Origin: Mustelus asterias
Taxonomy: Eukaryota
NCBI RefSeq assembly: GCF_964213995.1
Contig: NC_135808.1
Coordinates: 21,266,001-21,330,000, forward strand
DNA: 64,000 nt
Reading direction: 5' to 3'
The notes under the pieces are model-generated. The model was not told the origin of the DNA and ran no database searches. It saw only the letters and a program-made list of their open reading frames with translations. The position numbers were made by a program, and so were the translations under genes. This document shows positions 1 to 64,000 of this stretch, piece after piece; position 1 is the first letter of the stretch; each line of letters starts with the position of its first letter.

Positions 1-480
1 GGAGGATGCTTCAGAGAAGGAGAAGATAGTTCTTGGCCAAGGTTTTCCTAAACTCAATAGTATCTATTTTCAGTCAAATTGTTAAAATTGATGTTTAGTT
101 TGTTGAAGTGGAAACTTTCCTGCTTCTTGACTGTGATAGAAAGACTCAACAAAATTTGTTCCGACTAAATAACTTAGTCTTTATTTACGAAAGACTGCAT
201 GCAGTATTGGCTGAAACTTGAGTTCAGAGAGCAGTTGGTACAACTTGCTAATTCCTCCTCAAGTCCGCGCTTGCAGAAAGAAACAGTTCATTATGTATAC
301 ATAATCATTATCAGTTTGCGTGACCAGAGCTTATTCAGGAATTCAATCAGTAATAGAATCATAAGCAATGTCATTAATCATGGCACAGGCTGCTGACCTC
401 CCAGAACTCTTTGTAACATAATTCGTACCCTTATCTTGTCCTTTGATGTAACAGGAAAAGGTCGGTGACTCCTTCATCGC

Positions 481-654
481 TGACCTTATCTTGTCTTACT
501 CATACAGCCCTAGATTATGAGGAGTCAATCTTATCAGGCCTTACAGAGGTCAGGCATTCTGGAATAGCCTGACCTTCTCTGGTCTTATTCATGTCTTAAA
601 TTATGCGGAGTCAGCTGTATCAGGTCTTACAGGGGTCAGGCATTTTGAAATAGC
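481..654. repeat. Two diverged ~87-bp direct repeats
   Basis: tgaccttatcttgtctt...ggtcaggcattctggaatagc at 481-568 is repeated at 570-654. Confidence 0.7.
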
Positions 655-735
655 TTGGTCAGTCATTCTTATATTGTACCAAATAGTTGATCAATTTTCC
701 CATCATGCCATTATTTAGTTTGTACAACTTCACAA

Positions 736-830
736 GTTAAAGTTGATGTTCAGTTAAAGTTCAGTTAAAGTTAAAGTGCAGTTTAAGAGTTAAAGTTCAG
801 TTAGAGTTAAAGTTCAATAAAGAGTTAATG
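736..830. repeat. AGTTAA/AGTTC low-complexity minisatellite
   Basis: Repeated agttaaagttc units. Confidence 0.7.
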
Positions 831-949
831 AGTTGCAACTGTTTATATTTGAGTTTGAACTGGTAGTGTTAAATAAATAAATCATTGAATTACTGTCCTC
901 GTTTGTCTCATTAAACTGGAATGCTTGGAAGGTGTTTAAATTAAAGGCT

Positions 950-1200
950 GCATAACAAGCTATTTCATTTGTAATTGAATTTTGGTCTTGTCCAATAATT
1001 CTGGCAGTGTTTCTGGCAATTGTTAATGCTGAGCTAACACCACAATTATCTTCGCCTTCCTTGCTCCTTTAGGTAATTTCAACTGCAGCATCTTTGCCAA
1101 TTCCAAAAGCTTTGTTTTAGTCATCTTTTGTAAACCACCCTAGTGATTTATTCCACACCCAGCAACCTTTTAGCCTCAGAAAGAGCCATTATTCCACACG
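950..1200 (-). mobile_element. Degenerate Ty3/Gypsy (Gmr1-like) gag N-terminus
   Basis: Minus strand translates to GGLQKMTKTKLLELAKMLQLKLPKGARKAKIIVVLAQH*QLPE..KIQLQMK, resembling fish Gmr1-type Gag. Confidence 0.55.
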
Positions 1201-1322
1201 TAAACCAAATGCAACACTTTAAAGTAAAACACAAATATACTCACCACTCACTATCTTTGAGTCCATTAATCCCAAACCAAAAAAGGGAATATTGATTTTA
1301 ATCTCTCAAAGATTCCTCCAGC

Positions 1323-2123
1323 TGTTAAGACCCAGGCCAGAAACTCCAAGGTGTTTTGTGAACTTAGCCTAGACCCTAAGTTTTACATTTGATTTTGGCT
1401 TGGGTGAGCATAAGTTGTTTCACTCCAATTATGATTCAAGTGACCCATTCGGAAGCTTTTATCAATCAAACTTTATTTAAGAACACAGTTCAAATATAAG
1501 AAATGTAGTGGCATAACTTTTACCGAATGCAAGGCTTAAACATGGCACAGAATAATCCTTAACAGTTGGCTAGCTATATTGTTCCAAAGTAAAGCAACCC
1601 CATTGACGTACACTCTTCTTCAGACTAAATTAGCACTAAAGCAAATACGCTCACGTGATGCTAGATTTGCAGCTTTTAGCACCTAAGTGAATTGGTCCCT
1701 TGAATGGTGGATGAAATCTTTGAAGCTATCCAGTTTTGGAACTTTCAGAATGCATCTGATAGAGAGAGAGAGACAGAGAGAGACAATACTTCTTCCATCA
1801 GCTCCTGGCAGCAATGGAAAACAAAACTAAAACTCGAATGCTCTGTGGAAAAAAGCTGTCCTCAATCGCATAACATAACCTGCCAATCAACTCCGATCAA
1901 GCTTCACTTAGTAATCCCTGGGTACATATGAAAACTGTAGAACACTGCATTAATTCTGATTTAAATCAACATGTTTCAATTATCCTGCTTCAGCAAAGCT
2001 AAAGGGCACTGGTCACAGATAACATGGTACCAACAAAATTCCAGGGCCTGCTAGAAATATCCTGAAGAGGAACATGATCAAAATGCACCTCATAAAGGCA
2101 CAGTGCTAGGTATTCGCATCTAA
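1323..2123 (-). mobile_element. Putative LTR adjoining the gag relic
   Basis: Begins TGTTAAGA next to the gag relic; the first ~150 bp resemble 56664 onward (tgttaag..cccag..agaactccaagg...aaactttattt). Right boundary uncertain. Confidence 0.4.
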
Positions 2124-2289
2124 CTTTTCCTTATCATTAAATGGCGTCTATTGGAACCTCATCAGTATGTTTCCCCAAAAAGAACACTGGTCCCAAAACG
2201 GTTCAGATATATGCTGTCCCATTGGTACAGCTCCCACTTTACCCAATACTCATGCCAGTGCACCTAATTCAAGAGTCTCAGACAGTGGC

Positions 2290-2928
2290 TATGCAGGTGT
2301 TGTCAGTAAGGCAAATGTAATCTTGGCATTTATTGCCAAGTGTCTAGGGTATAAAAGTAGAGGAGTGTTGTTACAATTGTATACGGCATTGGTGCGACCA
2401 CACTTAGAATATTGTGTTCGGTTTTGATCACCTTCTTTGAGGAAGGATGTGGTGGCACTGGAAGTAGTTCAGAAGAGGTTCACTCGATTAATTCCAGGTT
2501 TGAAGGGGCTGTCGTATGATGAGCAGTTGAGTAGCTTGGGCTTGTACTCTCTGGGCTACAGAAGAATGAGGGGGAATTTGATTGATGCATATAACATACT
2601 CAACGGAATTTATAAACCAAATGTTTCCCTTTCTAGGACAAGAGGTCGTAGTTATAGAGTAAGAGCTAAGGAGGAGCTACTTCTCACAGAGGGTTGTGAA
2701 TCTATGGAACTCACTGTGCCAGAGTGCAGTGGATGCGGAATCAATCAATGGATTCAAGAAGGAGATAGATAAATATTTGATCAAAAGTGGAGTAAAGGTC
2801 TGTGGGGAAAAGGCAGGAAAGTGGAGTTAGGATGAGATGGAGATCAGCCATGATCATAGAATGGCGCAGTGGGCTTGAAGGACTGAAATGCCGACTCTCG
2901 CTCCTAATTCCTATGTTCCCATGTTCCT
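2290..2928 (+). mobile_element. 5'-truncated CR1-type LINE (RT C-terminus and 3' UTR)
   Basis: LLQLYTALVRPHLEYCVRF*SP..KDVVALEVVQKRFTRLIPGLKGLSYDEQL; ends in cctatgttcccatgttcc tail. Confidence 0.9.
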
Positions 2929-2929
2929 T

Positions 2930-3720
2930 GAATTTCTCCAGTTATTTTGACATTTTGCAGTTTTATCTGTGACAAACCGCCAGGAGTAATGTAGTAATCA
3001 TTTTTACCCATTATGTGGCCCTTCACCTGTGACGGTGAAATGCTGTCATTTCTTGATTCAGGCTGTTTTTTATTCTCTTTCATTTGACTTTTGTTGGCTC
3101 GAGCTATTAATTATGATGAGCGCAGGGATATAGAAGGTAGCTATGGAAGTGCCAAAGATGACACCTGGTTTTGTGAGGAACAGTACATAACGCTTACCCT
3201 CACTGACTGTCCTATCCGCTACGTTGAACTGCCAGAAGAGAATGGGAAAAGAGCAGTGGATAAACGGCACCACCCAAGCAACGGCGAGCATCATCCCTCC
3301 TATCCTCACTGTTCTCTTCACGGGGTAGCCCAGCGGCATTGTCACACAAACGTAATGGTCAAAACTGATGACAATGATTTTCTCCCCAGATACACTACCG
3401 GCAGCATAATCTAGAGCAAGCCACAAATCACATACCACTGGGTTCAAAGGCCAGTAGCCAATAACAGTGTAAATGGTCTATAGATTCATAGAGATCACAC
3501 CAATAATCAAATCAGCAGAGGCCAAGCTGAAAATAAATTAATTGTTAATGGTTTGCAAATGTCTGTTTACATTGATTGAAACGCTGACTAGAATGTTTCC
3601 AATAATTGTCACCAGGCTTACAGGTCCTGTCAGAGTCACAATGAAGACCATTTCGACCGTTGTGTAAGGTCCCACTCTATCAGTGTTGAGGGATTCGTTT
3701 GCCATTGTTGAGTTTTCCAT
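2930..3720 (-). pseudogene. Muscarinic M2/M4-like receptor pseudogene (TM1-TM5 and start of ICL3), truncated at the CR1
   Basis: [27 protein letters not shown]; in-frame stops TAA 3538-3540 and TAG 3478-3480; frameshift near 3105; acceptor ttttctacag near 3763; no TM6-7 found. Confidence 0.9.
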
Positions 3721-4292
3721 GATTTCCCCTTTGATGTGTAGTTAGCACTGACCAGGCACAACTGTAGAAAAGAAGAACGATTAGGAATCTAAGACAGAGG
3801 AGGTCATCACTGAATGCATTAAACATTTGGGGAGGCAGCTGGGCGCTGCTTGGGTTGGACTCTTTGAAAAACAAAGTTAGCTCAGTCAAGTTCATGGGAT
3901 GGAAAAGAGCTGTAACCCCCAAGACTGGGTGACAACCTTCTGTGTATCAATGCGTCCACTGAAAGGACATCTGGAGATGTGGCATATATAGTGACAGATA
4001 TTGATAAAGACACGGGGAGGCAGTGCCTACAGCTCTGATATCTGGGGCTGGACCTTAGGGTAGAAGAGCAGATCTGGAAAGCTCAGTTGGCTGAATGTAC
4101 GGCCCGAGAGAGAAACCAGCAAATCCTGCACCTTCTCAATTCACTCTATCCCTCTGAGCAAAGGAGGCAGAGACCAGAATGGGATTCCTGATTCACACCA
4201 GGAGATCCTGAACACTCAGCTGAGCCGCAAGGTCCAAGCCATTGTCTCACCAGACACAAGGCTGTAAAGAGGAATGCATTTGGCCACAGGAC

Positions 4293-4330
4293 TGTGTGTG
4301 TGCATGTATGTCTGTGTGTGTGTGTGTGTG
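4293..4330. repeat. (GT)n microsatellite
   Basis: Interrupted gtgtgt run. Confidence 0.9.
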
Positions 4331-4585
4331 CTTGTCCTTCGACCCTGGCACACATTTTACACGTAGTCAAATAAATGGGGTGCTACTTACTAAATGTCAG
4401 ATTGGAAGGAGTTAATTGAACCTGTTTGTTCGGTGACTGTGACTAATATCAGTCTCTGGAGAACCACTTTGAGTCTCTGGAGGTTACCACCGTCTATTCA
4501 TAAAGGCTCTTTTCTCTGTGCTTTAATGTTCGTGTCAGCGGGAAGTTCACCTCCAACAATAATCAGGATCAGTGGTTCCACAGGA

Positions 4586-4667
4586 ATGGGCCAGTGAAAA
4601 ATAGACTTCTTCATCCTTGATTTAGAAAAGATTTACTATCCTCTCCTTGCTGCCATTGGAATTCCTG
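4586..4667 (+). pseudogene. GPR139-like coding exon 1 with premature stop; exon 2 not found downstream
   Basis: MGQ*KIDFFILDLEKIYYPLLAAIGIP then G|GTAAG donor; Trp codon changed to TGA at 4595-4597; homologous to 21463-21544. Confidence 0.85.
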
Positions 4668-5079
4668 GTAAGTCTCTATATCCAGCTATTAAATCTGTTA
4701 TCCAGGACGCGCTGGATTAATCGTGTCAGCTTTTTAAATCACCAGTTCAGTTCTTCCATTGTTTTAATCAACCTCTTGCGTTCTGCTCTTGAAATGGTTT
4801 TAATTAGATTTCTTTTGATCATTGAACAATATTCACTTCATTCTGAACTCAAAGAATGGCGCATCCTCACTCTCCACCATTCACACACCCAGGGTCTTCT
4901 TAATATTAAATGAATCTCCAAATCTCCGCTACAGATTAGAAATCCGAAATCTGATGAGCATATCTCGATATATTGTGCGTTGATGGCTCTGAATCCACCT
5001 GCCGCTGTCCAGCTCACATTCAGACGTCTCTGACTTCAATACAGTGCTTCACTTTCCACAAGCAAAACAGAACACGGTC

Positions 5080-5290
5080 AACAAAAACTCAGCAGTTCAG
5101 GCAGCATCTGCCGAGAGGTACACTGGACCTAACCTTTCCATCGATGCGATTTCACTTCAGAAATCGAGTCATAATGACTCGAAACGTTAACTCTGTTTTC
5201 TCACTCTACAGATGCGGCCAGACCTGCTGAGATTTTCCAGCATTTTCTGTTTATGTTTCAGATTCCAGCAGCCGCAGTATTTTGCTTTTA
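5080..5290. mobile_element. Short foldback repeat, probably Penelope-derived (family 2); relatives near 8905-9040, 21950-22125 and 60680-60875
   Basis: ctcagcag...gcagcatctg and cagatgc.gccagacctgctgag inverted arms; contains gagtc-ataat-gactc-gaaacgtt. Confidence 0.55.
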
Positions 5291-5616
5291 GTTTTCATTT
5301 GCTAGATGGTTTGATGTTTGAAAAGGTGCGAGTTGTCTGCGTAAAGTATGTTGATGTATTCCATTGATTTCCAGGGGAATCCAGGCCAATCAATGTTTTG
5401 AAAACTTTGAATTTTCTGCTGCTTGTAACCAGTTCGTGTCAGCTCCATGGACAAGTTTCTTTCAGGTTGCTCTGTCCTTTACTGTAAATATTTCTTATCA
5501 TCTTTCAAATTTGCTGCAACACTCAATTCCTTTCACCAGAATAAGAAAGAAAATGGTCGGATCTGCAGCAACTTTTACCTGGCCTTTACAAACTGTTTTT
5601 CTTCATGTGTTGAAGA

Positions 5617-5935
5617 ATCATAGAATCCTTAAGTACAGAAGGAGGCTAATCGGCCCATCAAGCCTGCACCGGCAAATGTCCCACCCAGACAACATCCCTG
5701 CAACTCCACGTATTTACCAGGCTAATTCCCCTGACACTAGGGGGCAATTTAGCATGGCCAATCCATCTTAACCCATGAATCTGTCGACTGTGGGAGGAAA
5801 CCGGAGCACCCGGAGGAAACCTACGCAGACAAGGGGCGAATGTGCAAACTCCACACAGACAGTGACCCAAGCCGGGAATCGAACCCGGGTCCCTGGTGCT
5901 GTGCAGTGCTAACCACTGTAGCAGCGTACCGCCCA
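5617..5935 (-). mobile_element. tRNA-derived SINE (HE1/V-SINE-like)
   Basis: Reverse complement has cagtggttagcactgc..gacccgggttcgattcc A/B boxes and a CR1-like tail. Confidence 0.85.
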
Positions 5936-6039
5936 AAATTTCATCCAAAATATGAAATTCCATTTACTGATTGCTTTCATTGAACGGCAGTCACTGCCGC
6001 CGGCAGATAACACGGTCACGGGTACATTTCAATATTGAT

Positions 6040-6360
6040 TTCGGGTTGGCATCCTTCCATCATTGAGGGGTGATGGGAATGCAGCCTCAGAACATTGCCG
6101 AGGGTCAGATCAGATCGCTTGCCGCACTTTTCCTGATGGTGAACACGTCGATTCTGCAAAGGCAAAATCTACCGCAGGCGTTACCCATGCGTTTGCCTCT
6201 CGACATCATTGTGGACGATCGTCTGCAAGAAGATGTCTTTGTGGTGGCAAAACCCTGCTCGCTACTGGTGTTGTCATTTGCTTGATTGTCAGCCAACAAT
6301 TCCAACTGGTCATTATTCGTGTTGGGGGCCTTCACGCCTGTTTTATCTCATTGAGCAAGA
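6040..6360 (-). mobile_element. RTE-clade LINE 3' remnant in the GPR139-like intron
   Basis: CGRFCLCRIDVFT C-terminal motif; homologous to 22830 and 61290 onward. Confidence 0.6.
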
Positions 6361-6786
6361 TGTGTATTTTCCGAAGGTTTTTACGACCACAAAATCCGGG
6401 CCAGTGGGTTTAAAATGCAAGCCGCTTTAGGGTGGAATACTTAAGTTGGGCGACATCTGCGGCATGGGAGTCAAACAGTTTTATTTTAATAAATAGACTA
6501 AAATTGATAAAATAACTCCTCCAATGGCCTTTGAGGGTCACATGTACAGAATGGGTAATGCCTTTGGTCAAGCTATTACTGGCTGGTCGCACGTGTTCAA
6601 ATCTCTGTGCAGGGTGCCTGGACAACAAACTGCTACAATGCAGTGCCCACGAGTTCATTAGATATACTGTGGAAAACTGCTTGTTGAAATGATGATGTGG
6701 AGATGCCGGCGTTGGACTGGGGTGAACACAGTAAGAAGTCTCAAAACACCAGGTTAAAGTCCAACAGGTTTATTTGGTAGCAAATA

Positions 6787-6823
6787 CCATAAGCTTTCGG
6801 AGCGCTGCTCCTTCGTCAGATGG
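6787..6823 (-). ncRNA. Minimal type I hammerhead ribozyme motif
   Basis: Reverse complement reads CCAU-CUGACGA-A-GGAGC-AGC-GCUCC-GAA-AGCU-U-AUGG. Confidence 0.7.
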
Positions 6824-7052
6824 AGTGGTAATGTGCTCTCAAACAGTGCACAGAGACACAAAATCAAGTTACAGAATACTGATTAGAATGCGAATCCCTA
6901 CAACCAGCCAGGTCTTAAAGGTACAGACAATGTGGGTGGAGGGAGTTGTCTGTACCTTTAAGACCTGGCTGGCTGTAGGGATTCGCATTCTAATCAGTAT
7001 TCTGTAACTTGGTTTTGTGTCTCTGTGCACTGTTTGAGAGCACATTTCCACT

Positions 7053-7089
7053 CCATCTGATGAAGGAGCAGCGCTCCGAAAGCTTATGG
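7053..7089 (+). ncRNA. Minimal type I hammerhead ribozyme motif
   Basis: CCAU-CUGAUGA-A-GGAGC-AGC-GCUCC-GAA-AGCU-U-AUGG. Confidence 0.7.
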
Positions 7090-7177
7090 TATTTGGTACC
7101 AAATAAACCTGTTGGACTTTAACCTGGTTTTGTGAGACTTCTTACTGTGTTGAAATGATATCAGCCGTTCAATAATT

Positions 7178-7495
7178 CATAGGATCATACAATCTACAGT
7201 ACAGAAGGAGGCCATTTGGCCCATCGAGCCTGCACCGATAACAATCCCACCCAGGTCTCATCCCTGTAACCCCACATATTGCCCTCCTAATCTCCCTGAC
7301 TTTAAGGGGCAATTTATCATGGTCAATCAACCTAACCCGCACATCTTTGGACTGTGGGAGGAAACCGGAGCACCCGGAGGAAACCCACGCAGACACAGGG
7401 AGAATGTACAAACTCCACACACCGGAGGTCGGAATTGAACCCGGGCCCTGGCTCTGTGAGGCAGCAGTGCTAACCAATGTGCCACAGTGCCGCGC
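7178..7495 (-). mobile_element. tRNA-derived SINE (HE1/V-SINE-like)
   Basis: Same family as 5617-5935. Confidence 0.85.
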
Positions 7496-8299
7496 CATCT
7501 TTAACTTTATCTGTCCAATCACCCACTTTCAGCCGAAATGAAGCAATATGGTAGACAGAGCGGACCATTAAATTAGAAGCCTGTGGAGGCTTGAATCCTG
7601 GCGTTAACGTTGAAGGATGTTGTGTACCAAGTTGCCTCACCCGCTACACTCTGAAGTCCTCTAAGTTAAACGGCCTTGGAAGCTGAATGAATGGAAGTTT
7701 TCAAGACTGAGATCGCTGTTTTTTTGCACTAGGGAAGTGTGTCAGGGATTATGGGAAAAGCAGGAAAATGAAATAAAGGCACAAATCAAGTGTAGTCTGA
7801 TCTAATGGTACAATATGTTTGAGGGGTTGTCTGGCCGTCCTCTGCTGGTCAGATCAGTCAGGATATGGTGTCTACAAAAAAGAGTGGCGGAGGAGCAATG
7901 AGAAGGAACCAAATACGTCAATTGCTGGAAATAATTTAATGAATGTTTTGAAAAGCTGTGTGCTAAGAATATTGTATTGGTTAGTTTAAGTACAATTAAT
8001 TCGAATCTGAAATTGAGAGTCTGGAATATTACGAGAGATGTGCCGTTAAATTGTCATGGTTACTGACGAGTGGCAGTGAATTCTTTCAGTGAACTATTCA
8101 TCATTCACAACTGGTCGTCACGCTCCCAAAAACTTAATCTGAAACATTGAAGTAGGCAAACTTTCATTGAGATGTGCGTGAGTTAATTCCTAGCAGAACT
8201 TAAAAAGAAAAGCCCCTGTAATATATAAATAACAAATATTGGAAATGCACGGCAGACCAGACATCGTGGAAAGGAAGAACAAGAGATACAAAAATGTCC

Positions 8300-8550
8300 A
8301 GAGGGGCATTCTTTTCACACAGAGGGTGGTCAGTGTCTGGATCAAGCTGCCAGAGGTAGTAATAGAGGCGGGTACAATTTTGTCTTTTAAAAAGCATTTA
8401 GACAGTTACATGGGTAAGATGGGTACAGACGGACATGGGCCAAATGCGGGCAATTGGGACTAGCTTAGGGGTTTAAAGAAAAGGGCGGCATGGGCAATTT
8501 GGGACGAAGGGCCTGTTTCCATGCTGTGAACCTCTGTAACTCTATTACTC
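8300..8550 (+). mobile_element. CR1 LINE 3' fragment
   Basis: RGILFTQRVVSVWIKLPEVVIEAGTILSFKKHLDSYM. Confidence 0.85.
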
Positions 8551-10182
8551 TAAGTCGGCGCTGATATTCCATGTAAATTTCTGCTCTCATGTCGTATCTT
8601 GTGATAATCTGCAAACATTGCCATGTTTCACCATGTGTTTTCTCCAAAACCCCATATGTTTGTCCCAGGCTAATCTGTCTGCTCTTCGCTGGAATGTGTA
8701 TGTCTTCAGCTCAACGAATGGGAATAGTGGGGATTTTGAGAGGGAGTGTGAGAAAAAAACAGGAAAGGAGAAAGATGACAGGGGTATTCTGAATTCTGGA
8801 TGAATACAATTGAGGAACAGCAAAGGATGAATGACGACAAGTCATGTGTAAAATTCAGAAATATCGTTCACAGAAATCAAATTATTAACAAGAAAATAAA
8901 ATTGAAACAAAAACAGAAAATGCTGGAAAATCACAGCAGGTCTGACAGCATCTGTGGGGAGAGAATAGAGCCAACATTTCGCGTCTACATGACCCTTCGT
9001 CTGATGATTCCAGATTCCAGCATGCACAGTATTTTGCTTTTGAATAAAACTGAAAGATGGTCAGGTGTGAAACGTTGTACTCCCAAAGTGGAACGCTGCT
9101 GCTAATCTAACATGCAATAAGATTGCTTCCCTGACTCCATGGCCCCAATGATCACGCCAATTTCTAGAATGTAGCTTCGTGGAAGGTCAATGGGCTGCAC
9201 TCCTTGTATCAATAATGTCCGAGCTTCTTGTGGCAGTATGAGAAGTGCCAGATTTTTTTAGAGTTTCTTCGGGCCACCCAACTGGACTGGGAGATGTCAG
9301 TTCACGAGTCAAAGGGGCCTAATCAATTTCCATTACCCACCCTTCAATTGTGATGGTGCAAAGCCTAATATTTCCTTTAACAAAGGACCTGGTTGAGGTT
9401 TCTTGAAAAGCTGTTGCTCTATATGATTTATATAATGCATGTTTGTATTTATCGTAGCTATGTGAAGATCAGTAGAAAATAAATGCATTCTTGATATTCC
9501 CAGCCCTTTCAGGGATCTTTTCTACAAACCTAAAGCAGATTTTCTCTCGATTGTTTTCCTCATCATATCGTCCAAATTATTTTTCTGTGTACTTCACGCC
9601 AAAAACATATAAACATATGAAAGCAGTGACAATAGGTCCATCTCCAGAAGCGTCTTAATCCAATGTGCACACTAGAAATGCTGGTTCAACAATATATTGG
9701 ACCATTTGATAAGTATTTGTTAGATTTTTAGCAACTAGCCTCCCTCTTTCTCAGTCTGCTTCTCCTGTTCTGTTTTTATCTCCTTTCTCTTCCCCCATTT
9801 CTTCCAATTGTTTTCTCTTGGCTTTCTGTCTCATTCTGTCTTCACCTTGCATAAGCCTCTCGCCATTATCTATTATTCCTTACACAATATATCCATCCTG
9901 CGTCATTCTTCTCCAATGCCTTGGATTCGGCAGACCATCAATTAATATGTGCAGTTATGATCAATGTTGCCGAGTTTTTTTTAAGTAAAACAGTTAATCG
10001 ACATACATTAGCTATTTGAATATTCTGAATTACGGGGTATGGATTATTTTATGTCACTGGCTTCAGTGAAGATTATTGTCATTTTCAAGTTTGTGATGGT
10101 TCCTACTTTTGCCTTCATTTATAAGCATCAGGAAATTATCCTCGTATTTGTCCTCATAAAAGATGTAAGCTACATCGCTATC

Positions 10183-10470
10183 ACAGTGGTTAGCACTGCT
10201 TCCTCACAACGCCAGGGACCTGGGTTGAATTCCCAGCTTGGGTCACTGTCTGTGCGGAGTCTGCACATTCTCCCTGTGTCTGTGTGCGTTTCCTCTGGGT
10301 GTTCCAGTTTCCACCCACAGTCTGGAAGACGTGCTGGCTAGGTGCACTGACCATGCTAAATTCTCCCTCAGGGTACCCAAACAGGCACGGGAGTGTGGCG
10401 ACTAGGGGGTTTCCACAGTATCTTCATTGCAGTGTAAATGTAAGTCTACTTGTGACACTAATAAATAAAT
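10183..10470 (+). mobile_element. tRNA-derived SINE with a different 3' tail
   Basis: cagtggttagcactgcttcctcac...; tail acttgtgacactaataaataaa; copy at 44490-44765 (-). Confidence 0.8.
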
Positions 10471-10829
10471 TTTAAAATATAAACTTTGAATTTTATTGAG
10501 ATAAGGGAAACAATTTGGTGGTAAGCTTTTGTTTATATAACCCCATACCTTCTCCTCTGAAATGCATGACATCGACATGAAGTGACTCAAGCTCAAATTG
10601 CTCTCTTCCGCTCAGAGCTGATACTCCGACTATCTAAGTTCTCAAGAGTGTTTCACCGAGTCATGCTGGATGAATGAATCCAAAAACGCAGAGAGACATG
10701 TTTGTAATGTCTTTCATCGTCATGTTCATTCGGTTCAAAGCAAGGAATTAACAAATTATTCTCAATTGATTGTACAGCAGCCGATCTATGAGATGATTCC
10801 TAATTGAAACCGAGTCGCTCATTTTTAAA

Positions 10830-11325
10830 AATTCATTCATGCCTTGCTGGCTGGCCAACATTTATTGCCTATCCCTAGTTGCCCTTGAGAAGGTGGTGAT
10901 GAGCCACCTTCTTGAATCGCTGCAGTCCATGTTCTGTGGGTTGACCCACAATGCCATTAGGGGGGGGGGGGGGGGGGGGGGGAGGCGGAATTCCAGGATT
11001 TTGACCCAGTGACTGCGAAGGAACGGCAATATATTTGCAAGTCAGGGTGGTGAATGGCTTGGAGGGGAACGTGCAGGTGGTGGTGTTCCCATTTATCTGC
11101 TGTCCTTGTCCTTCTAGATGGAAGTGGTCGTGGGTTAGGAAGGTGCTGTCTCAGGATCCTTGGTGAATTGCTGCAGTGCATCTTGCAGATTGTACACACT
11201 GCTGCTGTCGGTGGTGGAGGGATTGAATGTTTGTAGATGTGGTGCCAATCAAGCCGGCTGCTTCGTCCTGGATGGCGTCAAGCTTCTTGAGTGTTGCTGG
11301 AGCTGCACCCGTCCAGGCAAGTGGG
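10830..11325 (-). mobile_element. L2/CR1-group LINE 3' fragment with a poly-G tract
   Basis: Minus strand gives PLAW.GAAPATLKKLDAIQDEAAGLIGT; copy at 43640-44135 (+). Confidence 0.65.
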
Positions 11326-11488
11326 AGGAAAGATATCTGACAAAGATATTGAACTTTCTCAGAACCAATAGCGTTTTATGTTTTTGGTGGAACTTCACTT
11401 AGTCACCTTAGTCGCCTTTTAACGTCAATACATCAGACATCTCTTTCCTAATCATTCTTCTTTTCTGCAGTTGTCCACGTAAGGGAAA

Positions 11489-12793
11489 ATGATGGAAGAC
11501 TCATCAATGCCAAATGAATCCCTCAACAACTCAACAAGCTTGATTGAAGGATTGAGACCTTACACAACGGTCGAAATGCTCTTCATTGTGACTCTGACAG
11601 GATCTTTAAGCCTGGTGACAATTATAGGAAACATTCTGGTCATCGTTTCTATCAAAGCAAACAGACATTTACAAACTGTTAACAATTACTTTCTTTTCAG
11701 CTTGGCCTGTGCTGATTTTATTATTGGTGTGTTTTCTATGAATCTATACACCATTTACATTGTTATTGGCTACTGGCCTTTGGGTTCAGTGATATGTGAT
11801 TTATGGCTTGCTCTGGATTATGTTGTCAGTACTGCCTCTGGGATGAACCTCCTTATCATCAGCTTTGATCGTTATTTGTGTGTGACAAAGCCTCTGAGCT
11901 ACCCCATGAAGAGAACAGTGAAAGTTGCAGGGATAATGATCACTGTTGCTTGGGTGCTGCCGTTTAGCATCTGGGCTCCTATCATTCTCTTCTGGCAATT
12001 CATCGTAGGGGAGCGGATAGTCAGTGAGGGTGAGTGTTATGTACAGTTCCTCACAAATCCAGGTGCCATCGTCGGCACTTCCGTAGCTAGCTTCTATACC
12101 CCTGCGTTCATCATAATTATCCTGTCCGTGCAAATAGCCCGTGCCAGCAAAAGTCGAATGAAAGCGAATAAAAAGGAGAAAAATGATGACAGCATATCAG
12201 GTGCTCCTGACGGGTTGTCAGAGGTAAAACAGCAAAATGTCAAAATAACTGGAGAAATAGTAGCTGATAGTTGGAGCCATGAGGAGAAACGGTTTCTCGA
12301 TAAATCACCAGTTCCCAGTATGGCCCCATCAAACCCTTTCAGGATGGTGAACCCCAAACTGTCTTCCATAAATGTAGGTAGCCAATATGAAACAAATGGC
12401 GACTGTGGTAGCATAAGCAGAATAGTGCCAGGTGTAAGCAGCAACAATGGGAATGACTGAGATATCAGAACTGACAATAAGATGATTACAATGACCACAA
12501 CACATGCTGAAAAGAGGAAGGGAACTGCGTCCCGAGAGAAGAAAGTGACTAGAACCGTCCTGAGTATACTCATTGCATTTATCGTCACCTTTACCCCATA
12601 CTTTGTCATGGTGATCATTTACACCATTTGTTCAAGCTGTGTCCCCTACACAGCCTGGACTATTGGATACTGGCTCTGTTATATCAATAGCACCGTCAAC
12701 CCATTGTGCTACGCGCTGTGTCATCCAACCTTCAAGAAAACCTTCAAGCGCCTTCTCATATGTCAATACAAGAACATCGGTACGATACGATAA
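11489..12793 (+). pseudogene. Muscarinic M2/M4-like receptor split by one nonsense codon in ICL3 (R324*)
   Basis: Protein matches 42173-43477 except AGA>TGA at 12458-12460 and NPLCY vs NPMCY; acceptor AG at 11469-11470. Confidence 0.9.
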
Positions 12794-14587
12794 ACCCGGC
12801 CACAAACCGCATTTTAGGAACACTTTCTACAGCCTGATCATGATAACTCTTGAAAGGGAAAATTAATAGATTGAGTAAGTTAGAGTAAAATCACATGCGT
12901 GTCAAATGCGTTCCTAATGGAAGCAGAACTCGCCTGCAAGGTTGTCTACTTTTTAGAAGAACCTATAGCTTGATGATAGATTACAGACAAGCTTTTGGGC
13001 GCAGTTTTAACACGAGACAGATCTGAATTTTAAAAAAATCTGTGTATTGACTAATTGTACAGCAGTCTGTATCTTTGTATTGGAGCTGAGAGTTGTATTT
13101 CAATGTTGTTCCTGTGATTATTATATCAGGGAGCTGTGTTAGAGCTGTGTCAGAGGATGGTGATCCAGATGTTTCTCTCCATGCTTGAAACATGAATAAA
13201 CTATTGTAACATGTTCCTTGGTGCATGGTGGTTATTTGGAAGAAGTCCACTATGACAATTTGCTGGAGTCAGCTGGATATTCGTATTGTTTAATCGGAAT
13301 AGCTCTTAAACAGGGTTGAATATATTTTGTTCACCGTCCTGTTAGTGCAGCAAACCTGCCCAGTGGTCCAGTGAAGTAACAAATGAATGTTAAATGAGAA
13401 CTCAGGACAGGGAGTGTAATAGTATGTGGCAGAGCTGTGGTTGTGGCTTAGCGATGCCAAAGACGCACAGGCAGGCCAGACCACTACCATGTGGAGTTCA
13501 GGTTGCAGAGCCATGCAAGTGGGATACAGTTAGAAAAGATAATAGCAAAAGCTTCACAGGGAGGCCAAACCCCTCAAACTATAGAGCAAGTAGACAAGTT
13601 GATCGGAACCACAACGTTTCAAAATCAAACTGTGCAGAGACAGGGAGCGGGATTATTCGACCTCGCTCTGGCGAGATCGTAAAATACTCTCCCCTTCGAG
13701 ACGGCACAGTTTGATTTTGAACTATTGTGGGTTGAAATTAACAACACTTCCCGCCCCCGCCCCCTCCGCGCCCCCCCACCCCCCCCCCCCCCCGCCCTCT
13801 CCTGCTTGATAAGAAAATGCTGGGGTGTGAGGTTCATCATGACATCTGCAATGCCGTATCCCACAACCTTCCTTCCAAGTTACTTTGCCCAGTTGAAGGA
13901 ACATGTGAGTCAAGTCATTGTTGAAGCAGGTGCTGTTCATGAGCATTATAGAATCAAAGAATTAATTTGGAAAGAGAACTGACATCCACTTAATTTGAGC
14001 ATCTGTGAGCTTCTGTTTAAGATAAATATGAACTGCGCTAGGATTCAAAGGAATTGTGTTTGAGTTTGTAATTAAAAATTACGAAGGCCAGTTTGTTGTT
14101 AAAACATACAGATAAGTCAAAAGTTTGGCAACAACCCAATATGAAATTTCCAAAACATTTCACTTAGAAATATTGGCATTCGATTAACAACACATTTGCA
14201 ACTTTGATTCAGTAGCAGATAGGAAACTCAAATTGGTTTATAAGAGAAAAAAAATAGAGAAAAGAGATGAAATTTGCACAAAATTGAAGAAATTAGAACG
14301 AGAAGTTTCTTAAGTCGATATGAAGCATCACAATTTCATATCAATTTTTCTCCGCCCACCCGCCGCCACTTCAGGTCCTGCAGACCTGCTGATCTTTATC
14401 AAAATCTCCTGCCGGAGCTTGTTCCCAATGTGATTTATGTCTGGACATATTAACTCATTGGGCTTGTGGACAGATGGATTTTTTGATATTTTATTTTAAA
14501 CAAGTGTTGATGGTTTCCGACCCCGTGTGAGGCCAGCAGTTGTTAGAATTAAAGCACAGAATAGAATACTTTATCTTTCAGAAAGGT

Positions 14588-14925
14588 GGGCAGCATGGTG
14601 GCACAGTGGTCAGCACTGCTACTTCGCAACTCTAGGGACCCGGACTCGATTCCCCGTCTGGATCATTGTCTATGTGGAGATTGCACGTTCTCCCCGTGTC
14701 TGCATGGGTTTACTCCGGGTGCTCCGTTTCCTCCCACTGTCCGAAAGATGTACGGCTACGTTGATTGGCCATTCTAAATTGTCCCATAGTGTCTCAGGAT
14801 CCGTAGGCTAGAGGAATTAACGGGGTAAATATGTAGGGTTACGGGGATAAGGCCTGGGTGGGATCGTTGTAGGTGCAGACTTGATGGGCAGAGTGACCTC
14901 CTTCTGCATTGTGGGGTTTCCATGA
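14588..14925 (+). mobile_element. tRNA-derived SINE
   Basis: gggcagcatggtggcacagtggtcagcactgct head; copy at 39155-39493 (-). Confidence 0.85.
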
Positions 14926-16898
14926 TGTCAAAGCAACAAAGCCTGCTTTTGAAATTGCAGTCGATAAATGGCCGGGTACCAGTTGCTATTGGAAGCATTC
15001 AAGAATCTAATCACTCGATGCGGATGGGAAAGAACAAACAAACAATATTTGTCAATGCCTCGAATTGGTTTCAAAGATATTATGACATTTTTTAATGTTT
15101 TGTTTCACTGTAAATGTTGTAGAATTGCTGGTAGTGTAGTTCGAATATATGTATTAATCTGGGTATTGATAAACATTCTAGTAAAAGGAAAGTATAGATT
15201 AGGTGAATGAGATGACAGATTTCACTTGGAGATATTTGTGCCTTTGTTCAGAATTAAGAGAAGCGAATTTGATAACTTAACTTCCAGCCAAGATTCTGGA
15301 AGCATATATGTATCGTGCGCCATTGTAATGACAGTGGAATCCAGCATGATAACATTGATTGGTAAAACATAGTCGCTATAGACTGATAACATGTCCACAA
15401 ACTCAAAACAAGGCTTTGTGGTAGACGGCAGAGCGATGCCAATAAAGATGACAACAGAACACTGCCGAGTTAAAAAAAATACACACACACGACACGATAT
15501 TCAACGGATCGGGAAATGTGTGAAGATGGCTTGCGAATGTGAGACTCCAAGAGAGGATTTTAAAGAAGGAATCGCAACGCAGGTGTGAGAGAGCCGAAGT
15601 GGTTTGAAGCTTGTGGATTAACCAGAATACAAGAGTACACGTTGCAGCTGCAATGAAGAAAGGGTGTTGCACAATTAATTGACAAACAGGCTGCCGTTGC
15701 AGTTGTTAATATAGTCTGAAGAAAACATATTTTTTAAATTAACAAGGCACTGACACCAACTCCATAGAGAAATTGAATTTAAGGCCAATTGAAGTAAAAT
15801 GAAATGAAATTTTGGGTTGGAACAAATGAAGGAGATTGAGAAATAAAATTAATAAAAATAAAGTACAACATGTATATAGGTGAAGGGAAAGCTTGAGAAC
15901 ATTTAACATCTATGTAATTGTCATGCTGTCATATGCTATCACTGCTTCGAATACAATTATACAGCTTTAATTATTTCTAAAATTAGTTTTAAAAAGATGG
16001 ATTTGGCAGGAATTGAATTTTTCTACCTTGGGCTAGGCCTAGATCCAAACGTGGGTGACTGAAAAAGGAAATTAATAGATTTGGTGAAAGAGGAAAAGAT
16101 CTAAAACTCCTGCATTACAATAAAAATCACTTGCTAGACAAATGCTATCTCGCAAATTCCTAATATCAGGAGCACATGCCACCGAGGTGAGTGACTTATT
16201 TGAAGAACAGATAGTTTGGATCTAGAAGATTACAGACATGCTTATGGGCAAAGATTTAATGCTAAATCTAAGTAGGCAATATCAGAATTTTAAAACAATG
16301 TTCTGTGTACTGATTAACTACATAGCAGTTTTTATATATGACCTGAAGGAGAAAGTAATATTCGAATGTTTTCCCTTTGATTGCTATATTGGCGAGCTTC
16401 CTTTGAGCAGCATCAGAGGAGTATACTGCTACCGTTGTATGTCCGAGGTAATTCCGTCTAACCCTGTATCATGAATAAACTATTGTAAACTGCTCCTAGT
16501 TATCCTGTGTTCACTTGGAAGAGGTCCACCACAACATTCTCATAACATACATCTAAAGTGCCCATAGTCAATAGCTTCATCGTGTTTGGATGAGGGTCAT
16601 TTCGATGTGGTGAGGCAGTGGTGATGTTCCCAGCTATCTGTTGCCTTTCCCCTTCTAGATGGTCGAGTTCATGTGTTTGGAGGGTGCTGTCTAAGGAGCA
16701 TTGATGCTTCCCTGCAGTGCATCTTGCAGATGGTACGCACAGCTGCCACTATAGGCCTGTGGTACAGAGTCTGAATGATTGTGAAGGGGATAGCAATCAC
16801 GTGATCTGCTTAGATCAAAGAGTGGCAGTCCCAATCTGGGACTTTAGTTCAAATTCTACACTACATTGTAATATAAGGGCGAGGGCTGGAATGATTAA

Positions 16899-17225
16899 GG
16901 GCAGCATGGTAGAACAGTGGTTTATCACTGCTGCCTCACAGCGCCAGGGACCCAGGTTCAATTCCGGCCTCGGATCGCTGTCTGTATGGAGTTTGTACAG
17001 TCTCCCCCTGTCTGCGTGTTTCCTCCTAGTTCTCTGGTTTCCTCCCACGTCCAAAGATGTGCGTGTTAGGTTGATTGGCTATGCTAAAAAAATACCCCTT
17101 TGCGTCAGGGGGATTAGCAGGGTAACTATATGGGGTTACGGGGATAGGACCTGGGTGGGATTGTTGTCAGTGCAGGCTCGATGGGCCGAATGGATCCTTC
17201 TGCACTGTCGGGATTCTATTCTATG
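16899..17225 (+). mobile_element. tRNA-derived SINE
   Basis: gggcagcatggtagaacagtgg head and ctattctatg tail; copy at 36856-37181 (-). Confidence 0.85.
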
Positions 17226-19429
17226 TTTGGTTCTGAGGTCTAGGCTGTAGAGTCGATTAATGCAAACAATACACAATTCAATTCCTCTTCCAGCTGAGGC
17301 ACACTCCGAGTCTGTCTCCACATCCAATCCAGAGTGGAAAAAATCACGGCGTTTAACCGTATTTCGGTGAATATTAGCCAACGACCTGCCCTCACCAGAG
17401 AACTGAAGAAACTCCCACGGCATCAAATCACTCAATACACACAGTGTTTCTTGCATGGATAACCACGATCACCATTTTTTACTATTCTTCCTGAATTCAT
17501 TAGATATAAACAAGTTCATTATTTTGTAGAACAAACTTATAGATATTGAGCAATTACATTTCAATCTGTTGGTTGCTTCTTGTGATCTTGGAATAATTCA
17601 TAGTCCTGTGGCTCAGGCTGAAACCATTGCAACAAATGGATTTTCTTAATCAATTCCTAATCTGTCTCAGCGTTAGGCTCTGCCAGGGTTAAGTTTAATG
17701 TTAACTGAACAGCATCAACTCACTACATTTACATTAAATGAGTTAAATTGGGGGCTGTAGATTATTGGAAGACCTCCGCTGCAACAGAAAGACTCATGTC
17801 CTGGGGAATAAGTGCTCAGGTAAAATCTGTCGCCAAATGCAAAAGGCACGTTTGTGAAATGTAATGGTGTTTTTGCAGCTGTTCTTAGTTTCAATGCGTT
17901 TAGCCTAGTGAGTCAGTAGGGAACTGAAAACCTTAACCCCTGAAATTTGGATTGCTGCTTGATCATAGTACAGGAGATATGTTTGTTATAAAGATGCACA
18001 TTAACAAAACAGAGTTATATAACGCCAGGGATGTAGGAAGCTTTCAGAGTGGTTGAATGAGAAACAAAGAAGATACCAGGACCTGATGTTAAATCAACAA
18101 TATCAACAGAAACACATTTTCTCACCTCAGAATTGAAGGTTTCTTGATCATTTTCAGGAGGTTAGATTTCAAATTCCCTCTGACTTGGATTCTCCAAATT
18201 TATTGGCATATTTCTAATTATCCCACTGTTCTTTTTTCTCAGCCCCTCTGAGCTTTTACATCAGCAGAGTAAACATCCTTCTGCATCAAAGCAGGGTTCA
18301 GTATTGAATCCTTGAATCCTCGTATACCTTCAGTATTAATATGCCTCAATTACACACAGCGGGGCTGGGAGAGTGGGAAGATGGTGTTGGGCTGGGAATT
18401 TTGGATTGATTGGCTGAGGGTGTATGGGTGGCGAGGCGAAGCTGGGAGTAAATTCTGAAATGAGAGAGTTCAGGATTCTGACAGGTCCCTGTCCACCTCC
18501 CCGGGTGGTCAGGCTGGAGATATTTTGAACAGCCGTGTCAGACCAGATCTCCCAATCAATTTGAACAATTCTGGGTGCAATTGTTGGCTGATTGGGAACT
18601 CCGCCGAACATCTTCACTCCAGTGAACAGGCCCCCTTGAGGCAATTGACCAATAGAGTTTGTTTCCTGAGAGCTGGTGTGTGGCAATGCCTCCAGCACAT
18701 CCTCCATTCCTGACCATAGCAGCAGTTTCAGCAGGCAAGCGCTATCCTTGCAGAGGTGCCAGCGGCGCCGGTGGGACTGCATTCCATCCAACGATGCAGA
18801 CTCCCTGATTTGTGAATGCCCACGAACAATCCCTTCCCCCACCTCTGCACCCATCTGAGCTGTCATACCTAGACACTAACGTAGAAATGAGGAGCAGGAG
18901 AATGTCGCTTGACCCTTCAAGAGCCTGATTGTCACCTCAACTTCACATTGGCCCCTTACACCTTCAAGACCTTTCACCTCCTTGCCCATCAAGTGTTTAG
19001 CTAGCCCTGCTGTAAAACAATCAAATCAAATATTGTGCTTCCACTGACCTTTGAGAGAGAGAGTTGTGGTTGGAAATTTCTAACTTCCCTTCTGGTCACA
19101 CCTATATGGTGATATAGAAACGTTGCTTCAATTAGGGATACAATGAACGGCTTGTTAAATGAGTGTAAACAATATCAGGCTCCATGGTCACTAGTGCTGT
19201 CATCAGATGGGGTTCTATTAATAAGATATTCATTTCAAAGTATTACTTCACATCACTCACGATATTGATAGTAATGATGTGGAGCTAATGGCGTTGGACT
19301 GAGGTGGGCACAGTAAGATATCTCACAGAGTTATTTGGAATCACGAGCTTTTGCAGCGCTGCTCCTTCATCAGGTGAGTGAAACACGCGGCTGGGAGGCT
19401 GGAGAATCTCGCCCGATATCTCTTTTCTA

Positions 19430-19700
19430 CGTTCCGATAATGAAAGTTGCCAGTATCCTCAAAGTAAGTCATTTGTTTGGTAATACGTACTGTCTGTCTG
19501 GCTATTTCAATGGAATCTTCAAACTGTGCAAATGGATACCAGTTACTCCTTTGTTACTGCTCTCACTTTGCGGTGGTCATAGAGAGGCTTTGTGGTCCAT
19601 CTGGTTTTGGCGCCATTACAATGTGTGAACTCCAATTTCAGTGACTGGCCTCTCTTTCGTCATTTTGAAGTTTGCGTTAAATTTATTTCGGCGCTTCAGC
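19430..19700 (-). mobile_element. Gypsy reverse transcriptase fragment
   Basis: NWSSHIVMAPKPDG..HRKVRAVTK..YPFAQFEDSIE..DLL*GYWKL (cf. WSSP.V.VPKPDG..DYRKVN..YP.P...DL..GYWQ); copy at 47180-47450 (+). Confidence 0.75.
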
Positions 19701-20269
19701 CAATTTTATAGGATTTAACCAATGTGGATGTAATCTCCTGTGATAATCTGCCAAACATTGTCATGATTTACCCTGTACATTCTGCAATGCCCTATCATGC
19801 TAGTCCTAGACTAATCTGTATACCCTGCTCCAGCAAATATACGCCTTCAGTTCAACCATTGGGAATAATTGGGATTTGGAGAGGGAGTGTGGCGTGCACA
19901 TGGGGAGAATGCAGAAGAAGCAAAATCACAGAGGTATTCTGAATTCGGAATGAGGACAACTGAGTAGCAGCAAAGGATGAGTTGATTAGGACATAACCCC
20001 ACACATCAACATCATGTGTTGACAAAGTGTCTCCCCTGGCCTCTACCCACAGATTTCCTTGTGTGACTGCAACAGCTTTTGTGAGTCATTTCGACAGTTT
20101 CTCCGAAAATAACTGAATATTACTTATAAACTCTTAAGTACTTCCTCATTTTGCAATTTAATCAGAGGAAGGTCAAGTTCAAAGACTTTAGTTCCCGTTT
20201 CCCCCTTTTTACTTACAATTACTAACACCTCCTTCTGTTTAGCCTCCCTGTCCAAGCACGGCTCACGTA

Positions 20270-20680
20270 TGAACATACAGATTCGGAGCAGGGGTAGGGC
20301 ATGCGGCCACTAGCGCCTGCGCTGCCATTCAATAAGGTCATGTTGCTCTAATTGTAAATTGAACCCCACATTCTTGACTTCCCCTGGTAACCTCTCACCC
20401 CTTTTAAATTAAGAATCTATTACATTCAGCCTTCACAATATTCATTGCTCCCACCGCCTTTTGAGGAACGGAGATCGAGGGATTCACCAGCCTCATCTCC
20501 GTGTTACATGAGCGTCCTTCTATTTTGAAACAGTGACCCCTATTTCTAGATTCTCCACAACTTGAAACATCCTCTCCACATCCAACTTATCAATTCGCTT
20601 CAGCATCTTAAAGCTTATGATCGGGTCGCCTCTTGCTTTTCTAAACTCCAGTGGATGCAAACCTCACCTGTCCATCCTTC
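20270..20680 (-). mobile_element. Old CR1 LINE 3' fragment
   Basis: Reverse complement has CR1 RT end and 3' UTR; copy at 46210-46615. Confidence 0.65.
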
Positions 20681-21129
20681 ACGGGATGGCACTCCTGGAG
20701 TTGGTATCCTTATTGGCTGCCTATAGGATGATGTTTCAGGGCAAATAGATTGGGATAAATTATGTGATTGTGATGTAATTTCACTCTGCCATGAATTATA
20801 ATTAAAGCTTCTGTCCTGTGGAAGAATGCGAAAGAAAGTCTCGGGTTAGAGGCAAGGATAATATATTTCCTCTTCAAATATCCGCATTTACTGTTCGTGT
20901 TGGTGACACTGGGCGTCTCCACATGCAGCTATTCATTCGGTAAACTGTTTCCACTGCATCGCGGATGGAAAGTGTAACATCATCTCTCTCTTAGTGTCAT
21001 TCATAGTGATTCTGAGATCTCACGCTGATGCATTTAATTTAGCAATATTAAATACAATACTTTACAACTATAGAACATGGAGGGAGAACAGAATGGGTTC
21101 GTGATTCACCCCTAGAGATGTTTAACGCA

Positions 21130-21462
21130 GAGTTGAGCGCCACGGATCAAACCATTCCCTCATGAGACACAATGGCGAAAAAGAGGAATGCGTTTGGGCG
21201 CAGGCGTGTGTTAAACCTGCGAGTCTGGCACACATTTCACACCTGGTCAAAGATATGCTGCGCTACTAACTGGCGGATTGAAAGGAGTTAACTGAACCTG
21301 TTTGTTTAGTGACTTAATTAATATCAGTCTCTGTAGAACCAATATGTGTCTCTGGAGGTCTCACCCTTCTATTCATAAAGGCCTCTTTCCGCTGCGTTTT
21401 ATCTCTTCTTGTCAGTGGGAGCCTCACCTCCAACAGTAACCAGGATCAGTGGCTCCACAGGA
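21130..21462 (+). promoter_or_regulatory. Conserved promoter/5' UTR block of the GPR139-like genes
   Basis: Homologous at 4220-4585, 59850-60184 and 45422-45750 (-); shared tctattCATAAAggc TATA-like box ~90 nt before the ATG. Confidence 0.5.
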
Positions 21463-24400
21463 ATGGACCAGTGGAAGATAGCCTTCTTCATCCTTGACTT
21501 AGAGAAGGTCTGCTATCCTGTCCTTGCTGCTATCGGCATCCCTGGTAAGTCTATGTATCCGTCTACGAATGATATAATCCATGTCCCACTGCATTAAACT
21601 TCTCATCATTTTAATCAGTAGATTCAGATGTTAGTTAGGTTGATTCAGTGAAATTCTTTCATTCTGTTCTGGATGATGTTTTAATTTGATTTGCATTGAT
21701 TATTAGACAATATTCGCTTTATTCTGAACTCAAGTATGACGCACCCTCAATTTGATCATTGCTCTCCCGTGCTGCCTTCTTCGTAATATTAAAATCTCCA
21801 ACACAGGTTAGAAATCCGAAATCCGGTTCCGCAAGAACATAAATAAGTGTTGACTTGGTTTGTGCTGGTGGTTCAGAATCCACCTCCCGCTGACCAGCTC
21901 ACAACCTGGCATCTCTGCTTTCAGATGTTTCACTTTCTACAGCTATTCTGAAAAAGCTCAGCAGGACCGGCGGCATTTGTGGAGAGATAAAATAGAGTTA
22001 ACATTGCGAGTCCATGTGACCCCACTTCAGAGTCCGAGTCATACGGACTCGAACTCTATCCTCTCACTGCACAGATGCTGCCAGACCTGCTGAACTTAAT
22101 CGGCATTATCGGTTTTTGTTTCAGATAAGGGCGGCACTGTGGTTAGCACTGCGTGTGGTTAGCACTGCGTGTGGCTAGTGTCTGTGTGGGTTTCCTCCGG
22201 GTGCTCCGGTATCCTTCCACAGTCCAAAGATATTGATGGCCATGCTAAATTGACGCTGGTGTCAGGAGGATTAGCAGGGTAAATGAGGGTTACGGGAATA
22301 GGGCCTGGGTGGGATTGTGGTCGGTACAGACTCGATGGGCCGAATGGCACCATTCTGTACTGTAGGGATTCTATGATTCTATTCCAGAATTTGCACGATT
22401 TTACTTTTCTTATATTTGCTAGATGGTTTGAATTTTGAAGAAGTGTGAAGTAAGTTCGCGTATTCCATTGATTTCCAATGGACTCCGGTCCAATTATTGT
22501 TTTAGAAATCATTGAATTCTCTGCAGCTCGTAACCGGTGGGCGAATATCTCAGTCAGCCCCACGGAGGTGATTCTATCAGGTTGACCCGTGCTTTACTGT
22601 AAATATTTCTTATCGTCTTTCATTTTTGCTGCAACACTCAACTCCTTTAACCAGAACAAAAAGGAAAAGAGTCAGATCTGCAGGAACCGATGCCTGATCT
22701 TTTACAAACTGTTATTGTTCATGTGTTATTTCATCCCAGATACGAAATTCAATGTAATGATTGCTCTCATTGAAAGGCAGCCACTGCCTCCAGCAGGTAA
22801 CACGGTCACAAGTACAGATTATTATTGGTTTCGGGTTGGCAGCCTTCAATCAGTGAGGGGTGAAGGGAATGCAGCATAAGAACTGTGACGAGGGCCAGAT
22901 CAGATCGCTGGCTGCAATTTTTCTCAAGGTGGACACGCCGATTCTGCAAAGGGAAAGTCTGCCTCAGTTGCCACCCATGAGGTTGACTCTCGCCATTTTT
23001 GCGGGCAGTCTTCTGCAAGAATGTATCCCCTGCCCATGGCTGATGTAACCATTTGCATCGATCGGCGGCCAGAAATTCTCACTGGTCCTGATTCATGCTG
23101 AGTGCTTTCACGCCTTTGCCACATCATTCCTGAATCGGAAATTTGCTCGCCTTCTGCACAGCATATCCTTAAAGATATAGCCATCGTGCTTCCAATGCAA
23201 AGGCCAACGTCAGTGACCCCCCTCCTTTGCTTGATTGGCGCTAGCATTCCTGCGGAGCTTGTTATATGAAGGACAACTTCACTGATGACTTTGACACCCA
23301 TCCACCCAACTCATACCTGTGTCATAGACATTGGCGTTGGATCCAATTGGTTCTTGGTAGGTGCAAGTTGGACATATTTCATCGCCATACAGCGATGTAC
23401 TGAGAATACAGACTTTGTTACTGAGTATCCTGCTTCTGCAGGTTGTTGTGATTTATTATGTCCACTATGTTCGTCAACCAAAGTTTGAATCTACGTTTCA
23501 ATGAATTCTCTGAGCTCAAAGTCCAGAGATATGTCGCCTGTCGTCAAAGATGCATAGAATCAAAATTTGCTAACTGTTTCCAATAGCGTGCTGTTAAATC
23601 CGATTCACAAACTGAGACAACTCTTTGCCCAATGAATACAGTTTTTATTGGCAGTAATTATGAAGGACAACGTGCTCTGAGCATGGGATATAATTCCCAT
23701 GCGCACATGGAGCTGATCCTCTGTATGCGCACAGATTGCATCATCATAAGCAGCATACCGACGTTGCGTGATCAGGACAGGTCACATTTTGTCTCGGCAT
23801 TTATTCTTTATAATTTCAGATTTTTCCCAATTGATCCTGTGTGGATGTGTTCTTTTAAAAGAGCAGGGAAAATATACGCCAGTAGGACCGTGGAGCGAAA
23901 CAGAGTAGAAACAATTCAACATATCACTAAATAGAATAAAAATGTTTTCGTATGTCAGGAAGTAATCAGTGAAACCGGTGACTGTGCTCCCAACCTGATG
24001 GAAAATATCCTTGTTTATATCTCCTCCTCACAGTTAACGTAGTGACAATTGTTATCCTCTTCCGGGGGAAGTGTGGGCTCTCCAATTGTGTGACCCGCTA
24101 TCTGGTGGCCATGGCAGCAGCAGATCTACTGGTTATTATAATTATTACCGATCTGATGATGAGGCACATTCCAATCATTGATCAGCAAGAGTTGCTTTTT
24201 GTGTACTCCATCCCCAAGTGTAATGTCCACGGTGCCCTGCTTTATGCAGCCATAGACTGTTCTGTCTGGTTCACCGTCACTTTCATCTTTGATCGATTTG
24301 TGGCCATTTGTTGCCAGAAGCTGAAAAGGAAACATTGCGCCAAGAAAACAGCGGCTGTGGCTCTGGGAACAGTGACTTTACTGAGTGGTTTGAAGGAGAT

Positions 24401-24938
24401 CACGTGGTATTTTATATTTTCAGATAGGTATCAGCTGTGGAACGCCTCCTGGTTTTGTTCTGTGCCAAGGAACATTTTGGACTCACCAGTCTGGTTAACA
24501 ATTATACTCCTTCACTACATTCTCACCCCGGGTGTTCCATTTGCTCTGATTGTGCTGCTCAATGTTTTCAGCATTAGACACATTTTATTGTCCAGTAGAG
24601 CCCGTAGAAGACTCCAGGGTCGCAGCAATGGCGAGAGTCCTAGCGTCCCAGAGATGGAAAGTCAAAGAAAATCTCTTGTTTTACTGTTTGCCATCTCTGC
24701 GAATTTCATCCTCTTATGGGCAATGTATGCAGTGTATTACACATGGGCTGCATCGTCGTTCATAGGATATGAATCTGGGCTGTTGCCTCAATTTGTTGAG
24801 GAAATAGGATTCATGCTGCAGCTCCTGAGTTGCTGTACAAAACCTTTTATCTATGCTGTGACTCAAACCGAGTTCAGAGAGCAGTTGATGAATGTGTTCA
24901 AATATCCATTTACTCAACTTGTTAAATTGATTAAATGA
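21463..24938 (+). CDS. GPR139/GPR142-like class A GPCR, 328 aa; join(21463..21544,24034..24938)
   Basis: Exon 1 MDQWKIAFFILDLEKVCYPVLAAIGIP, phase-1 GT-AG intron, exon 2 VNVVTIVIL..YLVAMAAADLL..DCSVWFTVTFIFDRFVAICC..LSCCTKPFIY; 82+905 nt in frame. Confidence 0.88.
22128..22385 (+). mobile_element. Internally deleted SINE with a duplicated head
   Basis: tgtggttagcactgcg repeated twice; standard SINE body and tail. Confidence 0.8.
22830..23860 (-). mobile_element. Decayed RTE-clade LINE in the intron
   Basis: Minus-strand remnants of an RTE RT and C-terminus (KQRRG..W...G..R.I.K and CGN*GRL); homologous to 61290-62340. Confidence 0.6.
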
Positions 24939-27610
24939 TGACAAGAACTGAACAATTTCCACTGTCACGCCCCACTTCATTTTAAGTTCAATTGACTCCC
25001 CCACATGGATGGGGTGGGCGTAGGGGTGACAGGTGCCAAAGTGAGGGATAAAGTCCAAACTGAGGAAGACTGCAATAGCTTTTAGAAGGGCATTGTTCAA
25101 CTTGAAGAGTGAGAAATAATTGGCAAATGAAATCTGACAACAAAAAACGTGTGGTGGAACATTTTGTTAAGGACATGAGTGAACTCATGTTCTTAGGAAG
25201 TTCCAAATCTAAGTAGGATCGATGCAATAATGGATCTTTTTCTCCAAATACATCAATCACTAAAAGATGAACCATAGCTTGGCAACATCATAAAAATGGT
25301 AAAGCATGCACGAGGCTTTGTTCGTAGAGGGAAGGAGTTGAAAAGTAGGGAAGTTATGGTCAACCTTAGACCACAACTGATTGCGGTAGGTAGTAGTATA
25401 AGGGACTCTGGGGAAAAAGCAGGAAAACGAATTAGAGACACAAATCAGCAATGATCTAATCGGATGGTGCCTGATTTTGCCAAGTAGCCAAAGATTGATT
25501 TGAAACGTTGGATTAGGCAAAAGTTTATGGAGATTTACCTCAACTAATTCCTAGCAAGATTTGAATAAGAAGCTGTAAGAGAATAAGCAACAGATGCTGG
25601 AAATACAGGGTGGACCAGACACTGTGAAAAGAAAACACAGGCCAATGTTGATATTTCATGTCCAATTCTTTTGTGTAATCTCCTGTGATAATCTGCCAAA
25701 CATTGTCATGGTTTACCTTGTGCATTCTGCAATACCCTAACATGCTAATCCTAGACGAATCTGTCTGCCCTGCTTTGGCAAATATACACCTTCAGTTCAA
25801 CCAATGGGAATAATTGGGATTTGGGGCGGGAGAGTGGGGTACACAGGGGGAGAATACGGAAGAAGCAAGATCACAGAAGTATTCCGAATTCTGAATGAGG
25901 ACAATTGAGTAGCAGCAAAGGATGAGTTGATTAGGACATAACACTTTTAACAGTCAGAAATAGCTTTTAAACAAATGAATTTAATAAGAAGTACATAACA
26001 TTTAGAAAGGGAAAATTGAGAAAAGTCCTCCTAACGTGGAACGTTATAGACTGCAGTGTAGTTTCAAAACAGGGCTACAACATAGCTATGCTGCTTATCT
26101 AACCTATAGCTTTCCTGACTCCATGGTCCTAATGGTCGCGCCCAATGGATTGACATTACTTAATGGAAGTTCAGTGGACTAAAGGGCTTTTAGTAAAATT
26201 GCCAGAGATTCCTGCGGCAGTGTGACAAGTAGCTACTTTTGTTAGCTGGTCTTGGAGCCTCCCAACAGGTTGGGGAGCTGTCAGTTCACCTATAAATCAG
26301 CCAAACAAACTTATTTCATTCGTTCATTGAATGAAGTGGTGCAAAGACCATTTTTCTCTTGTCCTTGAACTATAGGACTTGTTGAGGTTGCTTGCAAAGC
26401 CGTTGATCGACGTTATTCATGTAATGTAGTGACTTGCGCTTTGTGAAGATCAGTAGGAAATAAAGATATTGTTGTTGTTGCCATCTTGTTCCAATAAACA
26501 TAAAACAGGTTATTTCTCAATGCTTTTTTTTCTTTGTATTGCTCAGTTTATTTTCCTACGTGCACGTAATTTAAAAATATGGAAGCAATGGCAATGCCCC
26601 CTTTTCCTGAAGGTGTCTGATTCCATTGTGAATATTTGAAATGCTGGTTCAACAATATATTGCACTATTTAGCAAGCTTAGCTTTGATTTTGGCATCTAG
26701 TTTCCCTCCTTGCTGTTTTCATCTCGTTCTCCACCTTCCCATCTCCGTTTTCCCTGTACCCTTTTCCATCACTTATTTTCTCCTGATTTCCTCGCTCATT
26801 CTGTCTTCCCCTCTCACGTACCTCTTTCCATTTTCTATTATTGCTTACACGCTTTTCCCATTCTGCACCATTCCTCCCCAATGTCTTGAATTCATAGACC
26901 ATCAGCTAATTGGCAAGAATGAGCTATTTAAATTGTTATTGAAATATTAATTAATACACAGCATAGAACAGTTTAACATCACCAGCTTCAGTGACAATTA
27001 CTGCCATTTGAAACGTTGGCATGCATTATTACATTTGCCTTCAAAATTCTGCTTTAAAAATTATCCTCACATTTGTATTCAGCACAATTCTCATATAAGA
27101 TGCAAGCTATATGACCATGGTATTCGAATAATAAAATTGGTGTCAAGCCTTTATTAATATATCCACATAAATTTCTGCTTTGAAACATATAAAACTATTC
27201 AAGTTCAGATTGCTCTCTCCCTCTCAGAAGTGAAATCCAGAATATGTAAGTCCTCAAAGGTGTTTAGCCGAGTCATAATGAATCTATAAATCTTTGAACC
27301 CTGAGAGGTAGATATGAAAATTCACTCATCGTCATCTTCATTCAGTTCCATGCAAGTAATTAACAATGAATTCATAATTAAATGTACAATAGGTGACCTT
27401 TCAGGCGATTCCTAATTGAAACCGAGCCCTTCCTGCCAAAGGTATTGAAGTTTGTAAGAGCAGATAGTTTTTTTGTGTGTACTTGCTGGTTGAAAGTCAA
27501 TGGGTTGCCAGTTGACTATTAACTCTGATACATCACAATGATTCATAATATTTTCTTTTTTTATTTTCTACATTTTTGCCTTGTCAGTGCTAACTACACA
27601 TCAGAAGTGA

Positions 27611-28975
27611 ATGATGGCAAACTCAACGGAGATCAACGCATCTCTCAACAACCCAACAGGATTGTTTGATGGTGAAAGAGCGAGTTCTTACAAAACGTTC
27701 GAATTGGTCCTCATTGTGACTGTAACTGTTGCTTTAAGCTTGGTGACAATTATTGGAAACATTTTGGTCATTGTTTCTATCAAACTAAACAGACATTTAC
27801 AAACTATTAACAATTACTTTCTTTTCAGCTTAGCCTGCGCTGATATGATTATTGGCATATTCTCTATGAACCTATACACCACTTACATTGTCATGGGCTA
27901 CTGGCCATTGGGCCCAGTGGTATGTGACTTATGGCTCGCTCTGGATTATTTTGTCAGCAATGTCTCTTCCACGAACCTTCTAGTCATCAGCTTTGACCGC
28001 TACTTCTGTGTGACCAGGCCCCTGAGCTACCCCGTGAAGAGAACAGCGAAGGTGGCAGGGATGATGATCATAGCGATTTGGGTGATACCGTTTATCATCT
28101 GGGTTCCTCCCATTCTCTTTTGGCAGTTCATTGTAGGAGAGCGGACAGTTAGTGAGGGCGAGTGTTATGTACAGTTCCTCTCAAATCCAGTCATCATTTT
28201 TGTCACTGCCGTCGCTACCTTCTATCTTTATGTTATCATCATGGTAATCCTGTCTGTGGAATTAGTTCGTGCCAGCAAAAGTCGAATGAAAGAGAATAAA
28301 AAGGAACCTGAATCTAGCAAGGGCAGCATTTCACCCTCTATAGTGCAAGGCAAGACAATGGAGCCAAAAAATAATAATATATCAGATGATACCAATTGTT
28401 TGTCACATGGTAAACTGCAAAATGACAAAATAACTGGAGAAATATTAACTGGTAATAGTGGCCGAGAGGTGAAGCGGCTTCCCGGTGAATCAACTGGCGC
28501 CAGTGTCCCATCAAACCGTTTGAGAATGGACAACCCCAAAATCTCTTCCATAAATATAGTTGGCGAATTTGAAAACGGTACCAGTTGTGGTACCACAACC
28601 AGAATAGTGCCAGATGTCAGCAGCAAGAATGGGAATGAGAGGGACATCAGAGCAGACAATAAGACCAATAGAATTACGAGCACAGCTGCTGAAAAGAGGA
28701 AAGGGGCCGCGTCCCGGGAGAAGAAGGTGACTCGGACCGTCCTGGCTATTCTCTTGGCATTTGTCATCACCTTGAGCCCATACTTTGTCATGGTGCTCAT
28801 TTACACCGTTAGTCCAAACTGTGTCCCTTACACTGTCTGGACTATCGGATACTGGCTCTGTTATATCAACAGCACCGTCAACCCCGCTTGCTACGCGCTC
28901 TGTAATCCGACCTTCAAGAAAACCTTCAAGCATCTTCTCATGTGTCAATACAAGAACATTGGTTCCATAAGATAA
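27611..28975 (+). CDS. Muscarinic acetylcholine receptor M2/M4-like, 454 aa, single coding exon, divergent binding pocket
   Basis: [71 protein letters not shown]; a paralog rather than the canonical chrm2. Confidence 0.93.
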
Positions 28976-30936
28976 ACGCGCAGAATGTTATGAACACTTT
29001 ATACATCACGGTGATGGCGACTCTCGTAATATACATTTAAAATGCATGAACTTAATAGTTTCATTGTATCAGAATAAGGTTCAGGTCGATGGGGTGGTGG
29101 TAGTGGTGTGTGGTAGGGCAATCGGCAATTGTCATGTCGTTGGATGGGATATCCAGACCAGCTAATTAATTTCTATTGATTTACGAGAAATGAGCAATGT
29201 TGGCTAGGCCAGGCAGACAGAAATGTTTTTGACACAAAACTGCCCTCAGAAATTGCGTAGCAAGCCATTCAGTTGAAGAGCAATTGTAGATGGGCAACAA
29301 ATGTTGTCGGTGCCACCCCATGAAAGAATGAAGCAAATATCTATTGTTTGTAATATTTAAAACACATTCAATTATTTCCAATAGGTTTGTAATTGGTGTT
29401 ATAAATGAAGAATGTGCTGATTATTAGAATTTGCTAATAAGTGAGCTGGAAGATACATTTTCCCAAAATGAAGAACCATAAAACATCGCATCAGCATGAT
29501 TGCTGCGAAATGTTCACTTTTAGAACACAATAAAATTATGAATGAATTAATGTAGCCGCTACTGTGTAATATTATGACGGGGCGGGAGTGCGGATGGTTA
29601 GATACGATGTCTAGGATATCGACTGGATTAATGCAAACAGAACATGATGCGATTCCACCTTCCAGCGGAGACACCATCCGTGTCTGGCTTCATAGCCAAT
29701 ACAGAGCAGAAACAATCAATTTAACGGTATTTAACCGTGGTTCGGTGAATATTAGCCAAAAACCTGCCTTTGGTTAGAGAACTGAAGAAAATCTAACTGC
29801 TTCAAACCACACAATGTACACAATGCTTCTTGCGTGGAGAACATCTTTCACCATTTTCATTATTCTTCCTTAGTTAGTTCAAACTTCAATTATTTTGGAA
29901 AATAAATTTATAGACAGTGAACAATTCCATTTAAATCTTCGGATTCGTTCTCTTGATCATCGAATAGTCTATAGCCAAATGACCCACATTGACACCAATG
30001 CATAAAATGGGTTCTCGTGATGAATTCCTAATCTTTATCGGCACGAGGCTTTACCCTCAAATTAACTGGATCATAACAGGGTTAAGTTTAATGTTAACTG
30101 AATCCACTGCCTTTACATCAAATGCTCTCAGGTAGGATCAGTAGCATCTTGGAAGATGTCCAGCGGCAGCAGAAAGCCTCTTGACCTGGGGAGTAAATAT
30201 TCAGGTAAACTTCTGTAGCCAAATCCAAAACGCATGTTTGTGAAATGTAATTGTGTTTTTGCAGCTGTAAAGGTTGTTGCTAGTTTCAATATGTTTCGCT
30301 GAGTGAGTCAGTTGGGAAAAGAAATCCTTAACCCCTGAAATATGGATTACTATTTGATCATCCTACAGGAGATGTTTTTGTTATAAAGTAGGATGTATAT
30401 TAATATAGCCCAGTTTAAATAAAAGCTTTCCTAAAACAAACACCCTCTGGGCTTAGCACAGAGAGGCTGCTTCCAATTCAAAACGTTCACAGCCTCTAAG
30501 CATCCAACACAGATGAATTGCTCTCCAGGGCTTTTCCACACAGCCACTCGACTCAGTTAAGCATCCCATTTCTTAAACAAATTTCCCCTTTTTTATCTCA
30601 GGTTCCATTGTCCTGAAACACACATTCGAACTCAACATCATGTTTTCTATTTTGTCTCTGCTTTCAAGTCAATGAAATTTAATATACCACCCATTGTTTA
30701 CTCATGGGACTCCTGAAGGATGCAGATATTCCTCGACACTTCTGCATTCGGTTTTAAAATTTACCAGTCCAAACATTTCACAATTTTCTCACAAAGCACA
30801 TTTCGAACCAGCCTATTCACTTGTAGTTAAAACCCTCCATAACCTCTCATTACAAATGCACAAATCAAATACCTCAACCTTTCATATCTTAAGCCTCGCA
30901 GACAATCTGCCTCTTGTAACTAACCCGTCAACTAAC

Positions 30937-30942
<6 letters not shown>

Positions 30943-30992
<50 letters not shown>
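30943..30992. repeat. (CT)n(CA)n microsatellite
   Basis: Read directly from the sequence. Confidence 0.95.
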
Positions 30993-31229
30993 TGCCATAC
31001 ATTCTTTTTTATTTACGCAGGGAATTCAATCACAAGAATATAAAAAAATACATTTCTGATAGAAAAAGAATGAAATATCATATTTTGATATTTTCCTGTT
31101 CTTAACGCATTTCTTATTACATACTATAGTTAGCTATGTAAAGAACTATTAGAATATAATCTACATGCATAAACCATGAAAATATTCACAAGTCTTTAGA
31201 AAGAATGAAGTTAGTTCCACTCAACTTTT

Positions 31230-32620
31230 CGATTAACCACATCCAAGCCCCTTGAATTTAAATTCTTGACAACACATCTGCAATGATACCTTCCATCCAG
31301 TCACATGGATCATTTTCAAATTGAATGTTTGCATTAATAATCTCCACTGGAAGAGTCGTGCATTTGCATCCCAAAGGTTCTGCAGAAATTTCAAAGAATT
31401 GTGGTCAGTATATATAATCATCTCTGAAGAGTTACTTGCAATATAGACTTCAAAAACTGAATGTCTCCTTTTCCACAGTTGAATACTTATTCTGACGTAC
31501 TGTTACTTTCTGCGAAAAATATCCGATTGATTTCTCAATTCCTATTTTATCTTCCTGCAGCAAAACAGCGCCAACGTCCACATTACTGGTTTCAACAACC
31601 ATTTTGGAATGTGTTCGTTGAATCAGGTGCTGCGAGAACAGGTGTAGTAATCGGTACGGTCTTTAAGCTGTCAAGCACAGTCTAACACATTGCTGTGGCT
31701 CTGGAGTCAGATATAGGCCAGACCAAGTAAGGATTGCACATTGTAGCCCCTGTCTTTTCTTCCTTTACTCGCACCTGCTCCTATTTATCCCACCTGTACC
31801 AATTGAACATGTTGACATGGAACACATCCTAAATCTTTCTCCGACATATAATATTCACCACATATTTTAGCTTGTCACATTTATTTTCGATCTGATAGTT
31901 CACTAAACCTTGCTTTCAATTGTTCACGTCAGACCAGCAACAATTCAAACATCCCCCTACCCTTCCCCACTCCAAATGCAAATCGAGGATCAACTTATTT
32001 CTTCCTTTGCCTTAAAGATTTGCTGAGATATCTTAAAATGCTGTCCTTCCTGCCTATCTCACATACCCTACTCAATATTTCTCCGAATATCATTCAACAA
32101 TTCAGGATAATAATTTCACAGCTCTGTTTCACTAATTTCTTCTGAATTAGTTTGAATGATCCCCTTATTTCTTAACCACACGTGACCTCGAAGGGTCTGA
32201 ACACTTTTGACTTATTCTGGATGTCAGTAACAGCAAACAACAAGGATGGACTTTCCCATTTCCAAGCATGAAGGTACGCTCTAACCTCTTGTTTGTAAGA
32301 TTGTTCCCATCTTTCCAGAGCACCTTGTGACCCAGGGTGATAAGCTCATGAACTGATTTGTTTTATTCCCAGGCTGTGCATAATTTCTTTAAACAGATAT
32401 GGGTGTGAATTTTCAACCCTGATCAGATTGTATTTATTTTGCAAGTGGAATATTTTAAAGAATTTGGTTAACTCATCGAAAATCACCTTTGCTGTTATTC
32501 TGTTAAGGTGTCGCCTCTTGTGGATACATTCCCATTGTCAGTAACATTATCCATTGTCAATAAATACTAATTCCCACTTTCAGTCATTTGAAGACGCCAA
32601 TCAATCAAGAAGTTCTTGAA
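31230..32620 (-). mobile_element. Decayed Gypsy/Gmr1-like pol: integrase (about 32620-31780) followed by RNase H (about 31680-31230)
   Basis: GIKQISS*AYHPGSQGALERW (integrase); PVLAAPD..., KYSTVEKET and IYTDHNSLKFL..NARLFQWRLLMQ.FNLKMIHV.G (RNase H). Confidence 0.75.
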
Positions 32621-34421
32621 ATGTTCTACAAATGAAAAACTGAATTTATTGCAACTGCAGAACAAGTCTAAATCTTTGGCAAAATAAAATTATTCTGGCA
32701 GAAACATGAGAGAGAGAAAAAAACTGCAGTTGTTTTCAGATGTGTTCAGTTGCAGAATGTTCAGCGGTTGAAAAATATCAGTTGATTGGAAATTTCTCAC
32801 CTTTGATGGAAATCAAGGTTGGAGTGCTGATGGAGTAATGTTTACATGTGTCAAACGGACAGGGTAAAGCTTGTACGTTCTGAGAATGTGATTCAGAAAC
32901 CGAGAAGAACATCTTAATCAACGGACACAAACAAATCAGCTCTCATTTGAGTGAGAGATTGAGAAGGCAACTGTTTGCGAAATAAAGATGAGTTGAAACA
33001 AGTTTGGAAGCAGTTTAAAGACTGTGATCATTGCAGAGAACGTTTTAAGAAAGATGGGCATCGAAGAGTACTGCAGATGAAAATCGAAATAAAGCAAATA
33101 AGTTTCAAAAAAGACAGGAGATGGAACTGGTACTTGGTTAGACCAAGTAGAACTGGTGGAGACTGAATGCCAAACACAGGCAGAGGGGAAACTATGTGCA
33201 TTAAGCAAAGAACTGCTTCGGTGAAAGTAGAGGTTTGGTTGATGCAGAGGACGAAAGGGACAGATTGGAAAGTTAAGCAACCCAGTTCAAAGAGTTATGC
33301 CAGAGCAAAGTAGAACGATCAACAATTCAGCCACAGAAGGAAACTGAAATTGCATGTAATCGAAATTATAAGATTGCTGTAAATGTTCACGCAGCAGAAA
33401 AGCACAAGAAGTAAACTGATAAAATGGTCGAAGGAAAACATGCTTCATAGAGACGCTAGAAACAGAAGAAACTTTGTTGCGAGGTAAGTACAAGGAATAG
33501 AGTACCCCGGCCATTTCCTTCACAAGTGAGAATCTAAGATTGTGCATGAACTGTCAGGATGTAAGAATGTGCTGTATTGCAATGACGGTACCTGCATGCA
33601 TTGTAGAGAAAGTTTATTGACAGAGAAAAGAACTACCAGTGGATTGGCAAGTGACACTGTGCACAGAAAAAAGTATGTAGTCTTCTGCTGAGCACACAAT
33701 CTAGAACAGATCTCAGAAAGCTACAGGCCTGTATGGAGGAATCCCGTGCAAGACTGTATTGGGATTGTGCATATTTGAAGCATTCTCGAAGTGTTACATT
33801 AAACACAACCCTCAAGACCCCTCAATTAAACAATGACTACATTGATTTACAAATGCCTAACTTGTGACTATTGTGATTCTTTGGAATGCTGGTTGAGTAA
33901 TTCGATTTTGAAGATTGTATCAGAAAGTTGGAGGAGGGTAGTTTTGCGTTTGTAATGTTGCCTCCTTAAGACAATACTGCAAAAGAGTGTCACCTGACTT
34001 GAGGGACCACTGGGAACAGAGAGTGAGTGATCACCCCAGAGGATGGCGTCCTGTCTCGAGCAGTTTACATATAACAGCCAGGAAATTGGCATGCAAGAAC
34101 TGGAGCTGTTGCCTTCGGCAGCCTATGCTGCAGTATCTCATATGCCTAATTCTCTTTATCAGTAAATACCTCTTCCAGAAAGAAGTGTGAAGCCTCTTGA
34201 AATCTCAACTCCCCGTTACCGCTGACAGCGAGAATGGAGAATTTGTGCTCAGCCAAAACTCCACTCACTTCAGCGGGACCGGATAATCCCAGCTGCAGAT
34301 GAGGTTGGAGAATCCGACCCCAGAAGTGAGACACACAATACATAATACTGCTTCTCTTATCTCCTGCTCAGTTTTATTCTGAGATCGAGTTGAATCAATT
34401 CCAGATGAGACTTTGGTCTTC

Positions 34422-35792
34422 TTTGCGGACGACACAAAACTGGCAGGACTTGCAGATAGTGAGGAACATTGTCAGAGGCTACAGAAGGATATAGATAGGC
34501 TGGAAATTTGGGCAAGGAAATGGCAGATGGAGTTCAATCCTGATGAATGCGAAGTGATGCATTTTGGTGGGAATAATGTAGGGAGGAGCTACACGATAAA
34601 TGGAAGAACCATAAAGGGTGTAGAGACGCAGAGGGATCTGGGTGTGCAAGTCCACAGATCTTTGAAAGTGACGTCACAGGTGGAGAAGGTGGTGAAGAAG
34701 GCATATGGCATGCTTGCCTTTATAGGACGGGGCATGGAGTATAAAAGTTGGGGTCTGATGTTGCAGATGTATAGAACGTTGGTTCGGCCGCATTTGGAAT
34801 ACTGCGTCCAGTTCTGGTCGCCACACTACCAGAAGGACGTGGAGGCTTTGGAGAGAGTACAGAGGAGGTTTAGCAGGATGTTGCCTGGGATGGAGGGGCT
34901 TGGTTCTGAGGAGAGATTGGGGAAACTGGGGTTGTTCTCCTTGGAAAGACGGAGGATGAGGGGAGACTTAATAGAGGTGTATAAAATTATGAAAGGCATA
35001 GATAGGGTGAACGGTGGGAAGCTTTTCCCCGGGTCGGTGGTGACGTTCACGAGGGGTCATAGGTTCAAGGTGAAGGGGGGGAGGTTTAACACAGATATCA
35101 GAAGGACATATTTTACACAGAGGGTCGTGGGGGCCTGGAATGTGTTGCCGGGCAAGGTGGTGGAGGCGGACACACTGGGAACGTTTAAGACTTATCTGGA
35201 CAGCTATATGAACGGAGTGGGAATGGAGGGATACAAAAGAGTGGTCTAGTTTGGACCAGGGAGCGGCGCGGGCTAATTGTTCTTTGTTTCTCGTTTCAAG
35301 GCTTCATTCTATGATCATCTTGCTGGTGCCAGTACAGAGCGAGAGTGCGGATAGTTGGGAACCTGTCTCGGGGGCAGGGAATTCAGATGGTGTTCGTAAA
35401 GCAGAAGTGGAAATGAATAGGGTTGGGAAGCATTTTCTGATCAGGGCCAGTGTGATCTCCTGGACTCGTTTCGATCGCCTCAGGGGGTCGGAGAGGAATT
35501 TCCCAGATTTTTGTCCCCCATATTGGCCCTGGGGTTTTCACTCTGGGTTTTCGCCTCTCCCTGGAGATCACATGGTCTGGAATGGGGGGGTGGGGGTGAG
35601 TTAATAGGTTGTGATGAACAAAGCATCGTAGCTGTGAGGGACAGCTCGGTGGAAAGGATATTAGGATGTAGATAGGCTGGAAAATTGGACGGGGATCCTG
35701 GATTCAGGATTCAATCCTGGACCGGGGAGCGGCGCGGGCTTGGAGGGCCGAAGGGCCTGTTCCTGTGCTGCATTGTTCTTTGTTCTTTGTTC
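34422..35792 (+). mobile_element. Young 5'-truncated CR1 LINE
   Basis: Uninterrupted RT frame FADDTKL...WQMEFNPDECEVMHFG...RPHLEYCVQFWSP; long 3' UTR; (TTGTTCT)n tail. Confidence 0.95.
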
Positions 35793-38700
35793 TTGATGCA
35801 GAAGGATGTTTACTCTGCTGATGTAAAAGCTCGGAGGCGCTGAGAAAAAAGAACAGTGGGATAATTAGAAATATGCCAACAAATTTGGAGAATCCAAGTC
35901 AGAGGGAATTTGAAATCTAACCTCCTGAAAATGATCAAGAAACCTTCAATTCTGAGGTGAGAAAATGTGTTTCTGTTGATATTGTTGATTTAACATCAGG
36001 TCCTGGTATCTTCTTTGTTTCTCATTCAACCACTCTGAAAGCTTCCTACATCCCTGGCGTTATATAACTCTGTTTTGTTAATGTGCATCTTTATAACAAA
36101 CATATCTCCTATACTATGATCAAGTAGCAATCCAAATTTCAGGGGTTAAGGTTTTCTGTTCCCTCCTGACTCACGAGGCTAGACGCATTGAAACTAAGAA
36201 CAGCTGCAAAAACATCATTACATTTCACAAACGTGCCTTTTGCATTTGGCGACAGATTTTACCTGAGCACTTATTCCCCAGGACATGAGTCTTTCTGTTG
36301 CAGCGAGGTCTTCCAATAATCTACAGCCCCCAATTTAACTCATTTAATGTAAATGTAGTGAGTTGCTGCTGTTCAGTTAACATTAAACTTAACCCTGGCA
36401 GAGCCTAACGCTGAGACAGATTAGAAATTGATAAAGAAAATCCATTTGTTGCAATGGTTTCAGCCTGAGCCACAGGACTATGAATTATTCCAAGATCACA
36501 AGAAGCAATCAACAGATTGAAATGTAATTGTTCAATATCTATCAGTTTGTTCCACAAAATAATGAACGTGTTTATATCGAATGAATTCAGGAAGAATAGT
36601 AAAAAATGGTGATCGTGGTTATCCATGCAAGAAACACTGTGTGTATTGAGTGACTTGAAGCCGTGGGAGCTTCTTCAGTTCTCTGGTGAGGGCAGGTCGT
36701 TGGCTAATATTCACCGAAATACGGTTAAATGCCGTGATTTTTTCCACTCTGGATTGGATGTGGAGACAGACTCGGAGTGTGCCTCAGCTGGAAGGGGAAT
36801 TGAATTGTGTATTGTTTGCATTAATCGACTCTACAGCCTAGACCTCAGAACCAAACATAGAATAGAATCCCTACAGTGCAGAAGGATCCATTCCGCCCAT
36901 CGAGCCTGCACTGACAACAATCCCACCCAGGTCCTATCCCCGTAACCCCATATAGTTACCCTGCTAATCCCCCTGACGCAAAGGGGTATTTTTTTAGCAT
37001 AGCCAATCAACCTAACACGCACATCTTTGGACGTGGGAGGAAACCAGAGCACTAGGAGGAAACACGCAGACAGGGGGAGACTGTACAAACTCCATACAGA
37101 CAGCGATCCGAGGCCGGAATTGAACCTGGGTCCCTGGCGCTGTGAGGCAGCAGTGATAACCACTGTTCTACCGTGCTGCCCTTAATCATTCCAGCCCTCG
37201 CCCTTATATTACAATGTAGTGTAGAATTTGAACTAAAGACCCAGATTGGGACTGCCACTCTTTGATCTAAGCAGATCACGTGATTGCTATCCCCTTCACA
37301 ATCATTCAGACTCTGTACCACAGGCCTATAGTGGCAGCTGTGAGTACCATCTACAAGATGCACTGCAGGGAAGCATCAATGCTCCTTAGACAGCACCCTC
37401 CAAACACATGAACTCGACCATCTCGAAGGGGAAAGGCAACAGATAGCTGGCAACATCACCACTGCCTCACCACATCGAAATGACCCTCATCCAAACACGA
37501 TGAAGCTATTGACTCTGGGCACTTTAGATGTATGTTATGAGAATGTTGTGGTGGACCTCTTCCAAGTGAACACAGGATAACTAGGAGCAGTTTACAATAG
37601 TTTATTCATGATACAGGGTTAGACGGAATTACCTCAGACATACAACGGTAGCAGTATACTCCTCTGATGCTGCTCAAAGAAAGCTCGCCAATATAGCAAT
37701 CAAAGGGAAAACATTCGAATATTACTTTCTCCTTCAGGTCATATATAAAAACTGCTATATAGTTAATCAGTACACAGAACATTGTTTTAAAATTCTGATA
37801 TTGCCTACTTAGATTTAGCATTAAATCATTGCCCATAAGCATGTCTGTAATCTTCCAGATCCAAACTATCTGTTCTTCAAATAAGTCACGAACCTTGGTG
37901 GCATGTGCTCCTGATATTAGGAATTTGCGAGATAGCATTTGTCTAGCATGTGATTTTTATTGTAATGCAGGAGTTTTAGATCTTTTCCTCTTTCACCAAA
38001 TCTATTAATTTCCTTTTTCAGTCACCCACGTTTGGATCTAGGCCTAGCCCAAGGTAGAAAAATTCAATTCCTGCCAAACCCATCTTTTTAAAACTAATTT
38101 TAGAAATAATTAAAGCTGTATAATTGTATTCAAAGCAGTGAGAGCATATGACAGCATTACAGTTACATAGATGTTAAATGTTCTCAAGCTTTCCCTTCAC
38201 CAATATACATGTTGTACTTTATTTTTATTAATTTTATTTCTCAATCTCCTTCATTTGTTCCAACCCAAAATTTCATTTCATTTTACTTCAATTGGCCTTA
38301 AATTCAATTTGTCTATGGAGTTTGTGTCAGTGCCTTGTTAATTTAAAAAATATGTTTTCTTCAGACTATATTAACAACTGCAACGGCAGCCTGTTTGTCA
38401 ATTAATTGTGCAACACCCTTTCTTCATTGCAGCTGCAACGTGTACTCTTGTATTCTGGTTAATCCACAAGCTTCAAACCACTTCGGCTCTCTCGCACCTG
38501 CGTTGCGATTCCTTCTTTAAAATCCTCTCTTGGAGTCTCACATTCGCAAGCCATCTTCACACATTTCCCGATCCGTTCAATGTCGTCTCGTGTGTGTGTG
38601 TGTTTTTTTAACTCGGCAGTGTTCTGTTGTCATGTTTATTGGCATCTCTCTACCGTCTACCACAAAGCCTTGTTTTGAGTTTGTGGACATGTTATCAGTC

Positions 38701-40394
38701 TATAGCGACTATGTTTTACCAATCAATCTTATCATGCTGGATTCCACTGTCATTACAATGGCGCACGATACATATATGCATCCAGAATCTTGGCTGGAAG
38801 TTAAGTTATCAAATTCGCTTCTCTTAATTCTGAACAAAGGCACAAATATCTCCAAGTGAAATCTGTCATCTCATTCACCTAATCTATACTTTCCTTTTAC
38901 TAGAATGTTTATCAATACCCACATTTATACATATGTTCGAACTACACTACCAGCAGTTCTACAACATTTACAGTGAAACAAAACATTAAAAAATGTCATA
39001 ATATCTTTGAAACAAATTCGAGGCATTGACAAATATTGTTTGTTTGTTCTTTCCCATCCGCATCGAGTGATTAAATTATTGAATGCTTCCAATAGCAACT
39101 GGTACCCGGCCATTTATCGACTGCAATTTCAAAAGCAGGCTTTGTTGCTTTGACAGCATGGAAACCCCACAATGCAGAAGGAGGCCACTCTGCCCATCAA
39201 GTCTGCACCTACAACAATCCCACCCAGGCCTTATCCCCGTAACCCTACATATTTACCCCGTTCATTCCTCTAGCCTACGGATCCCGAGACACTATGGGAC
39301 AATTTAGAATGGCCAATCAACGTAACCGCACATCTTTCGGACAGTGGGAGGAAACGGAGCACCCGGAGGAAACCCACGCAGACACGGGGAGAACGTGCAA
39401 CCTCCACATAGACAATGATCCAGACGGGGAATCGAGTCTGGGTCCCTGGAGTTGCGAAGTAGCAGTGCTGACCACTGTGCCACCATGCTGCCCACCTTTC
39501 TGAAAGATAAAGTATTCTATTCTGTGCTTTAATTCTAACAACTGCTGGCCTCACACGGGGTCGGAAACCATCAACACTTGTTTAAAATAAAATATCAAAA
39601 AATCCATCTGACCACAAGCCCAATGAGTTAATATGTCCAGACATAAATCACATTGGGAACAAGCTCCGGCAGGAGATTTTGATAAAGATCAGCAGGTCTG
39701 CAGGACCTGAAGTGGCGGCGGTTGGGCGGAGAAAAATTGACATGAAATTGTGATGCTTCATATCGACTTAAGAAACTTCTCGTTCTAATTTCTTCAATTT
39801 TGTGCCAATCTCTTTTGTCTATTTTTTTTCTCTTTTAAACCAATTTGAGTTTCCTATCTGCTACTGAATCAAAGTTGCAAATGTGTTGTCAATCGAATGC
39901 CAATATTTTTAAGTGAAATGTTTTGGAAATTTCATATTGGGTTGTTGCCAAACTTTTGACTTATCTGTATGTTTAACAACAAACTGGCCTTCGTAATTTT
40001 TAATTACAAACTCAAACACAATTCCCTTGAATTCTAGCGCAGTTCATATTTCTCTTAAACAGAAGCTCATAGATGCTCAAATTAAGTGAATGTCAGTTCT
40101 CTTTCCAAATTAATTACTTGATTCTATAATACTCATGAACAGCACCTGCTTCAACAATGACTTGACTCACATGTTCCTTCAACTGGGCAACGTATCTTGG
40201 AATGACGGTTGTGGGATACGGCATTGCAGATGTCATGATGAACCTCACACCCCAGCATTTCCTTATCAAGCTGGAAAGGGCAGAGTGGCGGGGTGGGGGT
40301 GGGGAGAGGGGGCGGGGAGTGTTGTTAATTCCCTTGGATTTGAAGATAGCAACTACATCTGCTTGCTGAGAACTGAATTGTCTCTCAGGCTGTT

Positions 40395-40637
40395 TGATTT
40401 TAGCTAGTAAGAGTTTTAACAACACCAGCTTAAAGTCCAACAGGTTTATTTGGTCGCAAATACCATAAGCTTTCGGAGCGCTGCTCACTCATCTCCATCT
40501 GACGAAGGAGCAGCGCTCCGAAAGCTTATGGTATTTGCTACCAAATAAACCTGTTGGACTTTAACCTGATGTTGTTAAAACTCTTACTGTGTTCACCCCA
40601 GTCCAACGCCGGCATCTCCACATCATGATTTTAGCTA
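40395..40637. mobile_element. Penelope-derived foldback element with 12-bp TSD
   Basis: TGATTTTAGCTA at 40395-40406 and 40626-40637; ~80-bp inverted arms. Confidence 0.85.
40495..40531 (+). ncRNA. Minimal type I hammerhead ribozyme motif
   Basis: CCAU-CUGACGA-A-GGAGC-AGC-GCUCC-GAA-AGCU-U-AUGG. Confidence 0.7.
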
Positions 40638-42172
40638 CACATGGGGAATAGGCTGCTTCAAGGGAGGCGTCACTTGGTGGCGTAAATAACTGCCTCTAAG
40701 TCCCCAGAGCATCCTCTAACTCTTCATTTACTCTGGCAGTTTCTGGCTGTAAATCAGTATCTTTTTCAAAGCTTTGGTCAAACAGCAATTTTCTTTTACT
40801 GTCAAGTTCCCTTAATTGTTTGGACGGTTCACTCAGTCATGGGGCACACAGATGTGCACTGAAGCCTCACTTATTCTGGACTTTCTACAACTCACTATTT
40901 CCTTTCTGAGCCTCTTTAGAAAGGATACGTTCAAAATCTCCGTCACATTCTTCTACAGCTCCCAGAGCGTCATCTGTTCCTGTCTCCAATGTGAAACTTA
41001 CAATCAGTCCCATTCTCGCACACACCAAATTCACTGTTATCTTTGATTTTACTACCTACAATCTGAGGTGTTGTCCATCCATGAACCTTGTGAAAGAGCC
41101 CTCGGCTCCCCAGTAGAAATTCATGGTACTCCCTTCCTCTTTTACTCACGGCATCCTTTCACTGCTGCCAACGGGGGGTTCCGTTCTGCGACCTTCGCCC
41201 GCCCCGATTCCGAGTCTAGACGGTAAAATTCCAGCCCACAATAGTTCAAAATCAAACTGTGCCGTCTCGAAGGGAAGGGTATTTTACGATCTCGCCAGAG
41301 TGAGGTCGAATAATCCCGCTCCCTGTCTCTGCACAGTTTGATTGTGAAACATTGTGGTTCTGATCAACTTGTCTACTTGCGCTATAGCTTGAGGGGTTTG
41401 GCCTCCCTGTGAAGCTTTTGCTATTATCTTTTCTAACTGTATCCCACCTGCATGGCTCTGCAACCTGAACTCCACATGGTAGTGGTCTGGCCTGCCTGTG
41501 CGTCTTTGGCATCGCTAAGCCACAACCACAGCTCTGCCACATACTATTACACTCCCTGTCCTGAGTTCTCATTTAACATTCATTTGTTACTTCACTGGAC
41601 CACTGGGCAGGTTTGCTGCACTAACAGGACGGTGAACAAAATATATTCAACCCTGTTTAAGAGCTATTTCGATTAAACAATACGAATATCCAGCTGACTC
41701 CAGCAAATTGTCATAGTGGACTTCTTCCAAATAACCACCATGCACCAAGGAACATGTTACAATAGTTTATTCATGTTTCAAGCATGGAGAGAAACATCTG
41801 GATCACCATCCTCTGACACAGCTCTAACACAGCTCCCTGATATAATAATCACAGGAACAACATTGAAATACAACTCTCAGCTCCAATACAAAGATACAGA
41901 CTGCTGTACGATTAGTCAATACACAGATTTTTTAAAAATTCAGATCTGTCTCTTGTTAAAACTGCGCCCAAAAGCTTGTCTGTAATCTATCATCAAGCTA
42001 TATGTTCTTCTAAAAAGTGGACAACCTTGCAGGCGAGTTCTGCTTCCATTAGGAACTCATTTGACACGCATGCGATTTTACTCTAACTTACTCAATCTAT
42101 TAATTTTCCCTTTCAAGAGTTATCATGATCAGGCTGTAGAAAGTGTTCCTAAAATGCGGCTTGTGGCCGGGT

Positions 42173-43477
42173 TTATCGTATCGTACCGATGTTCTTGTAT
42201 TGACATATGAGAAGACGCTTGAAGGTTTTCTTGAAGGTTGGATGACACAGCGCGTAGCACATTGGGTTGACGGTGCTATTGATATAACAGAGCCAGTATC
42301 CAATAGTCCAGGCTGTGTAGGGGACACAGCTTGAACAAATGGTGTAAATGATCACCATGACAAAGTATGGGGTAAAGGTGACGATAAATGCAATGAGTAT
42401 ACTCAGGACGGTTCTAGTCACTTTCTTCTCTCGGGACGCAGTTCCCTTCCTCTTTTCAGCATGTGTTGTGGTCATTGTAATCATCTTATTGTCAGTTCTG
42501 ATATCTCTGTCATTCCCATTGTTGCTGCTTACACCTGGCACTATTCTGCTTATGCTACCACAGTCGCCATTTGTTTCATATTGGCTACCTACATTTATGG
42601 AAGACAGTTTGGGGTTCACCATCCTGAAAGGGTTTGATGGGGCCATACTGGGAACTGGTGATTTATCGAGAAACCGTTTCTCCTCATGGCTCCAACTATC
42701 AGCTACTATTTCTCCAGTTATTTTGACATTTTGCTGTTTTACCTCTGACAACCCGTCAGGAGCACCTGATATGCTGTCATCATTTTTCTCCTTTTTATTC
42801 GCTTTCATTCGACTTTTGCTGGCACGGGCTATTTGCACGGACAGGATAATTATGATGAACGCAGGGGTATAGAAGCTAGCTACGGAAGTGCCGACGATGG
42901 CACCTGGATTTGTGAGGAACTGTACATAACACTCACCCTCACTGACTATCCGCTCCCCTACGATGAATTGCCAGAAGAGAATGATAGGAGCCCAGATGCT
43001 AAACGGCAGCACCCAAGCAACAGTGATCATTATCCCTGCAACTTTCACTGTTCTCTTCATGGGGTAGCTCAGAGGCTTTGTCACACACAAATAACGATCA
43101 AAGCTGATGATAAGGAGGTTCATCCCAGAGGCAGTACTGACAACATAATCCAGAGCAAGCCATAAATCACATATCACTGAACCCAAAGGCCAGTAGCCAA
43201 TAACAATGTAAATGGTGTATAGATTCATAGAAAACACACCAATAATAAAATCAGCACAGGCCAAGCTGAAAAGAAAGTAATTGTTAACAGTTTGTAAATG
43301 TCTGTTTGCTTTGATAGAAACGATGACCAGAATGTTTCCTATAATTGTCACCAGGCTTAAAGATCCTGTCAGAGTCACAATGAAGAGCATTTCGACCGTT
43401 GTGTAAGGTCTCAATCCTTCAATCAAGCTTGTTGAGTTGTTGAGGGATTCATTTGGCATTGATGAGTCTTCCATCAT
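42173..43477 (-). CDS. Muscarinic acetylcholine receptor M2/M4-like, 434 aa, intact ORF
   Basis: Seven TM segments with muscarinic motifs; acceptor AG at 43496-43497. Confidence 0.92.
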   Translation of the reverse strand: MMEDSSMPNESLNNSTSLIEGLRPYTTVEMLFIVTLTGSLSLVTIIGNILVIVSIKANRHLQTVNNYFLFSLACADFIIGVFSMNLYTIYIVIGYWPLGSVICDLWLALDYVVSTASGMNLLIISFDRYLCVTKPLSYPMKRTVKVAGIMITVAWVLPFSIWAPIILFWQFIVGERIVSEGECYVQFLTNPGAIVGTSVASFYTPAFIIIILSVQIARASKSRMKANKKEKNDDSISGAPDGLSEVKQQNVKITGEIVADSWSHEEKRFLDKSPVPSMAPSNPFRMVNPKLSSINVGSQYETNGDCGSISRIVPGVSSNNGNDRDIRTDNKMITMTTTHAEKRKGTASREKKVTRTVLSILIAFIVTFTPYFVMVIIYTICSSCVPYTAWTIGYWLCYINSTVNPMCYALCHPTFKKTFKRLLICQYKNIGTIR

Positions 43478-44935
43478 TTTCCCTTACGTGGACAACTGCA
43501 GAAAAGAAGAATGATTAGGAAAGAGATGTCTGATGTATTGACGTTAAAAGGCGACTAAGGTGACTAAGTGAAGTTCCACCAAAAACATAAAACGCTATTG
43601 GTTCTGAGAAAGTTCAATATCTTTGTCAGATATCTTTCCTCCCACTTGCCTGTATGGGTGCAGCCCCAGCAACACTCAAGAAGCTTGACGCCATCCAGGA
43701 CGAAGCAGCCGGCTTGATTGGCACCTCATCTACAAACATTCAATCCCTCCACCACCGACAGCAGCAGTGTGTACAATCTGCAAGATGCACTGCAGCAATT
43801 CACCAAGGATCCTGAGACAGCACCTTCCTAACCCACGACCACTTCCATCTAGAAGGACAAGGACAGCAGATAAATGGGAACACCACCACCTGCACGTTCC
43901 CCTCCAAGCCATTCACCACCCTGACTTGCAAATATATTGCCGTTCCTTCGCAGTCACTGGGTCAAAATCCTGGAATTCCGCCTCCCCCCCCCCCCCCCCT
44001 AATGGCATTGTGGGTCAACCCACAGAACATGGACTGCAGCGATTCAAGAAGGTGGCTCATCACCACCTTCTCAAGGGCAACTAGGGATAGGCAATAAATG
44101 TTGGCCAGCCAGCAAGGCATGAATGAATTTTTAAAAATGAGCGACTCGGTTTCAATTAGGAATCATCTCATAGATCGGCTGCTGTACAATCAATTGAGAA
44201 TAATTTGTTAATTCCTTGCTTTGAACCGAATGAACATGACGATGAAAGACATTACAAACATGTCTCTCTGCGTTTTTGGATTCATTCATCCAGCATGACT
44301 CGGTGAAACACTCTTGAGAACTTAGATAGTCGGAGTATCAGCTCTGAGCGGAAGAGAGCAATTTGAGCTTGAGTCACTTCATGTCGATGTCATGTATTTC
44401 AGAGGAGAAGGTATGGGGTTATATAAACAAAAGCTTACCACCAAATTGTTTCCCTTATCTCAATAAAATTCAAAGTTTATATTTTAAAATTTATTTATTA
44501 GTGTCATAAGTATACTGCAATGAAGATACTGTGGAAACCCCCTAGTCGCCACACTCCCGTGTCTGTTTGGGTACCCTGAGGGAGAATTTAGCATGGTCAG
44601 TGCACCTAGCCAGCACGTCTTCCAGACTGTGGGTGGAAACTGGAACACCCAGAGGAAACGCACGCAGACACGGGGAGAATGTGCAGACTCCGCACAGACA
44701 GTGACCCCAGCTGGGAATTCAACCCAGGTCCCTGGCGTTGTGAGGAAGCAGTGCTAACCACTGTGATAGCGATGTAGCTTACATCTTTTATGAGGACAAA
44801 TACGAGGATAATTTCCTGATGCTTATAAATGAAGGCAAAAGTAGGAACCATCACAAACTTGAAAATGACAATAATCTTCACTGAAGCCAGTGACATAAAA
44901 TAATCCATACCCCGTAATGTGTGTGTGAGAGACGT

Positions 44936-47900
44936 GAATAGCTGTAGAAAGTGAAATATCTGAAAGCAGAGATGCCAGGTTGTGAGCTGGTCAGCGGGAG
45001 GTGGATTCTGAACCACCAGCACAAACCAGGTCAACACTTATTTATGTTCTTGCGGAACCGGATTTCGGATTTCTAACCTGTGTTGGAGATTTTAATATTA
45101 CGAAGAAGGCAGCACGGGAGAGCAATTATCAAATTGAGGATGCGCCATACTTGAGTTCAGAATGAAGCCAATATTGTCTAATAATCAATGCAAATCAAAT
45201 TAAAACATCATCCAGAACAGAATGAAAGAATTTCACTGAATCAACCTAACTAACATCTGAATCTACTGATTAAAATGATGAGAAGTTTAATGCAGTGGGA
45301 CATGGGTTATATCATTAATAGACGGATACATAGACTTACCAGGGATGCCGATAGCAGCAAGGACAGGATAGCAGGCCTTCTCTAAGTCAAGGATGAAGAA
45401 GGCTATCTTCCACTGGTCCATTCCTGTGGAGCCACTGATCCTGGTTACTGTTGGAGGTGAGGCTCCCACTGACAAGAAGAGATAAAACGCAGCGGAAAGA
45501 GGCCTTTATGAATAGAAGGGTGAGACCTCCAGAGACACATATTGGTTCGACAGAGACTGATATTAATTAAGTCACTAAACAAACAGGTTCAGTTAACTCC
45601 TTTCAATCCGCCAGTTAGTAGCGCAGCATATCTTTGACCATGTGTGAAATGTGTGCCAGACTCGCAGGTTTAACACACGCCTGCGCCCAAACGCATTCCT
45701 CCTTTTCGTCATTGTGTCTCATGAGGGAATGGTTTGATCCGTGGCGCTCAACTCTGCGTTAAACATCTCTCGGGGTGAATCACGAACCCATTCTGTTCTC
45801 CCTCCATGTTCTATAGTTGTAAAGTATTGTATTTAATATTGCTAAATTAAATGCATCAGCGTGAGATCTCAGAATCACTATGAATGACACTAAGAGAGAG
45901 ATGATGTTACACTTTCCATCCGCGATGCAGTGGAAACAGTTTACCGAATGAATAGCTGCATGTGGAGACGCCCAGTGTCACCAACACGATCAGTAAATGC
46001 GGATATTTGAAGAGGAAATATATTATCCTTGCCTCTAACCCGAGACTTTCTTTCGCATTCTTCCACAGGACAGAAGCTTTAATTATAATTCATGGCAGAG
46101 TGAAATTACATCACAATCACATAATTTATCCCAATCTATTTGCCCTGAAACATCATCCCATAGGCAGCCAATAAGGATACCAACTCCAGGAGTGCCATCC
46201 CGTGAAGGATGGACAGGTGAGGTTTGCATCCACTGGAGTTTAGAAAAGCAAGAGGCGACCCGATCATAAGCTTTAAGATGCTGAAGCGAATTGATAAGTT
46301 GGATGTGGAGAGGATGTTTCAAGTTGTGGAGAATCTAGAAATAGGGGTCACTGTTTCAAAATAGAAGGACGCTCATGTAACACGGAGATGAGGCTGGTGA
46401 ATCCCTGGATCTCCGTTCCTCAAAAGGCGGTGGGAGCAATGAATATTGTGAAGGCTGAATGTAATAGATTCTTAATTTAAAAGGGGTGAGAGGTTACCAG
46501 GGGAAGTCAAGAATGTGGGGTTCAATTTACAATTAGAGCAACCATGATCTTATTGAATGGCAGCGCAGGCGCCAGTGGCCGCATGCCCTACTCCTGCTCC
46601 GAATCTATATGTTCATACGTGAGCCGTGCTTGGACAGGGAGGCTAAACAGAAGGAGGTGTTAGTAATTGTAAGTAAAAAGGGGGAAACGGGAACTAAAGT
46701 TTTTGAACTTGACCTTCCTCTGATTAAATTGCAAAATGAGGAAGTACTTAAGAGTTTATAAGTAATATTCAGTTATTTTCGGAGAAACTGTCGAAATGAC
46801 TCACAAAAGCTGTTGCAGTCACACAAGGAAATCTGTGGGTAGAGGCCAGGGAAGACACTTTGTCAACACATGATGTTGATGTGTGGGGTTATGTCCTAAT
46901 CAACTCATCCTTTGCTGCTACTCAGTTGTCCTCATTCCGAATTCAGAATACTTCTGTGATTTTGCTTCTTCTGCATTCTCCCCATGTGCACCCCACACTC
47001 CCTCTCCAAATCCCAATTATTCCCATTGGTTGAACTGAAGGCGTATATTTGCTGGAGCAGGGCATACAGATTAGTCTCGGACGAGCATGTTAGGCCATTG
47101 CAGAATGTATAGGGTAAATCATGACAATGTTTGGCAGATTATCACAGGAGATTACATCCACATTGGTTAAATCCTATAAAATTGGCTCTAGCGCCGAAAT
47201 AAATTTAACGCAAACTTCAAAATGACGAAAGAGAGGCCAGTCACTGAAATTGGAGTTCACACATTGTAATGGCGCCAAAACCAGATGGACCACAAAGCCT
47301 CTCTATGACCACCGCAAAGTGAGAGCAGTAACAAAGGAGTAACTGGTATCCATTTGCACAGTTTGAAGATTCCATTGAAATAGCCAGACAGACAGTACGT
47401 ATTACCAAAAAAATGACTTACTTTGAGGATACTGGAAACTTTCATTATCGGAACGTACAAAAGAGATATCGGGCGAGATTCCCCAGCCTCCCAGCCGCGT
47501 GTTTCACTCACCTGATGAAGGAGCAGCGCTCCAAAAGCTCGTGATTCCAAATAACTCTGTGAGACATCTTACTGTGCCCACCTCAGTCCAACGCCATCAT
47601 CTCCACATCATTACTATTAATATCGTGAGTGATGTGAAGTAATACTTTGAAATGAATATCCTATTAATAGAACCCCATCTGATGACAGCACTAGTGACCA
47701 TGGAGCCTGATATTGTTTACATTCACTTAACAAGCCGTTCAGTTGTATCCCTAATTGAAGCAACGTTTCTATATCACCATATAGGTGTCACCAGAAGGGA
47801 AGTTAGAAATTTCCAACCCACAACGTAATACTCGAAGCTGCAGAAATGTAACAACGTGCTGTTTCAGAGGTGATGAGGTGCCGTTCCACAGGACAGAATC

Positions 47901-49028
47901 TTTCAGAATCATTGCATGCAGGACGAATTCTGTATCATGATCACAGTCTTGGTGAGGGTGCATTGGTCCTGGAATGTCATCCAGAAGGCGGCCAATAATG
48001 ATACCAGCACCAGGAATGCCGTCCCATTGAGGATGGGCTTTGTATTCACTGGAGCTTAGAAGAGTAAGAACAGGTTTAATCCAACCTTTGAGATCTTGCG
48101 ATGCCTTTACATGATGGATGTGCAGAAGAAGTTTCCTCTTGTGCAAGAATCTAGAACTAGGGATCACTGTTCAAGAATAAGGAATCGCACAATTAAGACA
48201 AAGAAAATGGGAATTTCCTTTCTCTCAGAGGGTGGTGAGTCTTTTGAACTCCCTCTCTCAAAAGTCAGTCGAAGCACAATATTTGATTTGATTGTTTCGC
48301 AGCAGGGCTAGCTAAACACTTGATGGGCAAGGAGGTGAAAGGTCTTGAAGGTGTAAGGGGCCAATGTGAAGTTGAGGTGACAATCAGGCTCTTGAAGGGT
48401 CAAGCGACATTCTCCTGCTCCTCATTTCTACGTTAGTGTCTAGGTATGACAGCTCAGGTGGGTGCAGAGGTGGGGGAAGGGATTGTTCGTGGACATTCAC
48501 AAATCAGGGAGTCTGCATCGTTGGATGGAATGCAGTCCCACCGGCGCCGCTGGCACCTCTGCAAGGATAGCGCTTGCCTGCTGAAACTGCTGCTATGGTC
48601 AGGAATGGAGGATGTGCTGGAGGCATTGCCACACACCAGCTCTCAGGAAACAAACTCTATTGGTCAATTGCCTCAAGGGGGCCTGTTCACTGGAGTGAAG
48701 ATGTTCGGCGGAGTTCCCAATCAGCCAACAATTGCACCCAGAATTGTTCAAATTGATTGGGAGATCTGGTCTGACACGGCTGTTCAAAATATCTCCAGCC
48801 TGACCACCCGGGGAGGTGGACAGGGACCTGTCAGAATCCTGAACTCTCTCATTTCAGAATTTACTCCCAGCTTCGCCTCGCCACCCATACACCCTCAGCC
48901 AATCAATCCAAAATTCCCAGCCCAACACCATCTTCCCACTCTCCCAGCCCCGCTGTGTGTAATTGAGGCATATTAATACTGAAGGTATACGAGGATTCAA
49001 GGATTCAATACTGAACCCTGCTTTGATG
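44936..49028 (-). repeat. Inverted copy of 18284-21948
   Basis: End sequences match exactly; has ~420 extra bp at 47825-48245. Confidence 0.95.
45340..45421 (-). pseudogene. Orphan GPR139-like exon 1 (exon 2 lost at the duplication junction)
   Basis: MDQWKIAFFILDLEKACYPVLAAIGIP then G|GTAAG; intron stops at 44936. Confidence 0.85.
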
Positions 49029-50590
49029 GCTTGGTCATAGAAGACAGAGGGTGGTAGTGGAATGGTCTTTTTCCGGCTGGAGGCCTGTGACTAGTGGTGT
49101 ACCGCAGGGCTCTGTATTGGGACCTCTGCTGTTTGTGATTTATATAAATGATCTGGAAGAAGGAGTAACTGGGGTGATCAGTAAGTTTGCGGACGACAGA
49201 AAACTGGCAGGACTTGCAGATAGTGAGGAACATTGTCAGAGGCTACAGAAGGATATAGATAGGCTGGAAATTTGGGCAAAGAAATGGCAGATGGAGTTCA
49301 ATCCTGATGAATGCGAAGTGATGCATTTTGGTGGGAATAATGTAGGGAGGAGCTACACGATAAATGGAAGAACCATAAAGGGTGTAGAGACGCAGAGGGA
49401 CCTGCGTGTGCAAGTCCACAGATCTTTGAAGGTGACGTCACAGGTGGAGAAGGTGGTGAAGAAGGCATATGGCATGCTTGCCTTTATAGGACGGGGCATA
49501 GAGTATAAAAGTTGGGGTCTGATGTTGCAGATGTATAGAACGTTGGTTCGGCCGCATTTGGAATACTGCGTCCAGTTCTGGTCGCCACACTACCAGAAGG
49601 ACGTGGAGGCTTTGGAGAGAGTACAGAGGAGGTTTAGCAGGATGTTGCCTGGGATGGAGGGGCTTGGTTCTGAGGAGAGATTGGGGAAACTGGGGTTGTT
49701 CTCCTTGGAAAGACGGAGGATGAGGGGAGACTTAATAGAGGTGTATAAAATTATGAAAGGCATAGATAGGGTGAACGGTGGGAAGCTTTTCCCCGGGTCG
49801 GTGGTGACGTTCACGAGGGGTCATAGGTTCAAGGTGAAGGGGGGGAGGTTTAACACAGATATCAGAAGACATATTTTACACAGAGGGTCGTGGGGGCCTG
49901 GAATGTGTTGCCGGGCAAGGTGGTGGAGGCGGACACACTGGGAACGTTTAAGACTTATCTAGACAGCTATATGAACGGAGTGGGAATGGAGGGATACAAA
50001 AGAGTGGTCTAGTTTGGACCAGGGAGCGGCGCGGGCTAATTGTTCTTTGTTTCTCGTTTCAAGGCTTCATTCTATGATCATCTTGCTGGTGCCAGTACAG
50101 AGCGAGACTGCGGATAGTTGGGAACCTGTCTCGGGGGCAGGGAATTCATATGGTGTTCGTGGAAGTGGAAATGAATAGGGTTGGGAAGCATTTTCCGATC
50201 AGGGCCAGTGTGATCTCCTGGACTCGTTTCGATCGCCTCAGGGGGTCGGAGAGGAATTTCCCAGATTTTTTTCCCCCATATTGGCCCTGGGGTTTTCACT
50301 CTGGGTTTTCGCCTCTCCCTGGAGATCACATGGTCTGGAATGGGTGGGTGGGGGTGAGTTAATAGGTTGTGATGGTGAGTTAATAAGTTGTGATGAACAA
50401 AGCATCGTAGCTGTGAGGGACAGCTCGGTGGATAGGATATTAGTATGTAGATAGGCTGGAAAATTGGGCGGGGATCCTGGATTCAGGATTCAATCCTGGA
50501 CCGGGGAGCGGCGCGGGCTTGGAAGGCCGAAGGGCCTGTTCCTGTGCTGTATTGTTCTTTGTTCTTTGTTCTTTGTTTGTTCTTTGTTCT
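49029..50590 (+). mobile_element. Young 5'-truncated CR1 LINE, near-identical to 34422-35792
   Basis: SGVPQGSVLGPLLFVIYINDL..KFADD; 1-bp deletion near 49866; (TTGTTCT)n tail. Confidence 0.95.
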
Positions 50591-50771
50591 ACTTGACAAC
50601 AATTCTGTTGGAGGGTGCTAGGATGCAATACTGGAATAAACTTGTGAGCTTTGTACTCAAATGATCACTTGCCATTCTCTTCGATCCGGCCTTCAGAGTT
50701 TGAACAGATCACTCCGCCAAACCATTCGAAGCCGGATGAAACAGCGAGTCAAGTGCCATATCCTGTTCTTA

Positions 50772-52099
50772 TGAGGGCATCTTTCAGCGTCAAGAGGTGT
50801 CCGTTGTGATCCTCCTCATCCGAGCAGATCAACAAGTTCCATCCCACCATCAGACTCACCGTGGACTATTCTCCGGAATCAGTTGCATTCTTGGACACAC
50901 GCATCTCCATTAAGGACGGTCACCTCAGCACCTCACTGTACCGCAAGCCCACGGATAACCTCATGATGCTCCACTTCCCCAGCTTCCACCCTAAACAGTT
51001 AAAGAAGCCATCTGCTGCGGACAAGCCCTCCGTATACACAGGATCTGCTCGGATGAGGAGGATCACAACAGACACCTCCAGGCGCTGAAAGATGGCCTCA
51101 TAGGAACAGGATATGGCGCTCGACTCATCAGTACTTCCCCAGAGCAGAGAAGAGCAGAGAAGCTATGGCATCTCCTCCGGAGCCTTCAACATGTCATTGA
51201 TGAAGACGAACATCTCGCCAAGGCCATCCCCACACCCCCACTTCTTTCCTTCAAACAACCGCACAACCTCAAACAGACCATTGTCCGCAGCATACTACCC
51301 AGCCTTCAGGAGTACAGTGACCACGACACCACACAACCCACCCACAGCAACCTCTGCAAGATGTGCCAGATCATCGACACAGATGCCATTATCTCACGTG
51401 AGAACACCATCCACCAGGTACACGGTACATACTCTCGCAACTCGACCAACGTTGTCTACCTGATACGCTGCAGGAAAGGATGTCCCAAGGCATGGTACAT
51501 TGGGGAAACAATGCAGACGCTATGACAACGGATGAATGAACACCGCTCGACAATCACCAGGCAAGAGTGTTCTCTTCCTGTTGGGGAACACTTCAGCGGT
51601 CACGGCCATTCGGCCTCTCATCTTCGCATAAGCGTTCTCCAAGGCGGCCTTCGCGACACACGACAACGCAGAGTCGCTGAGCAGAAACTGATAGCCAAGT
51701 TCTGCACACATGAGAATGGCCTCAACCTTGATCTTGGGTTCATGTCACACTATCTGTAACCCCCACAGCTTGCCTGGACTTGCAGAATCTCACTGGCTGT
51801 CCTGTCTGGAGACAATACACATCTCTTTAACCTGTGCCGAATGCTCTCTCCACTCACATTGTTTGTACCTCTCAGACTTGATTATCTGTAAAGACTGCAT
51901 TCCAATCATTATTCTGTAAATTGAGTTTGTGTCTCTGTATGCCCTGTTTGTGAGCATTTCTCCACTCCACCTGACGAAGGGGCAGAGCTCCGAAAGCTAG
52001 TGGCATTTGCTACCAAATAAACCTGTTGGACTTTAACCTGGTGTTGTTAAACTTCTTACTGTGTTTACCCCAGTCCAACGCCAGCATCTCCACATCATC
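50772..52099 (+). mobile_element. Penelope-like element: RT thumb, GIY-YIG endonuclease, 3' repeat and an inverted 5' piece
   Basis: FLDTRISIKDGHLSTSLYRKPTD; NVVYLIRCRKGCPKAWYIGET..L*QRMNEH; 50772-50830 is the reverse complement of ~51042-51099. Confidence 0.9.
51967..52003 (+). ncRNA. Minimal type I hammerhead ribozyme motif in the Penelope 3' repeat
   Basis: CCAC-CUGACGA-A-GGGGC-AGA-GCUCC-GAA-AGCU-A-GUGG. Confidence 0.7.
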
Positions 52100-52149
52100 A
52101 AAAATGGCCCCAGTCAACTGAGGTTTGACATTTGCCTCGTGTATTTTTG

Positions 52150-53050
52150 GATCCATTCTGTATTATTTGGTGTTTGTGCTCTTGTCACCACACAGCCTGG
52201 ATGCTCTTGTTGTATAACATCCATTGATTGCATTTCAGTTGGTCTTTCTACCGCTCTACGTGCGGTCAATATTTGAGATCAAAAATGATTTGAACTCCTG
52301 GAATGGGCAATTTCTCTGTCACACCAATATTTGCCTCCCCAATTTTCAAATTAAGTTTCAAATTGAATCTGTTGAGTAACTGAACATTCCCCTGCAATAA
52401 CTCTTCTGGACAACAGATGGCACTGTCCTATAACATCTGTGATTGACTGCCAACCCTACCTCTCAAAATGTCGACAGATTGTTTCTTTTCCTGAAAAACA
52501 AGAGTTATACAAATTCCCCTCAGATATGAAAGTTTTCAACATCTATGTAGCCTGTCCGCCGAATTTTCCGGAGTAGATTAATCTCTTTATCCATCTCTCT
52601 AGCTAATTCGAATTGTTCCCTCTGTACCTGTATGAATGTATGAATACTCTTTGTTTGTCCCTCACTTGAGACATAGAGTCCAAAGCACATTTATTTAATT
52701 AACTCTTGAGTTTTTTTCATGTGCGATCTGTGTCCCGTTTAACTTCCAGTAATTCAATAATCTTGTTGCAATGATAACATATCACGGTCTTCCCTCTACC
52801 TTTGCTTTAGAACATTTCACTGCAACCGGGCTCCTATTTAACTTCAAACAATTCACAGCTCCTATGTCAAACTTGTTGCAATGACAGCATTTTACCTTTT
52901 TCCGTTCACCTTTGCTTTAGAATTTTTCAGTGCAATCAGGATCCCATTTTACTTCCAGCAATTCGACCTCATATATGCAAACTTGTTGCAATTATAACAT
53001 ATTACTTTTGTTTTCTTTCACTTTTGCATTAAACATTTTCTTCTTTAGTC
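52150..53050 (-). mobile_element. Decayed Gypsy/Gmr1-like gag-protease with three tandem zinc-knuckle units
   Basis: VICYNCNKF..SNCWK / VKCCHCNKF..VNCLK / VICYHCNK; downstream GEANIGVTEKLPIPGVQIIF. Confidence 0.6.
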
Positions 53051-53984
53051 GAGTCTGCCCCTTATAACGAGCACTTTTCTCATCACTAGGTCGCTTTCAT
53101 CTTCACTGTATTTAATTGTTCCAATGTGATCTTTCTGTGGCACTCTGCTGCTTTGTACCTCATGGAATCAAAAAAATTTGTTGCATTCACCATACCTGCC
53201 CTGTGTTATACTGAGTTCCACATTCAACCATTCCCTGATTAAATATATTTCTCCTGATTTCTGTTTTGGGCTCATTAGCGATTGTACTGATTGTCTTTCA
53301 TTTTAGAGACCCCACGAACTGGAACATCTTCTCTATGTCGTCTATAACACAATCGAATTTACGGCCTCAGACTTCCCTTTACGAAAGAAAAGATGCCCAA
53401 CCGGTCCCTTCCTCCCAGCTAGTCATAATCAGACATATGCTGATATAGTCTTTGTAAAATATGTTCCACCATCTTGAATTCCTCAACATCGTTTTGTACT
53501 ATGGAGATCAACACGATAGGTATAATATTAACAATGTTCTGTAAAAAGTATAATTTGACCTCTGATATTCGATATTATTCGAATCCTCTGGATATTAATG
53601 ACTCTCCATAATTTGCAACTGTAATGACCTTGTTATTTTTTACTCAGTGTCTCCAATGCAGAGGACACCAAGTTGTGAGCAGTGAAAGCAGTGACTGAAT
53701 TGGAAGACCTACCAGTAAACCGCTGCTTCAGGAAGGATTGCTTGGGACTGCAGACAATGGGAAGGAAAGTGCGAAAGGGCAGGTTTGTACTTGGTAGGCT
53801 TGTATAGGATGCTTTCGGGGAATGAACAGTGGATGTTAAATAAGATGGAAGATAAGGACATGTGATTCAAATGACAGTGCACTGAAAGCACTTACCTTTC
53901 CCGAAAAGCTATTTTCACCCTCACTTTAGCTGTTACATTGCGCTATCTCTGTGAGACAGGTGAAATTCAGCGGATGCCAGTTGG

Positions 53985-54530
53985 TTTGATTTGATCTGAT
54001 TTGATTTATTCTTGTCACATGTATTAGTATACAGTGAAAAGTATTGTCTCTTACGCGCGAGACAAACAAAGCATGCCGTTTATAGAGAAGGAAACGGAAG
54101 AGTGCAGAATGTAGTCTTCTAGTCATAGCTAGCGTTCAGAGGAATATCATCTTAATATAAGGTAGGTCCATTCAACTGTCTGATAGCAGCAGGGAAGAAG
54201 CTGTTCTTGAGCTGGTTAGTACTTTTGCATCGTTTTCACGATTGAAAAAGGTGGAAGAGAGTATGTCCGGGTTACGTGGGGTCCTTAATTATGCTGGCTG
54301 CTTTTCCAAGGCAGTGGGAAACGTAGACGGAGTTAATGGATGGGAGGCTGGTTTGGGTGATGGACTGGGCTTCGTTCATGACCTTTCTAGTTTCCTGCTG
54401 TTTTGGAACGAGCAGCAGCCATGCCAATCGGCGATCCAACCAGAAAGGATGCTCCCTATGGTGCATTTGTAAAACTTGGTGAGGGTGGAAGCGGGCATGC
54501 CGAATTTCCTTAGCCTCCTGAGTCTAATTG
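53985..54530 (-). mobile_element. Rex1/L2-group LINE 3' fragment
   Basis: LRRLRKFGMPASTLTKFYKCTIGSILSGWIADWHG; (TCAAA)n tail on the minus strand. Confidence 0.75.
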
Positions 54531-54700
54531 CCTTCTTAGTGTGGGTCAGGGGTTCAGCTCTCATTGTCTGTCTCTGCTCAACTCGAAAGTAGATCGGTTT
54601 AAGTTGGACATGGGCTGTTAAGGCTATTTTGTAAAATATTAGCTGACTTCAATCCAGCGATAGCAGAGAATGTTTGATCAATAAGTTCTTTGTCTTATAG

Positions 54701-56423
54701 TTAATTTACCGGCAATTGTGATCCTGAATCAAGGAAAATGTAGCCTCTCCGCTTGCACGACTTGCTACCTGGTGGGCATAGAACATGGAACATAGAAAAG
54801 CTACAGCACAAACAGGCCCTTCGGCCCACAAGTTGTGCCGAACAATTTCCTTACCTTCTCGGTTCATCTATAACCCTCGATCTTACTAACCTCCATGAAC
54901 CTATCCAAAAGTCTCTTAAAAGACTCTATCGAATCCGCTTCCACCACTACTACCGGCAGCCGATTCCATGCACCCACCACCCTCTGAGTGAAAAACGTAC
55001 CCCTAACATATCCTCTATACCTGCTCCCCAGCACCCTAAACCCGTGGCCTCTCGTGACAACCATTTCAGCCCTGGGTAAAAGCCTCTGAGAATCCACTTT
55101 CTCAATACCTCTCAACATCTTGTGCACCTCTATCAGATCACCTCTCATCCTTCGCCTCTCCAAGGAGAATAGACCTAGCTCTCTCAACCTATCCTCATAA
55201 GGCAGACCACTTAATCCCGGCAACAGCCTCGTAAATCTCCACTGAACCCGTTCTATGGCTTCCACATCCTTTCTGTAATGAGGCGACCAGAACTGGGCAC
55301 AGTACTCTAGGTAGGGTCTGACCAGGGTCCTATACAGCTGCAGCATTATCTCCCGATTTCTAAACTCAATTCCTCTATTGATGAAGGCCAGTATTTCATA
55401 CGCCTTCTTAACCACAGTCTCTACCTGCGACGCCGCTTTGAGCGTCCTATGAACCCGGACCCCAAGATCCCTCTGTTCTTCCACACTGCCAAGCGTCTTA
55501 CCCTTAATATTATATTCTTCCATCCTGCCAAAGTGAACCACCACACACTTATCTGGGTTGAAGTCCATCTGCCACTTCTCCGCGCAGTCTTGCATGGCAG
55601 CAGCTGATTTACTGGGCATTATTGTCGATGTCATACTCTCCCGAATCAGTTTTTATTCTTTCCCGGAATCGTTTCTGGAAATTACCCCAGTGTGTAGTGT
55701 TCACACTGTCCTGCTTTTTGCAGCAACGGACTGCTCTGTGTGGTTCACTGTCACTTTCTCTTTTGATCGGTTTTTGTCCTTACCTTGCCAGAAGTTGGAA
55801 ATGAAATATTGCACCAAGAAAACTGCAGCTGCGATAGCAACAAGTGACTTTTTTCTCTATTCAACACCGTCCCCCTTTACTTGCGATTTGAACGTAGAGA
55901 AGTAGTTCATAATGTCTCCTGGTTCTGTAATGAAAAGTTAAGCTTTTATACAGATCCAGGATGGGTGGCATTTAACTGGTTTGTAACTATTTAAACCCCA
56001 CTGATCCCATATGCAGTAATTCTGTTGCTCAGCATTCTGACAGTCAGATACATTTTAGTAAATAGTCAAGTCCGTCAAAGACTGAGGGCTCAGAGCAAAA
56101 GAGATGATCGTAGAGACCCAGAGATGGAGAGCAGAAGGAAGTCTGTATTTTAAATTTCACCATATCTGGCAGCTTCATAATTCTGTGGATTTTACATGTT
56201 ATACACTTCATATATTATAACGTTGCAGGAAAGGAATCCCAGGTATCATGAAAATTCTTCATACAGCTTTGATGAAGTCAGTGTATTGCTGTTGGAATTG
56301 AGCTGCTGCACAAACACATTTATTTACAGGCTGACTCAGTCCAAGTTCAGACAGGAGCTCACAATCATGGTGAAGTATTCAATTACACCATTACTTCAAT
56401 TAATTAATAAATTAACAACTTAG
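54701..56423 (+). pseudogene. GPR139-like exon 2 pseudogene (more divergent subfamily) interrupted by a CR1
   Basis: Acceptor AG at 54699-54700; NLPAIVILNQGKCSLS..YLVG | MAAADLL..TDCSVWFTVTFSFDRF..SCCTNTFIY; stops and frameshifts; exon 1 not identified. Confidence 0.88.
54780..55591 (-). mobile_element. CR1 LINE inserted in the GPR139-like exon
   Basis: WQMDFNPDKCVVVHFG..RPYLEYCAQFWSP; GCAT on both flanks (54776-54779 and 55592-55595). Confidence 0.92.
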
Positions 56424-56663
56424 AAAAGAGCTAATGAATGAAGGAAGGCAAGCATAGACAGGTTCTAGTGTTTCTAATCCATGAATTACTGTTTTATCTT
56501 CATATTTCCTTCAGTTGAATGACACCAGAAACAGGCAGAGATAGAGAAAAGATAGATGTAAAGAAATCTGAACATGGTACCAGAAGATGAAGTTAGAAGA
56601 GTTATTCCCATGGACTCAGAGAAAATATCATTAATTTTTAACACAAAAATTTTAAAAAGGTTG

Positions 56664-57378
56664 TGTTAAGGTCCCAGACTAGAACTCCAAGGTATATCAT
56701 GAAATCAGATGAGAGGCCAACATTTTTTGTCATAAGTGTGAGGATAGGATGCGTCTCTCCAGGAGTAATTCCGCTGACAAATTAAAATGTTTTATCGTAA
56801 AACCAACTTTATTTGATAACACAGTTTTGATTATGACTAACAAAGGAAACAGCTTTATTATTACAAACTGAACAACAGTTAAAAATAAATGGAAACAACT
56901 CAAATTTCTAGCTTACAAGTGTTCCATTCTGAAAAAGCAACATTCTCTTATAGACTTACAAGTCCACTTGAAATAGAGCTAGCAACCATAAATATGCTTG
57001 CTATAAGGTGTGTTTGCAGGTTCAAAGATGTCAGAGAGAGAAAATGAGATTCAGAGCAGTTTGCAGATATCTGTCTTCAAACCAACTCCACATAGAACAT
57101 AAAAGATATTTCTTTTTTCCTGTTACCGACATAGCTACTCCTATTAACAATATCATCACATGAACCTGTATGCCTAAACCCACATTCCATTGCTTTAATC
57201 AAGACCATAAGGGAAAATTTCATCTCTCTAAATGCACACTACTATTGGTTAAAATAGATAATTATCCTCTTCTCCCAGCAACTCCCTGAGCTGCATGCCC
57301 CAGACAAACGGGTTACATAATAGGAATTGCCTGCTATCATTCAGATACAAGTTAGAGTGTAGTCCTCTTCACAACAAC
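56664..57378. mobile_element. Putative solo LTR
   Basis: TGTTAAG start and a possible ACAACA end; 5' part resembles 1323 onward. Confidence 0.4.
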
Positions 57379-59059
57379 GTGACTCCATCGATATCGTGTA
57401 TCTACAATCAAAAAACAATGAGACAATGTCAATTATTGTACAATTGGCTCGAAAAGTGGAAAATGCAGGCAGTGATAATGAAAACCACAAACAAATTGAA
57501 AAGCTGCAGGGTCCGAGTCATATTTTCTCACAGAAGGCCAGCCTATGACGAACAGAACAAATGGCCAACATGAACATTAACTAGTCCCCATTTTCCTGGG
57601 ACAGGTTCAGCCATGAATTCACGGAATTAAAAAAATGACATACAATGATGATCAGTCGCCTTTTCACCAAACATGGAAGGTTAGTAGGGGTGCCCTCATT
57701 AGCAGAAAAGAAACACATCTCTCTTTAACAATAACCATACGGTCCCTATATTTATTGTAAATATACGGGGACAAGAAATTTGACGAAGAGAGTGAATTTC
57801 ACTCGGGGATTAAGATAACATTGCTTCAATATGAGATTGGTTTTCGCTATCTCCATCACAATTATAACTTAATCTTGCATAAGGCTATGTTTTTCTGACT
57901 TTTCTTAGATTTTTATGATGTATTGATTGACGTTTACCACTTAGAAATTGGACTCGATGTTGAGTTCCTCAATACAATGCTGTACACTTTAAACTGCCCA
58001 CTTTCTCTCATTTTCTGTCAATAATGAAGAACGCAACTCTACTCTCCCTTCAATGCTGGAGCACATTACAGAGGAGCTCTCACCGAAACACTGACAACAT
58101 CCTAGAAAATTACAAGCTGGTTATTAGTTATTGATTTGAAAAAGGCTACCCTGGGGAAGGTAATAATCTCGACTGGCCTTAGTTTGCCATTCAGGGGGAG
58201 ACTTCGCAATTCTGCACAATTATTTGAGCATCAATGAGAGCTGAATTTCTCTGCCTGAGGGTTGAAAGTGTTTCACTTGGAGTTATTCCCAATTAACTCC
58301 AAACGGGGCTCGGGATGCACTGTACGGCAAGTTGTGTAATCACTCCTGTGACACAGAGGGGAAACATTTGTGTAGCGGACATGGTTCTGTTTTTGGACTG
58401 GCGTTCTAACATTTGCTTTCAGGGCAGTACCAGCAATTTGTAGCATTTTGCTTGTGCTCTGCTGTGAAAAGTTAGTTCAGCCATTTAACGGAGAAAGACA
58501 TCTGCAACTTCCAGAGTCACTGCCTTCTCGGTAGGTAGGCAGGCAGAGCTGAATTGGTAGAGGCTTATATTTTGTGTAGATACTACAGAAGAATATCAGG
58601 CGATACAAATCGAATATTTTGAGCTCGCCTTATACTCCTCACGAGATACTTCTCATTTACTCAGTCCCATCTCACGTTTTTAGCGTATGTTTTAATTTAA
58701 TTTTCTCTCATGAACTTGCCTTCTTTCTCATAAAAATATGTATTTACTCATTCAAAGGATGTGGACGTTGCCCACACCAGCATTTATTGCCCATCCCTAA
58801 CTTCCTTTGAGAAGGTGGTGGCGAGCTGCCTTGGGCCATACCATGTCGAAGCAGAAGAAGGCCATTCGGTCCATCGTGTCTGCTCTATCATTCAGTGAGA
58901 TCATTACTGATCTGATGTGATATACTCACCTCCACTTTCTCACCCTTATCCTATAACCGTTGATTCCATAATTAATTAAAACTCTGTCTGGAGCTTACTT
59001 AATGACGCAACCTTTACAGCCCTCTGTATACATATTTGCTGCCCCCAAATTCCTCCTCT

Positions 59060-59748
59060 GGGTTCACGGTAAACACTCATGAAACTCAACCAATGTTGTC
59101 TAACTCATATGCTGCAAGAAAGGATGTCCCAAGGTGTGATACATCAGCGAGACCATACAGATGCTAGCAGATGAAGGACACTGTGCAACAAACACCAGAG
59201 GGTGTGTTTCCTTCCAATCGGGGAACGTTTCAGCAGTCACGGGCATTCAGCCTCCGATCTTCGATAAGCATTTTCCAAGGCGGCCTTCAAGACAGACGAC
59301 AACAAAGAATAACCGAGCAGAAACTGATAGCCAAGTTCCAAATATGGCAGGATGACGGCAACCAAGATTTTGGGTTCATGTCACACTACAAGTAACCCCC
59401 ACCATTCAACCCAGGCTTGCAAACTCCTAATAACTGTCCTGGCTTGAGACAATTCACACCTCTTAACCTATAATTATCCCTCTCTCCACTCGCACTGTCT
59501 GCATATTGAAAGACTTGATTACCTATAAAGACGACATTCCAACCATTCTTCACATTCCAATCTGTAATTATCTTGCAATTGTATCTTTGCCTATATATAT
59601 TGTGTATGTGAACCTACCTCCCCATCACCAGATGAAGGCGCAGCGCTCTGAACGCTCGTGATACCGAATAAACCAGTTGGACTTTAACCTGGTGTTGTGA
59701 GACTTCTCACTGTGCTTACACCAGTCCAACGCTGGCATCTCCACATCT
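59060..59748 (+). mobile_element. Older Penelope-like fragment (GIY-YIG and 3' repeat with a decayed hammerhead)
   Basis: NVV*LICCKKGCPKV*YISET; QGGLQDRRQQRITEQKLIAKF..DFGFMSHY. Confidence 0.85.
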
Positions 59749-60184
59749 TCATTATTTTAATCAATTTTCTCTTTTAGATATGTATTAATCTTATCACAAA
59801 CTCCAGTGCTGTTCTAAATCTTTGGAAAATAGACCTTGACTACCTACAGCTGAGCGCCCAGGTTCACACCATCAGCTCACAGGCCACAAGGCTGTAAAAG
59901 AGGAATACATTTGGCCACAGGGGTGGGTGTTTCTGTTTGCCCTTGGAGCCTGGAATACATTTCAAACATTGTCAAATAAATGCGCTGCCACTAAGTTTCG
60001 GATTGGAAAGAGTTAACTGAACGTGTTTGTTTAGTGCCTATGATTAATATTATTCTCCGTGGAACCTGAGTCTCTGGAGGTCTCGCCCTTCTATTCATAA
60101 AGGCCTGCTGCCGATGTGTTTTATCTCTTCGTGTCAGGCGGAGCTTCACCTCCAACAGTAACCAGGATCAGTGGCTCCACAGGA

Positions 60185-63100
60185 ATGGACCAGTGGAAGA
60201 TAACCTTCTTCATCCTTAAGTTAGAACAGATTTTCTATCCTCTCCTTGCTGCCATTGGCATTCCTGGTAAGTCCCAATATCTAGCTATTAATCCTATAAT
60301 CCATCTTCCACTGCATTAATCTTCTCATCCTGTTTATCAGTAGGTTCAGCTCTGAGGTGGATTCAGTGAAATTCTTGCGTTCTGCTCTTGATGTTATCAT
60401 TTGATTTGTTTTTGTTATTACACAATATTCGCTTCGTTCTGAACTTAAAGAATGGCGCATCCTTCACTTTCAACATATCCCTCACCTACTGTCTGCTTCT
60501 TAATATTAAAAGATTATCCGCATCTCTCGTACAGATATGAAATCCGAAATCAGATTCTGCTAGAACATAAATAAATGTTGACATGGTTTGTGCTGATGGC
60601 TCAGAATCCACCTCCCGCAGTCCAGCTCACAATCTGACATCTCTGCTTTCAGATGTTTCACTTTCTGCAGCTATTTTGAATATGCTGGAAGAAAAGATCA
60701 GCAGGACTGGTAGCATTTGTGGAGAGATAAAATAGAGTTAACTTTTTATGTTGGTTTGACCTCCCTTCTGAGATCGAGTGATGTGGACTTGAAACAGTAA
60801 CTCTGTTCTCTTTCTGCACAGATGCTGCCAGACCTGCTGAGATTATACAGATTTCAGCATCCGCAGTGATTTTTTTAATCATTTCTGGATGCTTTTTTGA
60901 TTGAAGAAGGATTGAAATGTCTGCAAAAAGTAAGTTGATGGTTAGCACTGATTTCCAAAGGACTCCTGTCCAATCATTGTTTAGATATTATTGAATTATC
61001 TGTTGCTTGCTATCTGTGGGCGAATATCTCAGTAAACCTCATGGAGAAATTTCCATCAGGTTGCTCTGCCCTTTACTGTAAATAGTTCATGTCAACTTTC
61101 ATATTTGCTGCAACACTCAATTACTTTCACCAGAACAAGGAAAGGGTCAGATCTGCAGCAACTTTTATCTGGCCTTCACAAACTGTTGATCTTCGTGTGC
61201 TATTGCAATCCAAATGTGAAATTCATTTTAATGATTGCTTTCATTCAACGATAGTCGCTACCTCCAGCACTTGTACAGTTCACTGTGTGTTTCGGGTTGG
61301 CATGCTTCCATCAGTGAGGGATGATGCAAATGCAGCATCTGAACATTGACGAGGGTCACATCAGATCGCTTGCTGCGCCTTTTCTGATGGTGAGCATGTT
61401 GATTCCAGAAAGGCAAAGTCTGCCTCAGTTGCCACCCATGAGGTTGCCTCTCGCCATTGTTGCGGGTGATCTTCTACAAGAACATGACTTCATGGTGGTA
61501 AAACACTGCTCATCGCTGATGTTATCATTTCCATCGATCGCCAGCCAGGAATTTTCACTAGTCGTTATTCATGTTAAGGGTTTTCAGGTCTTCTTGTCAG
61601 CATCCCTGAATATGAGAGTTGGCCGCCCTCTATTGTCTAGGCATGGGATACCGCCCGGATCGTAGGTCCTCAGTAATGCGGTCATTGTCCGTCCATTGCA
61701 AGCAGGAATGTCAATGGGCCTCATTTGCTTGAATGTCGCTAGCATTTCCGAGAAAGGGCAGCGTTACTGATCAATTTGACTCCCCGCCCACCCACCCCAT
61801 GTGAAACCAGTGTCGTAGACAAATGCCTTTATTCTTGGTAGGTGCAAGTTGCCGAGACTCATTGTCAAACAGCAATGTCCTGAGGACACAACCTATCCTT
61901 TTGAGTCCCTTGGTGCTACAAGTTGATCTGGTAATTATTCATGTCGACTGTGTAATTTAGTCAAAAAGTTGCCTTCTGCCTTTTCAATGCATGAACTGAG
62001 CTCATTGTGCAGAGGCAGGGTACCTGTCGTCAAAGATGCCAAATGCCAGAATTTGCTGACCGTTTCCACTAGAGTACTCTTAAGTCACATTCACAGACTG
62101 AGATACAGCATCTTGGCCAAGGAATACTGTTTTCCTGACTGTATTTATGAAGGACAAGGTGCCCAGAGCATGGAATAGAATTCCCATGTGCACTTGGAGC
62201 AGATCGTCTGCACGTGCAGCAATTTCCTCAGCGTGAGCCGCATCCAGCAGTTCTGTAATCAGGACAGGTCACACTTTTGTTCAGCTTTTATTCTTGATAT
62301 GTTCAGGTTTTTCCCAATTGGTCCTGTGTGGATGTGTTCTCCTTTCACAAACGTAGGAAAACGTAAGTCAGTAGGAGCGTGAAACGGAACAGAATAGAAC
62401 CAATTCAACATACAGAGTCATAGAGGTTTACAGTATGGAAACAGGCCCTTCGGCCCAACTTGTCCATGCCGCTCCTTTTGTTAACCACTAAGCTGGTCCC
62501 AGTTCCCCGCGTTTAGCCCACATTCCCCTATATCCAACTTACCTATGTAATTGTCTAAATGCTTTTTAAAAGACAACATTGTACCCGCCTCTACTACTAC
62601 CACTGGCAGCTTGTTCCAGAAACTCACCACCCTCTGCGTGAACAAATTGCCCCTCTAGACCCTTTTGTATCTCCCCTCTCACAATAAATCTATGCCCTCT
62701 AGTTTTAGACTCCTCTCCGTTTGGACACATATATTGACTGTCTAGCTGATCTATGCCCCCTTATTATTTTACAGACCTCTATAAGATCATATAGACCTCT
62801 ATAAGATCAGTTGCTAACATATTACTAAAGAGAATATAAATATTTCCATATGTTAGGAAATACTCAGTGAAACTTGTGACTGTGCTCCCAACCTGATGGA
62901 AAATGTCCTTTTTATATCTCCTCCTCACAGTTAACGTAGTGACAATTGTGATCCTCTTCCGGGGGAGGTGTGGGCTGTCCAATTGTGTGACCCGCTACCT
63001 GGTGGCCATGGCAACAGCAAATCTACTGGTTCTTATAATTATTACCGATCTGATGATGAGGCACATTCCGTTTGTTGATCAGCAAGAATTACTTTTTGTG

Positions 63101-63835
63101 TACTCCATCCCAAATTGCAATATCCACGGTGCCCTGCTTTATGCAGCCACAGACTGTTCTGTCTGGTTTACCGTCACTTTCATCTTTGATCGATTTATGG
63201 CCATTTGTTGCCAGAAGCTGAGAAGGAAATATTGCACAAAGAAAACTGCAGCTGTGGCTCTGGGAACGGTGACTTTACTGAGCGGGTTGAAGGAGATCAC
63301 GTGGTACTTTATATTTTCAGATAGTTATCGGCTGTGGAATGGCCCTTGGTTTGGTTATGTGCCAAGAAACATTTTGGACTCACCAGTCTGGTCAACATTT
63401 ATGCTTCTCCACTACGTTATCACTCCAGTTGTCTCATTTGTTTTTATTCTGCTGCTCAATGTTTTCACTCTCAGATATGTTTTCTTGGCCAGTAGAGCCT
63501 GTAGGAGACTCCGGGGTCACCGCACTGGCGAGAGTCCCAGCATGCCACTGGTGGAGAGTCAAAGAAAATCTATTATTTTACTGTTTTTTGTTTCTGCAGA
63601 TTGCATCCTCTTATGGTCAATGTGTGCAGCATATTACACATGGCCTGGAACGTGGTTCAGAGGCTATAAATCTGGATTTTTGCCGACATTTATTGGCGAA
63701 ATAGCATTCATGCTGCAGCTCCTGAGTTGCTGTACAAAGCCTTCTATTTATGCTGTTACTCAAACTGAGTTCAGAGAGCAGTTGGTGAATGTGGTCAAAT
63801 ATCCATTTACTCAACTTGTTAAATTGATTAAATGA
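60185..63835 (+). CDS. GPR139/GPR142-like GPCR, 328 aa; join(60185..60266,62931..63835)
   Basis: Close paralog of 21463-24938 with the same exon sizes and GT-AG sites; ORF intact. Confidence 0.85.
61290..62340 (-). mobile_element. Decayed RTE-clade LINE in the intron
   Basis: Homologous to 22830-23860. Confidence 0.6.
62412..62810 (-). mobile_element. CR1 LINE 3' fragment specific to this intron
   Basis: Same subfamily as 8300-8550; absent from the paralogous intron near 23920. Confidence 0.8.
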
Positions 63836-64000
63836 TGAAAAGAACTGAAGAATTTCCAAGATCATTGTCCAATTCATTTCAAGTGCAATCAACTTTCGCG
63901 GGGGGAATTGGATGGGCATCTGGTGTTATGGTTGGGAAGATTGCAACAGATTTTAGAAGGATATTGTTAAATTTGCAGAGTGGCAAATAATGGGAGAATG

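Follow-up and report, generated by a model that had tools for sequence, protein, structure and literature searches.

The 64,000-nt window analyzed here, a stretch of an MHC-bearing contig of Mustelus asterias, contains two intact receptor genes derived from the muscarinic acetylcholine (ACh) receptor gene CHRM2, P0001 and P0002 (Table 1), with M2 as the best PDB match (E 3.6e-166). Across the seven-transmembrane (7TM) region, the two genes are identical to the genome's own M2 at 215/276 and 209/276 residues. Identity to solved M2 is 65%. DNA contigs from two public runs of one sample cover P0001 and its flanks in 30/30 bins, perhaps not independently of the assembly; as both runs cover the flanks as well as the gene, they behave as genomic DNA. 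No RNA run turned up among the listed sequencing runs, which speaks neither for nor against expression. The recent duplicate of P0002 differs from it, among other changes, by a nonsense codon in intracellular loop 3 (ICL3) of the assembly sequence; a frameshift was considered for this copy and rejected, the lesion being a nonsense substitution. In the degraded copy near the window start, I5.39 and T5.46 suggest membership in the same clade as the intact genes. Disruption of a pseudogene-like kind is limited to these two copies and L006. Of the seven copies in the local sub-cluster, three are broken, and another remodeled M2-like gene (L002) begins about 0.9 kb past the window end. Exons of GPR139-like orphan GPCRs accompany the receptors. 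The main exon ahead of P0001 matches GPR139 structures weakly (E 3.9e-7), and the main exon is absent between the first-exon copy and P0002.

Table 1. Receptor genes, receptor copies and associated features in the window
Feature	Position	Strand	Remarks
Degraded M2-like copy	about 2931..3787	-	TM1-TM5 and start of ICL3; stops and frameshift
GPR139-like first exon	4541..4666	+	contains an in-frame stop; 11489 copy lies 6.8 kb downstream
Segmental duplication arm, recent, inverted	10029..21948		97-99% identity in blocks; other arm in 35793-49028
Inverted duplicate of P0002, recent	11489..12793	+	3 differences in 1311 nt
GPR139-like orphan GPCR, first exon	21415..21543	+	upstream of P0001; ATG and GT donor
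GPR139-like GPCR, main exon	23982..24938	+	2.7 kb upstream of P0001; 7tm_1
DNA homology to canonical CHRM2 locus	27268..29544	+	coding exon and flanks
P0001, intact CHRM2-derived receptor ORF	27611..28975	+	single exon, 454 aa
P0002, intact CHRM2-derived receptor ORF	43477-42173	-	single exon, 434 aa
GPR139-like first-exon copy	45341..45469	-	1.9 kb upstream of P0002
Next GPR139-like gene	60140..63835	+	exon 1 60140-60265, main exon about 62912-63835

This contig carries at least 14 CHRM2-derived copies, 11 of them intact; the canonical CHRM1-5 genes are located elsewhere in the genome and are unchanged. Homology of the P0001 locus to canonical CHRM2 starts about 340 nt 5' of the ATG, taking in the end of the intron, the acceptor region and a short 5' UTR, and runs through the coding exon into part of the 3' UTR. 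Because intron sequence of the canonical locus is included, a retrocopy origin was rejected in favor of a DNA-level copy. Bordering intron and UTR sequence accompanied the last CHRM2 exon when a copy of it came to lie behind a GPR139-like gene on the MHC-bearing contig, and the receptor copy then multiplied together with that gene. Synteny of canonical M2 with pleiotrophin was not recovered, both PTN/MK models matching one place only, beside CHRM4.

Residues were called by alignment to human M2 PDB chains and to the canonical M2 of the same genome. The sequence-only reading had described a pocket that keeps its amine-binding residues while losing others, and the alignment bears this out: D3.32, Y3.33, Y6.51, Y7.39 and Y7.43 are retained in both proteins, T5.39I and Y5.58S are common to both, and in a 10-residue stretch of TM6 W6.48 has become L in P0001 and F in P0002, with N6.52 replaced by F in each; N3.37T occurs in P0002 and P5.50Y in P0001. 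The altered positions, which that reading had called essentially invariant, are indeed unchanged in 87/87 canonical muscarinic sequences, so the replacements are not ordinary variation. Overlooked earlier were V3.40 to S/G, A5.46 to T/S, F181L, N6.58Y (residue 410) and N419Y, present in both genes. Altogether, P0001 carries S3.40, I5.39, T5.46, Y5.50, S5.58, L6.48, F6.52 and Y6.58, and P0002 carries T3.37, G3.40, I5.39, S5.43, S5.46, S5.58, F6.48, F6.52 and Y6.58. The muscarinic ester-side pocket (N6.52, W6.48, T5.39, A5.46) is lost in both, and the activation relay P5.50-V3.40-F6.44/Y5.58-Y7.53 is broken at 3.40 and 5.58 in both and at 5.50 in one, with F6.44 and Y7.53 retained.

Across the clade, residues were counted in 11 proteins from three shark species, near-copies included, so the counts are not independent. 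All 11 carry S206 (Y5.58S), L/F400 (W6.48L/F), F404 (N6.52F), Y410 (N6.58Y), L181, with a small side chain at 3.40 and a polar one at 5.46; all 11 also keep D103, Y104, W155, T190, F195, Y403 and Y430, and 10/11 keep Y426. Sites altered in every member were enriched in the pocket and switches (5/28 vs 2/106, p=0.0045, at a post hoc threshold); the majority test planned in advance showed no significant enrichment in the pocket (5/16 vs 14/106, p=0.075). D3.32, the tyrosines, DRY, ICL2, the TM6 base and NPxxY remained M2-like, and identity to shark M2 over the G-protein face reaches 149/154 for DRY-ICL2, 99/110 for the TM6 base and 170/187 for NPxxY-H8, compared with 2315/3036 for the whole 7TM region. 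As predicted from these residues, an M2/M4-type Gi/o coupling surface (DRY, ICL2, TM6 base, NPxxY) is present. The pocket varies across 39 shark M2-like proteins, with Y3.33 retained in 39/39. When short transcript fragments of the clade were searched for, the matches were 16 proteins with identities of 61-78%, and the two examined had a canonical TM6.

The copies are nested within shark M2 in trees built with FastTree and, from 39 rows, with IQ-TREE. The 24 shark M2-like rows group together at 97/95, and the remodeled clade, which includes the window genes and two catshark species, unites seven sampled members at 100/100 and was recovered in all 200 bootstrap trees. By the time of the houndshark/catshark split, a single lineage had already fixed Y5.58S, W6.48L/F, N6.52F, N6.58Y and F181L along with small 3.40 and polar 5.46; catshark P0005 also has P5.50Y, and some sister paralogues carry A5.46G. 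Basking-shark P0007 and P0009 show similar changes, for which a single origin with the clade gave AU p=0.316 in a topology test. They have more derived residues in common with a canonical-pocket basking-shark paralogue, which suggests that their likeness to the clade arose by convergence or conversion.

An amine-gripping site that is kept, beside ester-reading and switch parts that are replaced, points to receptors for another choline-like molecule. Our tentative preference, held at a little under even likelihood, is that the clade is a shark-specific subfamily of Gi/o receptors retuned to a non-ACh quaternary amine whose tail is bulkier and hydrophobic. The head group of the ligand would still be a tri- or tetra-alkyl ammonium. 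W6.48L/F and small 3.40 would open a deeper hydrophobic tail site, which together with N6.52F and T5.39I would become larger and more hydrophobic and would suit a bulkier ligand better than the choline or trimethylamines suggested previously. Loss of the N6.52-water-ester bond would uncouple ACh and weaken atropine-type antagonism. In favor of this reading, F6.52 is present in 21/22 other aminergic receptors of the same genome, and separate batoid duplicates are also altered at 6.52, 3.37 and 6.44, the stingray changes being enriched in the pocket (3/16 vs 1/106, p=0.007). The retention of Y5.58 in 22/22 other aminergic receptors counts against this reading, as does the near-inactivity of M2 Y206F. 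N6.58Y may raise basal activity and so compensate for the lost Y5.58-Y7.53 lock; we take 6.58 to be the position of N514 in M3 and M2 N410Y to behave like M3 N514Y. Y5.58 makes the activation lock (PMC12624438), and M3 N514Y has been termed a constitutively active mutant (PMC3841061). Transcription would start from the adjacent GPR139-like promoter or from some other promoter. Were GPR139-like exon 1 spliced to the receptor exon, its frame would stop just 5' of the P0001 ATG and overlap the P0002 start out of frame, so translation would be hindered.

The earlier proposal that these proteins bind a cationic amine and are not normal ACh receptors fits in that the cage is kept in 10-11 of 11 members and the ester subsite and relay are replaced in 11/11; its exclusion of ACh is less secure, as ACh binding may persist. 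A strong rival, which we place on the unlikely side, keeps ACh as the ligand of tonic or high-threshold cholinergic receptors in a new tissue, their pharmacology altered toward low efficacy or a higher basal tone and toward insensitivity to atropine. The full ammonium cage agrees with this, as do the match of N6.58Y to a constitutively activating mutation and the retention of W6.48, N6.52 and Y5.58 by many sister M2-like copies. Invertebrate type B muscarinic receptors, which are independent and ancient, likewise belong to the ACh family and have an altered pocket and lost antagonist sensitivity, being insensitive to atropine; that they are still ACh receptors supports this rival rather than our preferred reading. 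In M2, N404 contacts ACh via a water and is required for full activation (PMC9870890; PMC11987023), which favors our preferred reading; human N404Q, however, binds ACh 2.2-fold tighter with reduced signaling and partial agonism (PMC11987023), and W400 rotation is dispensable for activation by ACh (PMC9870890). Since N404Q still binds and W400 need not rotate, ACh may remain a ligand. Against this, the ester-side polar contacts (N6.52, T5.39) and two to three relay residues changed jointly and are fixed across species, a canonical M2 (L007) is still present, and a water bridge that Gln could partly make would be impossible for Phe. We consider it very unlikely that the proteins bind ACh or choline without signaling in response, serving instead to scavenge ligand, to activate Gi tonically in a ligand-independent way or to modulate other receptors. 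Y5.58S, W6.48L/F, small 3.40 and, in a sub-lineage, P5.50Y do remove switches kept in 87/87 muscarinic and 22/22 other aminergic receptors, but DRY, ICL2, the TM6 base, NPxxY and D2.50 are better conserved than the remaining protein, and atypical scavenger receptors, unlike the clade, have an altered DRY.

The genes might also lack promoters and have hitch-hiked with a GPR139-like/MHC region that is prone to duplication, drifting under relaxed constraint and barely translated, their seeming conservation owed to slow shark genomes or conversion. Such a history, which we judge improbable, accords with copying confined to the last exon and short flanking stretches, with the three broken local copies and with the upstream-ORF problem of a shared promoter. 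It also accords with an omega of 0.95 on the clade stem and with two terminal branches that are not significantly below 1 (P0001, omega 0.48, p=0.096; L005, omega 0.70, p=0.44). However, omega over the 7TM region of the four intact own copies is 0.45 (GY94; LRT vs 1 = 25.9, p=3.6e-7), so that fast change on the stem was followed by purifying selection. A dN/dS near 1, which the sequence-only reading had named, together with absent expression, as the sign of decaying duplicates, was not found, and despite the broken copies the clade genes are not simply decaying. When neutral evolution was simulated over 0.19 substitutions per site, the observed divergence, the ORF stayed open in 9 and in 7 of 5000 runs (less than 0.2%). 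The catshark orthologue, XP_038672303.1, is identical at 236/276 positions in the 7TM region vs 67/142 in ICL3, and the same derived pocket residues recur in 11/11 members.

CHRM2 (shark "M2a"), the heart-type ACh receptor gene, is the direct parent of the clade, with which it shares the ammonium cage, the Gi/o-type intracellular face and homologous flanking DNA. In contrast to CHRM2, the clade is multi-copy in tandem on another contig, has W6.48, N6.52, T5.39, A5.46, V3.40 and Y5.58 replaced, and evolves at roughly tenfold the omega (0.45 vs 0.04). Among engineered muscarinic mutants, DREADDs combine Y3.33C and A5.46G; N410Y occurs naturally in 11/11 clade members and A5.46 is changed in 11/11, whereas Y3.33 is kept in the sharks and the changes come packaged with loss of Y5.58 and W6.48. 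With TAARs and lamprey TARLLs the clade shares an aminergic lineage expanding by birth and death, Asp3.32 and F6.52, and one lamprey TARLL recognizes methylated amines through Asp3.32 and Tyr3.33 (PMC8890504). The analogy to TAAR expansions drawn previously holds for a lineage-specific tandem expansion with a diversified pocket. It does not extend to descent, which is from CHRM2 rather than the HTR4-related TAAR line, nor to the lost W6.48, Y5.58 and 3.40 switches; all 22 sampled non-muscarinic aminergic receptors of this genome retain W6.48, Y5.58, P5.50 and I3.40, and switch loss is therefore not TAAR-like.

Among the papers found in a literature search, none describes a shark muscarinic subfamily, and within the literature searched a non-ACh amine-receptor role is not described for the muscarinic family. 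The word "muscarinic" has 0 occurrences in the main texts of PMC11979771, PMC10751288 and PMC6368271, and nothing relevant appears in the supplements of PMC10751288 (whose shark sheets give nameless LOC ids), PMC8455134 (12/24 files) and PMC11372145. For the vertebrates that it covers, PMC6298421 reports muscarinic duplicates from tetraploidization only and six fully conserved ACh-binding residues; "cartilaginous" occurs 0 times there. The muscarinic family has been described as fixed at five genes (ten following the duplication in teleosts) that share an orthosteric site which does not vary, and the shark subfamily breaks both rules. It offers natural variants at residues mutated by pharmacologists (N404, W400, Y206, V111, N410, P198), bears directly on whether signaling by a class A aminergic receptor can dispense with the Y5.58 lock and the toggle tryptophan, and could reveal an unrecognized amine ligand or sense in animals with small TAAR and OR repertoires (PMC6368271).

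A broader and, to us, rather doubtful extension is that the M2-derived family might sense quaternary amines and choline esters of foreign origin, whether prey, microbe or parasite, with its genes beside and among the MHC class I array and under the promoter of a giant orphan-GPCR family. It would then form a chemosensory or immune-surveillance repertoire with a natural route of activation that needs neither W6.48 nor Y5.58, and rays would show pocket changes in parallel.

The best solved-structure match of the two intact receptor reading frames in the window was to M2 muscarinic receptors (E 3.6e-166). Substitutions that a sequence-only reading had named in P0001 and P0002, the proteins of the 27611 and 42173 genes (among them W6.48 to F/L, N6.52F, T5.39I and Y5.58S), were all confirmed as listed. 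In line with its claim that these positions are essentially invariant in M1-M5, they were unchanged in 87/87 canonical muscarinic sequences (own-genome M1-M5, shark M2a and bony-vertebrate M2). Further changes common to the two proteins are V3.40 to S/G, A5.46 to T/S, F181L, N6.58(410)Y and N419Y. The 11489 copy lies within the inverted duplication, one block of which put a GPR139-like first exon ahead of the 42173 gene. The M2 ECL3 cysteine pair is partly or wholly gone in the 27611 gene, L002 and L005 (the latter two at other loci of this genome) and retained in the catshark orthologue and the 42173 gene. Database model P0117, which joins the nonsense M2-like copy to the downstream GPR139-like gene, is likely an annotation artefact.

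Features located in the window, with positions in nucleotides
Feature	Position	Strand	Remarks
Class A GPCR ORF, P0001	27611-28975	+	single exon, intact, 454 aa
Class A GPCR ORF, P0002	43477-42173	-	single exon, intact, 434 aa
Third M2-like copy	11489-12793		3/1311 bases differ from the 42173 gene, one giving a stop in ICL3
Fourth M2-like copy	~2931-3787		degraded
GPR139-like two-exon orphan GPCRs	21415-24938, 55537-56408, 60140-63835
Database model P0117	11489-24938		726 aa
Recent inverted segmental duplication in the assembly	10029-21948 vs 35793-49028		several blocks, 97-99% identity
Presumed LINE reverse transcriptase-/Penelope-type endonuclease-like fragments and 206-bp near-perfect inverted repeat	34383-35249, 49027-49962, 54864-55652, 2110-2772, 50995-51525, 6725-7151

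Genome searches scored 150/223 and 150/255 candidates, so copy counts are lower bounds: at least 14 M2-like copies, at least 11 with an intact frame, occupy C8, the contig bearing the window, and at least five canonical muscarinic receptors with unchanged pockets all lie off it. Canonical CHRM2 (36.0 Mb) and CHRM4 (81.1 Mb) share another contig, C9, the remaining three being of M1/M3/M5 type; CHRM4 adjoins a midkine-family match, and the search next to CHRM2 on C9 turned up no pleiotrophin. Seven copies, four intact and three broken, make up the remodelled sub-cluster at C8:21.27-21.38 Mb, with the other C8 copies at 21.6-25.3 Mb. C8 is also the MHC contig: it carries class II alpha (34.3 and 34.5 Mb) together with all 140 matches to MHC class I domains, which are most concentrated at 21.62-24.75 Mb. 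This class I array, whose edge lies ~0.3 Mb beyond the window end, contains three M2-like genes (L008, L014 and L015), with 13 kb separating L008 from a class I gene. The linkage may reflect nothing but a duplication-prone region.

Similarity to the canonical CHRM2 locus begins ~340 nt 5' of the ATG, takes in the final stretch of the last intron and reaches the 3' UTR, indicating that a DNA segment rather than an mRNA was copied; an mRNA-derived origin is ruled out by the homologous intron end. At 9/10 C8 M2-like loci examined, the upstream DNA holds a GPR139-like exon in the same orientation, and none was found within ~7.8 kb upstream of canonical M2. In the 27611 gene, a transcript spliced from GPR exon 1 into the conserved acceptor would have a reading frame ending right before the ATG, and in the 42173 gene the best acceptor is out of frame; a shared transcript would face this difficulty in translation for both. 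At L022 and L026 (genes L002 and L014), exon 1 would join the muscarinic exon in frame with no stop, giving a predicted hydrophobic N-terminal extension. In this genome the GPR139-like family is huge and spread over many contigs (4682 first-look candidates; 150/150 of those scored passed), and no name for it was found in the literature searched.

Among the best 120 of 2473 and best 120 of 2086 protein matches, M2-like paralogues came from Mustelus asterias, two Scyliorhinus species, Cetorhinus, Rhincodon, Chiloscyllium, Hemiscyllium and batoids; no squalomorph or chimaera paralogue occurred among these best matches, which does not prove absence. Canonical shark M2a forms a single tight cluster of 18 members. 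The trees omit nine Mustelus-labelled rows, two rows duplicating window entries and three loci that are not muscarinic; eight of the nine equal the genome's own loci at all tabulated positions, and the last is a gene model in which the 11489 copy is fused. IQ-TREE (39 rows) placed 24 shark M2-like rows in one group (97/95) nested in shark M2 after Heterodontus, with seven remodelled rows from this shark and both catsharks as one clade (100/100) and batoid M2 duplicates of separate origin; FastTree (77 rows) recovered the same groupings. By descent, the remodelled genes are CHRM2 paralogues. The catshark-houndshark split is Jurassic. Basking-shark P0007 and P0009 resemble the clade: both carry W6.48F, one of them adds N6.52F and T5.39I, and its partner adds Y5.58S. 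The AU test did not reject a single origin shared with the clade (p=0.316), nor do the data establish one. Stingray P0027, P0029, P0040, P0025, P0028, P0063 and P0099 and skate P0033 show parallel pocket remodelling at N6.52 (S/H) or N3.37 (Y/S), or by F6.44C, A5.43G or W6.48L.

Across the remodelled clade (11 proteins, three shark species), S206, F404, Y410, L181 and L/F400 are fixed in 11/11, and D103, Y104, W155, T190, F195, Y403, Y430, D2.50, DRY and NPxxY are retained. Identity to shark M2 is 90-97% at the G-protein face and 76% over the whole 7TM. Pocket enrichment was not significant in the pre-planned majority-changed test (p=0.075); stricter post hoc thresholds of 8, 10 and 11 of 11 gave p=0.029, 0.011 and 0.0045, with near-copies among the members. 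In an own-genome panel of other aminergic receptors (26 ORFs extracted, four wrong-frame ones excluded by eye), F6.52 occurs in 21/22, T3.37 in 21/22 and S5.46 in 14/22, so those shark changes represent a shift toward a general aminergic state. W6.48, Y5.58, P5.50 and I3.40 are present in 22/22, making the shark relay changes unlike every aminergic receptor sampled.

M2 Y206F is nearly inactive, and M2 N410Y, at the position equivalent to N514 of M3, is constitutively active. In solved structures the ammonium of ACh sits between D103 and a lid formed by Y104, Y403 and Y426, with the ester linked via water to N404 and W400 rotation unnecessary for ACh (PMC9870890); N404Q binds ACh 2.2-fold tighter with reduced coupling (PMC11987023), Y5.58 pairs with Y7.53 to lock the active state (PMC12624438), and M3 N514Y is constitutively active (PMC3841061). 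The predicted receptor would still hold a methylated ammonium, no longer read the acetyl ester, offer an enlarged, hydrophobic tail site and a vestibule with added aromatics (Y410, Y419), and reach Gi/o through an altered route, perhaps aided by N410Y; we hold this combination tentatively, at a little short of an even chance. Branched-chain acetylcholine analogues, which parasites are described as secreting (PMC13623875), illustrate one candidate ligand class, with no link to sharks here. That ACh remains the ligand with altered pharmacology, for which the retained D103, Y104 and Y403 speak and the fixed F404 does not, is a strong rival, though less probable. A binder without response, or a tonic activator, is the least probable outcome given the conserved G-protein face.

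The copies might instead be drifting hitch-hikers, as three broken members and a clade stem dN/dS of 0.95 (GY94), not different from 1, would allow. Pairwise 7TM values for the four intact own copies are 0.28-0.47 (NG86) and 0.37-0.62 (YN00), and the dN/dS near 1 that the sequence-only reading had tied to decaying duplicates did not appear among these copies (GY94 7TM 0.45, <1 at p=3.6e-7). Branch classes gave 0.04 for canonical M2/M4, 0.20 for other C8 copies and 0.46 for the clade crown; taken singly, the branch of the 42173 gene falls below 1 (p=0.0009) and that of the 27611 gene not significantly so (p=0.096). Simulated frames survived neutral evolution at 0.19 substitutions per site in 9/5000 and 7/5000 trials (substitutions only), and drift is improbable. 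The remodelled copies changed rapidly and then came back under constraint, though weaker, with birth and death continuing.

Judged by sequence, the offshoot of M2 is real, specific to sharks and under selection, with pocket and relay rebuilt. Compared with muscarinic receptors, it fails two defining sequence features, the ester subsite and the relay; the copies are not TAARs, whereas the expansion is similar in kind to the TAAR/TARLL co-option described in PMC8890504. A muscarinic-derived sensory or immune repertoire is a candidate reading that we regard as unlikely. PMC6298421 reports no non-tetraploidization muscarinic duplicate in any vertebrate analysed and leaves cartilaginous fish unmentioned. 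No description of a shark M2-like family was found in the literature covered, most subscription journals lying outside it; NCBI already labels the genes 'M2-like'. A second shark sub-clade, comprising L009, L010 and L011 (G000:C8:25.17-25.34 Mb) and catshark orthologues, carries N6.52F plus Y7.39F/C7.42A or V and retains W6.48 and Y5.58, with A5.46G and W4.57F in L010.
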